DNA of 64,000 nucleotides, taken from the IMG/VR virus record IMGVR_UViG_3300017605_001304, positions 32,001 through 96,000 of that record; one strand, 5' to 3'. Source of the stretch: a virus. Below, in pieces: positions 1 through 64,000 of this stretch; within the stretch, counting starts at the first letter, position 1, and every line of letters starts with the position of its first letter. Below the pieces are notes generated by a model. It was not told the origin of the DNA. It ran no database searches and worked only from the letters and a program-made list of their open reading frames with translations. A program made the position numbers and the translations under genes.

Positions 1-972
1 GATCAGGTACAGCACCATGCCGAGGTCGTCGTCGATTCCAAGCGCACCGTGGATCGGCATCGGGAAGTTCTCGGTCTCCGGCCCGAACTTCGACCGGATC
101 ACCTTCACCCACGAGTCCTTGCCAACGATGCTGTCGCCTTCTTTCAGAGAACCCTGGTGCGAGACCCGCAGCCGGACGGTCGAGCGGAACTTGAGAGCGC
201 GGCCGCCCGGCACGACCTCCATCGGGCCCATGTGCGGCATGCCGCCGATCTTGTCCTGCACCTGATTCACGCAGATCAGCGTGCCGCCCGCCTGCGCCAG
301 CGGGAACGGGATCCGCCGCATCGCCTGCTGCAGCAACCGCGCTCGCGCGGCAACCTTGCCCTCGCCGAATGCGGCTTCCTTCAAGTCCTTCGGCTGCGAG
401 GCCGCCACCGAATCCCACACAACGACGACCGGTCCGCGGTCCTTCGTCTTCTGCGCCGCGGCCTGCTCCAGCAGGTTCACGATCCAGTCGAGCTCCTGCT
501 CCATGGTCGTCACTTCGTCTTCGTCCGGCATCAAGAGACGTTCGCAGTCGAGCCCCATCGCAGCCGCTCGGTACTTGTCGAACGCCGTCTCGCTATCGAT
601 CAGCGCCGCGACGCCAGGGGCGGTCTGATCCGCCGTGACCTTCGGCACGTAGCTGCCGTCCTTCTGCTTCTCCCAGTTCACCAGCGTGGCTTCGCCCCGC
701 TGCGCCGCGAGCAGCGCGTGCGTGGCAAGCGTCGACTTGCCCGCGCCTTCCGGTCCGAATACCTCGATCACTCGACCCAGCGGGTAGCCGCCGCGGAACT
801 GACCACGTCCCAGACTGGGTGTCAGGTAGTAGTCGAGCGCCGTGCAGCCCGTATGCAGGAAGCCAGCGATGTCGCTGACCGACTGCTCCGTCCCGCGCCG
901 GGTCACGGCGGCGCGCTGGCCCTTGTTCATGGCATCCAGCAACGCCGCCGCGAAGTCGGTCGCGACCTTCAT
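1..972 (-). CDS. recA: RecA/UvsX-like recombinase (3' end runs off the window)
   Basis: Absent from the ORF track. Manual translation from ATG at 972: MKVATDF...HTGCTALD...GGYPLGRVIEVFGPEGAGKSTLA (Walker A)...LIDSETAFD...VVVVWDSVAA (Walker B)...CVNQVQDKIG...PGGRALKFRSTVRLRV, all RecA hallmarks. Confidence 0.95.
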   Translation of the reverse strand, partial: MKVATDFAAALLDAMNKGQRAAVTRRGTEQSVSDIAGFLHTGCTALDYYLTPSLGRGQFRGGYPLGRVIEVFGPEGAGKSTLATHALLAAQRGEATLVNWEKQKDGSYVPKVTADQTAPGVAALIDSETAFDKYRAAAMGLDCERLLMPDEDEVTTMEQELDWIVNLLEQAAAQKTKDRGPVVVVWDSVAASQPKDLKEAAFGEGKVAARARLLQQAMRRIPFPLAQAGGTLICVNQVQDKIGGMPHMGPMEVVPGGRALKFRSTVRLRVSHQGSLKEGDSIVGKDSWVKVIRSKFGPETENFPMPIHGALGIDDDLGMVLYLI

Positions 973-974
973 GC

Positions 975-2072
975 TCAATCCTCATCCACCGGCGCCGCCT
1001 TCGCGGCGCGCTTCTCGGCCCGCGTCCGGCAGGCGAGGTCGCTCGGACAGATCTTGCACTGCTCGTTCGTGGCGCGCTGTTGCGCCGGGTCGTTGCCACG
1101 CGCAGGCACGAGCCAGTCGCCGTAGCAGATCGGCTTGCCGGTGTCGTCACTGACCTTCGGCGGCCGGACGGCGCCGTCCTTCGTCCGCCAGCCACGGATC
1201 GCCGGGGTCTCCGGCGCGAGGGCCTGTGCCACCGTCATCGAGGCCGTCGCAACCGGCGGCGGAAGCGTCGTCACCTGCGCCAACTGCTGCGCGGGCGCGG
1301 TCATCATCGTGGGGGCCGGAGGAAGCGGGGTCACCTCGGCTTCCTTCTTCTCCTGCCGCTGCGCCTTGAACAGCTTCTCCAGTCGGTCCGCGGCTTCGCG
1401 TGCCCGGCCACGATCCTCGTCGCTCAGCCGATGCTCGCGGAAGAGATCGTAGATCTCCGCCGGAGGATTGCCGGCCGGGAAGGCCGGCGTCGGCGCGGTC
1501 GCGACGAAGATGCGGTTCTTCTGGGTGCTGTTGCCCTTCTGGCTGATATCGGCCGTGATATCGCAGCCGCTGTCGGAGTCCAGGATGTCGAAGTCACTGA
1601 CCCGCATCAGCGTGTAGAGGTACTTCACGAAGTCGAGGCCCGTCTGCAGCACGCAGACCTTGTCGCCTTCCGCCGTGGCGCGCTTGATGGCGTTGAAGTA
1701 ATAGGTGTCCGCGGCGCGGAAGTTCCACGGAGCCGCGCGGCTGTTGTCCCGCTCCTTGCGAGCCGGGTCGAACGGCGGCGTGTACTTCTCGACGACGTCG
1801 CACAGCGGGCACGCCGACGCGTCATCCTGCTGGATCAGGCACTTCGCCACCTTGATCGGGCCGATCATGCCCCGGAAGAAGTGCTTCCGTACGCGAACAC
1901 AAACCTGTCCAGCCTCAGCGGCCGCGGCCGACCATGCCGGAAAGATGCGCCAGCGCGACTGGCCATCCGGGAAGTTCTCGTAGCTGCGATAGCCACGCTT
2001 GGTGCCCTCCTCCTGGAGGTTCTTCGCAACCTTCTGGATCTCTTCACGCGTGACCTTGAAACCAAAAGACAT
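975..2072 (-). CDS. Phage single-stranded DNA-binding protein, T4 gp32-like
   Basis: RWRIFP, HF..., C..CPLC Zn site, YYFNAI, DSDSGCDIT pattern typical of gp32-like SSBs. Lies between RecA and the UvsY-like gene. Has a Pro/Ala linker and a Cys-rich tail. Confidence 0.7.
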   Translation of the reverse strand: MSFGFKVTREEIQKVAKNLQEEGTKRGYRSYENFPDGQSRWRIFPAWSAAAAEAGQVCVRVRKHFFRGMIGPIKVAKCLIQQDDASACPLCDVVEKYTPPFDPARKERDNSRAAPWNFRAADTYYFNAIKRATAEGDKVCVLQTGLDFVKYLYTLMRVSDFDILDSDSGCDITADISQKGNSTQKNRIFVATAPTPAFPAGNPPAEIYDLFREHRLSDEDRGRAREAADRLEKLFKAQRQEKKEAEVTPLPPAPTMMTAPAQQLAQVTTLPPPVATASMTVAQALAPETPAIRGWRTKDGAVRPPKVSDDTGKPICYGDWLVPARGNDPAQQRATNEQCKICPSDLACRTRAEKRAAKAAPVDED

Positions 2073-2073
2073 T

Positions 2074-2571
2074 TCAGCTCTCCACCTTCATCTGAGCACG
2101 ACGATTGTTCGACATGTGCTCGACCGCAGTGAACCGCATGCGCAACGCTTCACGCAGTCCGTAAAAAATGTCCGCGAGTTCTTGGACCCGGATCGCGCGC
2201 TTCTTGGCGTTCTGGACACCAGGGTCCAGCTTCACCTGCTGCGCGATCTTGGCCTCGGTCAACTTGTCCTGGGTTGGGATTCCACGGATCGCAACGTCCG
2301 CGCGAGCCTCCACCACGTCGGCGTCTACCTCGGCCGCCTCGGCTGCGCCCTTGTAGAGGGCATGCAGTCCGTTGGAGGCAACGTATTGCCGCGTGAGCAG
2401 GATCAGGTGACCTTCAAGGTCACTGGCCGGGTCGATCGACAGACGAGTCAGTAGTGCGGTGGCTTCCGCAAGATCCGGCGCCGAGAGAATATCGTCGTAG
2501 CGACTCAGTTCACTGATTACATACTGCAGGTGACGCGTCGACTTCGACGCGACCGGTGCTTCTTGCTCCAA
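2074..2571 (-). CDS. UvsY-like recombination mediator
   Basis: All-helical 165 aa with KLTEAKIAQQVKLDP motif and C-terminal ALRMR..VEHMSNNRRAQMK; adjacent to SSB and RecA. Confidence 0.65.
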   Translation of the reverse strand: MEQEAPVASKSTRHLQYVISELSRYDDILSAPDLAEATALLTRLSIDPASDLEGHLILLTRQYVASNGLHALYKGAAEAAEVDADVVEARADVAIRGIPTQDKLTEAKIAQQVKLDPGVQNAKKRAIRVQELADIFYGLREALRMRFTAVEHMSNNRRAQMKVES

Positions 2572-5386
2572 GTGTTTTCTCCTTCAACTTCAACGTCACG
2601 GAGATCTTCTCGTAAGGCTGAACATCCTCGATGTCTTCCGTCTTGAGTGCCGGTCCCTCCTTCGTCCGGTCGTCCCGGATGCCTTCACTGACGATGTCTT
2701 CGCGCTCGATGTCGAACCAGTGTTCGATGCACGGGCGCAGGCGTACGTAGTGATCGCGATTGCCCGACAACGTGACTTCGTTGCCCGCGAGTTCGCAGGC
2801 CATGGTCGCCTGCCAGTCCCGGCCCCACTCGAACTCGACCTTGAGGCTCGCGGTCAGCCACTCGAAGCCCTTGCCGCGATCGCCCAACATCGACGTCTGG
2901 AGCAGGTCGTAGACCTGGAACAGCTCGGGCGTGTTCAGGTCGCACTCGATCGAGTCGTGGATGAACGCGAACGGCCGACTCTTGAGGCTCATCTCCACGA
3001 GCTCGCGGCGGAAGTCGACCAGGGCCGCGAGTCCAATGTCGGATGCAGGGCCCTGGATCGGGTAGTTGACCGCCGCGCGCTCCGCTTCACCCAGGCGGCG
3101 CTTCTCGTCCTGGCTCCGGTCGTGATAGCGGATCGAGTGCAGCTTCCCGTCGGGGAGCGGGTAGTAGCGCCCCGTCGGGCCGATCAAGTAGCCGTGCCTG
3201 TGCACCTGCGTGTGGCAGGCGTCGATGAACGCCTTCACCTTCGGGAAGGTCCGGAAGTACGCGTCGACCAGCGCCTGCGCGTCCTCCTTCGAGATGCCGT
3301 ACTCCAACGCGATCGCGCGGGCACCGCGGCCGTAGATGATCCCGAAGCTCACCGCCTTCGCCCGGTGCCGCTCCTCCTTCGTTACCTGCTCCCGCGGCTT
3401 ACGCAGGATCACGGAGGCCGTGTACAGGTGCACGTCCCCGCCGAACTCCTTGAAGCGCGGGTCGGTACCCGAGAGCACGGCGAGCAGGTTCTCGTCGCCC
3501 GCCAAGGCCGCCAGCACACGCAGCTCATTCTGGCTGAAGTCGGCCTTGAGGAACGAGCCGAACGTGAAGCGCGAGATGCCGGCCGACCGGATCACGGAGC
3601 CACGCGGGAAGTTCTGCAGGTTCGGATCGTTGCTGGAGAGCCGTCCCGTGACGGTCTTCGTCAAGCCGAAGTTGCTGTGAATCAGCCAGGGCAACTGCGG
3701 CGGCTCGAAGCACCTCGTCGCCCATCGCGACTCCTCCCCGCGATTCTGAATCTCTTCCAGGAGCTTCTTCACGTATCGCGTGAGCCGGGTCTTCGCGTGC
3801 CGGTGCCGGATCACGTTGATCACCGTCGTGTAGACGTCGCCACGGTCGTGGCGGTACGCCCAGCGGCCGAGCTCGATCAGCCGCTTCTCCTTGCTGCTCA
3901 CCGACTCCTCGCCCGCCTCGTTCACGGTGGGGCAGCCCAACGTCCGATAGAGGAACGACGAGACGTGGCGAGCCGACACCGGGTTCAGCGTCGGGGCCAA
4001 GCCCTTCTTGTTCTTGGGCGCGACCTCTGCCATCCAGGAGGTGTGCTGCGGCAGGGCGCGAATCGTCTTCGCCGTCGCCGCCATCACATCCAGGTACAGC
4101 GGCTCCAGCTCGGCGAGGCGCTTGGGGTCGAGCAAGATCCCGTCGCTCTCCATCGCCGCGAGCGTCCGCCACGTCCCCATGTAGAAGCGCTTGAAGGTCG
4201 ACAGCCGGTCCGCCTGCTTCAGCTTCTCTTTCAGCATCGGGTAGAGGCGCAGCGTGGCGTCTGCGTCTCGACAGCCGTATTCCACGAGCTCGTCCATGGC
4301 GGTGCTCGCCATGGTCTGCCCCTTCAGCGCACCTTTCATCTGCCGCTTGTACGGCGGGAATCCAAGGTAGGCCGAGGACAGATAACCCAGGCTGGCCGGG
4401 CGCGAGCCCCCTGTGAGGCAGTGCTGCGCATACATCGTGTCGAAACGGACGTTCCTCGTTTCGATGCCCAGCTTGGAATACAGCCACTTGTGATCGAACG
4501 AGTAGTTATGTCCAACGACCGGAATGCCGGATTCCAGAAGGAACTTGATGTTGCGTTGGAACGAGGCCGCGCCGTCCACGGTGGTGAATGCCCGACCCAT
4601 CAGGTCATTATGGAACAGCGGGATCAGGGCCGCCTGCCCTGTGCCCCAGGCGATCTGGATCGAGACAATCGCCGCCTTCGGGTCGAAGGCGTGGAGTCCG
4701 GTCGTCTCCAGGTCGACGGCGATCGCGCCATGTTGCAGGCGCTTGTCACGGCAGTCCGCGATCAAGCGATCGACCAGCTCATGCAGGTCGCGCTTCTTCG
4801 TGATCAAGCGGTAGTCGACGGGCGCGTTGACCGTGCGGTGGTACTGCATGCGGGCGATCTGGAGGTCGCCCACAATCGCCGCACGGGCTTCGAGATTGCC
4901 CCGCAAGACGAAGGCGGGGTGATACGTCGGGATGACCGGAATGCCCTTGTACTGCGTGATCTGCCCGTGCAGCGTCCCCATCGCCGCACGCAGCCCGAGC
5001 AGGGACTTCGTCGCGACCGCGCCGAGACAGACGATCGCCTTGGGGCGGACGTGCTCGATCTCTTCGTCCAAATACGGTCGGCACTTCGTGAGAGCGTTAT
5101 CGGACGGACGAATCGTCTTGCCGTGGTCGTCGCTCGGCCAGCAGCGGACCGCGTTGGTCCACCGAACGTCCGCCTCGGGTATGCCCGCTTCCTTCAGCAT
5201 CTCGTCGAGGAGCTGGCCGGAGGGGCCGATGAACGGCGTCTTCGCTTCGTTCTCTTGAGGACCCGGCGCTTCGCCGACGATCAGGAGCTGGGGCCGGTCC
5301 GAGCCCCGTGGGTGTATCAGTGCATTGGCTTTGACGCAGAGCTCACACCGCTCGCAGTCGCGAGCGAGGTAGGCCGGAAGTGACAT
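2510..5386 (-). CDS. DNA polymerase family A with N-terminal family-4 uracil-DNA glycosylase domain and 3'-5' exonuclease
   Basis: UDG-F4: CERCELC, VGEAPGPQE, NAVRCWP, TYHPAFVLR. Exonuclease: DLETTGL, HNYSFD, YGCRDAD. PolA: TVTGRLSSNDPNLQNFP, ADFSQNELRVLA, RHRAKAVSFGIIYG, ERAAVNYPIQG, FIHDS. Start placed at MSLPAY (5386). Confidence 0.95.
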   Translation of the reverse strand: MSLPAYLARDCERCELCVKANALIHPRGSDRPQLLIVGEAPGPQENEAKTPFIGPSGQLLDEMLKEAGIPEADVRWTNAVRCWPSDDHGKTIRPSDNALTKCRPYLDEEIEHVRPKAIVCLGAVATKSLLGLRAAMGTLHGQITQYKGIPVIPTYHPAFVLRGNLEARAAIVGDLQIARMQYHRTVNAPVDYRLITKKRDLHELVDRLIADCRDKRLQHGAIAVDLETTGLHAFDPKAAIVSIQIAWGTGQAALIPLFHNDLMGRAFTTVDGAASFQRNIKFLLESGIPVVGHNYSFDHKWLYSKLGIETRNVRFDTMYAQHCLTGGSRPASLGYLSSAYLGFPPYKRQMKGALKGQTMASTAMDELVEYGCRDADATLRLYPMLKEKLKQADRLSTFKRFYMGTWRTLAAMESDGILLDPKRLAELEPLYLDVMAATAKTIRALPQHTSWMAEVAPKNKKGLAPTLNPVSARHVSSFLYRTLGCPTVNEAGEESVSSKEKRLIELGRWAYRHDRGDVYTTVINVIRHRHAKTRLTRYVKKLLEEIQNRGEESRWATRCFEPPQLPWLIHSNFGLTKTVTGRLSSNDPNLQNFPRGSVIRSAGISRFTFGSFLKADFSQNELRVLAALAGDENLLAVLSGTDPRFKEFGGDVHLYTASVILRKPREQVTKEERHRAKAVSFGIIYGRGARAIALEYGISKEDAQALVDAYFRTFPKVKAFIDACHTQVHRHGYLIGPTGRYYPLPDGKLHSIRYHDRSQDEKRRLGEAERAAVNYPIQGPASDIGLAALVDFRRELVEMSLKSRPFAFIHDSIECDLNTPELFQVYDLLQTSMLGDRGKGFEWLTASLKVEFEWGRDWQATMACELAGNEVTLSGNRDHYVRLRPCIEHWFDIEREDIVSEGIRDDRTKEGPALKTEDIEDVQPYEKISVTLKLKEKTLGARSTGRVEVDASPAVCNQ

Positions 5387-5414
5387 GAGTGGTTCCAGAC
5401 TGGGTGAGGCACGG

Positions 5415-5798
5415 TCAGACCCACTCGCCGAGTGGACCGAGGCTCTCGCGAGCGAGCACGACGTCGAGCGTGCTCGGGTAGTAGTGCGTGCTGTCGTAGA
5501 CGCACGTGAGACAGATACAGTCGGCCTCGTGGAGATCCTCCGCCGTCGCCTGCGGCAGCCCCTCCTCACGGCGCAGGTCGCGCCGCTGCTGGTAGAGCGA
5601 CCGTACGGTGTCGAGGATACGGCGACGGCCGACGGCGACGGCCAGGGCGGGTGGAGGGGGACCGGCCTTCACGGCCCGTTTCACGATCCCGAGATACGCT
5701 TCCTGGAGCAGGTCTTCGATATCCAGCGGGTGTCCGCGAACGCGGCCCGCGGCGAACTTGCGCAGTGACGTGCAGACCTGTACCGAGAACGCATCCAT
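5415..5798 (-). CDS. Sigma-70 region-2-like protein lacking region 4
   Basis: DIEDLLQEAYLGIVK ... AVGRRRILDTVR resembles ECF sigma region 2; 127 aa with no C-terminal HTH; SD GGGAGGTG upstream. Confidence 0.5.
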   Translation of the reverse strand: MDAFSVQVCTSLRKFAAGRVRGHPLDIEDLLQEAYLGIVKRAVKAGPPPPALAVAVGRRRILDTVRSLYQQRRDLRREEGLPQATAEDLHEADCICLTCVYDSTHYYPSTLDVVLARESLGPLGEWV

Positions 5799-5826
5799 CG
5801 CTCACCTCCCCTTGGTAGCTCAGCCC

Positions 5827-6324
5827 TCAGTCGTCGTCGCTGTTCGAGGGTCCGTCGTCTTCCTCTTCGTCCTCGTCCTCTTCCTCGTCGTCGTCCGCGA
5901 TCACGGGCGACTGTGCGAGGCGAGGCGGGTCGTCGTCATCGTCGTCGGGCGTGCTGGTGCCCGGCGGAGTCGCGACCACGACCGACGTCCCCATGCTGGC
6001 GCCGTGCGCCGGGGACGTTTCGTCCGGCTCGTCCTCATCGACATCGAGCGGGACGTCGTTCTTGCTGTAGTGCGTCTGGATGCACCGGTAGCCGTTGATC
6101 CGCGAGTAGAACTCGACGATCTTCCGATGTCGACTCTCGCGCTCGATACAGAGCTCGTTCTCTGTCACCGAGAGGACGGTTCCCTGGATCTTGACGTCCG
6201 CCTGACTCGTTCCGTGGGGCACCAGGGTGATCCCGGTTCCCACCAGCTCTTCGAGCTTCGTAGGCTTCTTGGCTGGTACTGCTGCCGTCGCCGCCTTCGG
6301 ACTCGCCCCCCTCGGACGTGCCAT
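5827..6324 (-). CDS. Hypothetical protein: small beta-rich domain plus very acidic disordered tail
   Basis: Strong SD (GGAGGAGG) before ATG at 6324; KIQGTVLSVTENELCIE core; D/E-rich C-terminus. Confidence 0.7.
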   Translation of the reverse strand: MARPRGASPKAATAAVPAKKPTKLEELVGTGITLVPHGTSQADVKIQGTVLSVTENELCIERESRHRKIVEFYSRINGYRCIQTHYSKNDVPLDVDEDEPDETSPAHGASMGTSVVVATPPGTSTPDDDDDDPPRLAQSPVIADDDEEEDEDEEEDDGPSNSDDD

Positions 6325-6357
6325 ACCCCCCTCCTCCACCGCGCCGGTTGGCGCATG

Positions 6358-6390
6358 AAAAAGGGCTGGGAGGGTCATCCCCTCCCAGCC
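6358..6390 (-). terminator. Rho-independent terminator
   Basis: Minus strand GGCTGGGAGGG-loop-CCCTCCCAGCC followed by CTTTTT, downstream of the DUF932-like gene; a second hairpin lies at 6411-6432. Confidence 0.7.
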
Positions 6391-6444
6391 GCGTACGACT
6401 CCAGAATTGTGCCACACGCGCGAGCGTGTGGCTAGTGATTTCTG

Positions 6445-7701
6445 TCAGGCTCCGGCGGCGACCAGCTCCTTGCTCTGCTTGCCGCTCATGAGCGAGCCCG
6501 CGAGCCACTCCAGGCCCGCGACCTTCTCGACGTCCTGCGTCTCCTGGCTGTAGCGCGCGACCGCCTGGGCGAGGCCCATCACCGTCGGGTTCTGCTCCGC
6601 GACGAAGAAGTTGAGCAGGTCGTCGACGTTCTCCTCGGTGAGGACGTCGGGGTTGCGCTGGACCAGGAGGTTCACCGCGCCGGTCGGCTTGACGATCTTG
6701 TCCTGCTGCGTGCCCTTGATCGACGCGACGAGCCCCTCGAAGTGCTCCTTCGTGAAGAAGGCCGTGACGATCTCGCGGATCTGCGCGTGGATCAGCTCGG
6801 CCTCCTTGTCGTTCGTCTGCTGCGAGAAGATCTGGTTCGCGGCCTGCCGCGCGCCGAGGTGGATCTTGGCGAAGAGCTCCTCGACCGTCGCGAGGTTGAA
6901 GCAGATGCCCTTCATGATCCCACCGTCGAGCTCGAAGCCGCCGTGGCCCGTCTCGCTGTTCCGGAAGCTGAGGCTCGGGTGGATCGTGCCGGGGCCGCCG
7001 GGGAGGTCGCCCATCGTCCGGGCCGCGACCTTGCTCAGCCACTCCTGGTTGCCGAGGCCACCGGCGTACCAGCCGCCCTTGCCGCCGTCCTGCGTGCGCT
7101 TCTCTTCGATCACGTCCCAGAGCTCCTTGGAGATCAGCTTGATGCGGACGTTCGAGTCCGAGAGCGTGCCCTCGATGGGCATGAGGTTCAGGCGCTTGGC
7201 CTCGGAGAGCAGCGTCTTCGTGCTGTCGTAGCTGTCGATCATGCGGAAGCTGTTCGAGAGGAACGCGCGCAGGTTGCCGTCGAGGGCCCGGAAGGTCCGG
7301 ACGGCCGGGCCGTCGTGCAGGAGGCCCGTCAGGAGGTCCGCGGCGCGGGCGGGCCGCATGCTGGTCAGGAGGCGCAGGAAGTCGCCAGGGACGGTCGGGG
7401 TCGACTTGGCGCCGATCTGCAGCAGGGCCTGATCCAGGATGCCGTAGCCGCCTTCCGGGACCCAGCCGCTGTCGTGGAGGTTCTGGTTCGCCGGGACGAG
7501 GCGGATGCCTCCCTTGTCGGCGACCGTGAACTTGACGTCGCGCGTGTCGGCCGTGAAGTCGACGCGGGCGGCGAGCTGGCGCTCCAGCTCCCGGACGATC
7601 TGGGTCAGGGAGCCGCGCCCCTTGAAGGCGCTCTGGCTGTACTCGGAGCGGATCGCGTTGCCGTCGCGGACGATCTCGGACTTCTTGCTGGGCTTGCTCA
7701 C
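6445..7701 (-). CDS. DUF932/DUF945-like protein
   Basis: RALDGNLRAFLSNSFRMID, FRNSETGHG, ICFN...HLG motifs; GTG start with SD GAGGAG. Confidence 0.7.
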   Translation of the reverse strand: MSKPSKKSEIVRDGNAIRSEYSQSAFKGRGSLTQIVRELERQLAARVDFTADTRDVKFTVADKGGIRLVPANQNLHDSGWVPEGGYGILDQALLQIGAKSTPTVPGDFLRLLTSMRPARAADLLTGLLHDGPAVRTFRALDGNLRAFLSNSFRMIDSYDSTKTLLSEAKRLNLMPIEGTLSDSNVRIKLISKELWDVIEEKRTQDGGKGGWYAGGLGNQEWLSKVAARTMGDLPGGPGTIHPSLSFRNSETGHGGFELDGGIMKGICFNLATVEELFAKIHLGARQAANQIFSQQTNDKEAELIHAQIREIVTAFFTKEHFEGLVASIKGTQQDKIVKPTGAVNLLVQRNPDVLTEENVDDLLNFFVAEQNPTVMGLAQAVARYSQETQDVEKVAGLEWLAGSLMSGKQSKELVAAGA

Positions 7702-7757
7702 AGGTCTCTCCTCGGGTTCGGCTCCGGACTATCCCGGGGCCGTGCTCAACGAGGAGG

Positions 7758-7785
7758 AAGCTACCAGACCTGTATTACAGGTCAA
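7758..7785 (-). promoter_or_regulatory. Sigma70-type promoter with palindromic operator (copy 1)
   Basis: TTGACC-16 bp-TAGCTT on the minus strand; palindrome GACCTGTA-N-TACAGGTC at 7767-7783. Confidence 0.75.
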
Positions 7786-7828
7786 GAGGTATTCCTGAAA
7801 AATCTCTCTAGGCGGTATCCGCCCCATG

Positions 7829-7875
7829 AAAAAGAACCGCCCGGGGCCGTACAGCATGGCGGTGACCCCGGGCGG
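7829..7875 (-). terminator. Rho-independent terminator
   Basis: CCGCCCGGGG...CCCCGGGCGG stem followed by TTCTTTTT on the minus strand, after ORF 7900-8661. Confidence 0.65.
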
Positions 7876-7899
7876 CCTCGCAAAGGGAGAGGGCCTTCG

Positions 7900-8661
7900 T
7901 CAGGCCGTCTTGTTTTCCACGATCTTGTCCAGCTCGGCCATGGCCGACGCGTCGAAGAGGCCGTTGACGGCCGCCGCGGCGTGGTTCGCACCCGGGCCGG
8001 CGCCTTGGCGCCGCTGCTCATCCTCCGTGCCGACGAGGAGCCCGAGCTCGCTGGTTCGAGCGAGCTCCTCCAGCGCCTGCGCGTCGAGGTCCCGACTCTG
8101 CATCAGCGCGGCACGAAGGAGCCCCAGGAAGCCCGCCGCGCGCTCGACCGGGTCGATCGACGTGCGATAGTGGACCTCCAAGACCCCATCCTGCACCTCC
8201 AGGCGGAGCTCGGGCGCCACCTGCAGCGGACCGTTGAAGAGGGAACGCGGCGGGAGTCCGACCAGCTCTTCGAGCTTCAGGCACAGCTCGGCTTCGCGCG
8301 CCGCCTTGGCCTTCTTCTCCGCGAGGTGGTCCTTGCGGGTCTTGACCGCGGCGCGGACCTTCTCGCTGAACTCGCCGAGCTTCGCGACGATGCCGTCGAA
8401 GTTCGCCTTTCCGGCCCGCACCGGAAACCACTGGCTGTGGTGGCAGTAGCCGTGGTTCGTCTTGACGATCACCTGCTGCGTGTCCGCCCTGGTCGTTTCT
8501 CGGAGCTCGACGAGGACCTGGGGGGTCGGGTCCTCGCTCTCGGGATCGCGCTCGACCGGCTCGAACACGAGCGTGCCCACGAGCGACAGCGACTCGTAGC
8601 AGCCGAGGTCGGGGCGCCGCTTCCCGATCTCCTCCTTCAGGATGCGCATGTTCAGCTTCAC
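7900..8661 (-). CDS. Hypothetical protein
   Basis: SD AGGAGGAG, GTG start, phage-like codon usage. Confidence 0.7.
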   Translation of the reverse strand: MKLNMRILKEEIGKRRPDLGCYESLSLVGTLVFEPVERDPESEDPTPQVLVELRETTRADTQQVIVKTNHGYCHHSQWFPVRAGKANFDGIVAKLGEFSEKVRAAVKTRKDHLAEKKAKAAREAELCLKLEELVGLPPRSLFNGPLQVAPELRLEVQDGVLEVHYRTSIDPVERAAGFLGLLRAALMQSRDLDAQALEELARTSELGLLVGTEDEQRRQGAGPGANHAAAAVNGLFDASAMAELDKIVENKTA

Positions 8662-8686
8662 GGTTCTCTCCTCCTTGACGAAGTCC

Positions 8687-9112
8687 TCAGTTCCTCTTGT
8701 CCAAGTCGTGGGCGATGTACGACTTCACCCGGTTCTTCGGTCCGTAGCCGGCGGGCTGGTTGCCGTCCCCGCCCGGCGGTCCGCCGGACGAGCCGCCCTG
8801 CGCGCCACCGGCGGTGCCGGGCCCGTTCTTGTCGTCGGCGCAGTGAGCCGCGAGCTCGGTGTAGCCGCAGTTGCGGCACTGGAGCTGCAGCCAGTCCGCG
8901 CTGCCGGACTTCTCGTCCTGCACGAACGGCGGCTGCTCGAACTCGGCCGCGAGCGCCTTCTGGTAGGTGGGCTTGAACCAGTTGCCGACGAGCGAGGTCG
9001 GCGACACACCCGGCATCGGGCCCTGCGTGCACTTCGGACACTCAGGCGGGAACTCGAACTTGGGCTTCTCGGGTTCCGGCTTCTCAGGCTTCGACTTCTC
9101 GGACATGGTCAT
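8687..9112 (-). CDS. Zinc-ribbon protein
   Basis: CPKC ... WLQLQCRNCGY; similar layout to ORF 37361-37672. Confidence 0.65.
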   Translation of the reverse strand: MTMSEKSKPEKPEPEKPKFEFPPECPKCTQGPMPGVSPTSLVGNWFKPTYQKALAAEFEQPPFVQDEKSGSADWLQLQCRNCGYTELAAHCADDKNGPGTAGGAQGGSSGGPPGGDGNQPAGYGPKNRVKSYIAHDLDKRN

Positions 9113-9137
9113 CCCCTTTGCGAGAGAGGTTGAACGG

Positions 9138-9557
9138 TCACTCCTGCGGATCGATCTGCAGGATCAGTTGCGGGTCGGACGGCTTCTGCAGCTTCGCGAG
9201 CATCGTGGACGGCACGCGGCCGTTCTTCACGGCGTCGTTCCACTTCTCCGGCACGATCTTGCGGGCCGTGACCTCCGCCAAGAGGTCCGGCTTGAACCGC
9301 GCGAGGTAGCGCAGCGTCTTCTCGGCGTCGAGCGACGGCTTGAGGCCCTTCCAGAAGGTCATCGCGCGTCCGAGCCGACGCGCGGTCGACCCCTTCTGCG
9401 GGACGCCGTTCTTCTGCAGGAAGTCCGTGAGCCACTTCCGCCGCGCGTCGATCTCTTCCGCGTACGCGTCGATCTGCGCGCACACCTCGTCGACCAGCTC
9501 GCACGGCGTCTGCTGCTCGGCACTCTGCACGAACTTCGGTGGCTCCAACTTCGGCAT
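9138..9557 (-). CDS. Hypothetical protein
   Basis: ATG at 9557 with SD, directly downstream of promoter copy 2. Confidence 0.7.
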   Translation of the reverse strand: MPKLEPPKFVQSAEQQTPCELVDEVCAQIDAYAEEIDARRKWLTDFLQKNGVPQKGSTARRLGRAMTFWKGLKPSLDAEKTLRYLARFKPDLLAEVTARKIVPEKWNDAVKNGRVPSTMLAKLQKPSDPQLILQIDPQE

Positions 9558-9594
9558 CGCTCGCTCCCTGCTCAAGGTCCTCAGTACGGCGGAG

Positions 9595-9622
9595 AAGGTA
9601 TCAGACCTGGATTACAGGTCAA
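9595..9622 (-). promoter_or_regulatory. Sigma70-type promoter with operator (copy 2)
   Basis: TTGACC-TGTAATCCAGGTCTGA-TACCTT on the minus strand; near-palindrome at 9604-9620. Confidence 0.7.
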
Positions 9623-9631
9623 GCGGAAATC

Positions 9632-10681
9632 TTACTCCATCGGTGCGTGGGGAACCTTTACACGCGCGAGCCCCAGCGCCGCCTCGGTCAGCGCCCCTTG
9701 ATATGGAAGGGCCGCCTCCCGGAGCGCTACCCACTCCTCGGGAGGCAGGGACGCCGGGTCGTGCTCCTGCGGCAGGTTCACGAACGAGACGTCGAACCCT
9801 CGTGCGTGGAGCTGGCGGCACAGGCGAAACGCGTAGGGCTGCGCGTCTCCGTCGAGCGCCACGAAGAAGCGGAGATCGCGGCCCGCCAACCGCGGCATCG
9901 CGGCCAGCATCTCGACCTGCTCCGGCGACACGAACTTGCCGAAGCTCGCGAGCGCATCCGGCCCCGCACGAACGGCCGAGATCACGCCCTCCGTGATCGT
10001 CACGGAATCGATCTCGCGTCGACGCAGTGCACGCAGCACGTCGTGGTAGCGGTAGAGCCGGAGCTTGCGCGGACAGCCCGGCGACGAGAGGTACTTCGGT
10101 CCCGTCTCGTCCTTCGCGAAGGAACGCGCCGACCAGAAGTCGAGCTCACCGCTCGCGTTGTAGTTCGGGAAGAAGATCCGCTGCATGTAGCGGCGCGACC
10201 CGACCTGCAGCTCGTGCGACTCGATCACGTCCGGCGTGATGCCGCGCTCCTCGACCAAGTAGCGGTGGCTCTCCATGCCCTCGATGATCTTGAAGACGGG
10301 ACACGGGAACTCGGCGAGGACGTCTTCTGCTTGCGCGGGAGCACTCTCGGTTCCGAGCTCGACCAGCGCCGTCAGCATCTCATCCCACGACGTCGCGTGC
10401 GTCTCGACGCCAATGCCGAGCTTGCGCAGCAGCGTCGCGACCGTGCCCTTCGCTTCGCAGTTGTAGCAGATGAACCAGCCGGTGCGGCTGAACTTGCCCC
10501 GGCTCTCGCGCTTGAACGGATTGACCATCAGGCGGTAGCGCGTGTCATCACGTGCATGGCCACGCTGCACGCAGAAGGGGCAGCACCACGCGAGTTCTTG
10601 GTCCCCCATGCGACGCGGTTCGCCGAGCACGTCGACGACCTGTCCGAGCACCGACGGCAGCGGCATCCGGTCGGGCCGCAT
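9632..10681 (-). CDS. DNA primase (Zn finger + TOPRIM)
   Basis: CPFC...FICYNC Zn finger; RIFFP, SARS, KYLSSP; TOPRIM ITEGVISA, ALDGDAQ, HDPAS. Confidence 0.9.
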   Translation of the reverse strand: MRPDRMPLPSVLGQVVDVLGEPRRMGDQELAWCCPFCVQRGHARDDTRYRLMVNPFKRESRGKFSRTGWFICYNCEAKGTVATLLRKLGIGVETHATSWDEMLTALVELGTESAPAQAEDVLAEFPCPVFKIIEGMESHRYLVEERGITPDVIESHELQVGSRRYMQRIFFPNYNASGELDFWSARSFAKDETGPKYLSSPGCPRKLRLYRYHDVLRALRRREIDSVTITEGVISAVRAGPDALASFGKFVSPEQVEMLAAMPRLAGRDLRFFVALDGDAQPYAFRLCRQLHARGFDVSFVNLPQEHDPASLPPEEWVALREAALPYQGALTEAALGLARVKVPHAPME

Positions 10682-10682
10682 G

Positions 10683-10850
10683 TCAGCTCTCCAGCAACTT
10701 GAACTCGTGGCTGCAGTGCGTGCAGAACTGCTTGCTGGTGCCCTCGGTCACGTTGTGGATCGAGAGCGACGGGCGGTTGCATTTCGGGCAGGCGATCTGG
10801 GACTCAGCCTTGACCACCACCGGCGGCTGCGGGACTTGGGGCTGCTCCAC
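10683..10850 (-). CDS. Small zinc-ribbon protein (55 aa)
   Basis: Manual translation MEQPQVP...IACPKCNRPS...QFCTHCSHEFKLLES; SD GAGGAGG; below the ORF-track cut-off. Confidence 0.6.
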   Translation of the reverse strand: MEQPQVPQPPVVVKAESQIACPKCNRPSLSIHNVTEGTSKQFCTHCSHEFKLLES

Positions 10851-12282
10851 TGCGTTCCTCCTCGGGTCCGCGTTGGCGGATGAGACACCGACTCAGGTCA
10901 ACTTGCAGCGGGATCTTGAAGCGGTCAGGACCCGAGCGCACCTTCTCGACGAAGAGCGTCATGCGTCCCTGCTCGCGTTCGATGTCCGTCTGCGACAGCG
11001 ACATCACGATGTGCGCCTTCTGGATCTTCTTCACTGAGTCCGAGACGGCGTCCATCCCCACCGAATCCTGGCGGTCGTAGCGCGAGCGCTGGATCTGACT
11101 CGCCGTCCAGACCGGGCAGGACCAGTCATGCGCGAGGGAGATCAGCTCGGCGTAGACGTCGCCGAATACCATGTAGGTCGTGTCGTTCTTCTGCGAGGTT
11201 CCGTGTTGGCGCGTCGGCGAGAGCTCGTCGGCGTAGTCCACGAACAAGACGTCGGGACCGCGGCCATCATCCAGCGCCGAGCGAGCCACGACGGCTCGGA
11301 CGGAAGAGACGGGAGCTCCGGGGTTCACGTACCAGATGTGAATCGTGCCGCCGCCAAGGCTGCGCAGGTGGCGGGCGCCGGCCTTGTAGTCGTCGGTCTC
11401 CGTCTCGACGTCCGAGATTGCTTGCCCAGTCAGGCGTGCGAGACAACGCACGAAGACGTCGTAGGCCGGCAGCTCGTTCGTGATGTAGACGACGCGCTGG
11501 CCCTGCATCGAGGACGCCGCCGCCATGTTCACCAGGAAGCTCGACTTGCCGAGCCCGGTGCGACCGAGCACCAGTCCGAGCTGGCCGCCGCCCAATCCGC
11601 CGCGGAGCGCGCTGTCGATCTTGCTGAAGGTCGTCGCCACTCTCCGTTTCGGATCCGCGATCGTGGAGCGGCAGCGGGACGGGTTGTCCGCGTTCGTGAA
11701 CACCTCGATGCCGGTCCCAACTCCGGAGCCCTTGAGCAGGGCCCGCTGGATCAGCGGGAGGATCTCGAAGTGCTTCTCCGAGTCGTCCGCGTGGTCGCGC
11801 AGGATCTCGATCGACTCCTGCAAGCCTTGGGTGAGTGCCCGCATCCGGCCGAAGTCCGCGACCTTCTCCTGGACGTACTTGCGGTCCGACGGCAGGTCGT
11901 ACTTGTAGATCTCGGCGACGTACTGTCGCACCTGATCCGCAAGGCCGGGGTCGAGTCCGTGCCGCTCGATGAAGCGGTTGCACTTCTCCGTGACGGTCGC
12001 CTGCGACGGGATCTCGTGGTGCTTCTTCGCATGCCGCAGGGCGATGCCTGCGACCAAGGCGATGTATTCGTACTCGAAGTACGACGCGTCCAGGACGTCG
12101 GTCAGCTCGAACAGGAACGTCGGGTCACGCAGCATCAGAGAGACGACGCTGCGCTGGAAACCTTGTGCAAATGGATAGTGATACTTCGCGACACCGTTCG
12201 TCGTTGCATGGCCATTCGTGTGGCCGTTACCGTTCAGGCTCGGCAAGCGGTTGACCGCAACGCCGTTACCAGAATCAGTCAT
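10804..12282 (-). CDS. Replicative DNA helicase, DnaB/T4 gp41-like
   Basis: LGRTGLGKS Walker A, YITNEL, FVDYADEL Walker B, VWTASQ, EKVRSG. Confidence 0.92.
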   Translation of the reverse strand: MTDSGNGVAVNRLPSLNGNGHTNGHATTNGVAKYHYPFAQGFQRSVVSLMLRDPTFLFELTDVLDASYFEYEYIALVAGIALRHAKKHHEIPSQATVTEKCNRFIERHGLDPGLADQVRQYVAEIYKYDLPSDRKYVQEKVADFGRMRALTQGLQESIEILRDHADDSEKHFEILPLIQRALLKGSGVGTGIEVFTNADNPSRCRSTIADPKRRVATTFSKIDSALRGGLGGGQLGLVLGRTGLGKSSFLVNMAAASSMQGQRVVYITNELPAYDVFVRCLARLTGQAISDVETETDDYKAGARHLRSLGGGTIHIWYVNPGAPVSSVRAVVARSALDDGRGPDVLFVDYADELSPTRQHGTSQKNDTTYMVFGDVYAELISLAHDWSCPVWTASQIQRSRYDRQDSVGMDAVSDSVKKIQKAHIVMSLSQTDIEREQGRMTLFVEKVRSGPDRFKIPLQVDLSRCLIRQRGPEEERSGAAPSPAAAGGGQG

Positions 12283-12682
12283 CGTCGCCCTCCTCGGGCG
12301 GAGCGACCGGCTCCGCTCCGGACAACTTCTGCAGCGCGCTCTTCACGATCTTCTTCAGACGCACGCGGAGCGGTGGAGCTTCGGGGTAACGGCGGAAGAA
12401 ACTCGCCAACCAGCCACTGATGTTTTCCTTCAGGCCGGTGTGGTCCTTCAACTGCCGCAGAACCAACCAATGGAAGTTCCAGCGCGTCCAGCGATCGCAG
12501 GCGCGGATGAACTTGGTGAAGTTCACGCCTTCGGGGACAGGAAAGCCGACGGAGAATTCCGGGCGCATGGACCCGAAGTCGCCGGTCGGAATGGTCATCC
12601 CTACCGTGATCTGGATGTGATCCGGACGGATCACGATCTTCGACGGTTCAGCTTCGGCATCAGGTACATCGATCGTTTCCAC
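12275..12682 (-). CDS. Hypothetical protein
   Basis: In the operon between the two helicases; SD AGGAGG. Confidence 0.65.
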   Translation of the reverse strand: METIDVPDAEAEPSKIVIRPDHIQITVGMTIPTGDFGSMRPEFSVGFPVPEGVNFTKFIRACDRWTRWNFHWLVLRQLKDHTGLKENISGWLASFFRRYPEAPPLRVRLKKIVKSALQKLSGAEPVAPPEEGDDD

Positions 12683-12690
12683 AATTCCTC

Positions 12691-14142
12691 CTAGGCGACG
12701 TAGCGAGCCGGCAGGTCCATCTCGACGTCGATTTCCTCTTCCAGGTAACTCTGGATGCGCTCACGCGAGTGGTTGCGCAGGTAGTGATGCGTCAAGTCAT
12801 CGAAGTCGATGATGATCGTGTCCGTCTTTCCCTCGTGTGAAGTCATGCCACGGAACGCGCGCTGTATGGTTTTGATCGGACTCTTCAATCCTCCCGCTAA
12901 GATCACGGCATCAAGATGGGGAATATCAATCCCTTCGTCCAGCACTTGCGACGCGATCAACACTTCGATCTTGCCGGTGCGGAGAGACTCCACTACACCA
13001 TCATGATCCATGTTAGATCGGCGTAGTTTGCCGAGCGGGCTGATCGTCGAGAGCGTATCCGCCGACCACGTGAATGCCGCCGAGGCACCGGCCGTGTGGA
13101 TGCTCTTCAGCAGGCTCTCGCCGTGCTCGATCCGCGAGACCAGCAAGAGCACGTGCCGCCCCTCTTTGGCCAATCGACAAGCTGCATCGACGATGATCTT
13201 GTTGCGGGCCCGATTGACCACGATCCCGAGGCGGTACACCGTAGGAAAGTGATCGCCCGAGAACTTGGGCTGCGTGATCTTCGCCATGTAGAGCTTCGGG
13301 TTGGCGAGGAAGCCCTTGTCCCGCAAGTAGCTCGACGAGATGTCGTAGATCAGCGGGCCGGTGGCGCCGACCATGTAAAGGTCGATCGGCTTCATGCGCG
13401 TGCCACGGTCGTGGAACGGCGTGCCGGAGAGGCCGAAGCGCCAAGGAGCCGCGCACGCTCGTGCGGTCGCGAGCCAGCTATCCGAGCTGAGGTGATGCAC
13501 CTCGTCGAAGATCAGCAGCTCCCGCGATCCGACCAGCTCGCACGCCCACTCCTCGCGCCGGCCGAGCGCCCCGTAGAGCGTCTGGACGGTCGCGATCACG
13601 TGACGGCCCTTCACCTCGCGCACGCCATCTCCAATCGTGCAGAGGTCCGGGACGCCCCAGGCCGAGAACGTCTTGAAGTGCTGGTTCAGGAGACGCAGGC
13701 GGTCGACGACCAGCAGCGACGGAACGTCCAGCAGCTTGATCAGCGCGGCGGCGTAAGCGCTCTTGCCCGACCGCGGCGGCGAGCGAACCACACCGCGGCC
13801 GCGAGCCAGCATGCGCTCGATGGCGGCGAGCTGGTAATCACGCAGCGTGATGCCGTGCAGGAGGTCCGGCGGGATCGGCCGCGTCAGCGTCGGGATGTCG
13901 TGGCTCGACGTGTAGGGGTAGTGCAGGTCGTCGAGCCGCTCCTCGATCAGCGGCAACAGGCCGGACGGGAAGCTGCGGTTGCCGGCGTCGTAGTAGCGGT
14001 GGACGCCGTCCCAGCGCCCCTCCTGATACGCGCGGGACTTGAACTTGTCGGGGTCGTCGATCGTCAGGATGCGGCAGAGTGCTTCCCATTCAATCGGCGT
14101 CGCCTGCACGCGAACGTCGGTCGCACCCTGAATGAAATGCAC
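12691..14142 (-). CDS. SF2 DEAD/DEAH-box helicase, UvsW-like
   Basis: LRDYQ, PPRSGKS, DEVHH, GLSGTP, LDEGIDIP, IQRAFRGM, IIDFDD. Confidence 0.92.
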   Translation of the reverse strand: MHFIQGATDVRVQATPIEWEALCRILTIDDPDKFKSRAYQEGRWDGVHRYYDAGNRSFPSGLLPLIEERLDDLHYPYTSSHDIPTLTRPIPPDLLHGITLRDYQLAAIERMLARGRGVVRSPPRSGKSAYAAALIKLLDVPSLLVVDRLRLLNQHFKTFSAWGVPDLCTIGDGVREVKGRHVIATVQTLYGALGRREEWACELVGSRELLIFDEVHHLSSDSWLATARACAAPWRFGLSGTPFHDRGTRMKPIDLYMVGATGPLIYDISSSYLRDKGFLANPKLYMAKITQPKFSGDHFPTVYRLGIVVNRARNKIIVDAACRLAKEGRHVLLLVSRIEHGESLLKSIHTAGASAAFTWSADTLSTISPLGKLRRSNMDHDGVVESLRTGKIEVLIASQVLDEGIDIPHLDAVILAGGLKSPIKTIQRAFRGMTSHEGKTDTIIIDFDDLTHHYLRNHSRERIQSYLEEEIDVEMDLPARYVA

Positions 14143-14280
14143 TCAGCGCCTCCAGAGTCTCCGTTTCGGAGTTACTCGTTTGAGCTCAGCACGAAGCAAC
14201 TGCAGCTCGGCCTCACGCTTCACGATTTCGAGCTTGAGCATCAGCCGTTGCTCATCCGGCGTCAGGTAGTCCGTTGTCAT
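14143..14280 (-). CDS. Small coiled-coil protein (45 aa)
   Basis: Manual translation MTTDYLTPDEQRLMLKLEIVKREAELQLLRAELKR...; fills the gap exactly and has an SD. Confidence 0.45.
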   Translation of the reverse strand: MTTDYLTPDEQRLMLKLEIVKREAELQLLRAELKRVTPKRRLWRR

Positions 14281-14500
14281 CGTGACTCTCCCCCGGTTCG
14301 TCGAGCTGGGCCTCGCAGTACCGCGCGAGCTGCATCGACAGGCCGTAGCAGGTGAACACGTTGCCGTAGATGAACGGCCAGCTCGCGTCGGACTCGGCGT
14401 CGTGGTTCAGCGTCAGGTGCAGCACGATCGCCTCGGAACGTCGCGCCAACGCCTTCGCGAGATCCTCCGTCGATACGAGATCGAGCTCGTCGTCGGTCAT
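14252..14500 (-). CDS. Hypothetical protein
   Basis: MTDDELDLVSTEDLAKALARR...; SD GGGAGG. Confidence 0.6.
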   Translation of the reverse strand: MTDDELDLVSTEDLAKALARRSEAIVLHLTLNHDAESDASWPFIYGNVFTCYGLSMQLARYCEAQLDEPGESHDDNGLPDAG

Positions 14501-14589
14501 AGTCCCTCCCAAAGAACATGGGCCCGCAGAGTCTTTCGACCCTACGGGCCCATTCCGGGCCTCCACCAACCGTCTCAGACTCGGCTGGT

Positions 14590-15330
14590 TTAGTTCATCA
14601 CGACCTGCTTGTCGTACTCGCGGTCGACCCACCGGATCTCGCCGCGTTCCAGGCGCTCTTTCTCGCCCTGGTTCCACGCCGGCCGGTTCGCCCGCTTCAA
14701 GACGTCGTCCTCGTCGTGCATGAGAGCCAGCGCCAGCGCGCCGACCCGGTCCTCGACCGGGTACTGGAAGCTCGCGTGCATGCAGAACTTGTCCTTCGGC
14801 TTGCCGTCGTGGTCGAGCAGGTAGAGCTCGCCGCCGAAGCCGGGGTTGATCTCGAAGATCCCCGCCTTGCCGCGGTAGCGGACGATCTTCTTCGTCCGCC
14901 AGTCGCGCATCTGCTCCTCGGAGAGGATGAGCGACAGCATCTGCTCGGCGGTCTGCCGCTGCTTGCGGCGCTTCCACCGACGCTGGACCTTCGCCCGGCG
15001 CTGCTCCTCCGCCGTCGGCGGGACGTACACCTGCTGGTTGACCTGCTGATGGTTCCAGTGCTGCGTGTACCGGATCTGCCCGGTCCAGTTCGACCAGATG
15101 ATCCCGGCGTTCGTGACGGTGACCGTGGACGCCCCGCTCTCCCCGTACGTAGCGTTCGTCCAGGTCTTCCAGACGATGGGCGCGCTGATCGTCGTCGCGC
15201 TGCCGGTCACGTAGTTCCAGTTGTTCCAGACCGCGTTGGTGTACGTGATGCCGCCCGTGACGGACGTGACGGACGTGTCGGAGTCCGTGTTGTATCCCGT
15301 GCCCCCGCTGGTTGCCGCGTAGTACGGCAT
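14590..15330 (-). CDS. Hypothetical protein with C-terminal Cys/His domain, partner of the Gly-Gly-ending protein
   Basis: T/W/N-rich N-terminal repeats (W..W..), then AEQMLSLILSEEQ...KFCMH...PVEDRVGALALALMHDEDDVLKRAN. Confidence 0.7.
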   Translation of the reverse strand: MPYYAATSGGTGYNTDSDTSVTSVTGGITYTNAVWNNWNYVTGSATTISAPIVWKTWTNATYGESGASTVTVTNAGIIWSNWTGQIRYTQHWNHQQVNQQVYVPPTAEEQRRAKVQRRWKRRKQRQTAEQMLSLILSEEQMRDWRTKKIVRYRGKAGIFEINPGFGGELYLLDHDGKPKDKFCMHASFQYPVEDRVGALALALMHDEDDVLKRANRPAWNQGEKERLERGEIRWVDREYDKQVVMN

Positions 15331-15333
15331 CGC

Positions 15334-15609
15334 TCAGCCGCCAACGACCGCCGCGGCCATGATGACCGCCTTCGCCTCGGGGTCGAACTTGCGCATGACC
15401 TCGGCCTTCTCGCCGCTCTTCTTCACGGCGTAGCCGACCATGCCGCGCTTCACGCAGTCGTCGAACGTGCGGCGCGCCGTCTCGGTCTCGTCCTGGTTCT
15501 CCGGATCCCAGATGACCTTCACGTCACCGGCGCTCGGATCCATGTAGCGGAGTACGTGCGGCTCCTTCGAAGCCGCGCTCTCCTCCAACATCTGCAACGT
15601 CCCAGGCAT
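15334..15609 (-). CDS. Small protein with C-terminal Gly-Gly (candidate ubiquitin-like modifier)
   Basis: 91 aa, ...GDVKVIWDP...ARRTFD...GMVGYAV...MRKFDPEAKAVIMAAAVVGG-stop; SD AGGAG. Confidence 0.7.
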   Translation of the reverse strand: MPGTLQMLEESAASKEPHVLRYMDPSAGDVKVIWDPENQDETETARRTFDDCVKRGMVGYAVKKSGEKAEVMRKFDPEAKAVIMAAAVVGG

Positions 15610-15653
15610 CGCTCGTGCTCCTTCTGGTAAGTCCGCTCCTCCGAGCGGAGTGC

Positions 15654-16172
15654 TCAACTCACAGGACTCTTCGGCCCCTCCTCGGTCGGCGGCTTCTTCC
15701 GCCGTGGCCGCTTCGGAACGCTCGGCGAGTCCTGCCGGGTCATGTTCGGTACTTCCATCTTCTGGATCTCGACCTTGCCCTGGCCGGCTGCCATCTCGAA
15801 CAGCGAGTGGAGGAAGCCGCCGGGGGCGACGGGGTCGGCCTGCCGCGGCGCCGGCTGCGCGGCCAGCATGTCCTGCGCGAACTCCTCGGAGATCTTGCGC
15901 AGCTTGACGTAGCGCGTGTCGAACACGACGCGCTTCGGCTGCTTCGCGAGGTCGCCGCTGGCGGTCGCGAGCCACTCCAGGAGCAGCATCGGGTGCTCGT
16001 AGCGGATGATCTTGAACAGGTGGTTGCGCAGGTCGGGATCGGGACCGATCCACGCCTGCCCCCAGCCGCGCTGGATGAACGCCTTCGACTCGAAGTCCAT
16101 GAACCACGCCTGCTCGATCGTCACGAACACGCCAGGAAGGTAGTCGTCAGCGGGAAGGGTTTTCACGATCAC
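15654..16172 (-). CDS. Hypothetical protein
   Basis: Coupled by GTGA overlap to the upstream gene. Confidence 0.65.
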   Translation of the reverse strand: MIVKTLPADDYLPGVFVTIEQAWFMDFESKAFIQRGWGQAWIGPDPDLRNHLFKIIRYEHPMLLLEWLATASGDLAKQPKRVVFDTRYVKLRKISEEFAQDMLAAQPAPRQADPVAPGGFLHSLFEMAAGQGKVEIQKMEVPNMTRQDSPSVPKRPRRKKPPTEEGPKSPVS

Positions 16173-17119
16173 TCTCCTCCCGACAGCGAAGAGACCTGCT
16201 CCGTCACGTCGGGACTGATGTCGAACGGGGTATCGATGCGTCGACCTGACGTCGGCGTCGCCGTGCTGAAGATCCCCCAGCGCGTGAGACGGACCAGCTT
16301 CAGGATCGAGACCGGCAGCAGCGGGAGCGCGTAGCAGACCGGCCTCATCACAAGCTGCAGGCCCTTCCGCTTCGCCAGCCGATGCTCCACCGTCACACCG
16401 AGCTCCGGCACCGCCACGAACTGGACGTTGCCGGGCATGAGTCTACCACGCGCGAAGCGATAGTAGTTCATGCCGCGGCGAGGGTTCCGGGCCGGCTGCC
16501 AGATGTCCGACGGCCTGTAGACGTATCCGCGGTAGCAAGTCTGCGGCTTGCTGACCTGCTTCTTGATGCGCTTGGGCAAGCCCTCCAGCCAGCCCTCGGC
16601 GTACGCGATGTTCGGGTTCTTCGAGGGCACGAGGATGCGGCCGAAGAGCGTCGCGCGGTGCACCAGCAAGACCGGCGTCTTGATCGCGAAGACGTTCGCG
16701 GCGAAGTGCACCGAGCTGCCGGCCTGCTCGATCCGGTCCTGCTCCGCCTGCCCCGAGAACCAGATCCAGTTCTTCGCGATCTGCACGTCCCACTCGTAGG
16801 GGTCGCGGCAGCGGAAGTAGTCGACGCCCTCGTTCCTGAGCTTCTGGATCTGGCGCGTCAGGTACGCGTACGGGTCACCGGGGTCGGGCTTCTTCGCGAG
16901 CTCCGCCTTGAGCCAGTCCTCGCCCACCTCGGCGCAGAACGGGATCGGGACCTCGACCACGACGTCGCGTCGCTGGAGCGCCGTGAGGCGGATCAGGAGC
17001 GTCCGCTCGCGGATTTCGTGCAGCAGGCCCACCCGCGGCGCGAGCGGCCCGTGGACGATCTCAACGCGTTCCCCGACGTGCAGGTCCCGGACGAGAGGCT
17101 TCCCCACCCGAACCCCCAT
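16169..17119 (-). CDS. Protein with N-terminal KOW (NusG C-terminal-like) motif
   Basis: LHVGERVEIVHGPLAPRVGLLHEI...VVVEV; first gene of the leftward operon. Confidence 0.55.
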   Translation of the reverse strand: MGVRVGKPLVRDLHVGERVEIVHGPLAPRVGLLHEIRERTLLIRLTALQRRDVVVEVPIPFCAEVGEDWLKAELAKKPDPGDPYAYLTRQIQKLRNEGVDYFRCRDPYEWDVQIAKNWIWFSGQAEQDRIEQAGSSVHFAANVFAIKTPVLLVHRATLFGRILVPSKNPNIAYAEGWLEGLPKRIKKQVSKPQTCYRGYVYRPSDIWQPARNPRRGMNYYRFARGRLMPGNVQFVAVPELGVTVEHRLAKRKGLQLVMRPVCYALPLLPVSILKLVRLTRWGIFSTATPTSGRRIDTPFDISPDVTEQVSSLSGGE

Positions 17120-17134
17120 TTCAGCCGACAGCAA

Positions 17135-17917
17135 GCCCTACCTGTCAGTATCGAAAACGGAGATTCGAAAATCTTCGCTCGCTACAAGTCGCTGGTAGGG
17201 AAGGTCTTATGGCCGTTCAGGCGCGCTGCACCCAGGTTCAGTCGTTCGGACGAGTGAACCTTGAACCTCCTGGAAACCCACGTTAACCTAGGTTCGACAA
17301 GTGCGAGGGGTTCGCTCGGCTGTCCGTGCTCATCTCCTCCTGCGGAAGTCCTCCGCACCGCCGCTGCGAGCTCCTCTACTTCGCTGTTCGAGCCCCGGGT
17401 GCCCGCTCAGGCGCCCGGGGCGTTTTCATGCTGCGGGCCTGCCCGGTCGTCCGCCCCCGGGCCTGGAAACAACGCGACCCCTGCAGGAGGACCTGCAGGG
17501 GTCGTTGTCCGTCTACCTTGGGGAGGTGGTTGACTCGCGGTCCGCGCGACGGCATGCTGACCGGTGCGTAAGAGTCGGGCTCAGAGAGTACCCGCCAACT
17601 ACGCCGGGTCAAGGGCGTCGTCCCGTGAACGATGAGCCTGGGGTCCCACCTGTACCCCGCCAAACGGCGAACTCTACGGGGATCGGCCTCGGGTGTCCCG
17701 GCGCACAGCTCCGGGGCGATTCCCTCGGGGGCCTTAAAAGCCGAGGGAGGCGTGCCCAATCCTCTGAGCTCCCGCTGATCGCGCGGGGGCCGCCCTCTTC
17801 AGCCGTAAGGCGGGAGGGGGAAGGGGGTGGGCGTTTGACCCCTCTTGCCTTCGGACTTCTCCTAGTATCACCCCCAGGAATGGACACTTCTGTCACGGCT
17901 TACGAGGGGGATCGAGG
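17135..17917. other. Hairpin-rich divergent intergenic region (possible ncRNA, leader or origin)
   Basis: No credible ORF; stems at 17234-17261, 17341-17357, 17392-17421 (followed by GTTTT), 17475-17504 (perfect 13 bp) and 17721-17748. Confidence 0.5.
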
Positions 17918-18118
17918 ATGTTCAAGGACCGCTACCGCATGCGGTGGACCCGGGTCGGTGCTGCCGGGTACGTCGGACTCGCGATGCGGGCCTCCAGGAA
18001 CACGACGACGCTGCCGGTCACCGGCGGCAACGGGCAGGTCCTCTTCCTGATGCTGTGGAACCAGGGCACCACGCGCGTCGCGCAAGAGGTCGACCGGCTG
18101 CTCGGGGCACGTAGATGA
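17918..18118 (+). CDS. Small protein, array A member 1
   Basis: MFKDRYRMRW...VDRLLGARR; ATGA-coupled to the next ORF. Confidence 0.65.
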   Translation: MFKDRYRMRWTRVGAAGYVGLAMRASRNTTTLPVTGGNGQVLFLMLWNQGTTRVAQEVDRLLGARR

Positions 18119-18330
18119 ACTTCAAGCACCGCTTCGATCTTCGGTGGCGCAACGCGCCGTGGCCGAGCTCCATCATGCCCACCTGGACGTTGCGGGTCGG
18201 TCCGGAAGACGAGCTGACCTTCTCGATGCTGGACGTCAACCGCATCGAGGACATGATGTTCGAGGCGAACCACGGCGCCGAGAACGTGTTCGCGATGAAC
18301 CTCAGCGGCTTGTTCAGGGACCGTTCATGA
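18115..18330 (+). CDS. Small protein, array A member 2
   Basis: MNFKHRFDLRW...VGPEDELTF...LSGLFRDRS; paralogous to members 3 and 4. Confidence 0.75.
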   Translation: MNFKHRFDLRWRNAPWPSSIMPTWTLRVGPEDELTFSMLDVNRIEDMMFEANHGAENVFAMNLSGLFRDRS

Positions 18331-18557
18331 ACTTCAAGAAGCGCTACGAGTTCTGGTGGCAGCCGCAGCGAGAGTGGTTCGGTCGCGTGCCGGGAGAGGT
18401 CGAGTGCGCGCTGTCGATCGGCCCCGGCATCGGGACGATGGTCTTCACGGAGCAGGACGCCGGCAGCATCGGGGACCTCATCTTCAGCGTGAACCACAAC
18501 CCCCGCGGCGAGGGTTTCACCGCGCACCTGCAAGAACTCTTCCGGGATCGGTCATGA
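18327..18557 (+). CDS. Small protein, array A member 3
   Basis: MNFKKRYEFWW...IGPGIGTMVF...LQELFRDRS. Confidence 0.75.
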   Translation: MNFKKRYEFWWQPQREWFGRVPGEVECALSIGPGIGTMVFTEQDAGSIGDLIFSVNHNPRGEGFTAHLQELFRDRS

Positions 18558-18775
18558 ACCCGCACGGCCGCTACTACGCGCAGTGGCACACGCAGCGAGG
18601 GTGGCGAGGCGGCAAGTCGCCGAAAGTTCACTACGTCCTGACGCTCGGCCCATGCAGCGACGAGATGGTATTCTCGTGGCAAGACGCTACGTCTGTCTCG
18701 GACCTGCTCGCGATGGACAGCCTCGGCGAGCGCAGCGTCGCCGTGAGCCTGGACCTCTTGCTCGGTGCATCATGA
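18554..18775 (+). CDS. Small protein, array A member 4
   Basis: MNPHGRYYAQW...LGPCSDEMVF...LDLLLGAS. Confidence 0.7.
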   Translation: MNPHGRYYAQWHTQRGWRGGKSPKVHYVLTLGPCSDEMVFSWQDATSVSDLLAMDSLGERSVAVSLDLLLGAS

Positions 18776-18996
18776 ACATGGCCCGCGCCACGCTGTGTAC
18801 GCTCTACGTGAACGTCAGCGAAGGGGGTGACACACGCCTTTACTTCGATGGCTGGGGCCGTACGCCGACCACGTGGTATATGGCGACCCACGACTGGGTG
18901 CAGCTCACGTTCATGCGGCACCGCGTCGACCTCTGCTCGCACTGGCTCAACGTATTCAAGGACGACGCGCTGAGGACCCTGTTCAAGGCGGCATGA
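18772..18996 (+). CDS. Small protein, array A member 5
   Basis: MNMARATLC...RLYFDG...LRTLFKAA; ATGA overlaps on both sides. Confidence 0.65.
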   Translation: MNMARATLCTLYVNVSEGGDTRLYFDGWGRTPTTWYMATHDWVQLTFMRHRVDLCSHWLNVFKDDALRTLFKAA

Positions 18997-19256
18997 ACAT
19001 GAGCATGCGTACCCGTGCCGCGACCGAGTGCCACTGGAACTTGGACAGCCTGAGTGCGGGTGACCTCGCGGTGTATTTCTACCGCGGCGGCATGCAGGTC
19101 TGCGCCATCGCGGTCACCGCCGCCCTCGCTGACGCGATGCTCCAGCTTCGCGACCGTCGAGGGTCCTGCTGCGGCGACCTCGGGCACTGCTCGGTCGAGC
19201 ACAGCGGCGAGGCGGGCTGCAACGAGCTGAGCGACCTGCTCCGGAGCCTCTGGTGA
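18993..19256 (+). CDS. Small protein, array A member 6
   Basis: ...LAVYFYRGG...LRD...LSDLLRSLW; similar to member 7. Confidence 0.65.
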   Translation: MNMSMRTRAATECHWNLDSLSAGDLAVYFYRGGMQVCAIAVTAALADAMLQLRDRRGSCCGDLGHCSVEHSGEAGCNELSDLLRSLW

Positions 19257-19480
19257 CCTTCCCGCAACTCACGCAGGTCCGCTGGGAGGCCGTCTGGCCG
19301 ACGAACGGCCCGGCTGCCGCGCTCTACTTCTACTGCGGGGGTCGTCGGATCGAGGGGATCGCACTCGACAAGAAGAGCTGGTTCGCGTTCATCGACCTGC
19401 GCGACGAGCTGGAGGGAGTCACCCTCTCCTTCCGGCTCGCCCTCTCCGACGCGGCGGGTGCTCTGTTCGGGGAACCGTGA
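19253..19480 (+). CDS. Small protein, array A member 7
   Basis: ...ALYFYCGG...LRD...AGALFGEP. Confidence 0.65.
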   Translation: MTFPQLTQVRWEAVWPTNGPAAALYFYCGGRRIEGIALDKKSWFAFIDLRDELEGVTLSFRLALSDAAGALFGEP

Positions 19481-19713
19481 TGTGGATCACGGATGAGGTC
19501 TTCGGCGAAGCAAAGCCGCTGCGCCTGACGGCGGCGCGCAGCAACGAGCTGTCCCGAGTCACGGTTGGCGTGGCCGGAGTGATATGGTCGACGTGCATCT
19601 GCTGGGTCTGCCGCGAGCAGATCGCGACGATTACGGAGTTGCGTCCCCTCTACGATCTCTTCGCTCCCGAAGGGAGCGTTCCTTACACCCTCGTGGACCT
19701 GTTCAAGCCATGA
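19477..19713 (+). CDS. Small protein, array A member 8
   Basis: ...CICWVC...LVDLFKP; coupled by overlap. Confidence 0.6.
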   Translation: MMWITDEVFGEAKPLRLTAARSNELSRVTVGVAGVIWSTCICWVCREQIATITELRPLYDLFAPEGSVPYTLVDLFKP

Positions 19714-19934
19714 CCACGCTCTCGATTCACGCGAGCTCGCCCATGTACAACCACGGGCTGCGGGTCGACCTCATCGTGGAGATGGAGTCGAAGTCGCTGT
19801 GCTTCTGCGGCAACTGGTCGCGGTGGGACGTGATGACGCCGCTGCTGGAGCTCAACCTGCCGCGCGTTGACGTCGACCTGCGGGAGTGCATGGGGACGGT
19901 GCTGGGGGTTGAGAGCGATACGTCGCCTGAGTGA
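19710..19934 (+). CDS. Small protein, array A member 9
   Basis: ATGA-coupled, 74 aa. Confidence 0.55.
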   Translation: MTTLSIHASSPMYNHGLRVDLIVEMESKSLCFCGNWSRWDVMTPLLELNLPRVDVDLRECMGTVLGVESDTSPE

Positions 19935-20271
19935 CCACGCGGGCGATCGTGTCGATCGAGACGCGGTACGCCTCCGCCAGGGCCCGGTAGGGCAGGCGCT
20001 GCGTCTCGCGCAGGCGGCGGATCTCCTCGACCGAGTCCGGGCTCAGGGCCCGTCCGTGAGCGCCGCGCTCGCTCGGCCGCGACCAGGAGAGGCGCGCCCC
20101 TCGCATCGAGGGCAGGATCGGTCCGCCCCACCCCCGGCGCGTGATCCCGCGGCAGAGCTTGTGGACGGCGGACGGCGTCACGCGAAAGCGTAAGGCGAGC
20201 AGCTTGGCGGCGTGGCCACGAGCTCGCAGCTCGCGCAGCTCTCTGACCTCGGACTCTTCGAGCGTCCTCAT
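19852..20271 (-). CDS. Tandem helix-turn-helix DNA-binding protein (candidate repressor)
   Basis: Two repeats: LEESEVRELRELR...LLALRFRVTPSAVHKLCRG and LSPDSVEEIRRLR...LAEAYRVSIDTIARVVTQ. Divergent from the operator-bearing promoter. Confidence 0.7.
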   Translation of the reverse strand: MRTLEESEVRELRELRARGHAAKLLALRFRVTPSAVHKLCRGITRRGWGGPILPSMRGARLSWSRPSERGAHGRALSPDSVEEIRRLRETQRLPYRALAEAYRVSIDTIARVVTQATYRSQPPAPSPCTPAGRRQRAAG

Positions 20272-20279
20272 GGAACGGG

Positions 20280-20340
20280 ATCGTACGGGGCGGGACCTGT
20301 AATACAAGAGGCTTGACCTGTAATCCAGATATGGTATGAT
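20280..20340. promoter_or_regulatory. Divergent promoter pair with two operator copies (copy 3a/3b)
   Basis: Plus strand: TTGACC(20313)-16 bp-TATGAT(20335). Minus strand: TTGTAT-16 bp-TACGAT ending 8 nt before the HTH ATG. Operators GACCTGTAATACAAG (20294) and GACCTGTAATCCAGA (20315). Confidence 0.75.
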
Positions 20341-20379
20341 GATGCCGTGTTGCATCTCTTCTCGCAAAGGAGGATGAGC

Positions 20380-20988
20380 ATGGGAACGCGTGCACGGCAT
20401 CAGGCGTTGAACGCGGAGTGGCCGGCGGTCGTCCCGCCGCTCTCGTACGAGGAGGCGGTGCGGGCCACGAAGAAGCTGCTCCGCGCCGAGCTCAAGATCA
20501 AGCCGCAGGAGTTCAAGCGCACGTCGGGACGACGGTACACGTGGCGGCGGCACGGCGTCTGGTACATCAACCCGAGCCGAGGCTGGCTCGACCTCGTCCA
20601 TGTCCTCTCGCACTACGTGTTCATGCGGACGCACACCCGGCTCCGGCCGCATCACTGGAAGCACGCGAACGTCGAGGCTCGGATGATCCGTACGGTCTTG
20701 CAACGCGGCTGGCTCGACGGCAAGCTGAAGCCGTCGGTGAAGCCCGAGAAGACGCCGGTGGATCGGCTGGAGCGTCTGAAGGGGAGGCTCGTGCGGTGGG
20801 AGGCGAAGAAGCGGCGGGCCGAGAACGCGATCCGGAAGCTCACGAGGAGCATCCGCGCGATCGAGCGCTGCAGAGCCGTCGCCTCGCTCGACCCGACTAC
20901 CGCTTCGTCCACGAACTCATCGAGTATTTCCCCTCTCAACCGATGCGGGGAGACACCTGGATCCTCCTGCACCAGTTCTCCCGCCTGA
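20380..20988 (+). CDS. Hypothetical basic protein with His-rich zincin-like motif
   Basis: GWLDLVHVLSHY...RPHHWKH; SD AGGAGG; C-terminal coiled coil. Confidence 0.65.
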   Translation: MGTRARHQALNAEWPAVVPPLSYEEAVRATKKLLRAELKIKPQEFKRTSGRRYTWRRHGVWYINPSRGWLDLVHVLSHYVFMRTHTRLRPHHWKHANVEARMIRTVLQRGWLDGKLKPSVKPEKTPVDRLERLKGRLVRWEAKKRRAENAIRKLTRSIRAIERCRAVASLDPTTASSTNSSSISPLNRCGETPGSSCTSSPA

Positions 20989-21034
20989 ACACGGTGGTTA
21001 CCGCATCTGCACTAGCTTCGATCCTGGGAAGGAG

Positions 21035-21652
21035 ATGAGCATGTCTGATCCGTGCGGTCCGGAGTGGGACGCGGTCGTGCCGTTCCTCGTGAACCTCGCG
21101 ACGCAGAGCAAGGTGCCCAAGATCGCCTGCACCCGCTGCGGCGCGATGATGTTCCAGAAGACGGAGAAGCTCGTCACGCACTACGGCGTCGCCTTCTCCG
21201 CGGACGGGACGACGCACACGATCGAGCGCTGCGAGCCGCGCGGGGTCCAGCGGCGGGTCTGGGGAGAGCGCCCGAGCCGGTCGCCCAAGGACGCCATGTC
21301 TTCCTTGCTGGAAGACATGACCCACCAGCTCCCCTGTAAGAAGTGTCACAACGACGTCCGTGCGCTCAGTTCGAAGCTGAGCGGATTCTTCTGGTTCTTC
21401 TACCAGCCCGACAGCCCGAGTCGGGTCTCTCCGAAGATCGCCTTCGAGCACGACGGCACCCCGCACGAGAAGGTCTGCATCGGGCTGAAGCGCAAGCCGA
21501 GCGTGCTGCCGAAGCTGGTTCACGCGACGCCGATGGTCCTGACGCTGCTGGCCGTCGTCGGCCTGTTCCGCGAAGCCGTGCTCCACGTCGACGCGATCCG
21601 TGCCACCGCCGTGCACGCCCTGCAGGCCCTGCTCGACTTCATCAAGAACTGA
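21035..21652 (+). CDS. Protein with two tandem Cys/His metal-binding repeats
   Basis: CTRC...AFSADGTTH...C and CKKC...AFEHDGTPH...C. Confidence 0.65.
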   Translation: MSMSDPCGPEWDAVVPFLVNLATQSKVPKIACTRCGAMMFQKTEKLVTHYGVAFSADGTTHTIERCEPRGVQRRVWGERPSRSPKDAMSSLLEDMTHQLPCKKCHNDVRALSSKLSGFFWFFYQPDSPSRVSPKIAFEHDGTPHEKVCIGLKRKPSVLPKLVHATPMVLTLLAVVGLFREAVLHVDAIRATAVHALQALLDFIKN

Positions 21653-21654
21653 CC

Positions 21655-21987
21655 ATGACCAAGCGCGCACTCATCCACTACCGCTACGGCCGGTACGGCA
21701 ACGACCTCCTCTGGGCCCACCTCCGCCGCCGCGTCGGGCGGAGACGGAAGCTAGGGGCGGGCTGCGCCTGCGGCGACTGCACGCGCGAACGACGCCGCAG
21801 GCGAGAGCTCCCCGCCGGCCTGGGCACGATGCGGGCCGAGCTCGATCGCATCGGCTTCGCGCTCATGACTCAGCGGCGCCTCGCCCGCATCCTGACGAAG
21901 GAGCGCCCGCCTCGATCGGACCTAGAGGCGACGCCAGCGCGCGGCTTCTTCCTTCCCAACAACTTCTCCTTCAGCATGAACTGGTGA
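21655..21987 (+). CDS. Hypothetical Arg-rich protein (CxCxxC)
   Basis: TGACCATG junction; GCACGDC motif. Confidence 0.55.
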   Translation: MTKRALIHYRYGRYGNDLLWAHLRRRVGRRRKLGAGCACGDCTRERRRRRELPAGLGTMRAELDRIGFALMTQRRLARILTKERPPRSDLEATPARGFFLPNNFSFSMNW

Positions 21988-21990
21988 CCC

Positions 21991-22335
21991 ATGAGCCCTA
22001 CGTACTGGAACCTGCAGCGCTACAGCAGCAAGGGCGACAAGATGCTCGGCGAGTTGATCCGCACGCACTTCTGCAAGCGGGGACGCGTCGAGAATTCCTG
22101 GGGCCCCGCTAAGCCGTACACGGCGCACTACCTGCCGGCCGGCGTCAAGAAGATGTACGGAGACCTGAAGCGGCGGGGCAGCAGCCTGCCCAAGGAGACG
22201 TGGTACGTACTGAACCCTAATCATGACATGATCTTCAAGCTCGCTCGCGCAGAGGCTCGCTATGCGGAGGAAGAGGCGAAAGAGAAGGAGTGGCGGCTGA
22301 CACTCCGCGCTGGCTACAACGCGCGGTGGCGGTAA
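21991..22335 (+). CDS. Hypothetical protein
   Basis: Last gene of the plus-strand island; converges on the tail module. Confidence 0.65.
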   Translation: MSPTYWNLQRYSSKGDKMLGELIRTHFCKRGRVENSWGPAKPYTAHYLPAGVKKMYGDLKRRGSSLPKETWYVLNPNHDMIFKLARAEARYAEEEAKEKEWRLTLRAGYNARWR

Positions 22336-22338
22336 ACC

Positions 22339-22911
22339 TCACGAACCAACGTACGTCGCTTGGATCTCCCACTGCAGCGTGGCAGAGAAGCTCCCGTCCA
22401 AAGTAAGGTCCGTGAACTTCTTGTAGGTCACGAGGCTCGGGCTCGCGCTCGACGCAAGTAGGCCCGCTTCGTTGATCGTCTGCGAGCCGGAGCCCGGCCA
22501 GCCGCCCGGCCCCGCCGCCAGCAGCAGGTCGAGCTGCAGCTTGCCGGTCGGCGAGAAGGTGACCGACGGCGGCGCCGAGTAGATCTGGTTGCCGAGCGCC
22601 GTGAGCCCCGGGTCCTCGGTGACCGACGCGTTGCCGATCGCGAACGTGTCGATCTGATACGAAGACGAGCTGGGGTACTGTGCGCAGAGCGTGCGGACGA
22701 TGTTGTCGAGGCCCGAGTTGACCACGATGTTGCGTCCGAGCACGCGCGTGATGATCGTGCCGTTGGGATAGACCAGCTTCGCGGACAGGTGTCCCTTGAA
22801 GCCAAGCCGATCATTCGAGCCCGACAGGATCAGCAGATCCTGGTAGCGCTTGCCGAAGACGTGGAAGTCGTCGCCTTCGAACTCGCGACGAAGTTCATGC
22901 GTGTCTGCCAT
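22339..22911 (-). CDS. Tail collar / fibre-attachment-like protein
   Basis: NIVVNSG, FAIGN, TALGNQI, INEAGLL, LQWEI pattern of tail-collar family proteins; follows the fibre gene. Confidence 0.65.
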   Translation of the reverse strand: MADTHELRREFEGDDFHVFGKRYQDLLILSGSNDRLGFKGHLSAKLVYPNGTIITRVLGRNIVVNSGLDNIVRTLCAQYPSSSSYQIDTFAIGNASVTEDPGLTALGNQIYSAPPSVTFSPTGKLQLDLLLAAGPGGWPGSGSQTINEAGLLASSASPSLVTYKKFTDLTLDGSFSATLQWEIQATYVGS

Positions 22912-22921
22912 GGGATTTCCT

Positions 22922-25900
22922 TTACGGCTGCGCCTGGAACTTCATCGTGATGGTGCCGCCTCGAATCGTTGCAGCGGATCCGTCGTTCGAGACGCTCACC
23001 GCCAGCTTGGCCGTCGGTGAAGAGAAGAGCAGGTTCAACGCCGCCGTCGAGAAGGTCACCGGAGATCCGGCCCCCACCAACGTCAGCGTCGCGGTCGTGA
23101 GCGCGGTCAAGTTGCGGAACGTCACGGTCACTGCCTGACCCGACGTGAGCCCCGCCATCAGGGTGAGCGTCGCCTCCACGAGGCGGACCGGCTTGCCCCC
23201 GGACGGGATGTTGGTGCCGTTCGTCGGAGAGCCGAGAACGTAGAGCGCCGTGTCGCTCGTCGACAGCGACACCGGCATCGAGCAGGTCACGTACGAGTAG
23301 CTCTGGCCGACAAGCTGGTTCGAGACGCCGGTGAGCTGGCCGGTCATCGTCGCCGCGGTGGCCGTGTAGCCGCCCGGCGTCAGCGTCACGGCGAGGCTCT
23401 CGCCGTTGATCTGGTCGGAGCCACCGGAGAGGTGGCTCGCAGCGTGGGGATCCGGGTTGAACGAGGGCGGCTTGTTCGAGAGGTCCGCGTAGCTGATCTG
23501 CCCGCCCGTGCCGACGCCGGCATGCGTGTGCGAGAAGATCCTTGACGCCGACTCGTTGCAGAGCGGGCCGGAAGCGTTGCGTCCGATGAAGATCACCGGC
23601 CCGCCGCCCGTCGCGGTACCGAGCGAATACTGCGTGGCCGAGTCGAACGAAGACGTCACGAGGACGTGCTTCGCCGGCAGGTTGCCGGTGTGGATGCCAG
23701 CGGCCGGGTCGAGCGCGTGGGACTTGTTCGTCACGTCCGTCGCGAAGTCGACGGCCGTGTACCCGCCCGTGTTGTGCTTGTGGCTGCCCGCCGCCACCTG
23801 CCCGCTGGTCGAGCCGACGTCGGCGACGAGCTGGTTCGCAGCGAACGTGAGGCCCGTGCCCGCGTCGACGTTGACCGTCGCCTTGCCGGCCAGCGGGTTC
23901 GAGACGTTGAGACCCTGCGTCCCGAATTCGAGCGTCGTGATGTTCGAGAAGGAGCCGCCGCCCGTTTCCTGGACGGCCAGAGTGCCCCCACCGCCACCAC
24001 TGGCCGCAACGCTCACGTCGACTCGGAACGAGTTCGTCCCGATGTTGACCGGCGTCACCGTCCAGGTGGCCGAAGTCGTGTTGATGAAGTTGATCTGGTC
24101 GAGCGTCTTCCCGTCCTGGAGGACCGTGCCGCCAAGCGAGACGTGCGGGTTGACGTTCGCGCAGTCCTCGACCGTCGCGAGCTTGGTGCGCTCAGTCGAG
24201 AGCATCAGGACCTTGTTCGTACCGTCCGCAATCGCGTCCGCGTTGTTCGTGGTCGTGTCGAAGAGGCCCGAGATGGTCCGGGTGACCGTCCCGTTGCCAA
24301 TCGTATTGCCGGTCGCGACGAGCTGCGTGCCCTGCACGAACGAGCCCGACGCCACGGCGGATGCGAACACGCCGCCTCCGCTGAAGACGGCGCTGCCCTT
24401 GAAGGGACTCGTCGAGTCCTTGGGGAAGAGCTGGATCAGCGGGCTGGCGTTGTTCTGGACATCCGTGATCTCGAAGGTGCTCTGCCGCCCTGTCGAGAGT
24501 TCGTTGTAGACGTTGATCTGCCAACGCTCTTTCAGAGAGTTGGCCGAGTCTCGGTTCAGGAAGTTGATCGTCGTCGGATCGGTGTTGTTGATGGCGGCGA
24601 TGGCCACAGCAGCCTGCTGCGTCGAGTGGGTCGAGCGCAGCCAGGGCTCGATGTAGACCCGCGCGTATCCAGGGACGATGCCTGCTGGGTTCGCGGCGTC
24701 CGACGAGCTCAGCACGAGGCGGCCGTTCTTGCCCAGCCACGTGGTCGGATTCGTGTCCGTCCCGAAGTAACGGGACGGGTTGAGCACGTGCGAGAACGAC
24801 GTCGACGCGTCGAAGGGTCCCGCGCCGCCCCAGGTCAGGTCTTTGGTCTTCGTGCGCTCGTAGAGGCTCGACCCCGAGCCCGAGCTCACCGTCTTCAGCG
24901 GGCCATCCACCAGGAGGACTCGGTCCCCGTCCGCGCTGTACGGGCCGCCGTCCGCGGTCGCGAAGGCCGAGTCGTTGAACACGAGCTGGCCGACGTTGTT
25001 GATCGCTGTGGAGCCCGAGACCGCCGTGCCGTTCTGCACCGCCGTGTCGAGGTACTTGCTGACGTCGAAGCCCGAGCCGCCTCCACCGGAGACGGCCATG
25101 TTGATGATGCCTGAGCCGCCCGACGAGAACGTCACGTTCGTCGTCGTGCCCTTGAGCGTGAACGAGCTGCCGGGGTTACCAGCGTTCAGCGTGAAGCTGT
25201 TGCCGTTCGCGTCCTGCAGCGAGAGCGAGCTGTACGCGTTCTGCGCGTTCACCGGCGTCCAAACGTTGGTCGCGGCGTCGTAGACGTAGACGCGCTTCTC
25301 ATTCAGGACGAGCGCGGTGACGCCCGACGGCGGATGCAGGCCGAACCAGCCCGAGCCAGGAGCCACGCGCGGCAGGTCGATCGCAGTCGCGACCGGCGTG
25401 ACCCAGTAAGGCGTCGGGCCGAGCGACTGCGCCGAGCCCGTTGTCGTGTAGGGGCGGACGGTGTCCAGACTGGTCCCAGTGACACCGTTCAGCCAGGACG
25501 GCTTAGTGCCGGTAACCGGGTCGATGCTGAGCGCGACGAGCTGCCGAATCATCGAGCTGATCGCGGTGGTGGCACCCCAGTCCGTGCCGCCGAACGTCGA
25601 GTGGGCCGGCGGCGCTGTCTTGCCGCTCTTGCCGTACTCCGCCGAGTTGTAAGTGGTGAGGTCGAGGATCTGGCTGCGCCGCGGCTGGGTCAACCAGTCC
25701 GTCGGCCGCAGGTTCAGGTTGTCGAGATAGTTCGTGTTCCACAGGAAGTCGATCGGGCTCATCGACAGGAAGGGATCGCGCTTGTTGATCGCGTCGCCCA
25801 GGTTCACGTTCCAGAGCGTCGTGAAGCTGCGGTCGCCCGTGCAGATCATCGTGCCCGGGTAAGAGACATAGTTGTAGGTCGGGCCCGAAGGATCGAACGG

Positions 25901-28525
25901 AGGAGGCGGAGGAGGCGGAGGAGGATCACCGCCACCCGCGCCGCCCGGGCCACCGCCTGTGCCGCCGCCACCCCCGCCACCGCCCGTGTCGGTCGTCGAC
26001 CAACGGAAGCGGCGGTTCGTGGTGTCCTGTTCGATCAGGATGCCCGGACCAGCGACGAACTCGCACGGGAACTCCGGCGTGCAGTCGTTGACGATGCCAC
26101 TGGAAGGCGCCGTCCAGGTCGTGCCAACCCGCAGGCTCGTGATCAGGTCGCGCAGACGCGCACCTGAGACTTCCGGCAGGCCGGGCATCGTGCCGCTGAC
26201 CTGCTCGCGGACGATGAACTTGTCGACGATCGACGTCACCGTCTGCGTGATGTGGTTGCCGAGGATCACGCCCGCGAGCGTGCCCCAGGTGCCTGCAATC
26301 GTGGTCGTGAGGATCGGCGTCTCGTCCTGCTCCCAGCGCGTGGGATCGGTCGAGGAGCGCCACCAGACCTTGAGCGTCGGCGTCGTGCTGCCGCTGAGGC
26401 TTGCACGCAGGACCTGCCCGCGCGCCGAGTTCAGCGCCTCCGTGTCCTGCGTGCCGAGCACGTTCAGCGCAAGGCCGCCCGAGCCGTTGGGACCCACCGT
26501 GCCCCAGATCAAACGGCCCGTCGGGACCACGTACGTCGGATCCGTCGGGACCTTGCCGTTTCCGTGCGTGACGAGGACGAAGATCGCGTGGTCGACCTCG
26601 GTGCCGTTCAGCACGCCGCCCAGCAAGACGCCGCAGCCCGTCTTGTAGAGCAGCGGCTGCGTGCCATTCGAGTCGTTGTCGCCGACCTGATTGTCGCCCG
26701 ACATACGGGCCGAGATCGCGACCATCATCGCGGCGGTCGGGAAGCCACCGACCGACGTGACGTTGTTCTGATAGAGGTACGCCGCGAACGCATCCGCCAC
26801 GCCGCTGATGCAGTCGCTCGGCGCGAGCTCGATCCGGTTGTTGTTGACGCGGGCACCGAAGGTGCCGCCCTGGCTGGAGCCCGTGGTCCACGCCACGCTG
26901 TCGGCCGAGCTGCCAAGCGACGGCTGCGTCGTCGACGCGCGGTTCTTGAAGTCGTCCTTCAGATCCGGCGCGCGGTAGAGATCGCGGACGCCCGTGCCGT
27001 GCACGCCGAAGGAGTTGAACGTGCCAGAGAACGTCCCGAAGAAGCGCGAGTCCTTGGCGTCGATCAGCTCGGGGATGTCGGAGATGTGCAGCGCGGCCGT
27101 GGTCGAGTTCGGGCCCGAGGTCGAGAAGTAGTGGTCGTAGCTCCCCGTCGTGCCCTTCACGAGGCCGGACGGGTTGTAGTCGAGCGTGGTGCGCAGGCGA
27201 TACGCCTCACGCTCCGGCACGTACTTGATGTGCCGGAAGCCGTCCGGGATGGCCCGCTTCCAAGCCGGCGTCGCAGCGATGCCGGTGCGGCGGACGTTCC
27301 ACGCCCACGGGATGCCGGTGTCGCGTGCGTAGCGAACCTCGCCGTCCGCAAGGCCCGTGGCCGGCAGGAGCTGCGAAGAGTCGACCGGCGGCCCGTAGAG
27401 GCCAATCCCGGCCCAGCGGTCGACGCCACGGAGCAGGGGGACCCACTCCGGGGCAGCCTGGGTCCAGGGGCGGAACGCCTGATGGTCCTCGATCATGATC
27501 GTGCCGGTGAGCGCGTGGTCGTATTCGTCGAGGTTGATCAGCCCCGTGTTGACGCCGAGCAGGACCGAGCTCGCGTCGTTCTGGACCATCGCGATCGAGA
27601 TGTACGCCGTGCCGCCGAAGGGGTCGGTCGACGGGCCCGGCACCTGGACCAGGAGCCGGTTGTCGGCGGTGAGCGAGGCGAACGTCGCCGTCTGGTACTG
27701 CGGGAAGCCTGAGACCGTGAACGCGGTGCGGCAGAAGGTGTTGATGGTCGACGGAATGGCGCTGCGCACCATCGAGCCGTTGACCAGCGCGATCGGGACG
27801 TCGACCTCCGTCGTGTCCTTCGCCTTGATCTTGAAGTGCAGGCCATTGCGGCCGGTCAGGTCGATCGTGGCGGCGAGCACCGGGCCCAGGATCTGAGCCG
27901 GACCGCGATTGCGGAACTTGATCTCTTGCTCGAAGGTCGCGGCGTCCGCCGCCACGTTCCAAAGCGCGCCGTCAAGAGGGTCCGAGCCCCGGTACGTGTA
28001 CGGCGGGCCAGATTCGCGCTTGCTCAGCGCGAGGATCTGCTCCAAGCCATCGAACTTGTTGGTCGGGGTGTCCAGGTTGTTCGTGTACGTATCGACCTTG
28101 ACGATCGAGTTCGCCCCGGCGTAGGGCGACTTCAGCAGGACGAATCCGTCGAGCTGATAGGCCAGAGTGCCGCTACCTCCCGCGCCCGTGTACGCGGTGT
28201 TGATCGTCGTAATGACGTCGGCCAGGGTGCGAGCGTTCGCAGGCGACGCTCCACCGGTCGAGCAGTCGACGTCAAACGTCAGGTTCGTCACCACCGACGA
28301 CGACGTGTTCGTCGTGATGCGGAGGAACTTCCCGGACGACAGATCTTGGGTCCCACCCGTGGTCCAGCGCCGGTCACCGGCGAGCTGGGCAGGAGTTCTG
28401 TTCTCGGTCGGGCTGCGCAGGTGCGTCGCCAGCATGCCGAGGTTTCGACGAAGTTCACTGCTCTTAACGCGCCCGCCGTAGACCGGCAGCGTCGGGTCAA
28501 AAGCGAAGAGATCGGTAGCAGCCAT
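22922..28525 (-). CDS. Large tail fibre / receptor-binding protein (1867 aa)
   Basis: G/S/T-rich; HxH motifs (HKH, HTH, HAASH); Gly/Pro linker; downstream of the baseplate wedge genes. Confidence 0.8.
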   Translation of the reverse strand: MAATDLFAFDPTLPVYGGRVKSSELRRNLGMLATHLRSPTENRTPAQLAGDRRWTTGGTQDLSSGKFLRITTNTSSSVVTNLTFDVDCSTGGASPANARTLADVITTINTAYTGAGGSGTLAYQLDGFVLLKSPYAGANSIVKVDTYTNNLDTPTNKFDGLEQILALSKRESGPPYTYRGSDPLDGALWNVAADAATFEQEIKFRNRGPAQILGPVLAATIDLTGRNGLHFKIKAKDTTEVDVPIALVNGSMVRSAIPSTINTFCRTAFTVSGFPQYQTATFASLTADNRLLVQVPGPSTDPFGGTAYISIAMVQNDASSVLLGVNTGLINLDEYDHALTGTIMIEDHQAFRPWTQAAPEWVPLLRGVDRWAGIGLYGPPVDSSQLLPATGLADGEVRYARDTGIPWAWNVRRTGIAATPAWKRAIPDGFRHIKYVPEREAYRLRTTLDYNPSGLVKGTTGSYDHYFSTSGPNSTTAALHISDIPELIDAKDSRFFGTFSGTFNSFGVHGTGVRDLYRAPDLKDDFKNRASTTQPSLGSSADSVAWTTGSSQGGTFGARVNNNRIELAPSDCISGVADAFAAYLYQNNVTSVGGFPTAAMMVAISARMSGDNQVGDNDSNGTQPLLYKTGCGVLLGGVLNGTEVDHAIFVLVTHGNGKVPTDPTYVVPTGRLIWGTVGPNGSGGLALNVLGTQDTEALNSARGQVLRASLSGSTTPTLKVWWRSSTDPTRWEQDETPILTTTIAGTWGTLAGVILGNHITQTVTSIVDKFIVREQVSGTMPGLPEVSGARLRDLITSLRVGTTWTAPSSGIVNDCTPEFPCEFVAGPGILIEQDTTNRRFRWSTTDTGGGGGGGGTGGGPGGAGGGDPPPPPPPPPFDPSGPTYNYVSYPGTMICTGDRSFTTLWNVNLGDAINKRDPFLSMSPIDFLWNTNYLDNLNLRPTDWLTQPRRSQILDLTTYNSAEYGKSGKTAPPAHSTFGGTDWGATTAISSMIRQLVALSIDPVTGTKPSWLNGVTGTSLDTVRPYTTTGSAQSLGPTPYWVTPVATAIDLPRVAPGSGWFGLHPPSGVTALVLNEKRVYVYDAATNVWTPVNAQNAYSSLSLQDANGNSFTLNAGNPGSSFTLKGTTTNVTFSSGGSGIINMAVSGGGGSGFDVSKYLDTAVQNGTAVSGSTAINNVGQLVFNDSAFATADGGPYSADGDRVLLVDGPLKTVSSGSGSSLYERTKTKDLTWGGAGPFDASTSFSHVLNPSRYFGTDTNPTTWLGKNGRLVLSSSDAANPAGIVPGYARVYIEPWLRSTHSTQQAAVAIAAINNTDPTTINFLNRDSANSLKERWQINVYNELSTGRQSTFEITDVQNNASPLIQLFPKDSTSPFKGSAVFSGGGVFASAVASGSFVQGTQLVATGNTIGNGTVTRTISGLFDTTTNNADAIADGTNKVLMLSTERTKLATVEDCANVNPHVSLGGTVLQDGKTLDQINFINTTSATWTVTPVNIGTNSFRVDVSVAASGGGGGTLAVQETGGGSFSNITTLEFGTQGLNVSNPLAGKATVNVDAGTGLTFAANQLVADVGSTSGQVAAGSHKHNTGGYTAVDFATDVTNKSHALDPAAGIHTGNLPAKHVLVTSSFDSATQYSLGTATGGGPVIFIGRNASGPLCNESASRIFSHTHAGVGTGGQISYADLSNKPPSFNPDPHAASHLSGGSDQINGESLAVTLTPGGYTATAATMTGQLTGVSNQLVGQSYSYVTCSMPVSLSTSDTALYVLGSPTNGTNIPSGGKPVRLVEATLTLMAGLTSGQAVTVTFRNLTALTTATLTLVGAGSPVTFSTAALNLLFSSPTAKLAVSVSNDGSAATIRGGTITMKFQAQP

Positions 28526-28534
28526 GAGGCCCTC

Positions 28535-30637
28535 TTAGGTGTCCCAGCGGACGTCGTCGGCATCGAACGCCGATGCAGAAACGTCCCAGCGAGGCTCCGC
28601 CACCAGGATGGTCAAGCGGTCGGTGATGCCGACCGTTTCAAGGAAGAGCAGGAGATCGGGGATCACGTCCAGCGTGTCCGCGATTCCAACGGTTTCGGTG
28701 AACCGGTAGAGCCGGTTCAGTTGGTCGACGAAGCCGACCACCGACAGTTCATCGACTGCCGCGGCCACGAGTGCAACTTCGACGTGGATCGGACGGATGT
28801 CCTTCAGGCGCTTTACAATTCGCTGAAAGACGTCCGCAGAGAACTGGACGTTGGGGTTGAGCTTGCGCAGCAAGACCGTGATGTCGGAATCCGGGATGCG
28901 CAGGTCCGGGTTGCGGAAGCCGATGTTGCCGTTGTTCCGGCGGAACGCGAGGTTGGTGACCGCGTCTTCGCCAGCCCCGGACTTGATCAGCACGTCGGTC
29001 AGCGTCGAGGACTTGAAGTTGTCGAACTTCACGGTCGTCGGAATCGTGCCGAAGATCGGCATCGCGCACAGGAACATGTGGCTCGACGTGCCATAGCCAC
29101 CGAGGAACGTCGACCCCGTCGGGAAGTTGTCGAAGACCGGCGTCCCGTCTTGCCAAACCTGGACCGACTGCGACGCCATGCGGACCTTGAAATGGGTCCA
29201 GGTATTCGGGAACAGGATGGCCGTGGTCGCCTGCGGCGGCGTCGCATCGACCTTGAGGGTCAAGGCAGCGTCGTTGACCGTGAGACGCATCTGTGGAGAG
29301 GTACGTGTGTCGTTCGCGATCTCGAAGATCGAGAGCTTGTTGCCGGGGGCGAGGGAGATCGCGCCCAAGTTCACGTCGAACTCGAAGACGAAGTCATGGA
29401 CGCCGCAGTGCTTGCCGATGTAGGCACCGCCCGACGCGGTCGACTTCAGGTTCAAGATGCCCGACGAGACGGTGATCGTGCCGGCGCCGGCCGTGCCCGT
29501 GACGTCCCAACGCGTCGTGTCGTTCGAGCTGAAGTCGTCGGAGAAGAGCTCTCGCAGCGCCACGTTGTCGATCGCGCGCGGCTCTCCGACTGCTGGCTGA
29601 CTGAAGCTGTCGTCATGGGGCGGGAGCTCTTCAACGCCCGGCTCGTCGACCGGGGCGTGGGTGTAGTTCGAGAAGCGTTCCTGGACACGGCTCTGGAAGC
29701 CGAAGGTCTTGAAGAGCAGGCGGAACGAGTCGATGGTGCCCTTCAGCTTGTACGCCGGCACGGCACTCAGGATCTGCTGCTTCTGCAGGTCTTCCGGGTC
29801 AGTTGCTTCCGGCTCGAAGCCCACCTGCTGTGCGATGTAGTTCAAGCTGGTGAACTGCGGCGTGATCCCGAAGAGCGACGTCGCCGTCGGCGGCTGCTCG
29901 AAGGGCGAGTCGACGCCCAGGATGTAGGAGATCGGGTTGCCGGCCGGATCCTTACGCACGAAGAAGGTCGTGATGCGCTTGGTCTGGATCGGCGTGCCGC
30001 CCGGACCCGCGTAGATGCGGACGAACCAGTCGCGGTAGTAGTCCGTGGTCGGGATGATCGAGCGGCCCTGCGCATCCGTGGCCGGCAAGTAGACGAAGCG
30101 CGGCTGCGAGATCTCGAAGGCGATGTTCATCCCGCCAGCCAGCAGCGTGACCATGTCCGGCGGGAACGGCGGGAAGACGAAGACCGTGCCGACTCCTGTG
30201 GTCGCGTCGTACTCGTAGTTGACGATCTTGGTGTAGAAGTTCTCGAAGCTCTTCGGGAAGCCTGCCGCCTGATCCTCCTCGAACACGCCGTCCCCGTTCG
30301 CGTCGTACTTCGAGCGCAGGACGCGCAGGCCATAGCCGAGGTAGAAGTCGTTGAGCGGCGCGATGTTCGTCACGAGCTGGAGCAGGGTATTCGGCTGGAT
30401 CTGGCCGATGAGGAGCTTCTCGGGGTTGTTCACATAGTCGAAGACCGGATTGCCCTGATACTCGTACGTGCTGTTGATGCCGTCGACGTCGATGAGCAGA
30501 CCGAGCCCACGGATCTCGGAGCGGCAACGCTCGTACTCTTGCTGGACCGCGTCGAACAGGGTCTTGAGAGCAAGATCGGGGTCGCCTTCTCGGATCGTGT
30601 AGGGCAGGAGATCGAAGATGCGAACGGTGGACGGCAT
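28535..30637 (-). CDS. Baseplate wedge protein (P2 gpI / T4 gp7-like) with inserted beta-sandwich
   Basis: LLPYTIRE..D, LNYIAQQVG, YKLKGTIDSFRLLFKTFG, IRPIHV. Confidence 0.8.
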   Translation of the reverse strand: MPSTVRIFDLLPYTIREGDPDLALKTLFDAVQQEYERCRSEIRGLGLLIDVDGINSTYEYQGNPVFDYVNNPEKLLIGQIQPNTLLQLVTNIAPLNDFYLGYGLRVLRSKYDANGDGVFEEDQAAGFPKSFENFYTKIVNYEYDATTGVGTVFVFPPFPPDMVTLLAGGMNIAFEISQPRFVYLPATDAQGRSIIPTTDYYRDWFVRIYAGPGGTPIQTKRITTFFVRKDPAGNPISYILGVDSPFEQPPTATSLFGITPQFTSLNYIAQQVGFEPEATDPEDLQKQQILSAVPAYKLKGTIDSFRLLFKTFGFQSRVQERFSNYTHAPVDEPGVEELPPHDDSFSQPAVGEPRAIDNVALRELFSDDFSSNDTTRWDVTGTAGAGTITVSSGILNLKSTASGGAYIGKHCGVHDFVFEFDVNLGAISLAPGNKLSIFEIANDTRTSPQMRLTVNDAALTLKVDATPPQATTAILFPNTWTHFKVRMASQSVQVWQDGTPVFDNFPTGSTFLGGYGTSSHMFLCAMPIFGTIPTTVKFDNFKSSTLTDVLIKSGAGEDAVTNLAFRRNNGNIGFRNPDLRIPDSDITVLLRKLNPNVQFSADVFQRIVKRLKDIRPIHVEVALVAAAVDELSVVGFVDQLNRLYRFTETVGIADTLDVIPDLLLFLETVGITDRLTILVAEPRWDVSASAFDADDVRWDT

Positions 30638-32673
30638 CAGGATTCATCCAGCGAGGAGATGACCGTCAGCGACGTCGAGCCCAGGACCAGGGATTCGTTC
30701 TGTCCACACTTCAGGTCCGCGAACACGGTGTAGCTGGACGAAAGGGTCGGAGCCGTCGTCCAGTTCTTGTCAGTCGAGACCACCTTGGTCGTGCCGTCGT
30801 ACGAGCGCACGACGCGGTTCTGTCCGTTGCCGACGCCGTTCGTGATCCCGATCACGCGGTGCAGGAAGAAGTTGTTGACGCCGCTCTCGGTCGTAGCGAG
30901 GCCGACGCGGCGCGGATGCCAGAGGCGGAACGTGGCGCCAGCGACCGGCGCGGGGATGTCCCAGCTCGGGTCCACGGTGATCTCGTGCGCCGGCCCGTCG
31001 TAGCTCAGGATCTTGCGCGTTTGGCCAGCGGCGGGGCCCGTCAGGATCTCGATCCGGTAGTTCGCGTAGTAGCCGTCCGAGCTGACGATGGCGGTGCCCA
31101 GCGCGCTCCCTGGATCGAAGGTCAACGGCAGCTTGGTCTCGTTGATCAACACGCCGGTCTGGTCGGGCAGCGTGCCGCTGATGAGCTCACGCACGACCCC
31201 GACATTGATGTCGATCTGCGGCGACGTGACTTGGCACCAGCGCACGCCCGGCACCGACATGATCTCGTCGTAGATCCACGAGATGCGCAGTTCGTTGCCG
31301 TAGCGCACGCGGTCTTCCACGAAGATCGAGGCGACCTTCGCGTTGACGGCATCGAGCACGTCCTGGCGCACGTAGCGCGTGTCGATCTGCAGCAGGCAGT
31401 TGATATCGACGGGGATGTTCGTCCCGTTCATGACTTGGACGTAGACGGTGACGACCCGGCGCGCGTCGAGGTACTTCTGCAGGGCGTCCTTCAGCGCTTG
31501 CGGGACGCTGGCCGACAGCGTGTTGGCCGACGTCTTGGTCCAGACGTACACCGTGACGACGTTCGCGAGCCCATCCGTCGGATCGGCCAGCGCGGCCGCC
31601 TTGGCGATCGAGCCGGTGACGCCGTCCGAGAAGCCGTTCGAGAGCGTGAAGTAGTCGTTCTCCGTGATCGCGCGGTCGTTGGTCTTGACCCACAGCGGCG
31701 CGAAGAACTTGATGCTCGACGACGTCTCGCGGTCCTGCCCGCCAGTCGCGGGGCTCGGGTTCACGACGTTGAAGGTCACGGCCGTGAGCAGGTTCTTCAC
31801 GGCATTGAGCGAGCCGGAGAGCGTGTTCGCCGCGATGTTGCCGGCCGCGCCGCCTCCGACGCGATAGTCAAAGGAGACCGTCGTGTCGTTGGACGGGACC
31901 GCACCCGTGATGTTGTCGCCGAACTTGATCGTGGCCTTGTCGTTCTCGTCGATCTGGACCTGGAAGATGCTCTGGTTGTCGATGTCGGTCGGGTCCCCGA
32001 GCTGCAGCGCATTCACGCCGGTCCACTGGACCGCGCTGGAGTCCGTCGACGTGCCGCCGACGTAGCCGCGGATCGAGCCGTCGATGACCGGGAACTGGTC
32101 GAGCTTGAACGTCTGGAACGGCTGGCCGTTGCTGCGCGTCGTGAAGGTCTTGCTCTCGCCCTGCGACATGGAGATCGCGAGCGTGGTGGAGGGAAGGCCC
32201 GAGTTCACCGAGAACTGCTTGGTGGGGCCGTCCGTGCAGATGATGTTCTGGTCTTCCACGACCTCGAAGATCTGCCCGCCGGTCGAGGTGAGCTTCTGGC
32301 CACGCGCCACGGCGAACGCGTCGCCCGTGCTCACGCCCATCGTGCTCGTGTCGACGACCATGTCGACCGATGCGGCGCTGGCAAGGTAGGGCTGGTAACC
32401 GACGTTGCGGGCGAGGAGCACGATATTTCGGCGCTGCCGTGCCGTCGCGAGGTACGCCTCGTTCGCGGCCCGGTCCAGGTAGAACGCCTGGGACGCTCCG
32501 ATGTAGGCGAAGAGCTCCAGGATCGCAATCCCGAGCTGCGACTCGGTGATGTCCGAGAAGTCGCTGGAGAAGTTGTCCTTCAGGTACTGAGTCAGCGCAA
32601 CCTTGATCGAATCGAACTCACGGGCCGTGAAGTCGATGGGCGTCGGCAGTGCGATCGTCGACGAGCTCGCCAT
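30637..32673 (-). CDS. Baseplate wedge protein (baseplate J / T4 gp6-like)
   Basis: DFTAREFDSIK, EAYLATA, FGDNITG, YRVGGGAAGN, ATGGQDRET, DRAITENDY. Confidence 0.9.
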   Translation of the reverse strand: MASSSTIALPTPIDFTAREFDSIKVALTQYLKDNFSSDFSDITESQLGIAILELFAYIGASQAFYLDRAANEAYLATARQRRNIVLLARNVGYQPYLASAASVDMVVDTSTMGVSTGDAFAVARGQKLTSTGGQIFEVVEDQNIICTDGPTKQFSVNSGLPSTTLAISMSQGESKTFTTRSNGQPFQTFKLDQFPVIDGSIRGYVGGTSTDSSAVQWTGVNALQLGDPTDIDNQSIFQVQIDENDKATIKFGDNITGAVPSNDTTVSFDYRVGGGAAGNIAANTLSGSLNAVKNLLTAVTFNVVNPSPATGGQDRETSSSIKFFAPLWVKTNDRAITENDYFTLSNGFSDGVTGSIAKAAALADPTDGLANVVTVYVWTKTSANTLSASVPQALKDALQKYLDARRVVTVYVQVMNGTNIPVDINCLLQIDTRYVRQDVLDAVNAKVASIFVEDRVRYGNELRISWIYDEIMSVPGVRWCQVTSPQIDINVGVVRELISGTLPDQTGVLINETKLPLTFDPGSALGTAIVSSDGYYANYRIEILTGPAAGQTRKILSYDGPAHEITVDPSWDIPAPVAGATFRLWHPRRVGLATTESGVNNFFLHRVIGITNGVGNGQNRVVRSYDGTTKVVSTDKNWTTAPTLSSSYTVFADLKCGQNESLVLGSTSLTVISSLDES

Positions 32674-33068
32674 TAGAGGCTCCCTCCGAATCCTTCAAGC
32701 ACCAGCGAGTCCTGGTCGGCGGATTCGTTGATGACGTAAGACATGAACACGTCGAACTCGTGCGTATCGGGATGCGTGATGATCTTCACGTCCTGGATCG
32801 TGATCCGCTTTTCCCAGCGCCCGATCGCATCGATCACGTAGGTCCGCGCGAGCTGCTTCAGGACGTCGTCCATCTGGTTGAATACGAGCTCGTGCAGACG
32901 ACTACCGAACTCCGGCAGCATCACGCGCTCACCGAGCCGGGTCATCAGGATCATGCGGATGCTGCTCTGGATCAGGTCACGCGTGGTGCGCGTCGAGAAG
33001 TAGCCGCCCGACCACTTCCGGATCGGCAAGACCAGCCCGCGAAAGCGAGCAGCGAAGGACGTGGCCAT
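32673..33068 (-). CDS. Baseplate GPW/gp25-family protein
   Basis: IQSSIRMILMTRLGERVMLPEFGSRL...WEKRI. Confidence 0.92.
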   Translation of the reverse strand: MATSFAARFRGLVLPIRKWSGGYFSTRTTRDLIQSSIRMILMTRLGERVMLPEFGSRLHELVFNQMDDVLKQLARTYVIDAIGRWEKRITIQDVKIITHPDTHEFDVFMSYVINESADQDSLVLEGFGGSL

Positions 33069-33071
33069 GGT

Positions 33072-33362
33072 TCACCCCACGATGACGTTGGTCGAGCCCG
33101 GCAGGATCGCGTCGAAGCAGTCGGCGAGGTCGCCGGCTCGGACGACGGGGAACCCGCCTGCAAAGACCGTCAGCGACCCGATGAAGAACGCCGGCACAAG
33201 GTGCGTACCCGTAAACGGAAAGTGTGCCGCGGCTGCGACGACGCCTGCGCCATGCGCGACGGCCACGGGGACACCGTTGACCAGCACGGTAGGAACGCCG
33301 GTCGCTGGCAGCACGGCACCGCCGTTCACGTTGTCGAGGCCAACTCGAATGGCACCGGGCAT
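33072..33362 (-). CDS. PAAR-like spike tip protein
   Basis: AIRVG...TVLVNGVPVA...H...H...GSLTVFAGGFPVVRAGDLADC...GSTNVIVG. Confidence 0.85.
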   Translation of the reverse strand: MPGAIRVGLDNVNGGAVLPATGVPTVLVNGVPVAVAHGAGVVAAAAHFPFTGTHLVPAFFIGSLTVFAGGFPVVRAGDLADCFDAILPGSTNVIVG

Positions 33363-33369
33363 GTGGACC

Positions 33370-34527
33370 TCACGGGTTGAGCGAGATGGTCGGAGCGGTC
33401 ATGGTGATCGACGTGTCGGACGAGATGGTCATCGCGCCGGTGCAGTGCATGTTGATCTGGCCGACGGCTTCGAGAACGATCTGGCCGTTGCCGGCGTGGA
33501 TGTTGATCGCAGCGCCGGCTGCGGCGGCCGAGGTCTCGATCAGGATCTCGCTGGTCTGCGCGGAGCAAGCGACGCGGTAAACCGTGGAGCCGGTGCCCGC
33601 CTGCACGATCACGTAATCGGCCGCCTTGCCGATGATCCCGTTCGAGGCGCTCGTGATCAGGGAGAAGTTGTCGTTGTTGTCCTGCAGCACGAGCTGGACG
33701 TTCTTCTTCGTGTTGACGCGGATCTCGGACACGGTGCCCGAGCCCTTGTCGTTGATGCTGATCACGCCGCCGCCGGTCGACTGCAGCCGGATCTCCGGCT
33801 TGCTCGTGAGGTCGCTCATCGAGAAGGAGTGGCCGCCGTGCGTCACCGACTTCATGGATGGGTCGGCCGTGTCGTCGCTGTAGGTCGTGCGGTGGCCCGA
33901 GACGCTCGTCAGCACGAGCTTGGTCGGCGCCACGTCCCAGAAGGTCAGGTTGTGGCCGGCGCCGCTCTGCAGCTCGAAGCGCTTGCGCGAGGCGTGGTCG
34001 TCTTGGGTCAAGACGTGGAGCTGAGAGGCGAGGACGACGTCGGGCGTCGACGGGCTGTCGTCCAGGAGCAGAAACCGCCCACCCGGGGTGGCGAGCTCGT
34101 GCACCTGGGTCGCGCCCAGGATCGTCTGAGACGCGTTCGAGCCCGGGAAGGCGTTCGTGCCGAGCCCGTTGTTGCTGGCGCTGTCGGCGGCCCGGCCGCG
34201 GACCTCCACGGGGCTCTCCGTCTGCCGGTAGACCGTCCCCAGGCAGATCGGCTTGGACGGGTCCCCGTGGAAGAAGCCGACGACGACCTGGGCGCCCACC
34301 TGGGGCACCCAGTAGGCCCCGGAGCCCGGGGCCCCGCCGAAGCTCACGTACGGCGCCCAGGGCAGGCTCTCGGTCGGCTCCTGGTTCTTGTCCTCGTGGT
34401 GGACCTGAAAGACCCGGATCTTGACCCGCCCCAGGCGCTCGGGGTCCTGGATGTCCTCGACGGTGCCGAAAAAGAGCCCCGTCCAGATGTGCCGGGTGCC
34501 GGAGACCTCTTCGTCGAGCGTGCCCAT
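33370..34527 (-). CDS. Baseplate central spike (gp5/gpV OB-fold + beta-helix)
   Basis: DPERLGRVKIR, VPQVGAQVVVGFFHGDPSKPICLG, repeated xSGH beta repeats, ends ISLNP. Confidence 0.9.
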   Translation of the reverse strand: MGTLDEEVSGTRHIWTGLFFGTVEDIQDPERLGRVKIRVFQVHHEDKNQEPTESLPWAPYVSFGGAPGSGAYWVPQVGAQVVVGFFHGDPSKPICLGTVYRQTESPVEVRGRAADSASNNGLGTNAFPGSNASQTILGATQVHELATPGGRFLLLDDSPSTPDVVLASQLHVLTQDDHASRKRFELQSGAGHNLTFWDVAPTKLVLTSVSGHRTTYSDDTADPSMKSVTHGGHSFSMSDLTSKPEIRLQSTGGGVISINDKGSGTVSEIRVNTKKNVQLVLQDNNDNFSLITSASNGIIGKAADYVIVQAGTGSTVYRVACSAQTSEILIETSAAAAGAAINIHAGNGQIVLEAVGQINMHCTGAMTISSDTSITMTAPTISLNP

Positions 34528-34576
34528 GGGGCTCCTGGTGCGCTTAGGGCGCGGAGAGATTTCTGGAAAATGCCTG

Positions 34577-34604
34577 TTGACCAGACCTGTAATACAGGTA
34601 TCTT
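34577..34604 (+). promoter_or_regulatory. Sigma70-type promoter with operator (copy 4)
   Basis: TTGACC-16 bp-TATCTT with ACCTGTAATACAGGT at 34585-34599; upstream GAGAGATTT and leader AACCCGAGGAGAGA shared with copy 1. Confidence 0.75.
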
Positions 34605-34649
34605 CGGGGGCGTTGACGAGGACGACCTGAGCAACCCGAGGAGAGAGCC

Positions 34650-35108
34650 ATGCGAATCGCGATGTCCAAGGCCCAGCAGCTCTGCGATCAGATGCGGGAC
34701 GAGCTGAACGCCGGGATCGAGTTCAACAAGCGGATGTTCGTCGTCCCGATGGCCAACGACGACAACGGGCGCTTCAGCCATGTCGAAGTCCGCTACACCA
34801 AGGTGCTGTGCTCCGGCTCGATCTCCGACGTGTCGCGCTGGATCGGTGGCTTCCGCGCTGGCCTCGTCTTCTCCGGCGCGGCTCCGGTTGAGGTCCCTGC
34901 GCAGCGCGTCTGCTGGATCTTCGAGTGGGAAGGCGGCGGCTTCAACACGGTCATCGCGGCCACGAAGGACGAGGCGCTCACCCTCGCTGGCAAGATCAGC
35001 TCCACGCTCGTCCCGAACGTCGACTCGCTCCGCCCCCACAAGTCCGAGCCCGGCGACAAGTGGGGCCGCGACGTCATCGAGATCCGCTACTCCGGCATGT
35101 GCGACTGA
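34650..35108 (+). CDS. Hypothetical protein, array B
   Basis: SD GAGGAG; contains FEWEGGGFNTVIA. Confidence 0.7.
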   Translation: MRIAMSKAQQLCDQMRDELNAGIEFNKRMFVVPMANDDNGRFSHVEVRYTKVLCSGSISDVSRWIGGFRAGLVFSGAAPVEVPAQRVCWIFEWEGGGFNTVIAATKDEALTLAGKISSTLVPNVDSLRPHKSEPGDKWGRDVIEIRYSGMCD

Positions 35109-35120
35109 GGAGAAACGACC

Positions 35121-35339
35121 ATGCACCAGACGCAAAACTGGCACACGAAGATCAAGGTCATGCGCGCGACCTCGACCCGCGCCATCAACAAGGCCATCGT
35201 CGAGCTCCGCGCCGAGAGCAAGCGGCTGTGGTCGCTGTACGAGGCCGAGACGGACGCGCTGGTGAAGCACCGGACGCAGCAGAAGTTCTGCGCGCTGGAC
35301 AAGGCGATCAACATGCTCGAAACCGCGAAGGGAGTCTGA
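35121..35339 (+). CDS. Hypothetical protein, array B
   Basis: SD GAGGAG; helical 72 aa. Confidence 0.7.
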   Translation: MHQTQNWHTKIKVMRATSTRAINKAIVELRAESKRLWSLYEAETDALVKHRTQQKFCALDKAINMLETAKGV

Positions 35340-35341
35340 CC

Positions 35342-35737
35342 ATGAACACGACGAAGCTGAGCACGTTCTGCCTTCAGGTCTTCCACAACAAGAACGCCTT
35401 CGGCCCGACCCGCGACCTGCCGCCCGAGTTCGTGTGGGCCGCGTGCGTGACGATCGACGCGCCCGTCGGCATCGATCCCGCCGAGCTCTGTGAGATCGCC
35501 TACGCCGCGACGAACTCGGTCGATCACCCGTGGTTCGACCTGCCGGAGTCCGAGAAGGAACGCATCAAGCAGCCGGTGAACGGCACCTGCGTCATCGACG
35601 TACACGCCGTGAGGCCGACGCCGATCCGCTCGACCAGCGTCGGCGACCGCATCAAGATCACTGGCCGCAACGCTCTCTCGCGTCAGGTGTGGGAGGTCGC
35701 GACCTGCGGCTTCGAGCGCGTCCAGGAGAGGAGCTGA
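35342..35737 (+). CDS. YodL-like domain protein
   Basis: AYAATN...RSTSVGDRI...WEVATCGFERV matches the RSxSVxD...GF signature. Confidence 0.55.
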   Translation: MNTTKLSTFCLQVFHNKNAFGPTRDLPPEFVWAACVTIDAPVGIDPAELCEIAYAATNSVDHPWFDLPESEKERIKQPVNGTCVIDVHAVRPTPIRSTSVGDRIKITGRNALSRQVWEVATCGFERVQERS

Positions 35738-35739
35738 CC

Positions 35740-35973
35740 GTGGCGAAGAGGAAGTCTCTGGAGGAGAGGTCGGCAGAGCTCCGGGCCAAGAACAAGATTG
35801 GCGAGGACGCGCTCGAACTGCTCGCCGCGACTCTCGGAATCACCGAAGACGAGTTCAAGCGCGACGAGGAGGACCGCCCGCTCCGCCTCATGTGCAGCGG
35901 CCGCTACGTCCACGTGCGCGACGATGTCGTCGCGCTCATCATCGAGAAGTTGAACGCCAAGAAGGGGAGCTGA
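35740..35973 (+). CDS. Hypothetical protein, array B
   Basis: GGAGCTGACC-GTG junction. Confidence 0.65.
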   Translation: MAKRKSLEERSAELRAKNKIGEDALELLAATLGITEDEFKRDEEDRPLRLMCSGRYVHVRDDVVALIIEKLNAKKGS

Positions 35974-35975
35974 CC

Positions 35976-36200
35976 ATGGACATCACCATCCCGATCCGCA
36001 CGGTGGAGATGCGCGTCCGTCCCTGCTGGGCTGACGAGGGGCCTGAAGGGTGGCAAGCGAGCTGGATCATCGTCACGCGGCCCTACGACGGTAGCATCGC
36101 CTACAAAGGCCGCGTCGCTCTGACCCCGGAAGCCGCCGAGGCCAACGCGCGAACGTGGTTGAAGTCCCACGCGAGCGAGTACGTCGAGCAGGAGAGCTGA
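35976..36200 (+). CDS. Hypothetical protein, array B
   Basis: GGAGCTGACC-ATG junction. Confidence 0.65.
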   Translation: MDITIPIRTVEMRVRPCWADEGPEGWQASWIIVTRPYDGSIAYKGRVALTPEAAEANARTWLKSHASEYVEQES

Positions 36201-36202
36201 CC

Positions 36203-36430
36203 ATGGCCCACGAGAACACGTCTCCCCAGTGGCGAACGCGGGACACCCGCCTGCCGGACTCGCTCCATCGAGCGATCGAGAAGTACGGCGAAAGCTGCTA
36301 CGACCCGATGGACTGCTCCTACGTGCGACAGGCCGAGAAGGAGAAGACCCAGGCCCGCGGCGAGCTCGAAGCCGCGATCGTGCAGTACGTCGAGGCGAGG
36401 ATCACGCAGGCCCTAGCGTGGAGGAGCTGA
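36203..36430 (+). CDS. Hypothetical protein, array B
   Basis: GGAGAGCTGACC-ATG junction. Confidence 0.65.
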   Translation: MAHENTSPQWRTRDTRLPDSLHRAIEKYGESCYDPMDCSYVRQAEKEKTQARGELEAAIVQYVEARITQALAWRS

Positions 36431-36432
36431 CC

Positions 36433-36675
36433 GTGCGGACCTCGAAAGGCGCGGCGCACCGGCTGCTCGATCAGTTCCGAGCGACCGTGCTCGGGATCCT
36501 GGGACCCGACTACTCGGTCCACCTGAAGTTCAAGGACGTTGGCAAGAGGGTGCTGTTCGACCACTTCATGGTCTGCGATCGCGCCGCGCCGGAGGCGATC
36601 TTCCGCGGCAACGCGGTGGAGGTAGCCGCGTTCATCCGCGGCGTGGGGTACGCGAAGGCCAAGGGCCAACTATGA
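36433..36675 (+). CDS. Hypothetical protein, array B
   Basis: GGAGGAGCTGACC-GTG junction; ends VAAFIRGVGYA, resembling VSRWIGGFRAG in ORF 34650. Confidence 0.65.
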   Translation: MRTSKGAAHRLLDQFRATVLGILGPDYSVHLKFKDVGKRVLFDHFMVCDRAAPEAIFRGNAVEVAAFIRGVGYAKAKGQL

Positions 36676-36902
36676 CCATCGTGAAGAAGGTTCGCTGCGG
36701 CACCTGCCAAGGTCACGGCATCGTGATCATCGGCTACGTGACCGCGAAGACGCCGCCCCGTCCGTACTTCCGCTGCACCGGCTGCAAGACGGAGTGGACG
36801 GCCGGCAACAGCGGCGGGGAATACTTCGCCGCTGCCGTGAAGTACATGAAGAAGAACGGGATCCCGATTCCACCGACGACGCAGGAGGCGCACCCATGCT
36901 GA
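36672..36902 (+). CDS. Zinc-ribbon protein
   Basis: CGTC...FRCTGC; ATGA overlap. Confidence 0.65.
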   Translation: MTIVKKVRCGTCQGHGIVIIGYVTAKTPPRPYFRCTGCKTEWTAGNSGGEYFAAAVKYMKKNGIPIPPTTQEAHPC

Positions 36903-37102
36903 AAGCACGCTACCGTGTCGTGATCATCGAGTCCGAGCGTGACTGGGGCCAGAAGGTCGACAGCTACAAGGACTTCAAGTCGCTCGCCGCGGCGAAGAAG
37001 TTCCAGCGTCGGTACAACGCGCAGAACTCGGCCGCCGTGACGCCCGACTGGTACATGGCCGCGCTCGATCCGGAGCTCGTCGACCTGTCGCAGGAGCGCT
37101 GA
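36896..37102 (+). CDS. Hypothetical phage protein
   Basis: YRVVIIESERDWGQKVD...YNAQN...PDWYMAA; SD AGGAGG. Confidence 0.7.
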   Translation: MLKARYRVVIIESERDWGQKVDSYKDFKSLAAAKKFQRRYNAQNSAAVTPDWYMAALDPELVDLSQER

Positions 37103-37104
37103 AC

Positions 37105-37359
37105 ATGGCCTGGGTCATCGTCGCATGGAACGTCGAGAGCATCGTGAAGATGACGTGCGAGCCGCCGGCTCCGTACGATCGGCTGGACGACTTCCTGGCG
37201 TCGAAAGTCTTCGGCCCGTTCGAGAGCGAGTCGGAGTGTTCCGACTACGCCAAGCGGTACGTCCAGTTCACGCGGTACGAGTACAAGGAACTGAAGCCGC
37301 CGTCGTACGAAATCGCTAGTCGAGATGACCGAGGGCTCGACTCATGCGGTCGGGAGTGA
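37105..37359 (+). CDS. Hypothetical protein
   Basis: FGPFESESEC motif; last gene of array B. Confidence 0.6.
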   Translation: MAWVIVAWNVESIVKMTCEPPAPYDRLDDFLASKVFGPFESESECSDYAKRYVQFTRYEYKELKPPSYEIASRDDRGLDSCGRE

Positions 37360-37360
37360 T

Positions 37361-37672
37361 TCACTTCGTATCGCGGTCCTCGTAGACCTGCGTCTGGAAC
37401 GTGAAGCGGCAGCGGTTGCAGCGGACCCGCAAGTAGCGGCCGGGCAGGTGGCTGTGCGCCGGCTCCGTCCCCTCGTCGTCCGCGTCGAAGACTTCCATGT
37501 AGGTGACGCGCCACTTCATGGCCGCAGGCGAATCGAACCCACTCTCCTCCTTCCCGCAGCCCGGGCAGTGCGCCGGCCGGGTCCCGAACGGGAGCAACTT
37601 GTAGAGGTAGACCGGCATCGTCACGACGTCGCGCCCGAAGGTCTCCTTCTTCACCGGAGCTCCTCCTCTCAA
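37361..37672 (-). CDS. Zinc-ribbon protein
   Basis: CPGC...YLRVRCNRCRF; start uncertain. Confidence 0.6.
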   Translation of the reverse strand: MRGGAPVKKETFGRDVVTMPVYLYKLLPFGTRPAHCPGCGKEESGFDSPAAMKWRVTYMEVFDADDEGTEPAHSHLPGRYLRVRCNRCRFTFQTQVYEDRDTK

Positions 37673-38265
37673 CCGTCGGCCGTTCGAACACGACGGCGCA
37701 CCTCGACGGGCTTACGCCACTCTTCGAGGAACTCGCTCACCGTCTTGGTCAGGTCCGCGAGCGAGCCGTCGTTCTTGACTTCCATCACGCGCAGGCCCGC
37801 AGGCGCTGGCCAGTAGAAGCGCGAGTCGTTCTTGAACGAGCAGCCCTTGCGGTACATGCGGACGAGCACCGAGTGCTCCAGCCCGAAGTCCTCGATCAGG
37901 GCCGCCGCCTCTTCCGGGAACCCCGAGTCCGAGATGACGAACGTCTCCGATCCCCGGTCCATCCGGAACTTCTGGCTCACGTAGCGCCCGAAGAAGTCCT
38001 CGCCGAGCAGCGGCTTGATGAACTTCTCCGACAACGCGATGTACGCCTGCCGCGGCGTCACGCCCCAGAACCGCGCGTTGGGCGTGTCCTTGATGCCCTC
38101 GAACGCGTTGGACGGGACGCTCAGCTCGAAGACGCGGTGCGTGAGCTCCTTCAGGTACGTCGCGAACTTGTCGACGCGCGTGCGCGGCAGCTTCGCGGCG
38201 ACCATGGCCGCGAACGTATCCTTGCCACAGCCGGGCGGACCGTTGACCAGGACCAGGGTGCGCAT
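37669..38265 (-). CDS. Deoxynucleoside monophosphate kinase (T4 gp1-like)
   Basis: NGPPGCGKDT P-loop, KFATYLKE, TPRQAY, FVISDSGFPEE, KNDGSLADL. Confidence 0.85.
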   Translation of the reverse strand: MRTLVLVNGPPGCGKDTFAAMVAAKLPRTRVDKFATYLKELTHRVFELSVPSNAFEGIKDTPNARFWGVTPRQAYIALSEKFIKPLLGEDFFGRYVSQKFRMDRGSETFVISDSGFPEEAAALIEDFGLEHSVLVRMYRKGCSFKNDSRFYWPAPAGLRVMEVKNDGSLADLTKTVSEFLEEWRKPVEVRRRVRTADG

Positions 38266-39557
38266 CAGATCGCTCCTTCAGGGACCCTTCGCTTCTGGGA
38301 GTACGGAGCCCGCGGCTCGTACGCGAAGTTGAGCTGAATCGGAAGATCGACGATCGGACCGTTCTTGCGCGTCCAGAGTTGCATACGCTGCTTCGGACGT
38401 CCGCCTGCAGCCAGCTCCGCTCGCGCGTACTCATTATCAGATTCCGGCGTGCCCCCCATGAAGACCATATGCCCGTTCCAATCCCAGCCGAGGAACTGGT
38501 GGAAGTGGCCGATGAAGCAGTGATCCCACGGCTCCGGGATCGTGTCGAGCCAGCCGGCCATCGCGCGCGTGATGCCATAGAACGGCACGCCTGCGAAGCC
38601 CCCGCGGATCCCGAGGTCGCCGTGGATCAACAGGTTCTTATGGCCGAGCAACTCGTCGACGGCATACCAGCCAAGTGAGATGTTCCAGGTGATCTTGCAC
38701 TTTGGCTTGTTCGTCTGCACGAGGGAATCGGTCATCTGCTTCGCGCAGAGGTAGGAGACCGAGTCCCAGTTCGTGTCAGGATGTGAGTTGTCGTGCCGTG
38801 ACCCCGGCCGTCCGTGGTTACCACGGACGCACACGACGTGGATCTTCTCGAAGTACGCCGTCCAGTACATGAGCATCGCGGAGATGATCTTCGGCGCGTT
38901 GATCACGGCCTGCTCCATCACGGAGCTGTCGATCGAGAAGCCCTGGCGCGGGAAGATCGTCTCACCTTCCACGATGTCGCCGCCGAGGTAGACGCGCAGC
39001 TCTTTGATGCCACGCATCTTGTGGTGGACCTGACAGCACGACGCGACCTTGCGCGCGTACTCCATCAGGCGGCCTTGTGCGATCTCGGTCGAGTAGGAAG
39101 CGGTCGTCTTGCCGAGCTGCACATCGGTCACGTGAGCGAGCGCCACGACCTCTTCTCGCTCCGTCGCGTCGAAGCGGATCGGAGGCGGAAGTTCGATCTT
39201 GCCGTCCCAGTTCTGCAGGATGTCCTTCGCGGTAGCGAGGACGATGTCTTGCAGGCCGCCGCCTACACGAGCCTTTTGCCGCAGCGTCCGATTCTCTTTA
39301 CGGAGGAGCTCCAGCTCGGCCGGGATCTCGTGTCGCTGCTGGGTGGCGGCGCGCTTGGCGCCTTCCCGGGCACTCTGCAAGCTCCGCTTGAGCTCCTTGA
39401 GCTGCTTCTGCAGGAGCCGGACCTTCTCTCCCCACTCGTGCCGTGTCCGGGTCCGCCACTCCCGCGCGGCGTGGACCGACCTCATGAGCTCGTTATGTGT
39501 CATTTGAGCAAGTGCTGGCATCGAAGTCGGACTCCTTCTAAGATGCGGGGCACACAC
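38265..39557 (-). CDS. Calcineurin-like metallophosphoesterase with N-terminal coiled coil
   Basis: HVTDVQLG, LGGDIVEG, RGNHGR, IHGD, IGHFHQ motifs; start uncertain (39503-39557). Confidence 0.85.
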   Translation of the reverse strand: MCAPHLRRSPTSMPALAQMTHNELMRSVHAAREWRTRTRHEWGEKVRLLQKQLKELKRSLQSAREGAKRAATQQRHEIPAELELLRKENRTLRQKARVGGGLQDIVLATAKDILQNWDGKIELPPPIRFDATEREEVVALAHVTDVQLGKTTASYSTEIAQGRLMEYARKVASCCQVHHKMRGIKELRVYLGGDIVEGETIFPRQGFSIDSSVMEQAVINAPKIISAMLMYWTAYFEKIHVVCVRGNHGRPGSRHDNSHPDTNWDSVSYLCAKQMTDSLVQTNKPKCKITWNISLGWYAVDELLGHKNLLIHGDLGIRGGFAGVPFYGITRAMAGWLDTIPEPWDHCFIGHFHQFLGWDWNGHMVFMGGTPESDNEYARAELAAGGRPKQRMQLWTRKNGPIVDLPIQLNFAYEPRAPYSQKRRVPEGAI

Positions 39558-39571
39558 GGAGGGACGAGACC

Positions 39572-39769
39572 ATGGTGGTGATGACGGTGGGTGCTCGGGC
39601 GGTGATCCGCCGGGGCCCGGGGGACTGGCGGATCATCTGCGCGACGTGCCGAGGCGGCGGGTGGACGCCCTACCGCACGCAGGAGCTCGCGCTGGCCTCC
39701 GCCACGCGCGCCTCCGCGAACCCGTGCCCGGTGAAGATGTCGCCCTGCCGGATGCGGGGGCGGCCATGA
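39572..39769 (+). CDS. Small Cys-containing protein
   Basis: CATC...CP...C; ATGA-coupled to the next ORF. Confidence 0.5.
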   Translation: MVVMTVGARAVIRRGPGDWRIICATCRGGGWTPYRTQELALASATRASANPCPVKMSPCRMRGRP

Positions 39770-39981
39770 GAATCGTGAAGCTGCAGACCTCGGTCTACAG
39801 CTCGGACCGTGTCCAGCGCGTGCTGGCGTACGACATGCTGCTAACGATTCAGCACGAGCAGCCCGTCACCTCGGATATCCTGAAACTCCTGCGAGGCCGC
39901 CCGAAGGCGTTCTTCTTTGCAGAGGTAGACGCGAAGGGTATGCTCCAGCTTCACGAGGAGGCGCCATGGCAAGAGTGGTAA
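39766..39981 (+). CDS. Hypothetical phage protein
   Basis: MRIVKLQ...RPKAFFFA...EAPWQEW. Confidence 0.65.
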   Translation: MRIVKLQTSVYSSDRVQRVLAYDMLLTIQHEQPVTSDILKLLRGRPKAFFFAEVDAKGMLQLHEEAPWQEW

Positions 39982-40137
39982 ACCTACGGCCGTACTTCGA
40001 GCCGCTCACGTGGCCGTGGCGCGCGCTGAAGTGGCTGTTCCGCCGCAACCTGCCGATGAGCTGAAGGAGGAGCCGAGAGGGGTCCCTTGCAGGACCGCCC
40101 CAGCTCCTGTAGTCTTCAGGCAAGTGGAGGACTGAGC

Positions 40138-40443
40138 ATGGCAAAGATCCGAGTCTGGCTGGACGATGAGAAGCCGCTCCCGGCGGGCTTCGACGTGCGC
40201 GTGTGCACGGAGTACGAGGCGATCGCGATCCTGCAGGAGCAGGACGTCACGCTGATCAGCCTCGACGGCGACCTGGGCGAGGGCCACGGCAGCGGCTTCG
40301 GCGTCGCCCGCTTCCTCTCCGAGATGTGGGACCAGGACCAGATGCTCGACGTCACGGTCGAGTGCCACTCGCAGAACCCGGTCGAGGCGGCCGCGATCAA
40401 GCGGCTCATGACGCGCTCGGCCGAGCGCCAGAGCGAGAAGTGA
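40138..40443 (+). CDS. Cyclic-phosphate-processing receiver-like (cREC) domain protein
   Basis: VWLDDEKP, EAIAIL, ISLDGDLG, HSQNPV; SD GGAGG. Confidence 0.75.
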   Translation: MAKIRVWLDDEKPLPAGFDVRVCTEYEAIAILQEQDVTLISLDGDLGEGHGSGFGVARFLSEMWDQDQMLDVTVECHSQNPVEAAAIKRLMTRSAERQSEK

Positions 40444-40444
40444 C

Positions 40445-40669
40445 ATGAAGACGCCGTTCAAGGCGAAGCGGGGCCCACGCGAAGTCCTGAGCGAGGCGCT
40501 CGAAGTTCGCGAGCGTGCGCAGATCGCGATCCGTCCCCTCATGACGCCCGAGGACCGCGCGGAGTCGATCCTCGAAATCGAGGAGGCGAAGCTCTTCCTC
40601 GCCAACTCCTGCTTCGTGAACCCGATCCCGATCAAGGTGCAGCCCTTCGTCATCGACGCCGAAGAGTGA
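40445..40669 (+). CDS. Hypothetical protein
   Basis: Tightly packed in the plus-strand island. Confidence 0.55.
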   Translation: MKTPFKAKRGPREVLSEALEVRERAQIAIRPLMTPEDRAESILEIEEAKLFLANSCFVNPIPIKVQPFVIDAEE

Positions 40670-40679
40670 GAATCGAGCC

Positions 40680-40916
40680 GTGCTCGACAGCCCGTTCAAT
40701 CGAGTGGTGCAAGCCTGCTTGTATGCCCCAACCTGTCCGTTCGCGCACGCGGTGCCGGGTAAGGGCGCGGACGCGCTCGATTACCTAAAGGCCCTTGGCG
40801 TCGGGAGCCTCGCAGCAAACTACGTACTCGACAAGATTGGCTCGGCCGTGACGCTGTCGAACGAACCGGAGACCATGCGGCTCGTCCTGCCCGTGCTTTG
40901 CCCGCCGAGGTTCTGA
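40680..40916 (+). CDS. Small paralog 1 of triplet
   Basis: MLDSPFNR...VLDKIG...EPETMR...PPRF. Confidence 0.7.
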   Translation: MLDSPFNRVVQACLYAPTCPFAHAVPGKGADALDYLKALGVGSLAANYVLDKIGSAVTLSNEPETMRLVLPVLCPPRF

Positions 40917-40918
40917 CC

Positions 40919-41167
40919 ATGCTCGTTGACCCGTTAAGCCGACGGTGGGTACGGGATGCACGGGACGCTCTGTCCGATCCGACCCAACGGTTCGACCTGT
41001 CAGGGAGACAATGCGACGTTGCGCGCTTAACTGAGCGCGGCGTCGCCTACAAAGACGCAGTCACCGTGCTTATAGATATCGGGCGAGCTGTCGCTCAAAC
41101 GCCGCTTGGCGAGATTCCAGCTACGCTGAAGCCGGTCTTGTTCGATCTCTTCCCGCCGAGGTTCTGA
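40919..41167 (+). CDS. Small paralog 2 of triplet
   Basis: MLVDPLSR...VLIDIG...TPLGEIPATL...DLFPPRF. Confidence 0.7.
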   Translation: MLVDPLSRRWVRDARDALSDPTQRFDLSGRQCDVARLTERGVAYKDAVTVLIDIGRAVAQTPLGEIPATLKPVLFDLFPPRF

Positions 41168-41169
41168 TC

Positions 41170-41412
41170 ATGCTCCGAAACCCGTTCAACCGAAAGATCC
41201 TGCACACCCTCGTGGACCCATCCTGCGAGTTCGACCTCGATGAAGGGGAAGACGACGCGGCGAGGGTCCTAGAGAACTTCGGAATCGACGAAGTCGATGC
41301 ACTCGACGTGCTTGACGACATCGGCGAAGTCGTAGCCGATACCCCACTTGCCTGCGAGCCCGAGACGCTGATATGGACCTGGGGTGATCTCTTCCCGAAG
41401 AGGCTCTTCTAG
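41170..41412 (+). CDS. Small paralog 3 of triplet
   Basis: MLRNPFNR...VLDDIG...TPLACEPETL...DLFPKRLF. Confidence 0.7.
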   Translation: MLRNPFNRKILHTLVDPSCEFDLDEGEDDAARVLENFGIDEVDALDVLDDIGEVVADTPLACEPETLIWTWGDLFPKRLF

Positions 41413-41414
41413 CC

Positions 41415-42689
41415 TCAGATGTCGTCGATCAGGCTGCTCTGCACCGACTCCATGTTGGCCGGCGTCGCTGTGCTCGGCTCGGCAGCAGGCGCGGTACCTC
41501 CGAGCTCGGTCGTGCCGAGCGACGCGCCCTGTGCGATCAGCTTCAGGTTCGTGATGAAGCTGCCGTGGCGGATCTGCTGCTCGACGTCCCGCACGAAGTA
41601 GTTCCCGGACGTGTAGTGCAGCGTCTGGTCCGTTCGCTTCACGACCTGGACTTCGACCAGATCGTTCGGAGCGAGCTGCGGGTCGCCCAGGATCGAGAGC
41701 GCAGCCTCCCAGCCGCCTTCGCGGGACTGGGTCCACTTCCAGTTGCACCAGGAGTCGATCTCCTGCTGCGTCGAGAACGGCAGGTGGTAGATGCGGCCGC
41801 CCACGTAGGGCGTCTGCGGATCCGGCGTCGTCTCTCCGAACTGGCCGGTCGCGATGAAGTCAGCCGGCGTCGGCACGAGTCCCGGACGCTCGGTCTCGGG
41901 CAGGTCGATGCGGCGCCGCAGCAGCTTGCCGGTCAGCGGGTTGTAGCCGGTCGTGGTGAGGTCGCCGCCACCCATGTGCAGCATGCGGAGCCCGTTGTAC
42001 TGCGAAGCGAAGCTGATGACCTTTGAGTCCTGCCCGGCCCCAAAGACGAACGTCCGTGCAGTCGTCTGCCCTTGGCGCGGCTGGAAATAGAGCGTGTCCC
42101 CCACCACGAAGAAGTGGTAGTTCGCGTAGCCCGCTTCCGAGACTGCGAGCGGCAGCAGGACGTACGTGATGAACTCCGCGTCGCTCATGTTCTGCTGGAA
42201 GAGGCTGAGCGGCCCTGGCCGCGTGCGCACGACCGACTGTTCGGTCGTCTTCAAGCCCATGCGAGCGGCAAGGCGGACGACGATGTCCGAGATGCGATTG
42301 ATCGGATCGCCTTGCGTGTAGGCCCAGAGCGTATCGTACTTGACCGCGCCGTAGAACGTGAGCATGTCAGCGACATGCACGTCCAGGTGCAGGCCCTGCT
42401 CCGAGAAGCGCGAGCGATACTCGTAGACGACGCCCTGGTGCCAGGGAGAGATCGGACCATCGCGCCAGCCGTAGCGGAACTTCACGTCGGAGCTGTTCTT
42501 GAGGATCAAGTTTTCGAGCGTGTCGTACGTCGCGTCGAAGAAGGTGAACGACGCCATGCCAGCAAGCTGCTGCGCGAAGACGTTGTGCGAGAAGTGTTCG
42601 AGGAACTGCGGGATCGCCTCGATGTTCGTGTCGCCGATCACGACCTCCAGGTAGGGCATGCCCGGAGCGTAGGGGTCTCGGTCCGACAT
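41415..42689 (-). CDS. Baseplate hub protein (gpD/gp27-like)
   Basis: FRYGW, ISDIV..LA, QQNMSDAEFI, ILGDPQL, SGNYFVRDVEQQI...FITNLKL. Confidence 0.8.
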   Translation of the reverse strand: MSDRDPYAPGMPYLEVVIGDTNIEAIPQFLEHFSHNVFAQQLAGMASFTFFDATYDTLENLILKNSSDVKFRYGWRDGPISPWHQGVVYEYRSRFSEQGLHLDVHVADMLTFYGAVKYDTLWAYTQGDPINRISDIVVRLAARMGLKTTEQSVVRTRPGPLSLFQQNMSDAEFITYVLLPLAVSEAGYANYHFFVVGDTLYFQPRQGQTTARTFVFGAGQDSKVISFASQYNGLRMLHMGGGDLTTTGYNPLTGKLLRRRIDLPETERPGLVPTPADFIATGQFGETTPDPQTPYVGGRIYHLPFSTQQEIDSWCNWKWTQSREGGWEAALSILGDPQLAPNDLVEVQVVKRTDQTLHYTSGNYFVRDVEQQIRHGSFITNLKLIAQGASLGTTELGGTAPAAEPSTATPANMESVQSSLIDDI

Positions 42690-42692
42690 GCC

Positions 42693-43088
42693 TTACTCCA
42701 GCGTCGATCCCGTCGTCGCCTTGGTCTTGTTGCGGTTGAGCAGGATCGAGTTGATGCGCGTCTTCTTCGGGATCCGGAGCACGGTTCCGGACGGAATGCC
42801 GTCGAGCGCAGGATCGTTCGTGAACTGGTCGATCAGGTCGTTCACGAAGAGCAAGATCCACCAGAACGAGGAGTCGCCGTCGTAGAAGGCGGCGGAGATC
42901 AGGTCGAGCCGCCCGAGCTCGTGCGCCTTCACGACGTAGACGTCGTCGGTGTCGTCCGCCGGGATGTCGGGCGGCTCCCAGGAGCCCCAGACGTAGTCGT
43001 TCGAGGGCTGCCCGTCGGCATCGCGCTCCTGGAGGAGGGGCGTGAGCCGCATCCGGCTAGAGTTCGGGAGAAGAACACGCTTACCCAT
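42693..43088 (-). CDS. Baseplate LysM-like protein (gp53/gpX-like)
   Basis: YVVK...RLDLISAAFYD...WWIL...N...GTVLRIP. Confidence 0.8.
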   Translation of the reverse strand: MGKRVLLPNSSRMRLTPLLQERDADGQPSNDYVWGSWEPPDIPADDTDDVYVVKAHELGRLDLISAAFYDGDSSFWWILLFVNDLIDQFTNDPALDGIPSGTVLRIPKKTRINSILLNRNKTKATTGSTLE

Positions 43089-43116
43089 TGACGGGCTCCC
43101 ACCTGTAATACAGACT
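43088..43116 (+). promoter_or_regulatory. Promoter with partial operator (copy 5)
   Basis: TTGACG-17 bp-CAGACT containing ACCTGTAATACAG (43101-43113), upstream of SD AAGGAG and ORF 43136. Confidence 0.55.
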
Positions 43117-43135
43117 CTGGGGCAAGGAGAGCGCC

Positions 43136-43330
43136 ATGCAGGACCATCCGAACACGCAGACCGCGCACGTCGAGTACACGCCGCAGCCGGACTTCCGTCC
43201 TGCCTGCGAGCTGCTCGCGTACCTCTACCTCTGGGGCGGTCTGCTCGGGCTGGCCGGGATGCTCGCGCTGATCATCAAGAAGCCGGGTGCCCTCGCCGCG
43301 CTGTGCATCGCGCGGCGGATCTCACGGTGA
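43136..43330 (+). CDS. Small membrane protein
   Basis: Hydrophobic LLAYLYLWGGLLGLAGMLALII; own promoter and SD; antisense to the tail operon. Confidence 0.6.
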   Translation: MQDHPNTQTAHVEYTPQPDFRPACELLAYLYLWGGLLGLAGMLALIIKKPGALAALCIARRISR

Positions 43331-43885
43331 GGGCGTGAGCCCGCGCCGCGTGAGGATGCCGTCCCGAACGAGCGTCGCGGTCGGCGGGGTCGAGTTGATC
43401 TCGTCCAAGGACAGCGTGGCCGTCGCGTGCATCGGCAGGATGTCCGAGACGAACTCATTGGCGCCGGGCTGACCGACGTCGCGCTCGAAGGCCCAAGGCC
43501 CGTCGAAGACGATGCTCACCGACTTCACGATACACAGCGACTGCAGCGTGTTACCGAAGAAGAGGCGCGTCAGCGGCGGGAAGCCCGTCGCGTTGTCCGG
43601 ATAGACCAACGCCTCCAGCCAGTCCGCCTTGCGCCTCACGTCGTCGAAGGCGTTCCCGTTGTCCCCCGCGTCCACGGACGCGAAGAAGCGCATCGTGAAC
43701 GCGATGTTGCGCGGGCTCGACGCACGGTACGCACGGTACGGCTCGCCACGCCCGACGACTTCTGTGGAACCCCACTCCGCCGACTTCGAGATCGTCAGCG
43801 TGTCCGGGATCATCTGGAAGTGCAGGCGCTCGGAAGGCTTCGCATCCAAGAACAGGTAGGCAAGATCAAATACCGCGACGGCCAT
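43322..43885 (-). CDS. Tail tube initiator (gp48/gp54 / CIS-tube-like)
   Basis: FQMIPDTL..SKSAEW...GRGEP..Y...R...LEALVYP...PPL..LFFG...SVSI...LSLDEI. Confidence 0.75.
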   Translation of the reverse strand: MAVAVFDLAYLFLDAKPSERLHFQMIPDTLTISKSAEWGSTEVVGRGEPYRAYRASSPRNIAFTMRFFASVDAGDNGNAFDDVRRKADWLEALVYPDNATGFPPLTRLFFGNTLQSLCIVKSVSIVFDGPWAFERDVGQPGANEFVSDILPMHATATLSLDEINSTPPTATLVRDGILTRRGLTPSP

Positions 43886-43887
43886 GG

Positions 43888-45861
43888 TTAGCTCCGGTGA
43901 GACAGCATCCGCTGGACGTCAGGCAACATGCCGGGCGAAGGTGCCATCGGCATGTTCGAGCGCGGCTGCAAGTTCTGGACGAGGTATGCGCCCAGCCACT
44001 TGATCGCCGCCACAACCTCTTCCTGCGTGACGTGCCCGATCAGACTCGGGATCTTTTCGAGCGGCAGGACCGCTTCGGGCCGTCCCGCTTCCGCGATCGG
44101 AACGAGGGAACCGCCCGGGATCGGCTGGACGATGCCGCCCGCGGCCATCCCCTTCTTGAGGGCGCCCGGGAAGGCGCCTTCGAGGGCGTCGAAGTCCCCC
44201 TCCTGGACCTCGCCCCACCGCAGCAGCTTGCCGGCCTTCAGCTTGTCGGCGAGCACATGCAAACGCGCTTCATCTGCGAACGCAGCCTTGAGAGCCGTGT
44301 AGTCGATGCCGGCGTGGCTCTTGGACCACGCGTCCGCATCCTGGAGCGTCGCCATCCCGTGCTGGAGGGCGTCTTCCAGAGACTTGAATTCGTCGAGCTC
44401 GCGGCGGGCTTGAATCTCGTGGACCGCGCGGAGCGCCATGCCGCGCGAGGCTTTGCGCTCGTTCTCTTCCTCGCCGCTGATGGACTTCCAAATACCCTCA
44501 ATCCGGTCCATCACCGATAGCAGCCCCTTGAACTTCCCGAGCCACTGATCCACCATCGGGCTTACTTTTTCGTTCAGCAGCGCGGAGGTGAAGGCGATGG
44601 CGCCGTTCTTCAGCTTGTCTAGATTCGGCTGGATCTGCAGGAAGAGCTGCGCGGTCTTGTCGTCGAAGTATTTCGTGAGCGCGTCGGTCTGCTTCTCCCA
44701 CGCCTCGCGAGTATCGCCGGCCGCTCCGGCCATCTTCTTGGCAATGGCGTCCACGTTGGCACCGGCGACGTCGACGACGTTGCGCAGGACCGCCAGCGTG
44801 CCGGGGTCGATGCCGTAGACCTGCGCCCACATCTCGGACATGGCGCCCGCACGGTCGCGCGGCACCTGCTCGATCATGCGCAGGAAGTCCTCGAAGACCT
44901 GCTTCGTCTGGCCGGTGCGCAGCATGTTCTGCAGGTCGGCCACCTGCTTGCCGCCGCTGCGGGCCACCTGCGCCGCGAGGATCATCCCACGACTCGACGT
45001 CTGGTTCAGCATCTCGACGAAGAGCTGCATCGCCTTCTGGCCACTTGCACCGAGGTGCTTCATGGCCGATTCTGCGGTCGCCAGCCCCGCCATCGAGGCT
45101 TCCTGGTACGCCTTGGGCGTCTCGTTCAGGAGCTTCGCGACTTCGGGGTTGCTCGGATCGATCGCAGCGAAGACGTCCTCGGGCTTCACGTTGAACGTGC
45201 TTACGAGCTTGGCCGCCAAGCCATCGAAGGCTTCGAAGTTGTTCGTGAATCCGGGAATACGGCTCAACTGGTAATTGAACTGCGAGGCCGCCTCGACGCT
45301 CACGCCCAGGACCTTGGCGGCCCGGCCCGAACTCAGCACGAACTTGTCGTACAGCTCGACCGGGATCTTCATCTGCGAGGCGGTCTTCTCCAGCTTGAAC
45401 GCCTCTTCGGTCGTCAGGCCGAAGTTCATCGCAAGGCCGACGACCTCGTCGGAGAGCTGCTTCGTGCTGAGCGTCAGGTCGTCGTTGACGTAGCGGACCT
45501 TGAGCAGGTTGTCGTGGTAGGCGACCGTGCCGGAGATGAGGCTGCTGAAGAAGCTGACCGCCTTCTCCAGGAACAGGTACGCCTCGCCGATCACCGTCAA
45601 CGGAACCAGGAGGCCGCTCAGACTCGAACTCACCGTGCCCAACGATCCCGTGAGCGCGTTCGCCGCCAGGGACGACTTCTTCGAGATGCTGTCCGCAGCC
45701 TTGCCGGCCTCTTCCAGGGCGAGGACCGCCTTGGCCTTCGCGCCAATGGCCGCCTCGCTGAGCGCCTTCGTGTCCTTGACCGCGCGCTCGGAGCCGTGCT
45801 GGCTGTTGTCGTACTGGATGCGGTAGACGAAGTTGAACTGGTTCGAGTTGCCGTTAGCCAT
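43888..45861 (-). CDS. Tape measure protein
   Basis: Ala-rich helical protein of about 657 aa after the chaperones; C-terminal MAAGGIV...IAEAGRPEAVLPL motif. Confidence 0.8.
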   Translation of the reverse strand: MANGNSNQFNFVYRIQYDNSQHGSERAVKDTKALSEAAIGAKAKAVLALEEAGKAADSISKKSSLAANALTGSLGTVSSSLSGLLVPLTVIGEAYLFLEKAVSFFSSLISGTVAYHDNLLKVRYVNDDLTLSTKQLSDEVVGLAMNFGLTTEEAFKLEKTASQMKIPVELYDKFVLSSGRAAKVLGVSVEAASQFNYQLSRIPGFTNNFEAFDGLAAKLVSTFNVKPEDVFAAIDPSNPEVAKLLNETPKAYQEASMAGLATAESAMKHLGASGQKAMQLFVEMLNQTSSRGMILAAQVARSGGKQVADLQNMLRTGQTKQVFEDFLRMIEQVPRDRAGAMSEMWAQVYGIDPGTLAVLRNVVDVAGANVDAIAKKMAGAAGDTREAWEKQTDALTKYFDDKTAQLFLQIQPNLDKLKNGAIAFTSALLNEKVSPMVDQWLGKFKGLLSVMDRIEGIWKSISGEEENERKASRGMALRAVHEIQARRELDEFKSLEDALQHGMATLQDADAWSKSHAGIDYTALKAAFADEARLHVLADKLKAGKLLRWGEVQEGDFDALEGAFPGALKKGMAAGGIVQPIPGGSLVPIAEAGRPEAVLPLEKIPSLIGHVTQEEVVAAIKWLGAYLVQNLQPRSNMPMAPSPGMLPDVQRMLSHRS

Positions 45862-45866
45862 GGGTC

Positions 45867-46025
45867 TCACTTCTTCTGGAAGGCGGCATCCTGCTTCTTC
45901 TTGACCTCGACGAGCTGGTCGTAGAACCAGTCGCGCTCACCGACACTCATCTGCTGGATGTCGCCCCACGTGAAACGGCCGAAGTGAACGAGGAACAATT
46001 CCTTATGCAGGATTTCCAGGTGCAC
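45867..46025 (-). CDS. Tail assembly chaperone, second part (T4 gp51-like); probably reached by frameshift
   Basis: Manual translation VHLEILHKELFLVHFGRFTWGDIQQMSVGERDWFYDQLVEVKKKQ; overlaps the upstream chaperone in the +1 frame; weak SD. Confidence 0.65.
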   Translation of the reverse strand: MHLEILHKELFLVHFGRFTWGDIQQMSVGERDWFYDQLVEVKKKQDAAFQKK

Positions 46026-46818
46026 CTGTTCCGGCGCTGCTGATCCGAGGGCGAAAGAACTCGGCCGTGAACGGCATCCCGACCTCCTCTTCGCTCCGGC
46101 AGCGCGAGTTCGGGCAGGTCATCGTGAGGTCGAGGACGAAGCCGAACGCCATGTCGTCCAGCGCCTGCAGGAACGCGAAGACGTCCGGGCCTTCCAGGTG
46201 CTGGACGAGGTCGACGACCGTCGCGGCCCCGAGCGGGATCGACTGGCCGTCGACCTCGGTCACGTGGCGCGAAAGTCGGTAGTAGTACGCGATGTCGCCT
46301 TCCGCGGCGGGCATAGTGCCGGCGTGCTTCGTGGCCCAATCGGCCACCGCTTGCTCGTCTTTTCCACGGAAATGGCGGAGCCCGAGAGACTTGCCGCTCA
46401 AAGGCAGCTTGATGCGGTATGGTTCAAGGAACTGCTGCGTCAGCTCCTTGACGTGGAGATCTTGAAGGAGGTCGATCTCGACACGGGGATTGATTGAACC
46501 ACACGCCGGGCAGCGATATTTGAAGCCGTACTTCGTGCTTGCGAGGGACCGGACCTGGAACAGGCAGAACAGTCGGTCTGCCAGGAGCAGGTCGTCGGAT
46601 GCAAGCCCACGGCTGTCGACGCAGTTGTCGATGATGATGTCGATCTTGGAGCGAGCTCCCGAGCCCGAACCAGCGAAGATCTTCTGCTCGCGACTCGTGA
46701 TCGCACCGACGCGGACCTGCCCGTCTGGCAGATTGGGGTAGAGCAACCCCCGAGACGGGAGCGGGACCGTGCGGATGAGAGTCCGGCCTGCGAGCTTGTC
46801 AGTAGCGGGAGCGGTCAT
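46003..46818 (-). CDS. Tail/baseplate assembly chaperone (T4 gp26-like)
   Basis: VPLPSRGLLY, DLLLADR, CPACG, LPLSGK, CPNSRC...PFTAEFFRP. Confidence 0.8.
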   Translation of the reverse strand: MTAPATDKLAGRTLIRTVPLPSRGLLYPNLPDGQVRVGAITSREQKIFAGSGSGARSKIDIIIDNCVDSRGLASDDLLLADRLFCLFQVRSLASTKYGFKYRCPACGSINPRVEIDLLQDLHVKELTQQFLEPYRIKLPLSGKSLGLRHFRGKDEQAVADWATKHAGTMPAAEGDIAYYYRLSRHVTEVDGQSIPLGAATVVDLVQHLEGPDVFAFLQALDDMAFGFVLDLTMTCPNSRCRSEEEVGMPFTAEFFRPRISSAGTGAPGNPA

Positions 46819-46975
46819 GGTGGGATCCTTTCGATCCTGTGCTGCTGCCCCGCCATGAACTGCGACGGGGAAGATGGCGAACAAAAGGCAGGACCCCAGC
46901 GGCGAGAAGGAGGCGCCGCCAGGGTCCCACCCGGTGGAGGACACCCCCGCGCGGAGGAACGCGGGGGATCGTTAC

Positions 46976-47299
46976 TTACTCAGACTCGGGCGCGCCGACC
47001 GTCAGGTTGAGGCTGCCGGGGACCGAGTTCTTGACGGTGACGTTGACGACGTCACCGGCCAGACCAGAGATCGAGCCGCCGGCCGTGATCGTCACGACCG
47101 CGGTGCCGACCTTGCCCGAGCCGATGTCCGCGTTCATGCCGTCCGGGCGGACGGTGACTACGGCCACGGCCGGGTCCGAGGAATCGAACGAAAGCGTGGC
47201 ACCGTCGGGCAGCGCCGCGAAGGGCTGACCGTCGGCATCGAGGATGGTGGCGCCAATCGCCACCTTCTGCTGGTCGGACATCACGACATCGAAAGGCAT
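46976..47299 (-). CDS. Ig-like (Big2-type) domain protein
   Basis: DADGQP...FDSSDPAVAVV...GKVGTAVVTITA; SD AGGAG. Confidence 0.7.
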   Translation of the reverse strand: MPFDVVMSDQQKVAIGATILDADGQPFAALPDGATLSFDSSDPAVAVVTVRPDGMNADIGSGKVGTAVVTITAGGSISGLAGDVVNVTVKNSVPGSLNLTVGAPESE

Positions 47300-47300
47300 A

Positions 47301-47504
47301 TCAATGCTCCTGGGTTGGGGGACTGACACGGACGATGATGCGAACCGGAACTCGAACCTGGCTCCGTTCAATGACGTTGGCAATACGACACCAACTTCCC
47401 GCCGCGGAGCACAGAGAAGCGGCAATGGAGCGCAGTTGCTCCAACTGCTTCCTCTCCAGGTTCAACAGACGTCGTTCAAACTGACCCATCGGGACGTCGG
47501 TCAT
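47301..47504 (-). CDS. Hypothetical protein
   Basis: SD GGGAGG; fills the gap between the tube and Ig-like genes. Confidence 0.5.
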   Translation of the reverse strand: MTDVPMGQFERRLLNLERKQLEQLRSIAASLCSAAGSWCRIANVIERSQVRVPVRIIVRVSPPTQEH

Positions 47505-47560
47505 GTCATCACACTTCCTCCCTTGGTCTCCGTCCGACGATTAGGTTGCCGCCCCAGCCA

Positions 47561-48115
47561 TTACGGAGTAGGAATCGGGATGCTCACCGAGAACGCCGGC
47601 GTCACTCGCGGAATGATCTTGTCGATGCTCAGGTTCACCTGAATCTTGTTGATCTCGTTCGCGTTCACATCGAGGTCGGCGTACTTGATGGAATCAACGA
47701 ACACGCCGACCAGATCGATGAAGCGTTCGGCGGTACCGTCCGGCCCCGCCATGACCAGCGTGCCGAGCGTCTTGTAGGCGCTGGCGAAGCTGACCTGATC
47801 GGAGATCGGCAGGTAGACGCGCTGCGACATCGTCGAGAGCGCCTTCATCGTGCCGGCGTCGACGAAGTCCTTGCAGACCAGCGTGCCGGTGCTGTAGCTG
47901 GTCTTGCCGGCCACGTAGCGCTTGATGTTGCCGTAGTTGAGCTCGATGCGGTTGTGCGACTCCTCCGGCAGCGAGAAGCTCTCGACCGCCAGCGAGATCA
48001 GCTCCGCGTCGCGCGGCGACGGCAGGTAGAGCTCCAGGTTGAAGTTGTACTTGCGCTGCGGCTCGAACAGGCCGCGCGCCTGACCAAGGAAGTCACCAAG
48101 GGTCGGGATAGCCAT
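47561..48115 (-). CDS. Tail tube protein (gp19-like)
   Basis: FEPQRKYNF, SFSLP, YVAGK, YKTLGTL, immediately after the sheath. Confidence 0.85.
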   Translation of the reverse strand: MAIPTLGDFLGQARGLFEPQRKYNFNLELYLPSPRDAELISLAVESFSLPEESHNRIELNYGNIKRYVAGKTSYSTGTLVCKDFVDAGTMKALSTMSQRVYLPISDQVSFASAYKTLGTLVMAGPDGTAERFIDLVGVFVDSIKYADLDVNANEINKIQVNLSIDKIIPRVTPAFSVSIPIPTP

Positions 48116-48132
48116 GTCTCAGTTCTCCTTCG

Positions 48133-49773
48133 TTACGCCGTCGCCGACAGGGCTTCCGAGAAGGAAGCGCCCGAGCTGAGCAGCGCGAAGTCGACACGGA
48201 TGATCTCGGCGGCCTTGGTCGGCTTGAGGAGGATCAGGCCACGCATCGTGTTCTGATCCTTGAGAGCAGCAGTGTTGGTCGACTCGTCGCAAATGACCTG
48301 GAAAGCATCGAGACCACGCCGGGCCTTCATCGTGTCGAAGATCGGCTGGACGATGCCCACGAAACGACGCCACGTGATCGGATCGTCCGGCTCGAACACC
48401 AGGAACCGGATCGACGCGGCCACGGTCTTCTTGGCCACGTTCATCAGCCGGCGCACGTTCACGCGATCCAGCGCCGACGACGTCCGCTGCATCGTCTTGT
48501 TGCCCCAGAGGGTGATGCCGTCGCGGGGGAACTTGACGATCGGGTTGATGACCTCGCCGGCCGCGTAGAGCAGCTCGCGCTCGCCCTGGTCCGGGCCGGT
48601 CGCGGGGCGGTACTCGATGGCCGTCGCCGTCTTGAGGACGCCGCGCTGCAGGCCCGCGAAGGCGAACCACGGCTCGGCGACTCGGTCCGTGAGGGCGATC
48701 TGGCTCGACACCCAGCCGCACGGCGGGGTCAGAACGTACTGGCCGTTGTAGTTGTCGTAGTACCCGACCCACGGCCAGAAGCAGGTTGCGTAGCTCGAAT
48801 TGACCGAGGTCGAGGAATCGCTGGTGCCGTTCACCAGATCGCGCACGGCGGTCGCCGAGCTCTGGTTGTACGGCGGGTCGTAGAGGTAGAGGCACTCGGC
48901 GCGAGCCTCACAGAGCGCGATGCCGGCGAGGTGCACCGTCTTGCCGCTGAGCGAGTTGGCCGCGACGGTGGCGCCCGGGCAGGCGATCATGTTGACGTCG
49001 ACGGTGTCCGCATCCGCGAAGAGCTGGAGGCCCGTCTTCGCTGCACCGCTCTGGGTGCCGATGAAGTCGCTGGCCTGGAGGCTCGTCTCGCCGTTCGTGC
49101 CGCCCGTGGCGTTATACGTCGTGAACGTCGGCTGGTTGGTCGAGTGACCGCCCGGCGCCGTCATCTTGACGTACTGCGAGTTGCCGTTGATCCGCGTCGT
49201 GTAGAAGTTGGGATCACTGTCCGCGCCGAACGTGAGGTTGTCGTAGTCCTCGACGTCGACGTTGTTGAACGTGATCGTCAGGCGGAAGCGCGTGCTCGCG
49301 AACTGCGCATCCCGCGGAGTGCTGATCGTGATCAGGAGGCCCGACGTCGCCGTCGTGCTGGCCGCGTTTGCCCAGACGCCCGGGCTCGACGCGTCGGCGA
49401 TCGCGACGTTGTTGTTATTGCTGTCCTTGATCAGGATACGAGCCGTCTGAGCCGGCCCGGCTGCCGCTTCGATGCGTGCCACCCAGAGCTGATTGCCGTT
49501 GCGCAGGTACTGGATCGCAGCATGCGCAAGGAAGCTGCCCGGGTAGTAGTACGTATCGCTCGTGCCTTCACCAGGGAAGTTGGCGAAGGTCGAACCGGCG
49601 ACCGGAGGCCCGAACGTATCGATGAACTGAGCTTCGGACGTGATATAGGTCAGCTTGTTCACCGGGCCGCGGCTGCACCAGCCGACGAGCCCGAGGATCG
49701 AGGAGCTGACCCGAGCGGCGTACTGACTGAGATCGAGCTCATTCAGGTACACGCCCGGAGAAACGAACGCCAT
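48133..49773 (-). CDS. Tail sheath protein (gp18-like)
   Basis: MAFVSPGVYLNELDLS, RGPVNK, WFAFAGLQRG, INPIV, WGNKT, LDRVNVRRL, FLVFEP, KPTKAAEII. Confidence 0.95.
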   Translation of the reverse strand: MAFVSPGVYLNELDLSQYAARVSSSILGLVGWCSRGPVNKLTYITSEAQFIDTFGPPVAGSTFANFPGEGTSDTYYYPGSFLAHAAIQYLRNGNQLWVARIEAAAGPAQTARILIKDSNNNNVAIADASSPGVWANAASTTATSGLLITISTPRDAQFASTRFRLTITFNNVDVEDYDNLTFGADSDPNFYTTRINGNSQYVKMTAPGGHSTNQPTFTTYNATGGTNGETSLQASDFIGTQSGAAKTGLQLFADADTVDVNMIACPGATVAANSLSGKTVHLAGIALCEARAECLYLYDPPYNQSSATAVRDLVNGTSDSSTSVNSSYATCFWPWVGYYDNYNGQYVLTPPCGWVSSQIALTDRVAEPWFAFAGLQRGVLKTATAIEYRPATGPDQGERELLYAAGEVINPIVKFPRDGITLWGNKTMQRTSSALDRVNVRRLMNVAKKTVAASIRFLVFEPDDPITWRRFVGIVQPIFDTMKARRGLDAFQVICDESTNTAALKDQNTMRGLILLKPTKAAEIIRVDFALLSSGASFSEALSATA

Positions 49774-49911
49774 GAAAGTCCTCCTGACAGTGATCAATCA
49801 CCCGCGAAGCGGGGGAGACGGTCACGTCGCTTGACCTTGGAAGGGGCGACGGAGGAAAGACGGGAAGACCGGACGGGAGCAGCGTAGGCAGGGGTTCCTG
49901 CAGCGGCTGCT

Positions 49912-50253
49912 TTAGGAGGGGTCTTGAACCTTGACGTACTTCGCTTGCATCAGGCGCACGCGCGCCTGCAGCAGCGGCAAAGTGAAGGAGTCGCCCGGAG
50001 CTTGCGGGAACGTCACGTCCTGGAACGTGACGAGGTTGTTGCCGAGCGTGGTCACCTTGATCGGGCGATGCTCCGTGGTGTCGGCGTAGATCTCACCGGC
50101 GCGGAACATGATCGACGGATGCGTCTGCACGGCGATCGGTGCATTGCTCTGTCCGGGCGGGGCAAAGAGCACGATGTACGCGGTGCAGCCGAGCGCGAGC
50201 GTGACTTCAGGAGCTCCGCCCAGGTCCTGCTGAAAGAGAAGTGGCAGTGACAT
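49912..50253 (-). CDS. Hypothetical virion protein
   Basis: Between the tail terminator and the sheath. Confidence 0.6.
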   Translation of the reverse strand: MSLPLLFQQDLGGAPEVTLALGCTAYIVLFAPPGQSNAPIAVQTHPSIMFRAGEIYADTTEHRPIKVTTLGNNLVTFQDVTFPQAPGDSFTLPLLQARVRLMQAKYVKVQDPS

Positions 50254-50256
50254 GGG

Positions 50257-50988
50257 TTAAGGCACCTTGATGACAAGGTCGGCAGGCGGAACCAGCGGAT
50301 CCTCGGGAGGATCTTCCGTCTCGTAGAACTTGACCTCGGTCAGCGTCTGGAGGACCGTCGGCGTCGGCTTCGCCGCGCTCAGGACCCAGCCGTGCAGCAC
50401 CATGGTGGCGCTCAGGCGCAGGACCCGGTCCTCTTCGTCCGGTTCGAGCTGCGAGTTGTCGGTGATCTCGCGCAGGTCGAAGGTGACGATCTTCTCGCCC
50501 CATGGCAGCCACACCGGCGAGAAGTCGACCATGAGCCGCCCGAGCGGCGTCGACTCCGTCTGCACGAAGAGCCCGAAGGCGTTCATCGTGTCGCGGTTCT
50601 TCGCCCAGAAGTCGATCTGGTAGGTCATGTCCCACGGCAACGGGTAGGGCGCGTTGTAGGAGACCTTCTGGTCGGCCGAGTAGACGCGGCCGCGGTACGT
50701 GCGGGACTGCGGCAGGAAGCGCTCCTGGTCGAGCGCGTGGCCAACGCGTGCGATGCTCGCCACGGGGTACGGCATCAGGCGGACCTTCTCGGACCGGTCG
50801 CCGTACTTCTTCTTCAGCAGGTCCTTCAGGGTCGCGAAGGCGCGGTCCGGCGTCGCGAACACGCAGTTGAAGGTCGGAGTGCCGAGCGTCTCGCCTGCCC
50901 GTAGGACCCAGGCCCGGACCGCCTGATCGTAGAGACGGAACTGGTCCGTCGCCGACGGCATCGTCGGGTTGCCAGGGACGGTGGACAT
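50257..50988 (-). CDS. Tail terminator / sheath stabiliser (gp15-like)
   Basis: FATPDRAF, PYPVASI, PLPWDMTYQIDFW; position upstream of the sheath. Confidence 0.7.
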   Translation of the reverse strand: MSTVPGNPTMPSATDQFRLYDQAVRAWVLRAGETLGTPTFNCVFATPDRAFATLKDLLKKKYGDRSEKVRLMPYPVASIARVGHALDQERFLPQSRTYRGRVYSADQKVSYNAPYPLPWDMTYQIDFWAKNRDTMNAFGLFVQTESTPLGRLMVDFSPVWLPWGEKIVTFDLREITDNSQLEPDEEDRVLRLSATMVLHGWVLSAAKPTPTVLQTLTEVKFYETEDPPEDPLVPPADLVIKVP

Positions 50989-50995
50989 GAGCACC

Positions 50996-51691
50996 TCACT
51001 CAAGTTCGACCCGGCGGAATTGCCAGCTCGCCACGCGCGACGGAACGATGACGCCACGAGGCGCAGACAGCCTCGACAGGTCGAGCTGGTCCGCCCACCA
51101 GACGCCGTCGAGTGAGGTGGCGTCCTCCACGTACACGGTCGTCAAGCAGTCAAATACGATGGTCGGATGAGCGGCTCCAAGCACGCGCTGCTGGAGTTTC
51201 TTCGTGGCGAGGACAGCACGCCGGGGGTCTTCAATCTTGGTGACCCGGCTAAACTTCTCGTCGGCATGTGCATCTGCGCGGGCCTCGTCTTCTGAGGCAT
51301 AGTCCGCACACAGCTCATCGTCCCATTCATCGTCATACCAACAGATTCGCCAGACCGAGCCGCGGACGATGTAGCCATGTTCAAGCCCCCACCCGACAAT
51401 CTCTTCACGCAGCCCGGGCACGATGTTGTGAAAATTGAGAAAGCGATTCCCCGCCCGCGTACACTCCCACACGGGGACAGCGCCCAAGGTCGCGATGTCG
51501 ATCCATTCCCGTGGATGCTGTGAAACCGAGAGTCCCGCGCCCTCCAGGCTTCCAGCCCGCTTGTCTTTCGCGTCGAGCGTTCCCGCGTGCCAGAGCTTCC
51601 GGAATGACTTCGTCGGGAGGTTGCGCTGCACTTCCAGGAATAGGCCACTAGCGATCGTGCGAGCTGACGGCCGCATGGACGCCTCACTCAA
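50996..51691 (-). CDS. Possible divergent ADP-ribosyltransferase-fold protein with N-terminal tag
   Basis: RTIASGLFLE tag, then LWHAGT...EGAGLSVS...DGVWW...GVIVP. Confidence 0.5.
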   Translation of the reverse strand: MSEASMRPSARTIASGLFLEVQRNLPTKSFRKLWHAGTLDAKDKRAGSLEGAGLSVSQHPREWIDIATLGAVPVWECTRAGNRFLNFHNIVPGLREEIVGWGLEHGYIVRGSVWRICWYDDEWDDELCADYASEDEARADAHADEKFSRVTKIEDPRRAVLATKKLQQRVLGAAHPTIVFDCLTTVYVEDATSLDGVWWADQLDLSRLSAPRGVIVPSRVASWQFRRVELE

Positions 51692-52847
51692 GGGTGGCGC
51701 GCATCTCCTGGAAGACCTCCACGAGCGCGGCGAGATTCGGATCGAGCTGCTCGGTCTTGTTGGCCGTGAGCGCGACGAGGGCCGGGCTCATGCGCAACAC
51801 CCACTCGCGGATCGCGTCCTCGGCCTTCACGTTCGGGCAGTGACACTTGGACGGGTCACTGCACTTGCCGCACTTGCGCTTCTTCGTGCGGTGGTTCGAA
51901 GCCGGGACCTGCCCGAGGGGAGGAGTGACGCCGGCCCCGACGTTGAGCGTGCCGGTCAGCTCGTTCAGGTAGTTGGTCGGCGACTGCCCGATGCCTTGCA
52001 TCAGGGCAGAGACGATGTCTTTCGAATTCATTGGCACAGACTCCCCGAAGATCTGCCGGCGGTACTGCGCCGCATTGTTTATCACCCAGTGTACAACGTG
52101 CTCGAATGAGCCCCGGTAGAGGCAGTCCCGGCCACCGGGAATCTTGGAGAGGACGCACCACACATCCCAGCCGTCGGATTGAAGCACCGCGATCGAGCTC
52201 GGAGGGATCTTGTTACCGAGGAAGATGTACTGGTTCTCGTTATCCCCGTAGTGATAAATCGGCACCGAGGCCGCCTGGAACAGTACGGCGTGCTTACCGT
52301 AGCTATCGTAAGCGCGCTCGGCCGCGCGTGCATCGAGCGCATTCACGGCGAAGTTGTAACCGCCATACCGCTTGGCCTCGTCCGATAGCCAGCTCGTGAG
52401 TCCTAGTCGCTGGTAGTCGTGGTACCCGCGGGTGAAGCCGTCCGCGCCGATTTCTTGCGGGGAGTCCGTGAAGTGGGCCAGCCACGTCTGACGGTGCGTG
52501 ATCGAGCCGCGGAGATCTGCGTGCGCGTAGGTGGGAAGATCTGCGTGATTCTCGACCGCGCTGTCTAGAAAGGCGTCCCACTCTTCTCGATGGTCGATGA
52601 ACCAGTCGTTGAGGCGTGCGACGACGGCCCAGTCTGCGTCAGAGTCCGGAACGTCGGAGGCCCACGTAGCCTTGATCTGCTTCGGCTTGATCCCAGCCGC
52701 GAGAGCGATCTCCTTGCTCTTTGGCCAGTGAGTGAACTCGTACCAATACTGAGCCACGTCCGGGGGCCGCAGGTCCATGTACGAGTGGAGCGCGCTCAGC
52801 TCGCTGCCGTAGACCTCGTCTTTCCGCTTGAGGTCCTTCGAGTTCAT
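51684..52847 (-). CDS. Multidomain protein with ART-like domain and Cys-rich C-terminal module
   Basis: WLAHFTD...GYNFA...YGKHAVLF...GDNENQYIF; MNSKD occurs at the start and again internally; CGKC..CHC. Confidence 0.55.
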   Translation of the reverse strand: MNSKDLKRKDEVYGSELSALHSYMDLRPPDVAQYWYEFTHWPKSKEIALAAGIKPKQIKATWASDVPDSDADWAVVARLNDWFIDHREEWDAFLDSAVENHADLPTYAHADLRGSITHRQTWLAHFTDSPQEIGADGFTRGYHDYQRLGLTSWLSDEAKRYGGYNFAVNALDARAAERAYDSYGKHAVLFQAASVPIYHYGDNENQYIFLGNKIPPSSIAVLQSDGWDVWCVLSKIPGGRDCLYRGSFEHVVHWVINNAAQYRRQIFGESVPMNSKDIVSALMQGIGQSPTNYLNELTGTLNVGAGVTPPLGQVPASNHRTKKRKCGKCSDPSKCHCPNVKAEDAIREWVLRMSPALVALTANKTEQLDPNLAALVEVFQEMRATLE

Positions 52848-54229
52848 GAGGCATGCTCTCCCGGATCCCCGTAGGGCAGGACCGACGCGAACCCGAACCC
52901 GAGCGGGCCGATCAAGAACATGGATCCGTCTTCCATGGCTTGCCACTTCATGCGGGGGATGATCTTGGCGAACTCTGGATCTTTGCGGGCCAAGCGCTCT
53001 AGACGGCGGAGTGCTTCCGCCTGAGCCTCTTCTCGCGTTCCACGCACCGCGACCTCGGCGAAGCCGGCCGGCTGCGGCACCTTCCCAAGCGGGGACGGAA
53101 GAAGACCATTCGGGAACTTCACACGCCAATACTCCCGGCCCGGCAGCTCGGTCGGCATGTTGGGCTTGAAGATCGGCTCTCCGACGGTCTTGTCGTCGAC
53201 CCAGCCGTCGGGGGTCCAACCGTCTTTGAAGAGCCGCGTCGCCATGGAGCGCGTGGATTCCTTCTTGTGCTTCTTCACGTCGTCTCCTCGCACGCGCGGT
53301 GTGTCGAAGGGGAAGCCCGGCGCGTCGACGTCCCTTGGGGTGAGCTGCGTGACCTTGGCGATCTTCTCCGTGTTGAAGACGACCACCCAGTCCTCGTTGC
53401 TCTGCCTCACGTACGCCACGTCGACGCCGTGGTCGACCAGGAACTTCGCGAGCGCCGGACCGGCCTGTCCAGACGCCTGATCCGAGTTCACGAAGACGTT
53501 GACGAGGTACTCGGCAGGGAACGGGTTCCCGGAGCGGGCCGCCAGCCGGCGCAGCGAGTCTGCGAGCTCCTGGCGCTGCCGAAGACGTGGGACGTCGCGC
53601 AGCCACGCGAGCGTCTCTTCGAGATCGAGGCGAGCGTCCTGCAGCCAGCGCAGGTCCGGAGCCAGGACGACCCGCTGCACGGCACCGCCGCCCTTCGCGT
53701 AGCCCTTGGCGGTCGTCCAGCTCGTGGTGAGGTAGATGCCGGGTCCGTGCTCCGCGGCGCCGCGTCGTGCACCACGGATCTCGGGCGGGCCGAACCACCG
53801 ATGCGAGCCGTGATACAGAACGAGCGGGTCCGTCATGGACGACTCTCGCTGACGCTGGATAGGTATTACCTCGTAATAGCGAGGAGAAGAAATGTCACTC
53901 TGCTCGCGGACATACGAGATAGCGATCTCGTCGACACGTGGGAACGTAAGGAGCACATAGTCTAGTACGCGCGTACGAAGTCGCGGGGCAGACATGAAGC
54001 GATTCGAACAAGCCTGCCGAATCCAGCCGCGCTTGAACATGCTCAGCCAAAGCTGGTCTTCCGCCGCCTCAGTGTTGTTCGTGAACTCCACCTGAGATGG
54101 AATCTGCACGCCGGTGGCGCGCAGTACGCCTTCGTGTGCATGGACCCAGTCATTGTGCGAAGTGTCCGGGTCGGTAATTGGGAACACGCAGCCATCCGGG
54201 GCGATCCAGGCGCGTCCAGCGTAGGCCAC
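52844..54229 (-). CDS. GWxxPDG domain + H-Y-type ADP-ribosyltransferase domain + tagged C-terminal domain
   Basis: AWIAPDG...H..W...GWIRQ; LYHGS...GPGIYLTT...AKGYA...EDWVVVFN; ESTRSMATRLFKD; GTG start with SD AAGGAG. Confidence 0.7.
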   Translation of the reverse strand: MAYAGRAWIAPDGCVFPITDPDTSHNDWVHAHEGVLRATGVQIPSQVEFTNNTEAAEDQLWLSMFKRGWIRQACSNRFMSAPRLRTRVLDYVLLTFPRVDEIAISYVREQSDISSPRYYEVIPIQRQRESSMTDPLVLYHGSHRWFGPPEIRGARRGAAEHGPGIYLTTSWTTAKGYAKGGGAVQRVVLAPDLRWLQDARLDLEETLAWLRDVPRLRQRQELADSLRRLAARSGNPFPAEYLVNVFVNSDQASGQAGPALAKFLVDHGVDVAYVRQSNEDWVVVFNTEKIAKVTQLTPRDVDAPGFPFDTPRVRGDDVKKHKKESTRSMATRLFKDGWTPDGWVDDKTVGEPIFKPNMPTELPGREYWRVKFPNGLLPSPLGKVPQPAGFAEVAVRGTREEAQAEALRRLERLARKDPEFAKIIPRMKWQAMEDGSMFLIGPLGFGFASVLPYGDPGEHAS

Positions 54230-54239
54230 AGGCAGCTCC

Positions 54240-54776
54240 TTAACCGAGCGTGCAGTCGATCGGCTGGAAGTCGGCGTAGATCTCGCGCGCCTTGTCCAGC
54301 GACCACCCATAATTACTCAGGTAGTTCACGAACGCGCCGAGGTCCAGGAACTTGAAGCCCGTCACGGAGTGGCAGAGGTTCTGGTAGAGGACGTTCAGTC
54401 GCACGACCTGCAGGTAGGCGCGCGCCACGACGCGGCCGAACTCGTTGGGCCGCAGCGGGCTCACGATGATGCGCGGGCCGTAGACCTTGGTCCAGTCGAT
54501 CTCTTCGGGCGGCAGGAGCGCCTGCGGGCCCCAGAGGGCGAGGGCCAAGCACTGGCTCGCGCGGTTGAACTTCTCGACGGCGTCCTTGTCGGGCTTGCCC
54601 TGCGCCTTCGGGCGGGTGTCCGGGAGGTCGACGCCGACGAGCTGGATGCGGGCCGCGCGGTACGTCCACAGGCCCTGGTCGATCATCCCGAAGAACGTCT
54701 TGCCGTCGACGACGAACTGCCGGCTCTTCGGGAAGAGCTGGACCTGACAGGCATAGTTGAACAGGATCCGATTCAA
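54240..54776 (-). CDS. Thermonuclease (SNase)-like protein, catalytically degenerate
   Basis: VVDGKTF..IDQG..RIQLVGVDLPD...EFGRVVA versus canonical DGDT / IDxPE / YGR. Confidence 0.6.
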   Translation of the reverse strand: MNRILFNYACQVQLFPKSRQFVVDGKTFFGMIDQGLWTYRAARIQLVGVDLPDTRPKAQGKPDKDAVEKFNRASQCLALALWGPQALLPPEEIDWTKVYGPRIIVSPLRPNEFGRVVARAYLQVVRLNVLYQNLCHSVTGFKFLDLGAFVNYLSNYGWSLDKAREIYADFQPIDCTLG

Positions 54777-54801
54777 GAAGACCTCCCGTGACGTCGACGC
54801 C

Positions 54802-55311
54802 TCACTGACGAAGCGCTGCGGTCACGTGCTTGTTGACGATTTCGGTCGCGTACTTCTCGTACTGCCGAGCGCGGCGCGCGATGAGCGTCGCTGCGACTCG
54901 CCAGTGAGGATGCGGGGGAAGCCGGACGCTCTGCCCGCCGATGACCGCCGCCCCGCCGTACTCCAGGAGCTTGCTCACGTAGGGCAGGGACCAACCGAGC
55001 GCGCTCATGCGGTCCTCGGTGGCGATCGTGACGGTGGTGATCTCCTTCCCGCGGTGGACATCGGGCAGGATGCCGCGCACGTAGTCGAAGATCGCCTCGC
55101 GCCACGCCTTGTCCGAGAGGTAGTCGGTCTCTTCCAGGCTGCGGTCCGCGGCGCGGGCGGCCTTGGACTGGATGGTCACGAGGCTGTCGCGTGTGACCTT
55201 GTCCGCGAGCTGCTGGAGCGACTCCTCACAGCCTTTCCGGAGACCTGCCTCGACCCTGCGCAGCCACTCCTCGGGCCGTAGCCCTTCCATATTGACGGTG
55301 GCCTTGATCAA
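54802..55311 (-). CDS. Virion morphogenesis / tail-completion protein (HK97 gp10-like)
   Basis: LLEYGG...LPPHPHWR motif; start at TTG 55311 or ATG 55290. Confidence 0.55.
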   Translation of the reverse strand: MIKATVNMEGLRPEEWLRRVEAGLRKGCEESLQQLADKVTRDSLVTIQSKAARAADRSLEETDYLSDKAWREAIFDYVRGILPDVHRGKEITTVTIATEDRMSALGWSLPYVSKLLEYGGAAVIGGQSVRLPPHPHWRVAATLIARRARQYEKYATEIVNKHVTAALRQ

Positions 55312-55343
55312 GGTATCGTCTCCACACCTTGGAGGAGGTGAAC

Positions 55344-55766
55344 ATGGCCACGCTGGACGAGCTGCAGAAGGGGTCCGAAGAGTGCTCGGCACGGATGCGA
55401 GCGGTGCTACAGGACGAGCTCAAGCGCACGGGCTTTCCACTGCGCCTATGCACCTACTACGTGGTCGGCATGACCGGCGCGTGGATCTTCCGGCTGCTCT
55501 TCAAGTTCGACCTGTTTGAGAACTTCAAGAGCTTGGCGCTCATCCTGCTGTGTCCGCCTCTGCTGACCGCGACGCAGGCTTTCCTGTTGAGCTTCATGCT
55601 CAAGCGGGCATACCAGCGGGCGCAGGATGCGCTCGGCATCGCGGACAAGGCGGAGAAGGCGCTGTTCGAGGCGACGCGAGGACTGCTCGCTCAGCGTGAG
55701 CAGCTCAAGTTCCTGGTCGAGAGGCTGCGCGATCGCGACGAAGGCGAGGAGTGGAAGGACGCTTAA
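55344..55766 (+). CDS. Membrane protein (two TM segments + coiled coil), antisense insert
   Basis: SD GGAGGTG; two hydrophobic segments. Confidence 0.65.
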   Translation: MATLDELQKGSEECSARMRAVLQDELKRTGFPLRLCTYYVVGMTGAWIFRLLFKFDLFENFKSLALILLCPPLLTATQAFLLSFMLKRAYQRAQDALGIADKAEKALFEATRGLLAQREQLKFLVERLRDRDEGEEWKDA

Positions 55767-56257
55767 CGGCCGTGGCGGTACCGGTCGCAGGCGCACACGA
55801 TGTGGAACGGGAAGTTGGACGATCCCCAGTATCCGTCCTTGCTGCGCGTCTGCGTCTTGATCTCATAGAGGTCCGAATCGAAGCGCACGATCGAGCCGAC
55901 CAGGAACGTCGTGCTCGGCTGCAGGATCTTCTGGTCGAGCAGCAGCACGGTCGAGAACGTCACGAGCAGCGTCCGCTCCTCATCCATGCCGTACTTCTGC
56001 AGGCGGTACTTGCTCGGGCTGTGGTCGATGTGGGCGTGGACCATGATCGGGTGGTCCCAATCCGGGTCGGACGCCTCGTTGTAGAGCGAGTCGACGTTCG
56101 TGTTGCCCCGGTTGAGCAGGATCAACGCGATCTGCGGGTGGTGGCGGATGAACGCCTCGCGCTGGAAGTTCGCCTGGATCTTGTAGTCCGACGTCTCCAG
56201 CAGCTTGAGCAGGAGCTCATTCGCGTCCTTGCCGTCGATCGGCAGCAGGTCGGACAT
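55763..56257 (-). CDS. Neck / head-completion protein (gp14-like)
   Basis: VDSLYNEA, LQKYGMD, VGSIVRFDSDLYEI...YWG. Confidence 0.7.
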   Translation of the reverse strand: MSDLLPIDGKDANELLLKLLETSDYKIQANFQREAFIRHHPQIALILLNRGNTNVDSLYNEASDPDWDHPIMVHAHIDHSPSKYRLQKYGMDEERTLLVTFSTVLLLDQKILQPSTTFLVGSIVRFDSDLYEIKTQTRSKDGYWGSSNFPFHIVCACDRYRHGR

Positions 56258-56966
56258 GGAGGTCCTCCAAGAACAGACGAGCGGCGAGGAAGCGGGTGGC
56301 CTCGTTCACGTGCAATTCGTACGGCCGCTCGGGACGCCCCTCATCGCTGTACGGGTCGACGTAGAACGACGACTTGCCGGGGTAGTTCGTGATGAAGTAG
56401 TCCTTCGCGCGGGACAGATCCTTGCGGCGAAGCTCGTACATGTTCCAGTCCGCCTTGCGGATCCAGCCGTGCATGCACATGTGGCGCATGATGACGTCGC
56501 CCGGGGTCAGTGGCGGCGTCTGATAGGCAGCTAAGAGTTCAGGGTGAACTCGGGCCCACGAGTCGTGAGACTGCCGGTCAGAGTCGAGCGGGTAGAACGT
56601 GTCGTCGGGAGCAATCCAACCTGCCCGAACATTGCGCGACTCGTGCAGGCGCACGGTCACCGGTTCCACTCGATGTGGAACGCGGCCGTGAAGGTCGAGA
56701 TTTGCTGCCTCGACTCCTGGATACTTCATGCGGATGTAATCGAGCAAGAGAGGCTCATACTTCACGTTCAACTCGTAGTCCTTCTTGCCAGCCTGCCGGA
56801 TCCAGCCCTTCGCGTACAACTGCGTAATGACCGCATCCGTGAAGTCAGGATCGTACGGGTCGTCCATGCCGAGCAGCTCGGCCGCGAACTGATCGTGCAT
56901 GTCGAAACGCGGCTCCAGAGGATGGAAGTTCATGTCCGGGTCGAGCCAGCCAATGTGGTCGGACAT
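56217..56966 (-). CDS. Protein with two GWxxPD domains and C-terminal tag
   Basis: GWLDPD...H...GWIRQ...YE and GWIAPD...H...GWIRK...YE; EATRFLAARLFLE. Confidence 0.75.
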   Translation of the reverse strand: MSDHIGWLDPDMNFHPLEPRFDMHDQFAAELLGMDDPYDPDFTDAVITQLYAKGWIRQAGKKDYELNVKYEPLLLDYIRMKYPGVEAANLDLHGRVPHRVEPVTVRLHESRNVRAGWIAPDDTFYPLDSDRQSHDSWARVHPELLAAYQTPPLTPGDVIMRHMCMHGWIRKADWNMYELRRKDLSRAKDYFITNYPGKSSFYVDPYSDEGRPERPYELHVNEATRFLAARLFLEDLHVRPAADRRQGRE

Positions 56967-57787
56967 CACTGGCCCTCCAGGAACAGACGCTTCGCGATAG
57001 CCTTGGTGGACTCTAGCTGCACGACCACTGACTTGATGCGGCCGCGCCAATCTCTGAGATCAATCTCGATCGCGCGTACTTGAGGATACTTACGCCGGAC
57101 ATAGTCCACGACGGACTGTTCAAACAAAGCGTAGCACTCGTACTGGTCGCGACTCACTTGACGGATCCAGCCGTCGTCAAACATCGCTTGAATCTTCCTG
57201 TCGACCCAGTCATCGTCGTCCGAGTCGTGCGCCTCACTGTCGGCAACCCACCCGGCGTGTCCTTGCGGAGCGGCGTGAAACTGTCCGTTCGGGTCGATCC
57301 ACCCTTGCACCAGCGATGGCGCGGCTTCAAGCCAGCTCGACGGGAGCTTGAGCTGCTGGACGGCGCCAGATCGAATCGACGACGTCAACACGATCCACTC
57401 CTGCTCTTCGAGCGAGTCCTCGCTGGAGAGGTAGCGGCTGATCGGCAGCCCGATCGCTGTGCCTTTACGAAGGCGATACAGCTTGCCGGACTTCCAGTGC
57501 TTTTGCGCGAACGTCACCGCCGTAGTGACGTTGCTGCTCCAGGACTGGAACACGCGAGTCGACTCAGACGCGGGATCTACCTCTGCACCACGGTAGAGCG
57601 CAGGAACTGGTTGGCCGTTCTCTTTCAGGTCCTGCAGCAGTGCCCGGGCCTCGGCCCGCAGCTTCCGGCCAGACGCACTCGAAGGTTCTGGGGCCCCGGC
57701 GAGCTCGTCCTTGGCGTGCAGCTCGACGGTACCCATGTCGCTGCTGACCCACCGCCAGACGGCCCGTACCGCTTGAGGGTCGATCAT
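56966..57787 (-). CDS. R-S-E-class ADP-ribosyltransferase domain fused to GWxxPDG domain and C-terminal tag
   Basis: LYRG, FQSWSS, A..FA, EEQEWIV; then GWIDPNG...GWIRQ; ESTKAIAKRLFLEG. Confidence 0.8.
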   Translation of the reverse strand: MIDPQAVRAVWRWVSSDMGTVELHAKDELAGAPEPSSASGRKLRAEARALLQDLKENGQPVPALYRGAEVDPASESTRVFQSWSSNVTTAVTFAQKHWKSGKLYRLRKGTAIGLPISRYLSSEDSLEEQEWIVLTSSIRSGAVQQLKLPSSWLEAAPSLVQGWIDPNGQFHAAPQGHAGWVADSEAHDSDDDDWVDRKIQAMFDDGWIRQVSRDQYECYALFEQSVVDYVRRKYPQVRAIEIDLRDWRGRIKSVVVQLESTKAIAKRLFLEGQ

Positions 57788-58146
57788 CCCAACCCCTCCA
57801 AGAACAGACGCTTGGCGATGGCCCGTGTAGACTCGTCCATGTTGATGACGAGTGTTTTCGGAGGGCCAAGAAAGTCAACTACATCGATATTAATTCGATG
57901 CACATTGGGGTGTACTCGACGTACGTAATCAATGACCCACTGCTCATACGCCGCGGTACACTCATAATCGTACAGTCCCGCTTGGCGCACCCACCCAGCC
58001 TTTAGCATCCGAACCGTCTCAGCGTTAACCCAAACCAGAATCTGATCGTTGTCCGGGGCTCCTGGCCTGTTGTCTATCACCCACTCGTCGTGGCCATTCA
58101 GTACGCGGTGGAACTCGCCGTCAGGATCAATCCAGCCCTGTGCCAC
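57784..58146 (-). CDS. Single GWxxPDG domain protein with C-terminal tag
   Basis: GWIDPDGEFH...H..W...GWVRQ...YEC...DYVRR; ESTRAIAKRLFLEG. Confidence 0.75.
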   Translation of the reverse strand: MAQGWIDPDGEFHRVLNGHDEWVIDNRPGAPDNDQILVWVNAETVRMLKAGWVRQAGLYDYECTAAYEQWVIDYVRRVHPNVHRINIDVVDFLGPPKTLVINMDESTRAIAKRLFLEGLG

Positions 58147-58149
58147 GGC

Positions 58150-59178
58150 TTACCCCCACACAGGCGGAACGGCCGGCGCGAGCGAGCGCAGGTCATCTTC
58201 CAGCCGCTGCCGGTCTTGCCGGCTCTCGTCTAGAAGCTGCGCTGCGTCGAGCGTCAGCGTTCCACCGGGGCTCGGGACCGTCCCGCTCCACTTGCCGCGG
58301 GTCCGGCCGAGGATCTCCTTCGCGACGGCAAGTGCGTATTGTCGGAACCACGCGTGGTGCGAGACCGGGATCTGGTCGATCGCGACGTCGGCGTAGTAGC
58401 GGTACGAGACGTCGTAGAGGCTCGGGTCCTGAGAACCCGAGGGCCCGCCGAGCGAGATGTAGAGCGTCCCGTTCTCAACTCGCCAAGTCCACTCGGGCTC
58501 GACCGACGCCTGCCTACGCACTGTTTCCCAGTGCGACTGCGAGAGCACGAACTCGTCGAACTGGATCTGCGGCCAGATCGGGAACTCGCGGCCGAAGAAC
58601 GGGAACGACGTCAGGTTCAACTGCTGCTTGCGAACGAACTGCACGTCCGCAACGCCGCGTGAGCCGACGCCCGGCAGCGGGTAGGCGAAGATGCCGGCGC
58701 TCAGCACCACGGTGTCCGACAGCTCGCGGGCGCACCAGCGGTTGTACACCGTGAGCGCTTCGTTCATGCACGTCGCGAGCTGCCCGCTCGTGAGCTCGAC
58801 GGCCACGGACGGGAAGCCCAGCATGTTGAAGACGTACTGCCGGATCGAGTCGGAGTTGACGCCGCTCGCGATCGGGTATTCAGCCGTCAGCACGGTCGGG
58901 AACGGATCAACCTGGATGCCGAGCTGGTTCGCGTACCACTTCGCCGTGATCCGGCCCTGCACATAATTGCTGGCGTCGATGTACGTGTAGTAGAACGTCC
59001 CCTGCGCGTCCGAGCCTTGCACGATCGAGACCGAGGAGTCGGTCCCGAGTGCCCGGGTCTCAGTCACCGTCACGGCGCCCGCCTGGAAGATCTGGACCGA
59101 GAGGTCCTGATCGACCACGTCGCCGAGCCCGGTGTCGTCATTGACGAAGCGGATGTCCAACAGAACTGGAAGCGCCAT
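58150..59178 (-). CDS. Neck protein (T4 gp13-like)
   Basis: YVFNMLGFPSVAVELT..QL, WFRQYALAVAKEILGRTRGKW..VPSPGGTLTLDA. Confidence 0.85.
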   Translation of the reverse strand: MALPVLLDIRFVNDDTGLGDVVDQDLSVQIFQAGAVTVTETRALGTDSSVSIVQGSDAQGTFYYTYIDASNYVQGRITAKWYANQLGIQVDPFPTVLTAEYPIASGVNSDSIRQYVFNMLGFPSVAVELTSGQLATCMNEALTVYNRWCARELSDTVVLSAGIFAYPLPGVGSRGVADVQFVRKQQLNLTSFPFFGREFPIWPQIQFDEFVLSQSHWETVRRQASVEPEWTWRVENGTLYISLGGPSGSQDPSLYDVSYRYYADVAIDQIPVSHHAWFRQYALAVAKEILGRTRGKWSGTVPSPGGTLTLDAAQLLDESRQDRQRLEDDLRSLAPAVPPVWG

Positions 59179-59181
59179 CGC

Positions 59182-60693
59182 TTATCTCTCCCGTCCAGCC
59201 AGACGAAGGCGTGTGTCGCCATGGACGCGGCCGCGGATCGCGACGTCGAGCCCCAGCGACGCCGCTCGATCCGTCACGAAGACGCCCAGGTCGCAGCCGA
59301 GCTGCAGGCCGCCGCGCTGGATCACGGCCAGATCGAGGCCGAGCGTGAGGACGGCGTCGAGCACCTTGACCGCGGTCGCCGTCGCGAGGTCTGTCGTGCT
59401 CTGCGCTCGCACGACGCTGGTGAGGCCCAGGGACACGTGGTCGGTCTCGGCGATCCCCGCGCTGGTCGCGAGGTCCGCCGTGAGCTCCGAGGCCACGAAG
59501 AGGTCCAGGACGACCTGCTTGAAGCTCGAAGTTCCGATCCAGGTCGAGAGGCTGAGGTTGATCGTGCGGTTCCCGGTCCCGACGACCAGGGTGTCCGAGG
59601 ACAGGTTGATCGCGTGCCCGACCGCCACTCCCAGATCGGTCAGGAGCGTCGTCAGGAGCGTCTCCGCGACGCCCGTCGACGTCGACAGGTTCAGCACCGG
59701 TGCGCCCTTGACCACGGCCGTGGTGGCCACGGAGAGCGTCTTCGGTGCGCGAATGGCTGCCATCGTCGGCAGCGATAGCTGGAGGCCCTGAGCGACGGCC
59801 GTCGACAGGTTGAGCGAGAGGGTCGGCGCGAGCTGGACGACGGTGTCGAGGCCCAGGAACGTCGTGAGCGAGCTCTGAGAGACGAGCGTCGTGAGCCCGA
59901 GGCTCAGGACCGGCTGCACGTACGTCGTCGACGTGAGCGCGAGCGTACGCCCCATGCTCGCGACGGCCGAGGTGAGGCCGAGCGACGCCGACTGCGGGAA
60001 GACGACCAGGGTGTCCGCGCCGAGCTGCAGGGCGATGGGCGCCTGCACCGCGGTCTTCGTCGCCATCATCACGAAGCGCGACAGCGCCACGGCGGTCGAG
60101 AGGGACAGAGTCGACGACGTCGAGAACGCCACCGCGACGTTCGTCCACAGGAACGTGAGCACGTCGGGGTCGCTGATCGCGGCGTCGGCGCCGAGCAGCG
60201 ACTGCCCGCTAGTCATCCCGAGCGAGATGGCGGTGTCGAGCGAGAGGTTCTTCGTCCGGTTCGTCTGCTGCACGGCCACGCCGGTCGGCACCGCGGAGAA
60301 CCGCGACGCCTGCACCGCCGAGGTCAGCAGCAAGAGCTGGTTCACGTTCGCCACGGAGATGGCCGTGCTAGTCGCGAGCGTCTTGAAGTACGTGCCGACG
60401 ATCGTGTCGACCAGCAAGGTCTGCGCGACGTCTGCGAACTGGACCGCGGTCGTCTCCCCCAGCGACAAGGTCAAGGGGGTTTGCACCGCCGCCTGTGACG
60501 TCAGATTCAGGGTCAGATTCGAGAACTGAACCGCGTTGGTGAGGCCGAGGTCCAGCGTCGTGTTGGGCATCACCACAACGGTGTCCTCGCTGAGCAAGAG
60601 GGACGTCTGAGCCAGCACGCCGAGATCAAGACCCAGCGGCAGGGAGACAACCGTGCCTCCGAGAAGATTGTTCTGCAGGATCGGCAGAAGCAC
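59182..60693 (-). CDS. Leu/Thr/Ser/Ala/Val-rich repeat protein (probable virion fibre)
   Basis: Many degenerate 13-14 aa units of the form LxLxTxTAV; few charged or aromatic residues. Confidence 0.65.
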   Translation of the reverse strand: MLLPILQNNLLGGTVVSLPLGLDLGVLAQTSLLLSEDTVVVMPNTTLDLGLTNAVQFSNLTLNLTSQAAVQTPLTLSLGETTAVQFADVAQTLLVDTIVGTYFKTLATSTAISVANVNQLLLLTSAVQASRFSAVPTGVAVQQTNRTKNLSLDTAISLGMTSGQSLLGADAAISDPDVLTFLWTNVAVAFSTSSTLSLSTAVALSRFVMMATKTAVQAPIALQLGADTLVVFPQSASLGLTSAVASMGRTLALTSTTYVQPVLSLGLTTLVSQSSLTTFLGLDTVVQLAPTLSLNLSTAVAQGLQLSLPTMAAIRAPKTLSVATTAVVKGAPVLNLSTSTGVAETLLTTLLTDLGVAVGHAINLSSDTLVVGTGNRTINLSLSTWIGTSSFKQVVLDLFVASELTADLATSAGIAETDHVSLGLTSVVRAQSTTDLATATAVKVLDAVLTLGLDLAVIQRGGLQLGCDLGVFVTDRAASLGLDVAIRGRVHGDTRLRLAGRER

Positions 60694-60739
60694 GGTTGTC
60701 CCCTAGGGGCTATGTCATGGGCATGAACGCCACAGAGGA

Positions 60740-62365
60740 TTAGAAGTAGGTCGTAACGACGACCATGCCGTGACCGCCCGCGCCTCCACCCTGCGACCCA
60801 GACGCGGTGCCGCCACCGCCGCCACCGCCGCCAGGGAATCCGCCGTTACCAGCGTGCGTCGCAGAGTCTCCCGCGCACGCACCGGAGCCGCCATGCGGGA
60901 ACCGCGTCGAGTCATTGCCGTTCGCACCGGCCGCGGCCGCGGGAGCTGAAGCACCGCCGCCCATGCCGGGACCGGAGTTGACGCCAGTGGTCGAGCGTCC
61001 GCCCGCACCACCACCGCCGCCGCGCAGCGACCATCCGTTGTTCGCGGAGGTCGTCCCAGTATCAACATCCGCGCCGGATTCTCCGCCGCCACCGCCCCAT
61101 TCTGCAGGTGAGCCACCGACCGGGGACAGCGTGCCGGCGCCGCCACGACCCCCGCCGCCACCGCTGGCCGGGATGTTGTTCGCCGCCGGGACCGTGTAGA
61201 GATCCGAACGGCTCGTGTTGGCGACGAGCGCCGTGAGTCCGCGACCGGCTCCACATCCGCCGTTCCCACCATCCGCAGAGACTGCGCCGGTCGCGGCCGT
61301 TCCGGCGACGCGGCGCGCCGACGTCAGCGGGCCTTGCCCACCCTTGTCAAACTCCGAGAGCACGCCCGCATTGCCGTTCGTGCCGTCCGTATTCGCGGTC
61401 GCGGCGCCGCCCTTGCCGGCGTGAACAGTCACCGACGTGCCGAGGTCCGTCGGGTCGAACCACGCCTCGTCGTACCCGCCACCACCGCCACCACCGCCGC
61501 CCGCCGCTGTCACCGCATTGCGACCGGCCGATCCGCTGCCACCGCCATCGCAGATCTGCACGAAGCACTTCCGCGCGCCCGGCCCCGGGCGCTGCCAAGT
61601 GTCATCGAGATCTGCAGCGGAACCGATGAAGAACTGGGTTTCGCTAGGCCGGGGCGCCGGGAAGTCGCGGTTCCCGCTGATGGTCGGGAGGAAGTGGATA
61701 CGCGTCGCCACCTCGACCGTGGAGCTGGCCCACGTCATCGTCGTGGCGGCGGTCCCTGCCGCCACGGCCCGCGTGCCGCTGACCATGACGAGGCCGCCGC
61801 CCGTGCCGTCCGTCGTCGATCCGTCGAACTGCTCGGTGATGCTCGTGAGGTTGGAGTTCGTCGCGGCCGACGCCTGCCCACCGGTGGCGTCGATGGCATG
61901 CGCCCAGAGGTCGACGACGAGCGTGTTGTCGATCCACGTCTGCGTCACGGCCGATGAGGCCGACGTCGACGCAGTGAACTTCCACGACTGCCCGCCCAGG
62001 TGGAACGGATCCCCGATGTTCGGGCAGCCATGGACCGAGAACATGAACCCGTAGGTGTGGTCACCTGCGTCGGTAAGCGTCGGCGCAGTCTCGCTGCCGC
62101 TGTCCCGCTTCCAGAAGATCGAGAGCTTCGTGCTGGCGGCAGTCGCCGCCGCACCGATCCCGTTCTGCGGACCGATCTGCTTGTACCCGGCCGGCGCCGC
62201 GTAGTTGGCGTCGTTCGAGCACTGGATCACGAGTACGAGAATGTCGTCGGCATCGTGCACGCTAGGCAGCGTCGCCGTCGGCACCCCGGTCGAATGGAAC
62301 TCCGCGCCGACGCTCGCGATCGTAGGGAGAGTCGGCGTGCGGCTAAGGAGAGGATACAGCGGCAT
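60740..62365 (-). CDS. Glycine-rich virion fibre/decoration protein
   Basis: Beta-sandwich N-terminal half, then a GGGGSG/GGGGGG glycine-rich domain ending GHGMVVVTTYF. Confidence 0.75.
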   Translation of the reverse strand: MPLYPLLSRTPTLPTIASVGAEFHSTGVPTATLPSVHDADDILVLVIQCSNDANYAAPAGYKQIGPQNGIGAAATAASTKLSIFWKRDSGSETAPTLTDAGDHTYGFMFSVHGCPNIGDPFHLGGQSWKFTASTSASSAVTQTWIDNTLVVDLWAHAIDATGGQASAATNSNLTSITEQFDGSTTDGTGGGLVMVSGTRAVAAGTAATTMTWASSTVEVATRIHFLPTISGNRDFPAPRPSETQFFIGSAADLDDTWQRPGPGARKCFVQICDGGGSGSAGRNAVTAAGGGGGGGGGYDEAWFDPTDLGTSVTVHAGKGGAATANTDGTNGNAGVLSEFDKGGQGPLTSARRVAGTAATGAVSADGGNGGCGAGRGLTALVANTSRSDLYTVPAANNIPASGGGGGRGGAGTLSPVGGSPAEWGGGGGESGADVDTGTTSANNGWSLRGGGGGAGGRSTTGVNSGPGMGGGASAPAAAAGANGNDSTRFPHGGSGACAGDSATHAGNGGFPGGGGGGGGTASGSQGGGAGGHGMVVVTTYF

Positions 62366-62377
62366 CTGCGCCTCCTG

Positions 62378-64000
62378 TTACGTGTACTCGACGACGCGCG
62401 CGGCGCCGGTGGCCGACACCCAGATGCCGTCCACATTGCCGGTGTAATTGAAGGGACACTCGTAGTACCCGTTCGCAGGAACCTGCAACGTGTAGCTCGT
62501 ATTGCTTGCTGTCGTTCCATTCTTGAGATAGAGAATGGAGGTCGAATCGTTGTAAACGCTGTAGCCAAGCCGGTTGGAGTTGGAGGTCAGCAGCGTCGTG
62601 CTCGACGCCAGTGCGTTCACAGTATTCGTGGTCGCCGTGGCCGAAGTCACGGCCTTCGTGGTGACGGTCGCAGCGATCGAGATCGGCTGGGTGACGGCCG
62701 AGCCGTCGACCTTCATGGCCTTGCTGGCCGTGATGGTCAGGCGCTGTCCGCGGGTCGTCTCGTCTTCGATGACGAGGACCTGGGCGCGCTTGGAGTCGAT
62801 GCGCCCTGCCGCGACGTCGTTCTCAGTAAGCGCCGTCGCGCCCGACACGTTGTCGTCGTAGTAGTAACCCGCCGGGAAGACGGGCGTCGTCGCATCGGTG
62901 AAGGGCGCGTTGTCCGCGACGGCCAACTGCTCCGTCGTGTTCACCGAGCCCGAGACCGTGACCGCACCGCTGGAGATCGTGGTGCTACCGGCGACGAGGT
63001 TGACCCGGATCGCGTTGTTGGTCGCGTCGCCGGGCTTCACCAGGGTGTTGCCGGTATCCGTGATCGCCGCGGCCAGCGGCGACGAGGCCGGAGCATCGAC
63101 GGTCAGCGATCCCGCGTTGTCCGAGACCGGGAAGGGTCCCGTACCCGCATTCGCAGTGACCGTGCCGGAGACCGGCTGGGTGACGGCCGAGCCGTCCACC
63201 TTGAGCGCATTCGTGAGCTGGACCTGATCGGTCGCGAGCGTCACGCGCAGCGTGCCCGCGCTCTTGCTGCCCGAGTTCGTGTCGACCGCGGTACCGGCCC
63301 ACTGCGTCTGGTTCACCGACTGGTTGGCCGACAGCGCGCCAATCGTGTTCGTACCGGCCGGGAGCGCCGAGCTCAGCGCCACCGTGCTCGTGCCACGCGA
63401 CGCACGGATGCTGACCGTCGACGAGTTCGTACCCGCCGTCGAGACCCGCACCCGGAAGGCGGTGAACCCGGTGATGTTGCCCTGGGTCTGGACGTCGCCC
63501 GCCGCCTGCGTGACCGTGTTCGCCACCGCGCCGGTCGAGACGGTGCCAGCCGTGCCGGAGATGGCCACCATGTTGACCGGCTGGAAGTTCGTGCCGTCGA
63601 CCGAGCCTTCGAAGACGAGGGTGCCGGTGCCCGTGCCCCAGGTGATGCGCACGCCCACGCCGCCGTAGCCCACGAGCGACGACACCGTGATGGCGTTCGC
63701 CGTCGAGGTCATGCTGAGCGACTGCGTGACCTGCGTCGTGTCGTTGCCCGAGCGCTCACGGTCCCAGGTGGAACCGTTCCAACCCAAGGCCAGCGCACCG
63801 ACCGAAGTTGTAGTCGGATTGGCCGTGGCATCGGCCAGCGCCGCAGCCGCCGGAAGCTCCGAGTCGACTGCAAGCGTGCCAGTACCGGCATTGGCCGTGA
63901 CCGTGCCGGAGATCGTGAAGGTGCCCGAGCCCGCATTCGCGGTCACCGTGCCGGAGACCGGTTGCGTGACCGCAGAGCCATCGACCTTGAGGGCGTTGGT
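62378..64000 (-). CDS. Fibre-like repeat protein (5' end beyond the window)
   Basis: Frame stays open to the window edge; repeated VDGSAVTQPVSGTVTANAG; C-terminal beta-sandwich NSNRLGYSVYN...YTGNVDGIW. Confidence 0.75.
   Translation of the reverse strand, partial: TNALKVDGSAVTQPVSGTVTANAGSGTFTISGTVTANAGTGTLAVDSELPAAAALADATANPTTTSVGALALGWNGSTWDRERSGNDTTQVTQSLSMTSTANAITVSSLVGYGGVGVRITWGTGTGTLVFEGSVDGTNFQPVNMVAISGTAGTVSTGAVANTVTQAAGDVQTQGNITGFTAFRVRVSTAGTNSSTVSIRASRGTSTVALSSALPAGTNTIGALSANQSVNQTQWAGTAVDTNSGSKSAGTLRVTLATDQVQLTNALKVDGSAVTQPVSGTVTANAGTGPFPVSDNAGSLTVDAPASSPLAAAITDTGNTLVKPGDATNNAIRVNLVAGSTTISSGAVTVSGSVNTTEQLAVADNAPFTDATTPVFPAGYYYDDNVSGATALTENDVAAGRIDSKRAQVLVIEDETTRGQRLTITASKAMKVDGSAVTQPISIAATVTTKAVTSATATTNTVNALASSTTLLTSNSNRLGYSVYNDSTSILYLKNGTTASNTSYTLQVPANGYYECPFNYTGNVDGIWVSATGAARVVEYT
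63144..64000 (-). repeat. Intragenic direct repeat (about 70 bp)
   Basis: TNALKVDGSAVTQPVSGTVTANAG encoded at about 63144-63214 and 63930-64000; partial third copy near 62685-62713. Confidence 0.75.

What the first reader, a model, noticed from the sequence alone, without database searches (positions are those of the whole stretch)
14590..15609. Gly-Gly-terminated small protein paired with a Cys/His protein: possible minimal ubiquitin-like conjugation module
Seen: a 91 aa protein ends ...FDPEAKAVIMAAAVVGG-stop. Three bp downstream begins a protein whose C-terminal domain holds its only Cys in KFCMH followed by P-x-x-D and DE...AN. No E1/ThiF, E2 or JAB gene is visible in this window. Established: a C-terminal GG is the reactive end of ubiquitin, ThiS/MoaD and SAMPs, and bacterial Ubl systems act in phage defence. 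Inference: a two-gene modifier plus ligase/peptidase pair, or a decoy against host Ubl-based immunity.
Basis: partly seen in the sequence, partly recalled or inferred. Interest (0 to 1): 0.75.

Follow-up and report, generated by a model that had tools for sequence, protein, structure and literature searches.

The report
Phage ubiquitin-like GG protein, cysteine partner
This uncultured phage carries a tightly coupled gene pair found in hundreds of other phages: a small ubiquitin-shaped protein that nearly always ends in a free Gly-Gly, and a partner with one never-changing cysteine, with no activating enzyme in the phage, so it may be an undescribed minimal protein-tagging kit, though its chemistry is untested.

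Summary
The 91-aa gene (15609..15334, minus strand) ends VVGG-TGA. The 246-aa partner starts 3 nt later and has a single Cys.

The GG end is not chance. An exhaustive search found 787 relatives, and 138 of the best 150 end exactly in GG. Most of the other twelve carry GG plus a short extension; five end in AG. The tail length is fixed in 193 of 201 members.

The partner family lies downstream, on the same strand, in 65 of 67 informative loci. Cys183 and Asp194 are invariant in 108 of 108 sequences.

No ThiF-type E1 or JAB peptidase was found in this record or in five near-complete phage genomes that carry the pair. Neither family has a Pfam, PHROG, PADLOC or PDB sequence match. No paper found describes the pair.

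I could not confirm an E2-like fold for the partner. The GG tail was not confidently docked.

Best reading (about 0.45): a phage ubiquitin-like modifier that reacts covalently with its cysteine partner. Activation would come from the host, or without an E1 as in E2-CBASS.

Earlier notes of this scan report the same pair on at least six other phage genomes.

The parts
15334..15609 (-). Gene for the 91-aa GG-terminated beta-grasp (ubiquitin-like) protein. G90 is 15340-15342, G91 is 15337-15339, and the TGA stop is 15334-15336.
   Evidence: ORF and sequence. 787 relatives, of which 138 of the best 150 end in GG. AF2 core pLDDT 80-98 with a bb-a-bbb order. Beta-grasp structural matches.
15618..15623 (-). 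Shine-Dalgarno AAGGAG, 8 nt upstream of the ATG of the GG gene
   Evidence: Read directly from the sequence.
14590..15330 (-). Gene for the 246-aa partner. Its ATG lies 3 nt after the TGA of the GG gene, in the same frame.
   Evidence: The partner family lies downstream of the GG gene in 65 of 67 informative loci.
15031..15330 (-). Partner N-terminal region (about aa 1-100). It is rich in Thr/Ser/Asn/Gly and holds three [AI][VI]WxxW repeats. It varies in length and sequence among homologues.
14926..15012 (-). Charged linker helix (about aa 107-135 of the partner)
   Evidence: AF2 helix at residues 200-228 of the read-through model.
14647..14919 (-). Conserved partner C-terminal domain (about aa 138-228), ordered helix, four strands, two helices. 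The invariant Cys183 (14782-14784) ends strand 4, Pro191 (14758-14760) lies in the loop that follows, and Asp194 (14749-14751) lies at the start of the long helix.
   Evidence: AF2 pLDDT 82-97. C183 and D194 in 108/108, P191 in 98/108, E207 in 102/108, N215 in 100/108.
14518..14553 (-). Terminator-like hairpin (16 pairs) directly after the partner gene, followed by the SD and ATG of the next gene
   Evidence: sequence.

Best explanation
The pair is a phage-borne, two-gene ubiquitin-like module. The 91-aa protein is a beta-grasp domain. Its fixed-length tail (II[ML]-x-P-x-x-x-G-G) presents a free Gly-Gly, as ubiquitin does. The partner's conserved C-terminal domain uses its invariant Cys183, helped by the invariant Asp194, to form a covalent acyl (thioester) intermediate with that glycine. 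It then passes the small protein to an acceptor. The acceptor could be the partner itself or a protein bound by the partner's variable WxxW-repeat N-terminal region. No E1 is encoded by the phage, so activation must come from elsewhere. Either a host ThiF/MoeB-type E1 adenylates the tail, or the cysteine attacks a peptide bond at the glycine without ATP, as the lone E2 of E2-CBASS does. Shown here: the conservation of GG and of the tail length, the gene linkage, the invariant Cys and Asp, the beta-grasp-like model, and the absence of E1 and JAB in near-complete genomes. Inferred: every chemical step, the acceptor, and the biological role. The position of the pair beside replication genes suggests early or middle expression; I did not test this.
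Confidence: 0.45

Rival explanations
1. The pair is a non-covalent complex. The beta-grasp protein is an adaptor or chaperone-like subunit whose fixed-length GG tail plugs into a pocket of the partner, as MoaD does in MoaE. No conjugation occurs. The cysteine is structural or binds a ligand.
For: Gene linkage and translational coupling fit a stoichiometric complex. No E1, E2, E3 or deconjugating enzyme was found. No enzyme fold was recognised for the partner.
Against: A single Cys and a single Asp invariant in 108/108 very divergent sequences is more typical of catalysis than of packing. Variants with residues or a whole domain after GG suggest that the Gly-Gly end is processed or chemically used. 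The tail was not confidently docked in the model.
Confidence: 0.2
2. The pair is a decoy or inhibitor aimed at host ubiquitin-like immunity (Bil, Bub, type II CBASS). The phage GG protein would occupy the host E1/E2, or the cysteine partner would act as a deconjugating peptidase that strips host Ubl or CD-NTase conjugates from phage proteins.
For: The pair is phage-borne, widespread and single-copy, with no E1 of its own. Host Ubl systems are known to target phage proteins (PMC10557695 and PMC10097602, listed; abstracts only were read). Members with C-terminal extensions would need a GG-specific peptidase.
Against: There is no match to any known deubiquitinase, JAB, ULP or papain-like family or fold. 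The host is unknown, so the presence of such defences could not be checked. A decoy would not obviously need an obligately linked partner.
Confidence: 0.15
3. The pair is a sulfur-carrier system of the ThiS/MoaD/TtuB type. A host MoeB/ThiF enzyme would convert the GG end to a thiocarboxylate, and the partner's Cys would take part in sulfur transfer to a nucleic-acid or cofactor substrate.
For: A beta-grasp protein with a hydrophobic tail ending in GG is the hallmark of sulfur carriers. The pair lies beside replication genes, the DnaB-like and SF2 helicases.
Against: No member matched Pfam ThiS PF02597. No ThiS, MoaD or Urm1 chain appeared in the top 50 of any fold list, whereas ubiquitin, SUMO, RBD and PB1 types did. 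No sulfurtransferase, rhodanese or PP-loop partner is linked.
Confidence: 0.1

Closest known systems
E2-CBASS of Serratia marcescens (lone E2 acting on the CD-NTase C-terminus; bioRxiv 10.1101/2022.05.25.493364; PMC12948482)
   Same: It is a two-component system without an E1. A small cysteine enzyme acts on a conserved glycine at the C-terminus of its operon partner. That enzyme is shown to cleave what follows the glycine and to form thioester and isopeptide bonds. This gives a working chemical model for an E1-less pair.
   Different: There the substrate is a 400-aa cGAS-like enzyme, not a beta-grasp protein, and the system is bacterial defence, not phage-borne. Its E2 resembles human UBE2D2 (RMSD 2.5 A by the authors), whereas no E2 match was found for the partner here. 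Most members here end in a free GG rather than Gly plus a leaving residue.
Bacterial Ubl operons: Bil (BilABCD; PMC10557695), Bub (PMC11601596), type II CBASS Cap2/Cap3 (PMC10097602)
   Same: A small beta-grasp Ubl or a C-terminal Gly is used with a cysteine (or serine) carrier enzyme, in the setting of phage-host conflict.
   Different: Those operons encode an E1, and usually a JAB or serine peptidase, next to the Ubl and E2. Neither is present here. They are host defences, whereas this pair is carried by phages. There is no sequence match to their PADLOC models.
ThiS/MoaD/Urm1/SAMP/TtuB sulfur carriers and modifiers (Pfam PF02597)
   Same: They are beta-grasp proteins of about 70-100 aa with a hydrophobic last strand and a C-terminal GG. 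They are often encoded without an adjacent E1 and with a partner that receives the tail.
   Different: There is no HMM match. The structural neighbours are of the ubiquitin, RBD and PB1 types rather than ThiS or MoaD. The linked partner resembles none of MoaE, ThiG or TtuA by sequence.

Membership tests
Ubiquitin-like modifiers (beta-grasp Ubl) | Beta-grasp fold (bb-a-bbb with a mixed sheet) | tested here: met
   [not shown]
Ubiquitin-like modifiers (beta-grasp Ubl) | Exposed C-terminal Gly-Gly on a flexible tail | tested here: met
   138 of the best 150 relatives and 204 of 223 non-redundant members end in GG. The tail length is fixed in 193 of 201. Tail pLDDT is under 50.
Ubiquitin-like modifiers (beta-grasp Ubl) | Activation by an E1 (ThiF-family adenylating enzyme) | tested here: not met
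   No PF00899 match in this 149-kb record or in five module-bearing phage genomes rated 90-100% complete. Two large GenBank phages have a ThiF gene about 59 kb from the pair. Use of a host E1 cannot be tested with these tools.
Ubiquitin-like modifiers (beta-grasp Ubl) | Covalent attachment to targets | not testable with these tools
   This needs biochemistry or mass spectrometry.
ThiS/MoaD sulfur carriers (PF02597) | Match to the family HMM | tested here: not met
   No match for the window protein or for any of 109 family members.
E2 / UBC-fold conjugating enzymes (UQ_con, Prok-E2, RWD/UEV clan) | UBC-type alpha/beta fold | tested here: inconclusive
   The model of the partner C-domain is ordered helix, four strands, long helix, helix, with pLDDT 82-97. 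That order is compatible with a UBC-like layout. No E2, UBC or RWD chain was listed.
E2 / UBC-fold conjugating enzymes (UQ_con, Prok-E2, RWD/UEV clan) | Invariant catalytic cysteine after strand 4 | tested here: met
   C183 is present in 108/108 sequences and lies at the end of strand 4.
E2 / UBC-fold conjugating enzymes (UQ_con, Prok-E2, RWD/UEV clan) | HPN motif before the Cys, or a match to a family HMM | tested here: not met
   The usual motif is C-x-H-P, with His after the Cys and present in under 60% of sequences. No E2 family appeared among the 25 families shown (of 32 matched at E<=1) when 52 partners were scanned against Pfam, and none among PADLOC hits. There is no UQ_con match in the record.
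E2-CBASS | Lone E2 with a CD-NTase substrate that bears the conserved C-terminal Gly | tested here: not met
   No CD-NTase is linked; the linked protein is a 75-100-aa beta-grasp. No PADLOC match. Only the E1-less, glycine-directed logic is shared.
Bil / Bub / type II CBASS operons | Co-encoded E1 and a deconjugating peptidase | tested here: not met
   Clustering of neighbouring ORFs found no third conserved gene.

The most novel reading that the evidence does not exclude
Phages carry their own self-sufficient, E1-independent ubiquitin-like tagging system. The partner's cysteine would attack the Gly-Gly end directly, using the terminal Gly or a natural extension as the leaving group. It would then transfer the beta-grasp tag onto host or phage proteins chosen by its variable WxxW-repeat domain. 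That would be a previously unknown, two-protein route to protein conjugation, spread across hundreds of phage lineages.
Probability: 0.15. Interest if true: 0.9.

Novelty: new variant of a known kind. Interest (0 to 1): 0.75.

Why it matters
Ubiquitin-like conjugation in the phage-bacterium conflict has so far been studied as a bacterial defence (Bil, Bub, type II CBASS). Here the logic sits on the virus side, as a two-gene unit with at least 787 sequence clusters. It has no family name, no structure, and no paper that I could find. If the pair forms covalent adducts, it would show how small a ubiquitin-like system can be, and whether E1-free chemistry of the E2-CBASS kind is more general. It would also point to phage proteins that tag, or shield against tagging by, host immunity. 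Even if the pair is non-covalent, it is a large unnamed phage protein family with a clear motif that can be tested.

Tried and rejected
- **First searches blank.** Word-indexed homologue searches of both proteins found only themselves. The first viral-contig scans found nothing. Only the exhaustive HMMER search revealed the family.
- **Failed alignments.** Alignment A1 was too divergent for pattern scans, and so was A4. Block alignments A5, A6 and A7, which mixed GG rows with partner rows, were misaligned by MAFFT and discarded. One row in A6 was my own frame error.
- **Bacterial genomes.** The genome-contig scan found no relative among species-representative genomes. This is limited by the single peptide pattern used, so it is no evidence of absence. 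'Relatives' are not available for a virus record.
- **Partner C-domain fold.** It did not surface in any fold list, so it stays unclassified. That E2 chains are not listed does not exclude an E2-like fold.
- **Agrobacterium phage Atu_ph07.** Its structural look-alikes in BFVD were not confirmed by the family HMMs.
- **Expression.** No RNA holder was listed for the stretch, and read laying was not used.
- **Read-through.** TGA read-through as a natural fusion is rejected. The relative frame of the two genes varies among loci.
- **Extra domains.** A DUF6197 domain after GG in P0052, and HerA-like N-termini in P0018, look like neighbouring genes or rare fusions and explain nothing.

Full report
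**1. The observation**

The window is bases 32001-96000 of a 149,155-bp IMG/VR virus record. The record is linear, about 70% complete, and has about 65% G+C.

Both ORFs of the finding lie on the minus strand. The small gene runs 15609..15334. Its ATG is preceded by AAGGAG at 15618-15623. It encodes 91 aa ending ...FDPEAKAVIMAAAVVGG, followed by TGA.

The partner ATG is at 15330, three bases after that stop and in the same frame. It encodes 246 aa with a single Cys (C183, DKFCMH), then P191-x-x-D194 and DE...AN.

A 16-pair hairpin at 14553-14518 follows the partner. Downstream on the same strand lie an SF2 helicase and a DnaB-like helicase. Upstream are two ORFs of 172 and 321 aa with no family match.

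**2. The GG end is a family trait, not chance**

Pfam and PHROGs gave nothing significant for either protein. Word-indexed searches found only the proteins themselves.

An exhaustive phmmer search against 1.84 billion cluster representatives found 787 proteins at E<=1e-3 and 57 at E<=1e-10. Almost every alignment ran to the last residue of both sequences.
- Of the best 150 hits, 138 end exactly in GG.
- Several others end in GG plus a short extension: GGV, GGI, GGC, GGL, GGG, GGANG, GGAHAV, GGRWPR.
- Five end in AG.

In 223 non-redundant members, 204 end in GG. The distance from the conserved FDP motif to the end is 17 residues in 193 of 201. Pro sits at position -6 in 158 of 204. The consensus is GD.K..WDP.N.DEV..A...F..L..KG..AY.V...G.KGE....FDP.AE.II..P...GG.

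None of 109 members has a significant Pfam or PHROG match. A profile of the family finds no solved structure by sequence.

**3. The two genes are almost always linked**

I fetched three sets of loci:
- 9 IMG/VR loci;
- 78 metagenome loci;
- one locus of a 595-kb GenBank huge phage, LR756511.1.

An HMM of the partner's C-terminal domain finds an ORF downstream of the GG gene, on the same strand, in 65 of the 67 loci that have enough downstream DNA. Some loci are the same phage sampled twice. The two genes usually overlap as ATGA or lie 0-5 nt apart. In a minority, one small ORF is inserted between them: a Zn-finger-like ORF or a 128-169-aa ORF.

No other neighbour is shared. A deposited phage, Virus Rctr197k (KX853510.1), carries the pair annotated as hypothetical proteins. 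The pair is single-copy in this record.

**4. The partner**

Its N-terminal part, about 100 aa, is a Thr/Ser/Asn/Gly-rich region with repeated [AI][VI]WxxW motifs. This part differs in length and sequence in every homologue. A charged helix follows, and then a conserved domain of about 100 aa.

In 108 non-redundant sequences that are only about 20-30% identical:
- Cys183 and Asp194 are present in 108/108;
- Leu201 in 104, Glu207 in 102, Asn215 in 100, Pro191 in 98;
- the His two residues after the Cys is present in under 60%.

There is no Pfam E2, peptidase or other match, no PADLOC match, and no PDB sequence match. Nine of 52 partners carry the phage Zn-finger domain PF24623.

**5. Structure**

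The single-sequence model of the small protein was mediocre (pLDDT 62) and matched nothing informative.

I therefore folded the TGA read-through product (339 aa, P0198). The alignment was a clean block alignment of 14 in-frame pairs, including the window's own read-through product, plus 70 GG-only rows and the partner alone (A8).

The result:
- **GG domain:** pLDDT 80-98 over residues 20-89. Strands are at 18-24, 28-34, 57-62, 70-72 and 81-86 around helix 39-54.
- **Tail:** G90, G91 and the junction are below 50.
- **WxxW region:** pLDDT 40-57.
- **Partner C-domain:** pLDDT 82-97. The order is helix 231-240, strands 243-246, 251-254, 262-265 and 271-276, then helices 285-306 and 314-321. The last strand ends at the invariant Cys.

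The scores are modest but the lists are uniform. I take the beta-grasp fold as supported.

No E2, UBC or RWD chain, and no peptidase, was listed for the partner C-domain in any search. Its fold is unclassified here. I cannot confirm the 'E2-like' label given in earlier notes of this scan. The strand order and the Cys at the end of strand 4 are compatible with such a fold, and no more than that.

**6. No activating or deconjugating enzyme**

ThiF, Prok-JAB, ThiS and UQ_con HMMs find nothing in this record. Five module-bearing phage genomes rated 90-100% complete by CheckV (47-96 kb) have no ThiF and no Prok-JAB. The 595-kb and 197-kb GenBank phages each have a ThiF gene, but about 59 kb from the pair.

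**7. How it most likely works**

The data fit a ubiquitin-like protein whose fixed-length tail delivers a Gly-Gly end to a cysteine on an obligate partner.

The chemical problem is activation, and there are two routes. In the first, a host ThiF/MoeB-type E1 adenylates the tail. In the second, the cysteine attacks a peptide bond at the glycine.

The second route has a published precedent. The lone E2 of E2-CBASS works without an E1. It removes the residue, or even a fused MBP or GFP, that follows a conserved C-terminal Gly of its partner. It then forms interconvertible thioester and isopeptide bonds (bioRxiv 10.1101/2022.05.25.493364; PMC12948482).

Some family members here have residues or a whole domain after GG. 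Under that scheme they would be natural substrates. For the majority, the terminal Gly itself could be the leaving group. This last step is my inference.

The variable WxxW region is a candidate acceptor or target-binding module.

The rivals are not excluded: a purely non-covalent complex, a decoy or deconjugase aimed at host Ubl immunity, or a sulfur carrier. I put the covalent Ubl-plus-cysteine-partner reading at about 0.45.

**8. Comparison with what is known**

The closest known systems are E2-CBASS (E1-less, glycine-directed cysteine enzyme), the Bil, Bub and type II CBASS operons (Ubl or Gly tail with E1, E2 and a peptidase), and ThiS/MoaD-type carriers. The pair is a member of none of them:
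- no HMM of those families matches;
- E1 and peptidase are missing;
- the substrate differs from that of E2-CBASS.

Three literature searches found no paper describing this pair. Public records call both genes hypothetical.

Earlier notes of this scan report the same kind of pair on at least six other phage genomes. I used those notes as leads only. My own tests agree on GG conservation, linkage, the invariant Cys, the beta-grasp shape and the missing E1. They do not reproduce the E2-like fold or a docked tail.

**9. Verdict**

The feature is real, strongly conserved and undescribed. I class it as a new variant of a known kind, the ubiquitin-like modifier systems. What is new is that it is phage-borne, has two genes, and lacks an E1. 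Its function and chemistry are untested. Interest: 0.75.

Noticed in passing
[not shown]
   Followed up: partly
window 15328-15342 (-): The GG gene and the partner are in the same frame, separated only by TGA-GCG. Thirteen of the fetched loci are also in frame with one stop between the genes, but other loci use ATGA overlaps or other frames. Read-through fusion is therefore not a conserved feature.
   Followed up: yes
L024 3001-3549 and L025 3001-3534; also L021, L070: These are natural variants in which the GG is not terminal. L024 and L025 have GG followed by a domain of about 100 aa with no Pfam match. L021 has GG plus 12 aa, and L070 has GG plus AS. P0055 and Rctr197k_113 are tandem double-domain forms; the latter ends in PG.
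   Followed up: partly
L002 5288-5584, L010 about 5231-5524, L004 5231-5617, L079 717-1226: Small ORFs are sometimes inserted between the GG gene and the partner. One kind is a CxxC-rich Zn-finger-like ORF; 9 of 52 partners carry PF24623 Phage_zn_bind_8. The other is a 128-169-aa ORF family seen in 6 loci, with no Pfam match.
   Followed up: partly
LR756511.1 280703-281230 and KX853510.1 177035-177406: The two large GenBank phages that carry the pair each have a ThiF-family gene about 59 kb from it. Whether it serves this pair or another Ubl system was not examined.
   Followed up: no
L092 (KX853510.1) 1324-1578 and 5249-5986: Virus Rctr197k has an annotated CRISPR repeat region about 1.2 kb upstream of its GG gene. 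It also has a second, GG-less paralogue of the cysteine domain (Rctr197k_110) 1.2 kb downstream of the partner.
   Followed up: no
window 14252-14509 (-) and 14518-14553: The hairpin after the partner gene is followed directly by GGGAGGG and the ATG of an 85-aa acidic ORF. It may act as an attenuator or processing site rather than a full terminator.
   Followed up: no
BFVD hits A0A2L0UZL2 and A0A2L0UZP9 (Agrobacterium phage Atu_ph07, MF403008.1): Structural look-alikes of the partner (prob 0.99) and possibly of the GG protein (prob 0.91) exist in a cultured jumbo phage. The family HMMs found nothing in its genome, so the relation is unconfirmed.
   Followed up: partly

Follow-up and report, generated by a model that had tools for sequence, protein, structure and literature searches.

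T4 Alt is an ADP-ribosyltransferase (ART) of the Alt/VIP2 family, with an R-S-E catalytic triad, which is packaged in the phage head and injected; together with the polyvalent proteins it provides the precedent for enzymes that travel with the phage (PMC5512222). Genes of the Alt family are associated with baseplate genes (PMC5512222). Polyvalent proteins combine from 2 to 15 effector domains in one polypeptide (Iyer et al. 2017, PMC5512222), and the ART found in them, ART-PolyVal, has its active-site His on strand 1, Tyr on strand 2 and Asp on strand 5 (PMC5512222). More generally, ARTs are enriched in myoviruses, and 44% of phage ARTs occur in morphogenesis contexts (PMC9503650).

The window studied here is a stretch of 64,000 nucleotides from a phage genome that forms a single contig of 149,155 bp with 64% GC. 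The phage is novel and contractile-tailed and belongs to a lineage not sampled previously; a close relative was sought in order to compare the cargo between genomes, and none was found. The cargo genes lie in a minus-strand structural operon, which is presumably expressed late and has its Ad2/gp13-type adaptor, sheath, tube and hub genes on the same strand. The features of the region are listed in Table 1.

Table 1. Features of the cargo region, in the order of the minus strand (GC3, GC at the third codon position).
Feature	Position	Strand	Remarks
Head-tail adaptor, T4 gp13 / Ad2 type; native structural gene	58150..59178	-	Upstream bound of the cargo; GC3 0.88
p120, one free-standing GW domain, ES..IA.RLFLE helix at end (block A)	57784..58146	-	HMM 177 bits; GC3 0.61
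Junction repeat CTGTTCYTGGAGG	57794..57807	-	Encodes LFLE and supplies the next gene's ribosome-binding site
p273 residues 1-156, R-S-E clade ART domain (R66, S82-W83-S84, E128-Q-E130)	57320..57787	-	
p273 residues 158-273, GW domain and RLFLE helix	56969..57316	-	HMM 158 bits
p249, two tandem GW domains, the second with RLFLE helix at end (block A)	56217..56966	-	HMM 140 and 158 bits; BLASTP to p120, p273
p164, native neck-module gene	55763..56257	-	Overlaps end of p249 by 41 nt; GC3 0.95
Opposite-strand gene, 140-aa protein with two hydrophobic segments	55344..55766	+	Between the cargo blocks
Native neck-module gene; 162 aa if started at M35 of the listed ORF	54802..55290	-	
p178, native gene	54240..54776	-	GC3 0.94
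p461 residues 1-125, GW domain (block B)	53855..54229	-	HMM 133 bits; BLASTP to p249, p120
p461 residues 129-317, predicted ART-PolyVal type (H-Y-D) ART domain (H140, Y166, D270, E279-D280-WVVVF strand)	53279..53845	-	
p461 residues 318-461, ESTRSMATRLF helix, then C-terminal region with GWTPDGW motif	52844..53278	-	
p387, unnamed-family protein, conserved core at residues 112-270 (52038-52514)	51684..52847	-	Homologs P0113-P0116
p231, 226 aa from ATG 51676, N-terminal RTIASGLFLE helix, then conserved domain (51008-51610)	50996..51676	-	
Native gene, tail terminator / gp15 position	50257..50988	-	Downstream bound of the cargo; GC3 0.90
Tail sheath	48133-49797	-	

The first-pass annotation described a single cassette of six non-structural ORFs between a gp13-like neck gene and a gp15-like tail terminator. 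The six ORFs exist, are co-oriented and are tightly coupled, but they do not form one contiguous cassette. They make up two blocks of three genes each, block A (56217-58146) and block B (50996-54229), parted by p164, the 162-residue gene and p178, which are native genes of high GC3. Gene junctions are overlaps of 1-4 nt or gaps of 3-10 nt, with the Shine-Dalgarno sequence inside the end of the upstream gene. The upstream neck gene was correctly named, since it matches phrog_211 'head-tail adaptor Ad2' (E 2.2e-13, residues 109-332) and, weakly, the neck protein gp13 of SP-15 (E 7e-6, small database). The downstream gene, which starts at ATG 50988 behind GAGG, owes its gp15-like label solely to its place and to SP-15 gene 041, which it matches weakly (E 1e-6, likewise in a small database); searches of PHROG and PDB and a phage tblastn search gave no match.

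The impression that parts of the region are richer in AT is borne out at the third codon position, where the cargo genes have GC3 of 0.61-0.82, compared to 0.87-0.95 for the flanking structural genes and a genome median of 0.85. The cargo values are in the lower quartile of the genome, but are not unique there. The phage whose sheath is most similar, SP-15, has about 3.4 kb between gp13 and the sheath, against 8.35 kb here. The shorter distance in this nearest comparable phage and the lower GC3 of the cargo both argue that the cargo is accessory rather than core structure.

The native genes have few relatives. No family match was found for p164 in Pfam, PHROG or NCBIfam, and its start sits behind the same RLFLE/Shine-Dalgarno junction as the block A genes. 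The 162-residue gene has GC3 of 0.87 from M35, versus 0.47 for the preceding 34 codons, and weakly matches SP-15 gene 040. A staphylococcal-nuclease-like domain is possibly present in p178, for which all matches are below threshold (phrog_452 endonuclease, E 0.0022; NCBIfam EcnA nuclease, E 0.0077). The plus-strand gene at 55344-55766 went unseen in the earlier reading. GC by codon position over 55329-55766 is 0.64/0.37/0.86 in its frame and 0.87/0.39/0.63 for the antisense ORF, and GGAGGAGG lies upstream of its ATG at 55344. A sigma70-like promoter match at 55292-55319 is the only one in a 15.5-kb scan, and no promoter-like site was found on the minus strand across the same 15.5 kb.

The structure of the N-terminal domain of p273 was predicted by AlphaFold2 with a pLDDT of 92.5. 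Residues 1-156 adopt the ART fold, with its split β-sheet core and NAD+ cleft, and the top of the Foldseek list consists of ARTs. Matches in BFVD are phage ARTs, including Alt and minor-capsid fusions, while in the ESM Atlas the model matches ADPrib_exo_Tox clusters (TM 0.6-0.72), and the structural neighbours include portal-MuF-ART clusters. The motifs LYRG, SWS and EQE, noted in the first reading of 56966-57787, are present and fall on columns that are invariant in the family: Y65-R66-G67, S82-W83-S84 and E128-Q129-E130-W131 are on predicted strands 64-68, 80-84 and 130-134. Among 44 family members, R66 is conserved in 43, S/T84 in all 44 and E128 in 43, while position 130 is E in 36 and Q in 8, and hence E or Q in every sequence. 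Fold and catalytic triad together bear out the assignment as an R-S-E ART, and it is well supported that p273 is a real NAD-dependent protein-modifying enzyme with this predicted activity. The domain has no Pfam or NCBIfam match at E <= 0.1, including PF03496 ADPrib_exo_Tox, PF01129 ART and PF26846 Tevenvirinae_ADPRT, and it was unmatched in all ten homologs scanned with Pfam. The family, which comprises at least about 85 clusters at 50% identity, lies outside current models.

For p461, which starts at GTG 54229 with AAGGAG 6 nt upstream, the single sequence matches positions 6-63 of the 140 in PF18760 with 21.5 bits, below the gathering cut-off of 31.2. There are 11 homologs at 45-61% identity, and all 12 family members match PF18760 at E <= 0.01. 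A profile of the 12 homologs, aligned by hhalign with nine bona fide PF18760 domains, gave 97.3% probability and E 2.2e-11 over 60 columns. The motifs YHG, GIYLT and EDWVVVF, previously picked out at 52844-54229, are again present on family-invariant columns. Across the 12 aligned sequences H140, Y166 and D270 never vary; the His and Tyr align with the family motifs, and D270 (or E279/D280) was placed on strand 5 by comparing motifs by eye. The H-Y-type ART of the first-pass annotation is therefore ART-PolyVal by homologs and profile-profile match, and the prediction that the core of p461 is an H-Y-D ADP-ribosyltransferase is well supported. An HMM search found no full GW copy in residues 318-461.

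Four ARTs of different clades had been proposed; these two are well supported, and they do fall into different clades. The other two, described as weaker ART-like domains (51684-52847 and 50996-51691), give no ART signal in Pfam, NCBIfam or PDB profile searches or in profile-profile tests: the p387 core and the p231 domain have hhalign probabilities below 2% against three ART profiles, and PDB searches with the family profiles, as well as Pfam and NCBIfam, gave no match of any kind. The better start of p231 is ATG 51676. By sequence comparison, both modules appear elsewhere in large polyvalent-type phage proteins, beside ART-PolyVal, NUDIX, GNAT or HD domains. Relatives of the p387 core are fused to ART-PolyVal (P0114, P0116) or encoded nearby, and a p387-type module is co-located with a p461-type ART in contig L003. 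The p231 domain closes multi-domain phage proteins of 1,700 aa as their C-terminal module, and has 44% identity with the last part of L007:5639-10678, a protein with NUDIX, GNAT and ART-PolyVal; a further ten homologs are metagenomic, including one in L014 that goes with HD and PolyA_pol domains.

The repeated GWxxPDG domain (GW domain) is real, and is present as five copies in four genes. It has approximately 110 residues and ends in an ES..IA.RLFLE helix. The copies are related by BLASTP (E 1e-28 to 1e-4) and by HMM (133-177 bits), and that of p273 is 47-50% identical to p120. Conservation across the first half of the domain speaks for the GTG start of p120 at 58146; the public gene call has M47 as its start. 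No model of the GW domain was found in Pfam or NCBIfam, and the domain is present in metagenomic phage contigs too. The junction repeat recurs at 56973-56986 and 56263-56276, and these three junctions share CGTCTGTTCYTGGAGG, followed by 6-8 nt and then ATG. The block B junctions share CTTGAGTGAGG, followed by 5-6 nt and then ATG.

Elsewhere, the same modules are linked to each other and to virion proteins. The p273-type ART is fused to portal in P0020, stands beside ART-PolyVal in P0015 and P0109 (3,093 aa), and is fused to a p461-type ART in P0106. GW domain and p273-type ART occur together in P0036, which is encoded between the portal and major capsid genes of an unrelated phage contig, L022, and there adjoins a portal fusion protein.

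We consider that there is about an even chance that the two blocks are horizontally acquired accessory genes in the neck part of the operon, and that they represent a polyvalent effector repertoire split into small genes, made late, loaded into the virion and delivered to the host. Translational coupling to virion genes suggests that the proteins would be made late. They would then most likely be loaded into the virion, where the GW domain is the leading candidate for a shared module of loading or assembly, and be released into the next host along with the DNA. There, in the manner of T4 Alt, the two ARTs could modify macromolecules of the host at the expense of NAD+, which would serve takeover or counter-defence. 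The earlier description of these proteins as late-expressed, virion-packaged and injected is a contextual one, drawn from the position in the operon and from the presence of every module elsewhere in portal-fused or polyvalent proteins.

The same context can be read differently, because operon position indicates the probable timing of synthesis and not the destination. The proteins could be made late and stay unpackaged, acting in the producing cell: before lysis they might modify proteins, RNA or DNA of the host or the phage, block NAD-dependent abortive infection late in infection, or exclude superinfecting phages. Not all phage ARTs are injected, T4 ModA and ModB being examples (PMC5512222), and the p461 and p387 modules have homologs in contigs L001 and L003 whose neighbours are non-structural genes (RecA-like, 2OG-Fe(II) oxygenase, HTH), so these modules are not always linked to virions. 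The six cargo proteins of this phage all lack a fused portal, MuF or capsid domain; a link to the virion, if there is one, must therefore be non-covalent. The major capsid protein shows an L-x-E pattern at its N-terminus, which the candidate prohead-protease sites (Glu followed by Ala/Ser) at the domain borders do not share. Action in the producing cell is nevertheless somewhat unlikely, given that the same domain families are elsewhere fused to portal or encoded between portal and capsid genes, and that proteins predicted to accompany the DNA have ART-PolyVal as their signature enzyme (PMC5512222). A further point against it is the insertion site. Genes inserted into neck modules are more often virion-associated.

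An extension of the preferred reading, delivery with the virion, gives the GW domain a specific function. With its ES..IA.RLFLE helix, it would be an unrecognised module for virion loading or co-assembly, which gathers separate effectors non-covalently (two ARTs here, elsewhere GNAT) as a split and exchangeable counterpart of the giant polyvalent proteins, while the junction sequences would serve both as ribosome-binding sites and as recombination points for swapping cargo. We regard this as speculative and distinctly unlikely in its full form.

The arrangement of block A could also suggest a selfish toxin-immunity or addiction cassette, with the ARTs as toxins and p120 and p249 as neutralisers that bind via the shared GW domain. 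The ART-GW fusion is flanked by a free-standing GW protein immediately before it and a double-GW protein after it, the cargo has lower GC3 than its neighbours, and R-S-E ARTs are common among the toxins of polymorphic toxin systems and of toxin-antitoxin systems (PDB matches 6drh, 8za7, 8s2m). It is very unlikely to be correct: elsewhere three neighbouring genes (products of about 900-1,100 aa) carry GW arrays of 5-8 copies and no detected toxin module, which is at odds with an immunity role; p273, p461 and P0036 each join the domain to an ART in cis; and no known immunity, ARH or macro domain was found in Pfam/NCBIfam searches. Least probable of all is that the GW proteins are collar- or whisker-like neck decorations with degenerate, non-catalytic enzyme domains as passengers, since, although T4-like phages encode neck, collar and whisker parts between the adaptor and tail-terminator positions and tandem repeats of small domains are typical of fibrous or decorative proteins, both ART domains retain all the catalytic positions that are invariant in their families, and the composition and length comparisons above point to accessory genes.

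If the proteins are in the virion, an effector load of the T4 Alt or polyvalent type can consist of small, separately encoded, swappable units, and the GW domain would be a handle for finding such cargo in other phages. Current annotation pipelines miss four of the families described here (the R-S-E ART family, the GW domain, the p387 core and the p231 domain), and the practical value is in better annotation of phage counter-defence and takeover genes.

In comparison with T4 Alt, p273 shares the R-S-E triad and the ART fold, is encoded with the virion genes of a contractile-tailed phage, and has Alt relatives among its structural matches. It differs in having no sequence-level match to Alt, PF03496 or PF26846, in an ART domain of only about 155 residues that is fused to a GW domain, and in its place in the neck module; packaging, established for Alt, is a prediction for p273. 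Mono-ADP-ribosylating toxins such as C3, Vis and C2-I are more distant, with 8-19% identity to p273 and rmsd of 3.6-4.6 Å, and the setting here is a phage, with no secretion or translocation component. The p273-type ART of P0020 resembles the MuF- and portal-fused effectors (SPP1 gp7 / Mu F; PMC5512222, PMC9503650), but no such fusion is present in the window.

The closest likeness in content is to polyvalent proteins (PF18760). p461 carries a predicted ART of that family, with the H and Y positions and a candidate D, and the p273 ART, the p387 core and the p231 domain are all known from proteins of about 600-3,100 aa that also contain ART-PolyVal, NUDIX or GNAT. The cargo is encoded with virion genes, from adaptor to sheath, on the same strand, and has the same predicted role as effectors delivered with DNA. 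In contrast to one giant polypeptide, there are six genes here, for proteins of 120-461 residues with one to three modules each, short of the multi-domain make-up of polyvalent proteins; they share a GW domain that has no Pfam model, and the set includes an R-S-E ART. The cargo thus resembles polyvalent proteins in domain content, not in architecture. The general concept, that phages produce enzymes together with the virion and probably deliver them to the host, has been published already (PMC5512222, PMC9503650), and the locus should therefore be only a moderate surprise to a specialist; its layout is new.

The window belongs to a single phage contig of 149,155 bp and about 64% GC, and the late structural operon lies on the minus strand (table). 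Codon-position GC served to tell real genes from the spurious ORFs in which this GC-rich DNA abounds. Six of the genes between the adaptor and the sheath are accessory (cargo) genes, which the first-pass annotation had described as one cassette. All six are present, but the gene order shows that they form two blocks of three rather than one run, with native genes (the high-GC3 genes of the phage's own neck module) between them. The suggestion that the cargo is richer in AT holds: its GC3 is 0.61-0.82, compared to 0.87-0.95 in the interspersed and flanking structural genes and a genome median of 0.85.

Features of the late structural operon and the accessory blocks (window coordinates, except where marked G000:C1, which refers to the whole phage contig)
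Feature	Coordinates	Strand	Remarks
Major capsid protein (phrog_138) and 567-aa head maturation protease (phrog_207)	G000:C1:99678-102836		beyond the window, farther upstream
Head-tail adaptor, T4 gp13/Ad2 type	58150-59178	-	phrog_211, E 2e-13
1: p120	57784-58146	-	block A
2: p273	56966-57787	-	block A
3: p249	56217-56966	-	block A
4: p164	55763-56257	-	native
5: plus-strand gene	55344-55766	+	opposite strand
6: 162-aa gene	54802-55290	-	native
7: p178	54240-54776	-	native
8: p461	52844-54229	-	block B
9: p387	51684-52847	-	block B
10: p231	50996-51676	-	block B
11: 243-aa gene	50257-50988	-	native
12: 113-aa gene	49912-50253	-	GC3 0.81; assigned neither native nor cargo
Tail sheath	48133-49797	-	late structural operon
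Tube	47561-48115	-	late structural operon
Baseplate hub	46003-46944	-	late structural operon
Conserved junction sequences (gene end and next ribosome-binding site)	57794-57807, 56973-56986, 56263-56276, 51679-51689, 50991-51001	-	

The sheath has its best match in Bacillus phage SP-15 (35% identity), and weak matches relate the adaptor, the 162-aa gene and the 243-aa gene to SP-15 genes 036, 040 and 041, respectively. The gp13-to-sheath stretch measures about 3.4 kb in SP-15, with six small genes, and 8.35 kb here. The layout, the junctions, the dip in GC3 and this longer stretch all fit a neck module that has received two insertions of accessory DNA. Close relatives of the phage are absent from the collections searched, and no synteny partner was found: there were no matches among phages by megablast with 9.2 kb of the region or by tblastn with p461, p387, p231, the adaptor, p178 and p266, and nothing in IMG/VR scans with the adaptor, the sheath or an alignment of the GW domain described below. 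Upstream of the adaptor (59182-63946, minus strand) are three large genes of 503, 541 and 522 aa, which have no PHROG family except for a weak tail-fibre-assembly match of the 541-aa protein. The head maturation protease has a long C-terminal extension.

At their junctions, the genes either overlap by 1-4 nt or lie 3-10 nt apart. Every block A gene ends in codons for R-L-F-L-E (CGTCTGTTCYTGGAGG) that include the Shine-Dalgarno sequence of the gene behind it, and the same unit also precedes the native gene p164, which shares its start, ATGTCCGAC, with p249. In block B, two junctions have in common CTTGAGTGAGG followed by 5-6 nt and ATG. These conserved sequences may be recombination points for gain or duplication of cassettes. 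The public gene call of p120 apparently begins at Met47 (74 aa), which halves its GW domain; domain conservation supports a start at the GTG at 58146.

Two genes between the blocks deserve comment. The plus-strand gene (55292-55766, +) has minus-strand late genes on both sides, head-to-head at one end and tail-to-tail at the other. It carries a ribosome-binding site GGAGGAGG and the sole sigma70-like promoter match in the 15.5 kb scanned. Its 140-aa product combines two hydrophobic segments with a helical tail that is charged. Could it be a holin-like, exclusion or immunity protein? The native protein p178 matched staphylococcal-nuclease-type endonucleases below threshold (phrog_452, E 0.002; NCBIfam EcnA, E 0.008) and nothing in the PDB or among phages.

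The first-pass annotation had noted a repeated GWxxPDG domain (GW domain), which proves to be present in five copies: in p120, the C-terminal part of p273, twice in p249, and in the N-terminal part of p461. The libraries searched hold no model for it. In a comparison of 24 copies the consensus is [GA]-W-[IL]-x-P-x-G-x-x-H ... H-x-x-W ... G-W-[IV]-R-[KQ] ... Y ... H-P, with P8, H19 and W52 invariant. Two suggestions about its fold were set aside as no evidence: a ferredoxin-like or ACT fold came from a truncated, low-confidence ESM Atlas model, and a winged helix from a lone weak PDB profile match to a DtxR-type regulator (E 0.34). In a 24-kb metagenomic phage-like contig (L004:3304-16845), six adjacent genes consist almost wholly of GW domains, with at least 24 copies; the array, in which an unnamed domain has expanded strikingly, adjoins an exonuclease and a tRNA nucleotidyltransferase. 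The metagenomic protein P0061 has two GW copies followed by a GNAT acetyltransferase, and P0036 combines a GW domain with a p273-type ADP-ribosyltransferase (ART). On an unrelated phage contig, the P0036 gene stands between those of a portal fusion protein and the major capsid protein.

The last GW copy of p120, p273, p249 and P0061 ends in an ES..IA.RLFLE helix, and a similar one comes after the ART in p461 and at the start of p231. Since it is also found in the metagenomic homologs P0061 and P0079, the helix is part of the domain family and not a tag peculiar to this phage. A 96-aa stop-to-stop frame elsewhere on the contig (G000:C1:125663-125950, minus strand) contains DIDLARLFIEG, which resembles it.

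For the ART of p273, curated libraries gave no match and a word-based search returned only p273 itself. About 85 relatives, 30-45% identical, came from an exhaustive HMMER search, and almost half of these lie within proteins of 600 to 5,177 residues. AlphaFold2 gave an unusable model from the single sequence (pLDDT 36.7) and a confident one with 44 relatives as the alignment (pLDDT 92.5, pTM 0.86). Foldseek listed ARTs for this model, at modest E-values; a viral structure library returned phage ARTs, Alt and capsid-fused forms among them; and an independent ESM Atlas model agrees. Of the 44 sequences, 43-44 conserve R66, S/T84 and E128; at position 130, 36 have E and 8 have Q; and the catalytic motifs fall on the expected strands. 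Residues 1-156 are very probably an R-S-E clade ART, as first proposed, of putative activity.

The H-Y-type ART proposed in p461 is likewise well supported. The protein itself scores 21.5 bits against the Pfam ART-PolyVal model (PF18760), under the cut-off. Its core has eleven homologs (45-61% identity), fused to NUDIX, GNAT or a second ART-PolyVal, and every one matches PF18760 at E <= 0.01. Compared with a profile built from nine bona fide PF18760 domains, that of the family matches with 97.3% probability. H140, Y166 and D270 are invariant in the family alignment and fit the H-Y-D active site described for ART-PolyVal (PMC5512222). Residues 129-317 are very likely an H-Y-D ART. A scan of genome collections with this family gave a single hit, a free-standing ORF of 213 aa in Pseudomonas nitroreducens.

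The weaker ART-likeness suggested for p387 and p231 (ORFs 51684-52847 and 50996-51691) is unproven, not disproved: their families show no relation to the three ART profiles built, or by sequence to any solved structure. The p387 core (residues 112-270) is a small family of its own, two members of which are fused to a separate ART-PolyVal domain; on contig L003 some 5 kb separate it from a p461-type ART. The p231 domain shares 44% identity with the final 200 residues of a NUDIX, GNAT and ART-PolyVal protein of 1,679 aa, and is also C-terminal in one of 1,706 aa that carries HD and poly(A)-polymerase-type domains. It is established that both are recurrent modules of polyvalent-type proteins.

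Through gene fusions elsewhere, every cargo module is linked either to portal proteins or to ART-PolyVal, the enzyme at the hub of polyvalent proteins. The simplest reading is that the cargo is a polyvalent-type effector set divided among small genes whose expression goes with that of the virion genes. The model for packaging and delivery would then be T4 Alt; the chance that the cargo proteins are packaged is about even, and two homolog neighbourhoods that are non-structural count against it. Processing by the prohead protease is a further lead. The major capsid protein (RLAE|S at residue 32, N-terminal) and the protease (PRLAE|S at 197) have candidate T4-like L-x-E cleavage sites, and p273, p249, p461 and p387 have Glu-Ala/Ser sites at domain borders. 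Cleavage of the cargo stays a lead because these border sites share no common pattern and are frequent by chance (roughly three such dipeptides expected per 270 residues).

The general form of the reading, effectors expressed with the virion, has been published before: ARTs are over-represented in myoviruses, and morphogenesis contexts account for 44% of those in phages (PMC9503650). What is new here is the split architecture, the pairing of R-S-E and H-Y-D ARTs, the common GW domain, and four domain families that have no model.

Follow-up and report, generated by a model that had tools for sequence, protein, structure and literature searches.

The window considered here, the whole 64,000-nucleotide stretch of DNA that was analysed, comes from an uncultivated T4-type phage and contains a cassette of small genes between its head-tail adaptor and tail sheath genes. 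Several of the encoded proteins bear the same short peptide, called the tag in the following, and a preliminary description of the locus took it for a portable label for packaging into the head. The question is thus what a 13-residue peptide, placed at the end or at a module junction of otherwise unrelated late proteins, does for the phage.

Occurrence of the Tag

The tag has the consensus E-S-x-R-x-[I/L/M]-A-x-R-L-F-x-[E/G], and five copies of it lie in the window (Table 1). These are the peptides listed in the preliminary description, and all of them were recovered at their positions, which were checked by reverse-complement translation, with the C-terminal (A, B, C), internal (E) and N-terminal (F) placements that it had given. 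Across all six frames of the window, the regular expression RLF[LK][ED]|GLFLE matches five times, at exactly copies 1–5. The list was, however, incomplete: when every stop-to-stop frame of the 149,155-bp genome was scanned with a profile made from the five copies, these were recovered together with two new ones outside the window (E 0.0017 and 0.023), and the match ranking next had an E-value of 0.076. The pattern [EP][SA].[RK].[ILM]A.[RG]LF, composed only after the copies had been seen, occurs 7 times in the genome, while 300 residue shuffles gave 0.003 occurrences on average and 1 at most.

Table 1. Positions of the tag copies, the cassette genes and the flanking genes (window numbering unless stated otherwise).
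Feature	Position	Strand	Description
Tag copy 1, ESTRAIAKRLFLE	57796..57834	(-)	C-terminus of protein A, 3 residues ahead of the stop
Tag copy 2, ESTKAIAKRLFLE	56975..57013	(-)	C-terminus of protein B; 12/13 residues identical to copy 1
Tag copy 3, EATRFLAARLFLE	56265..56303	(-)	Near the C-terminus of protein C; 15 residues beyond overlap the start of gene D
Tag copy 4, ESTRSMATRLFKD	53222..53260	(-)	Inside protein E, junction of ART-like module and ~130-aa C-terminal module
Tag copy 5, SARTIASGLFLE	51632..51667	(-)	N-terminus of protein F
Two extra tag copies	genome 111420-111464 and 109777-109821	minus	Outside the window; C-termini of paralogous proteins
Head-tail adaptor gene	58150..59178	(-)	Upstream flank of the cassette; PHROG 211, E 2.2e-13
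Gene A	57784..58146	(-)	120 aa; one GWIxPDG domain and tag
Gene B	56966..57787	(-)	273 aa; N-terminal ADP-ribosyltransferase-like module, GWIxPDG domain, tag
Gene C	56217..56966	(-)	249 aa; two GWIxPDG domains, the first ending ...LHES without tag, the second tagged
Gene D	55763..56257	(-)	164 aa, untagged; Shine-Dalgarno within the LE-D codons of tag copy 3
Gene E	52844..54310	(-)	488 aa; GWIxPDG domain (...QRES, no tag), ART-PolyVal-like module, tag, C-terminal module
Untagged cassette ORF	51684..52847	(-)	387 aa; MNSKD at start, repeated after ...FGES
Gene F	50996..51691	(-)	231 aa from TTG; tag, then a module without family match
Tail sheath gene	48133..49797	(-)	Downstream flank of the cassette region; PHROG 23, E 2.4e-78; Pfam Phage_sheath_1

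In total, five of the seven copies are C-terminal (A, B, C and the two paralogues), one is internal and one N-terminal. The carriers are confined to late structural operons, namely the adaptor-sheath interval and the region upstream of the head genes, and the cargo comprises two different ADP-ribosyltransferase (ART)-like modules, two Cys-cluster paralogues and modules without a family match. The portability suggested earlier is thus borne out, with all three kinds of position and unrelated cargo. Gene F probably starts at ATG 51676 behind a GAGG string, in which case the tag occupies residues 4–15 of the protein.

The assignments of the modules differ in quality. For residues 1–153 of protein B, the Atlas model has TM scores of 0.68–0.72 to ADPrib_exo_Tox clusters and 0.62 to a Tevenvirinae_ADPRT cluster, and on the basis of this model the N-terminal module resembles packaged ART families; the protein has no Pfam match at E<=0.1, and its ART motifs were read by eye only. 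Protein E matches Pfam ART-PolyVal (PF18760) with an E-value of 4.7e-4 over residues 162–221 only, at 21.4 bits, which is under the gathering cut-off of 31.2 bits. No family match was obtained for protein F, the Atlas model of protein A is of low confidence and gave no usable match, and an NCBIfam search with eight cassette and head-proximal proteins gave no credible match. The domain-boundary strings pointed out in the preliminary description are all present in the translations, LHES between the two domains of C, QRES between the domain and the ART module of E, WLEA in B and FGES in the 387-aa ORF. In the wider domain family, ES is enriched in the linkers between domains (29 occurrences, with 13.8 expected), a point in favour of the preliminary reading.

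A Possible Address for the Prohead

We now turn to the reading that we favour, in which the tag is an address label that loads accessory proteins into the prohead, like the capsid-targeting sequences (CTS) and Alt propeptides of T4, possibly with trimming by the S77 head protease. We give it somewhat less than an even chance; it is plausible by analogy only, because the phage has an S77 protease and a gp23-type capsid and because its relatives carry a peptide at like positions. According to this proposal, the tag would be a self-contained portable module on the ends and junctions of late-expressed accessory proteins, i.e. two ART-like proteins and several modules without assignment here, and a GNAT acetyltransferase in metagenomic relatives. 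It would attach to some component of the prohead during assembly, and the tagged proteins would then be taken up by the particle and delivered along with the DNA. The S77 protease may trim off the tag at the Glu residues on either side of it (E|S before, LE|G after), which would separate fused modules.

A T4-like setting for such a reading is indeed found. The genome encodes an S77 head protease (PF03420, E 3.3e-16) in the form of a protease-scaffold fusion, a gp23 major capsid protein (MCP; PF07068, E 1.4e-67) and a T4-type portal. In the N-terminus of the MCP, three L-x-E strings precede the part alignable to T4 gp23. In T4, the CTS is described as an N-terminal peptide of 10–20 residues that ends in L/I-x-E, is carried by the internal proteins IPI-III and Alt, and is removed by the gp21 (S77) protease. 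The T4 proteins bearing it are non-essential and late-made, and one is an ADP-ribosyltransferase. The tag is similar in being a short peptide on otherwise unrelated late-made proteins, including ART-like ones, and in being flanked by Glu residues in a phage with this protease and capsid type.

There are also clear differences. While the T4 CTS is N-terminal, the tag is at the extreme N-terminus in only one of seven cases, and its last residues are F-L-E, or lack Glu, where the CTS has L/I-x-E and then a small residue. The seven endings are FLE|G (twice), FLE|D, FLE|V, FKD, FQG and FRG, with Phe at P3, and the terminal Glu is missing in 2–3 of the seven copies, among them the two outside the window (LFQG and LFRG). 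The (L/I)-x-E cleavage motif invoked in the preliminary description is therefore not the one seen at the end of the tag. Ahead of the leading E-S, the P3 residues are M, Q, V, K, Q and V. The same description predicted that a proteome scan would show enrichment in scaffold, capsid and internal proteins, but the genome profile search found no tag in any head protein, the MCP, portal and protease-scaffold fusion included. N-terminal L/I-x-E strings are found in 13 of the 194 predicted ORFs, with about 15 expected by a rough estimate from composition, and there is thus no sign of a second, N-terminal tag in this phage.

Other known systems provide closer parallels in some respects. T4 Alt is a packaged ADP-ribosyltransferase reported to lose both an N- and a C-terminal propeptide (PMC5694885, PMC9026906); cleavage is placed at ITE-6 and LTE-619 and takes 63 residues off the C-terminus, and the C-terminal piece may serve in targeting, tethering or control (PMC5694885). 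Like this piece, which is removed in the head, the tag is mostly C-terminal and on ART-like proteins of a T4-type phage, but it has 13 residues instead of 63, and the Alt piece is not known as common to several proteins. The last 25 residues of T4 Alt begin with E-S-S, as two of the tags do, and this was treated as chance.

Iyer et al. (2017, PMC5512222) describe polyvalent proteins, which string together effector modules such as ART-PolyVal and GNAT, are encoded in the midst of late virion genes and have a predicted place in the particle. The packaging determinants treated in the portions of that article considered here are MuF-type or other domains, and a short common peptide was not seen described in them. 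Proteins B and E, with 2–3 modules each, most of them unassigned, encoded between the adaptor and sheath genes and with the weak ART-PolyVal match in E, may be of this kind, whereas most modules of the cassette are split into separate small genes. In relatives, up to 10 matched stretches of the GWIxPDG domain occur within a single protein, and one protein has 5251 aa. In giant phages, SPN3US gp53/gp54 and phiKZ head proteins are reported to have conserved N-terminal propeptides cut at A/S-x-E, and paralogues of 34% identity to have an identical 15-residue end with the protease motif, which the authors read as a targeting and processing signal. Those ends stand at the N-terminus as parts of long propeptides and are backed by proteomics, while the tag is known from sequence alone.

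A Sister Peptide in Relatives

A second peptide, with the consensus RADQLIREALSEGA, is found in relatives, namely in G001, L006 and metagenomic proteins. G001 is a distant 208-kb relative that has the protease-scaffold fusion and the MCP (44.6% identity) in common with the present phage. The RADQLIREALSEGA peptide occurs in the same places as the tag, that is, after E-S at a domain end, at N-termini and at C-termini, and 24 of its 45 instances end in L/I-x-E, with 7 more ending in L-E. In G001, 8 of 19 candidates are located directly or one residue after ATG/GTG; four of these have iE <= 0.4 and three have iE above 1.

Both peptides accompany one domain family in one type of phage, but they differ in sequence and in the frequent L/I-x-E ending of the sister peptide. 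The latter is absent from the present genome (best E 9.6), and hhalign aligned only 4 columns between it and the tag. Since this does not demonstrate homology, the argument from the relatives is one of analogy. Out of 19 queries with peptide-bearing G001 proteins, one matched the present genome, via the shared GWIxPDG domain only.

A broader version of the address reading extends it to a clade of high-GC T4-type phages, which would use interchangeable, lineage-specific address peptides at either end or between modules (E-S-x-R-x-I-A-x-R-L-F-L-E here, R-A-D-x-L-I-x-x-x-L-x-E in the relatives), with the S77 protease cutting at the flanking Glu residues and converting polyvalent proteins to single injected effectors. 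We consider this possible but rather doubtful.

Searches for further relatives of the locus gave little. Megablast with the cassette and tblastn with protein A against 50,697 phage records gave no match, word-index protein searches with A and p589 returned only the records of the queries themselves, and such a search with alignment A2 among proteins of 696–2000 aa returned one multi-repeat protein without the full tag. No related locus was confirmed in viral contigs with the adaptor protein or alignment A1, and alignment A3 led to two metagenome and four viral loci, none of them tagged. The strict tag pattern, back-translated, had 0 matches in viral contigs; this result tells little, because the same pattern misses all five tags found in foreign proteins (see below). 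Neither the domain profile nor p589 had a PDB sequence match under E 0.17, and no description of the tag or the RADQLIREALSEGA peptide was found in the literature searched. Among sequencing runs, none of RNA was listed as matching, and one DNA run contains 6% of the words, which is no evidence on habitat. A link to DUF5661 (PF18905), whose first helix in P0006/P0152 has a six-residue run of the tag, was considered and rejected; the family is absent from the present genome.

Alternative Explanations

The alternative that survives best sees in the tag a docking or linker helix that joins cassette proteins, for example by binding the GWIxPDG domain in trans (cf. dockerin-cohesin), or a spacer in polyvalent proteins, with no role in capsid loading. 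Both the tag and the sister peptide are found at module junctions of multi-domain proteins, the genome has five domain copies for seven tags, and the untagged domain copies (C1 and E) could accept a tag in trans. On the other hand, many of the sister-peptide carriers in G001 belong to clusters without a domain-bearing protein, and a tag at the very beginning or end of a single-module protein is no spacer. We regard this explanation as rather unlikely.

A second alternative is that the peptide is simply the last helix of the GWIxPDG domain, duplicated along with it, such that the domainless copies are functionless remnants of broken domains. Three of the seven copies do come directly behind the last strand of a domain, and the leading E-S is retained even in untagged domain copies (LHES, QRES). 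However, a profile search of the genome finds only the five GWIxPDG copies, and four of the seven tags have no detectable adjoining domain; in an hhalign comparison of the C-terminal 200 aa of p553/p589 with the domain, only the 18 tag columns align. Among 144 foreign domain-bearing proteins (300 domain instances), only five have the tag (iE 6e-6 to 0.01), and among those with a C-terminal domain the number is 3 of 33. The foreign tags, mostly behind a domain, are N-terminal, C-terminal or between the domain and a GNAT acetyltransferase, the last arrangement being found in two of the five. Finally, the tags of A and B are identical in 12 of 13 residues while their domains are only 50% identical; the tag is thus better conserved than the domain, which argues against dead remnants. 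Judging from these comparisons, the tag is separate from the repeated domain, and the remnant explanation is improbable.

It could also be that conservation acts on the nucleotides, which would either serve the next gene in Shine-Dalgarno pairing or translational coupling or form a recombination joint that shuffles cassettes. The overlap with the Shine-Dalgarno sequence noted in the preliminary description for three copies is seen for A→B, B→C and C→D, and all five C-terminal copies have a GGAGG-like string and a start codon within 0–7 codons downstream. The GC3 of every tagged gene is unusually low (0.61–0.79, ranks 0–18 of 116; gene D has 0.95), compatible with acquired or shuffled modules. 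Yet a Shine-Dalgarno sequence requires ~6 bases and the tag has 13 codons, the one of p553 is positioned beyond the tag, and the foreign tags in P0010 and P0025 are in-frame fusions. As to the earlier suggestion that a motif found only upstream of starts would speak against a peptide function, five of the seven copies are indeed just upstream of one, but the internal and N-terminal copies have no start downstream. Moreover, the 15 codons compared between A and B show six synonymous and two non-synonymous differences, and only 22–34 of 45 bases are identical between copies. Since the copies differ by numerous synonymous changes, the overlap is insufficient as an explanation. The codon comparison indicates, in line with the preliminary description, that the tag is kept by selection on the peptide, and it largely refutes the nucleotide-level explanation, which we regard as very improbable.

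Little credence can be given, lastly, to an amphipathic helix directing effectors to the host membrane after injection: the tag is short, probably helical, mostly at the extreme C-terminus, and has the basic and hydrophobic residues that recall bacterial membrane-targeting tails, but its hydrophobic moment is 0.41 on average, a value reached by 34% of residue shuffles, its net charge is low (0 to +2), the sister peptide, with a mean charge of -0.64, is acidic, and the strictly conserved E, S, R and A suggest a specific protein partner.

Implications

As a mere docking or linker helix, the tag would be a modest annotation point for a widespread, nameless phage domain family. If it is instead a loading signal, it marks the accessory proteins that the particle carries and that reach the host together with the DNA, a set that would include ADP-ribosyltransferases, an acetyltransferase in relatives and several modules without assignment. 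Cargo addressing of the T4 style would then not be bound to the N-terminus, and different lineages would have swapped one address for another but retained the cargo logic. This would also help to account for the splitting of polyvalent effector proteins into working pieces. Should address peptides be used throughout the clade, the repertoire of injected effectors could be read from sequence and foreign proteins could be loaded by means of the tag, which offers a concrete peptide for trials of protein loading into T4-type capsids.

Copies of the tag in the genome

The IMG/VR record (149,155 bp, with an estimated completeness of 70%), of which the window covers bases 32001-96000, represents a myovirus of high GC content (about 65%) with T4-type parts. 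The tail genes for the sheath, tube, baseplate hub and head-tail adaptor are located in the window, and the cassette is a set of minus-strand genes lying between the adaptor and those leading to the sheath. The preliminary description had reported five related peptides in this cassette, here on genes A, B, C, E and F, and translation at the coordinates given there matches them exactly. The extent and SIGNIFICANCE of the 13-residue tag were examined with a profile of these five copies, which was run on all stop-to-stop frames of the genome. All five were recovered, together with two new copies at E-values of 0.0017 and 0.023, the next match being at 0.076.

The new copies belong to p553 and p589 (553 and 589 aa), adjacent paralogues upstream of the head gene block that are 40% identical over their last 200 residues. 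Both contain a Cys cluster (a weak FYVE-like match) and an invariant stretch, ...DAPVK.GKQPLLY..., preceding the tag, and the first 14 or so residues of each end in L-x-E-G. No family was found for them in Pfam, PHROGs, NCBIfam or PDB. A pattern derived from the seven copies occurs seven times in the genome, whereas 300 residue shuffles gave 0.003 on average. For the six-residue core of the tag there are eight occurrences versus 0.94 in shuffles, and the eighth, in a baseplate-hub-like gene, is probably due to chance.

Coordinates of the features discussed in the text
Feature	Position	Strand	Remark
Head-tail adaptor	window 58150-59178	-	upstream flank of cassette
Sheath	window 48133-49797		
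GWIxPDG domain copies	window 53825-58146		five copies in four cassette proteins
Gene D	window 55763-56257	-	untagged; third-position GC 0.95
178-aa ORF	window 54240-54776	-	untagged; third-position GC 0.94
387-aa ORF	window 51684-52847	-	untagged
145-aa predicted ORF	window 55329-55766	+	third-position GC 0.86
196-aa predicted ORF	window 54802-55392	-	
p589	genome 111414-113183	-	new tag at C-terminus
p553	genome 109756-111417	-	new tag at C-terminus
p553 and p589 together	L003:13756-17183	-	
567-aa S77 protease protein	genome 101133-102836; L003:5133-6836	-	protease is the first third
Second-peptide ORFs in G001 (loci L021-L031)	e.g. G001:143822-152000, 169733-179815, 195903-203700		
Short Gp23 C-terminal match in G001	G001:49373-49519		

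Conservation at the peptide level

Between tag copies, 22-34 of 45 bases are identical. The tags of A and B share 13 of 15 residues, with codon differences that are synonymous in six cases and non-synonymous in two; over the tag itself the two are identical at 12 of 13 positions, whereas their domains are only 50% identical overall. Each of the five C-terminal copies is followed by a GGAGG-like string and a start codon, the string in p553 being positioned after the tag, and there is no start codon downstream of the internal copy (E) or the N-terminal one (F). The motif is thus not confined to sites upstream of start codons, and the earlier proposal of peptide-level selection is borne out. Taken together, the synonymous changes, the position of the p553 string and the copies in E and F show that selection acts on the peptide, and that the Shine-Dalgarno overlap merely results from the genes being so closely packed.

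The tag and the GWIxPDG domain

The repeated cassette domain (GWIxPDG...H..W...GWIRQ...DY...YP) is about 100 residues long. In three of its copies the last strand is followed by the tag; the other two end in ...LHES and ...QRES without it, and four of the seven tags have no adjoining domain. A whole-genome search with the domain profile gave nothing beyond the five copies (next E 0.29), and when the last 200 residues of p553 and p589 were compared with the domain by profile-profile alignment, only the 18 tag columns aligned (E 2.1e-4).

Searching 1.84 billion representative proteins with the domain profile at a cut-off of E≤1e-3 resulted in 173 matching proteins. The domain thus recurs widely as a tandem repeat: it is found in metagenomic proteins as long as 5251 aa, and a single protein can have as many as 10 matched stretches. 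No Pfam or PDB match was found for the family. Among the 144 scorable foreign proteins, with 300 domain instances, the tag is present in only five (iE 6e-6 to 0.01), and in three of the 33 that have a C-terminal domain. It is C-terminal in P0040 and P0118 and N-terminal in P0041, where the gene call, starting only two residues ahead of the tag, may be truncated. In P0010 and P0025 it separates the domain from a GNAT acetyltransferase (Pfam E 3e-6 and 1.3e-7). On the basis of this rarity, the tag is taken to be an add-on that does not belong to the domain fold.

In two further metagenomic proteins, P0006 and P0152, the domain is followed by ...DEVRAIAKRAKLDIG..., with which a DUF5661 (PF18905) domain begins and which has a six-residue run in common with the tag. 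DUF5661 is not present in the phage genome studied here.

Head genes and protease

A gp23-type major capsid protein (MCP; E 1.4e-67) and a T4-type portal are encoded outside the window, as is a Peptidase_S77 prohead protease (E 3.3e-16; PHROG head maturation protease 2.3e-38) within a 567-aa protein. The remainder of this protein is a long, probably helical C-terminal extension with a zinc-ribbon-like Cys cluster at its end, and the whole looks like a protease-scaffold fusion. The MCP has three L-x-E strings in residues 1-80, N-terminal to the part alignable to T4 gp23 from residue 96 on. This suggests a T4-like specificity and speaks for the capsid-address reading discussed below.

A second peptide in relatives

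Of 45 linkers between domains in foreign members of the family, 22 contain the ES dipeptide, with 29 occurrences in all compared to 13.8 ± 3.3 expected from within-linker shuffles, none of 1000 of which reached 29. Many of the linkers have, directly behind ES, another recurrent peptide (the second peptide) with the consensus RADQLIREALSEGA. In total, 45 instances were collected at iE≤0.1 from 151 proteins, another relative locus (L006) and the record of a distant relative (G001). Columns 10-12 read L/I-x-E in 24 of the 45, the next residue being mostly G, A or S, and seven further instances have L-E. The peptide is found in about 30 of the 151 domain-family proteins, at the C-terminus in proteins such as P0095 and P0120, at the N-terminus in P0007, P0073, P0143 and others, and L006 has it on eight ORFs in 20 kb.

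G001 is a 208-kb IMG/VR phage, 93% complete, with the same protease layout (a 592-aa frame) followed by gp23. Its MCP is 44.6% identical to that of the present phage, and for roughly a dozen further core proteins the identity is 27-38%. A second, short match to the Gp23 C-terminus, 65% identical to the present MCP over 52 residues, lies far from its main capsid gene. A profile whose training set included part of G001's own sequences gave 19 second-peptide candidates in three late-gene regions of G001, 10 of them at iE≤0.1. Eight of the 19 are located directly or one residue after ATG/GTG, with iE above 1 in three of the eight, and several of these starts have an AAGGAG-type string upstream. 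The second peptide resembles an N-terminal propeptide whose end conforms to the T4 cleavage rule, and looks to be of the capsid-targeting type and to belong to a sister lineage.

The second peptide was not found in the genome of the present phage (best E 9.6), where the G001 carriers have no homologues except via the shared domain. The tag occupies the same places as this L-x-E peptide of the relatives. However, in an hhalign comparison of the two only the leading ES aligns, and homology is thus unsupported; a hydrophobic-L-E-G/S ending is common to both by eye only.

Possible function of the tag

Two papers give the T4 cleavage rule as L/I-X-E and describe the capsid-targeting sequence (CTS) as N-terminal, with 10-20 residues (PMC9026906, PMC5694885). 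The latter also has the packaged ART of T4, Alt, cut at ITE-6 and LTE-619 with removal of 63 C-terminal residues, and the T4 Alt sequence agrees with these sites. Since Alt is cut at both ends, C-terminal propeptides do exist in the T4 system.

The analysis shows a portable tag, conserved as a peptide, on late proteins of effector-like character in a phage with a T4-type protease. Its most likely role, which we advance tentatively, is that of a loading signal. The capsid address and protease tag suggested previously are thus supported in part: the portable late-protein peptide and the T4-type protease stand, but the L/I-x-E ending and the head-protein carriers do not. Compared to the T4 rule, the tag ends in F-L-E (four copies), F-K-D, F-Q-G or F-R-G, and the residues three before its leading Glu are M, Q, V, K, Q and V. 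The expected enrichment in scaffold and capsid proteins was not observed either, as none of the head proteins of the genome has the tag and its strict strings are absent from the MCP, the protease-scaffold protein, the portal and the rest of the genome. The main alternative, in which the tag is a docking or linker helix, is considered less likely. A membrane-targeting helix is unlikely, as the hydrophobic moment of 0.41 is reached by 34% of shuffles and the net charge is only 0 to +2. The idea underlying a loading signal is in general terms the already known T4 CTS; a literature search found no paper on either peptide.

Cassette and cargo genes

Two details of the cassette concern its gene structure. 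The 387-aa ORF begins with MNSKD..., and the string returns as ...PMNSKD... behind FGES, which gives the impression of a fusion of two genes with identical starts. The 145-aa predicted ORF lies on the plus strand inside the minus-strand cassette, overlapping the 5' part of the predicted 196-aa ORF.

Concerning the cargo, protein E has a weak ART-PolyVal match, under the Pfam cut-off. Residues 1-153 of protein B (Atlas model) resemble ADPrib_exo_Tox clusters (TM 0.68-0.72), and the model also resembles a Tevenvirinae ADPRT cluster (TM 0.62) and portal/MuF-fused ARTs. Family searches gave no assignment for the remaining tagged modules.

Finally, the seven tagged genes have a low third-position GC of 0.61-0.79 (ranks 0-18 of the 116 genes of at least 100 aa; median 0.86). 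Given the paralogy among A, B, C and E and between p553 and p589, the pattern corresponds to about three independent observations. The low third-position GC is consistent with a pool of acquired or exchanged cargo genes.
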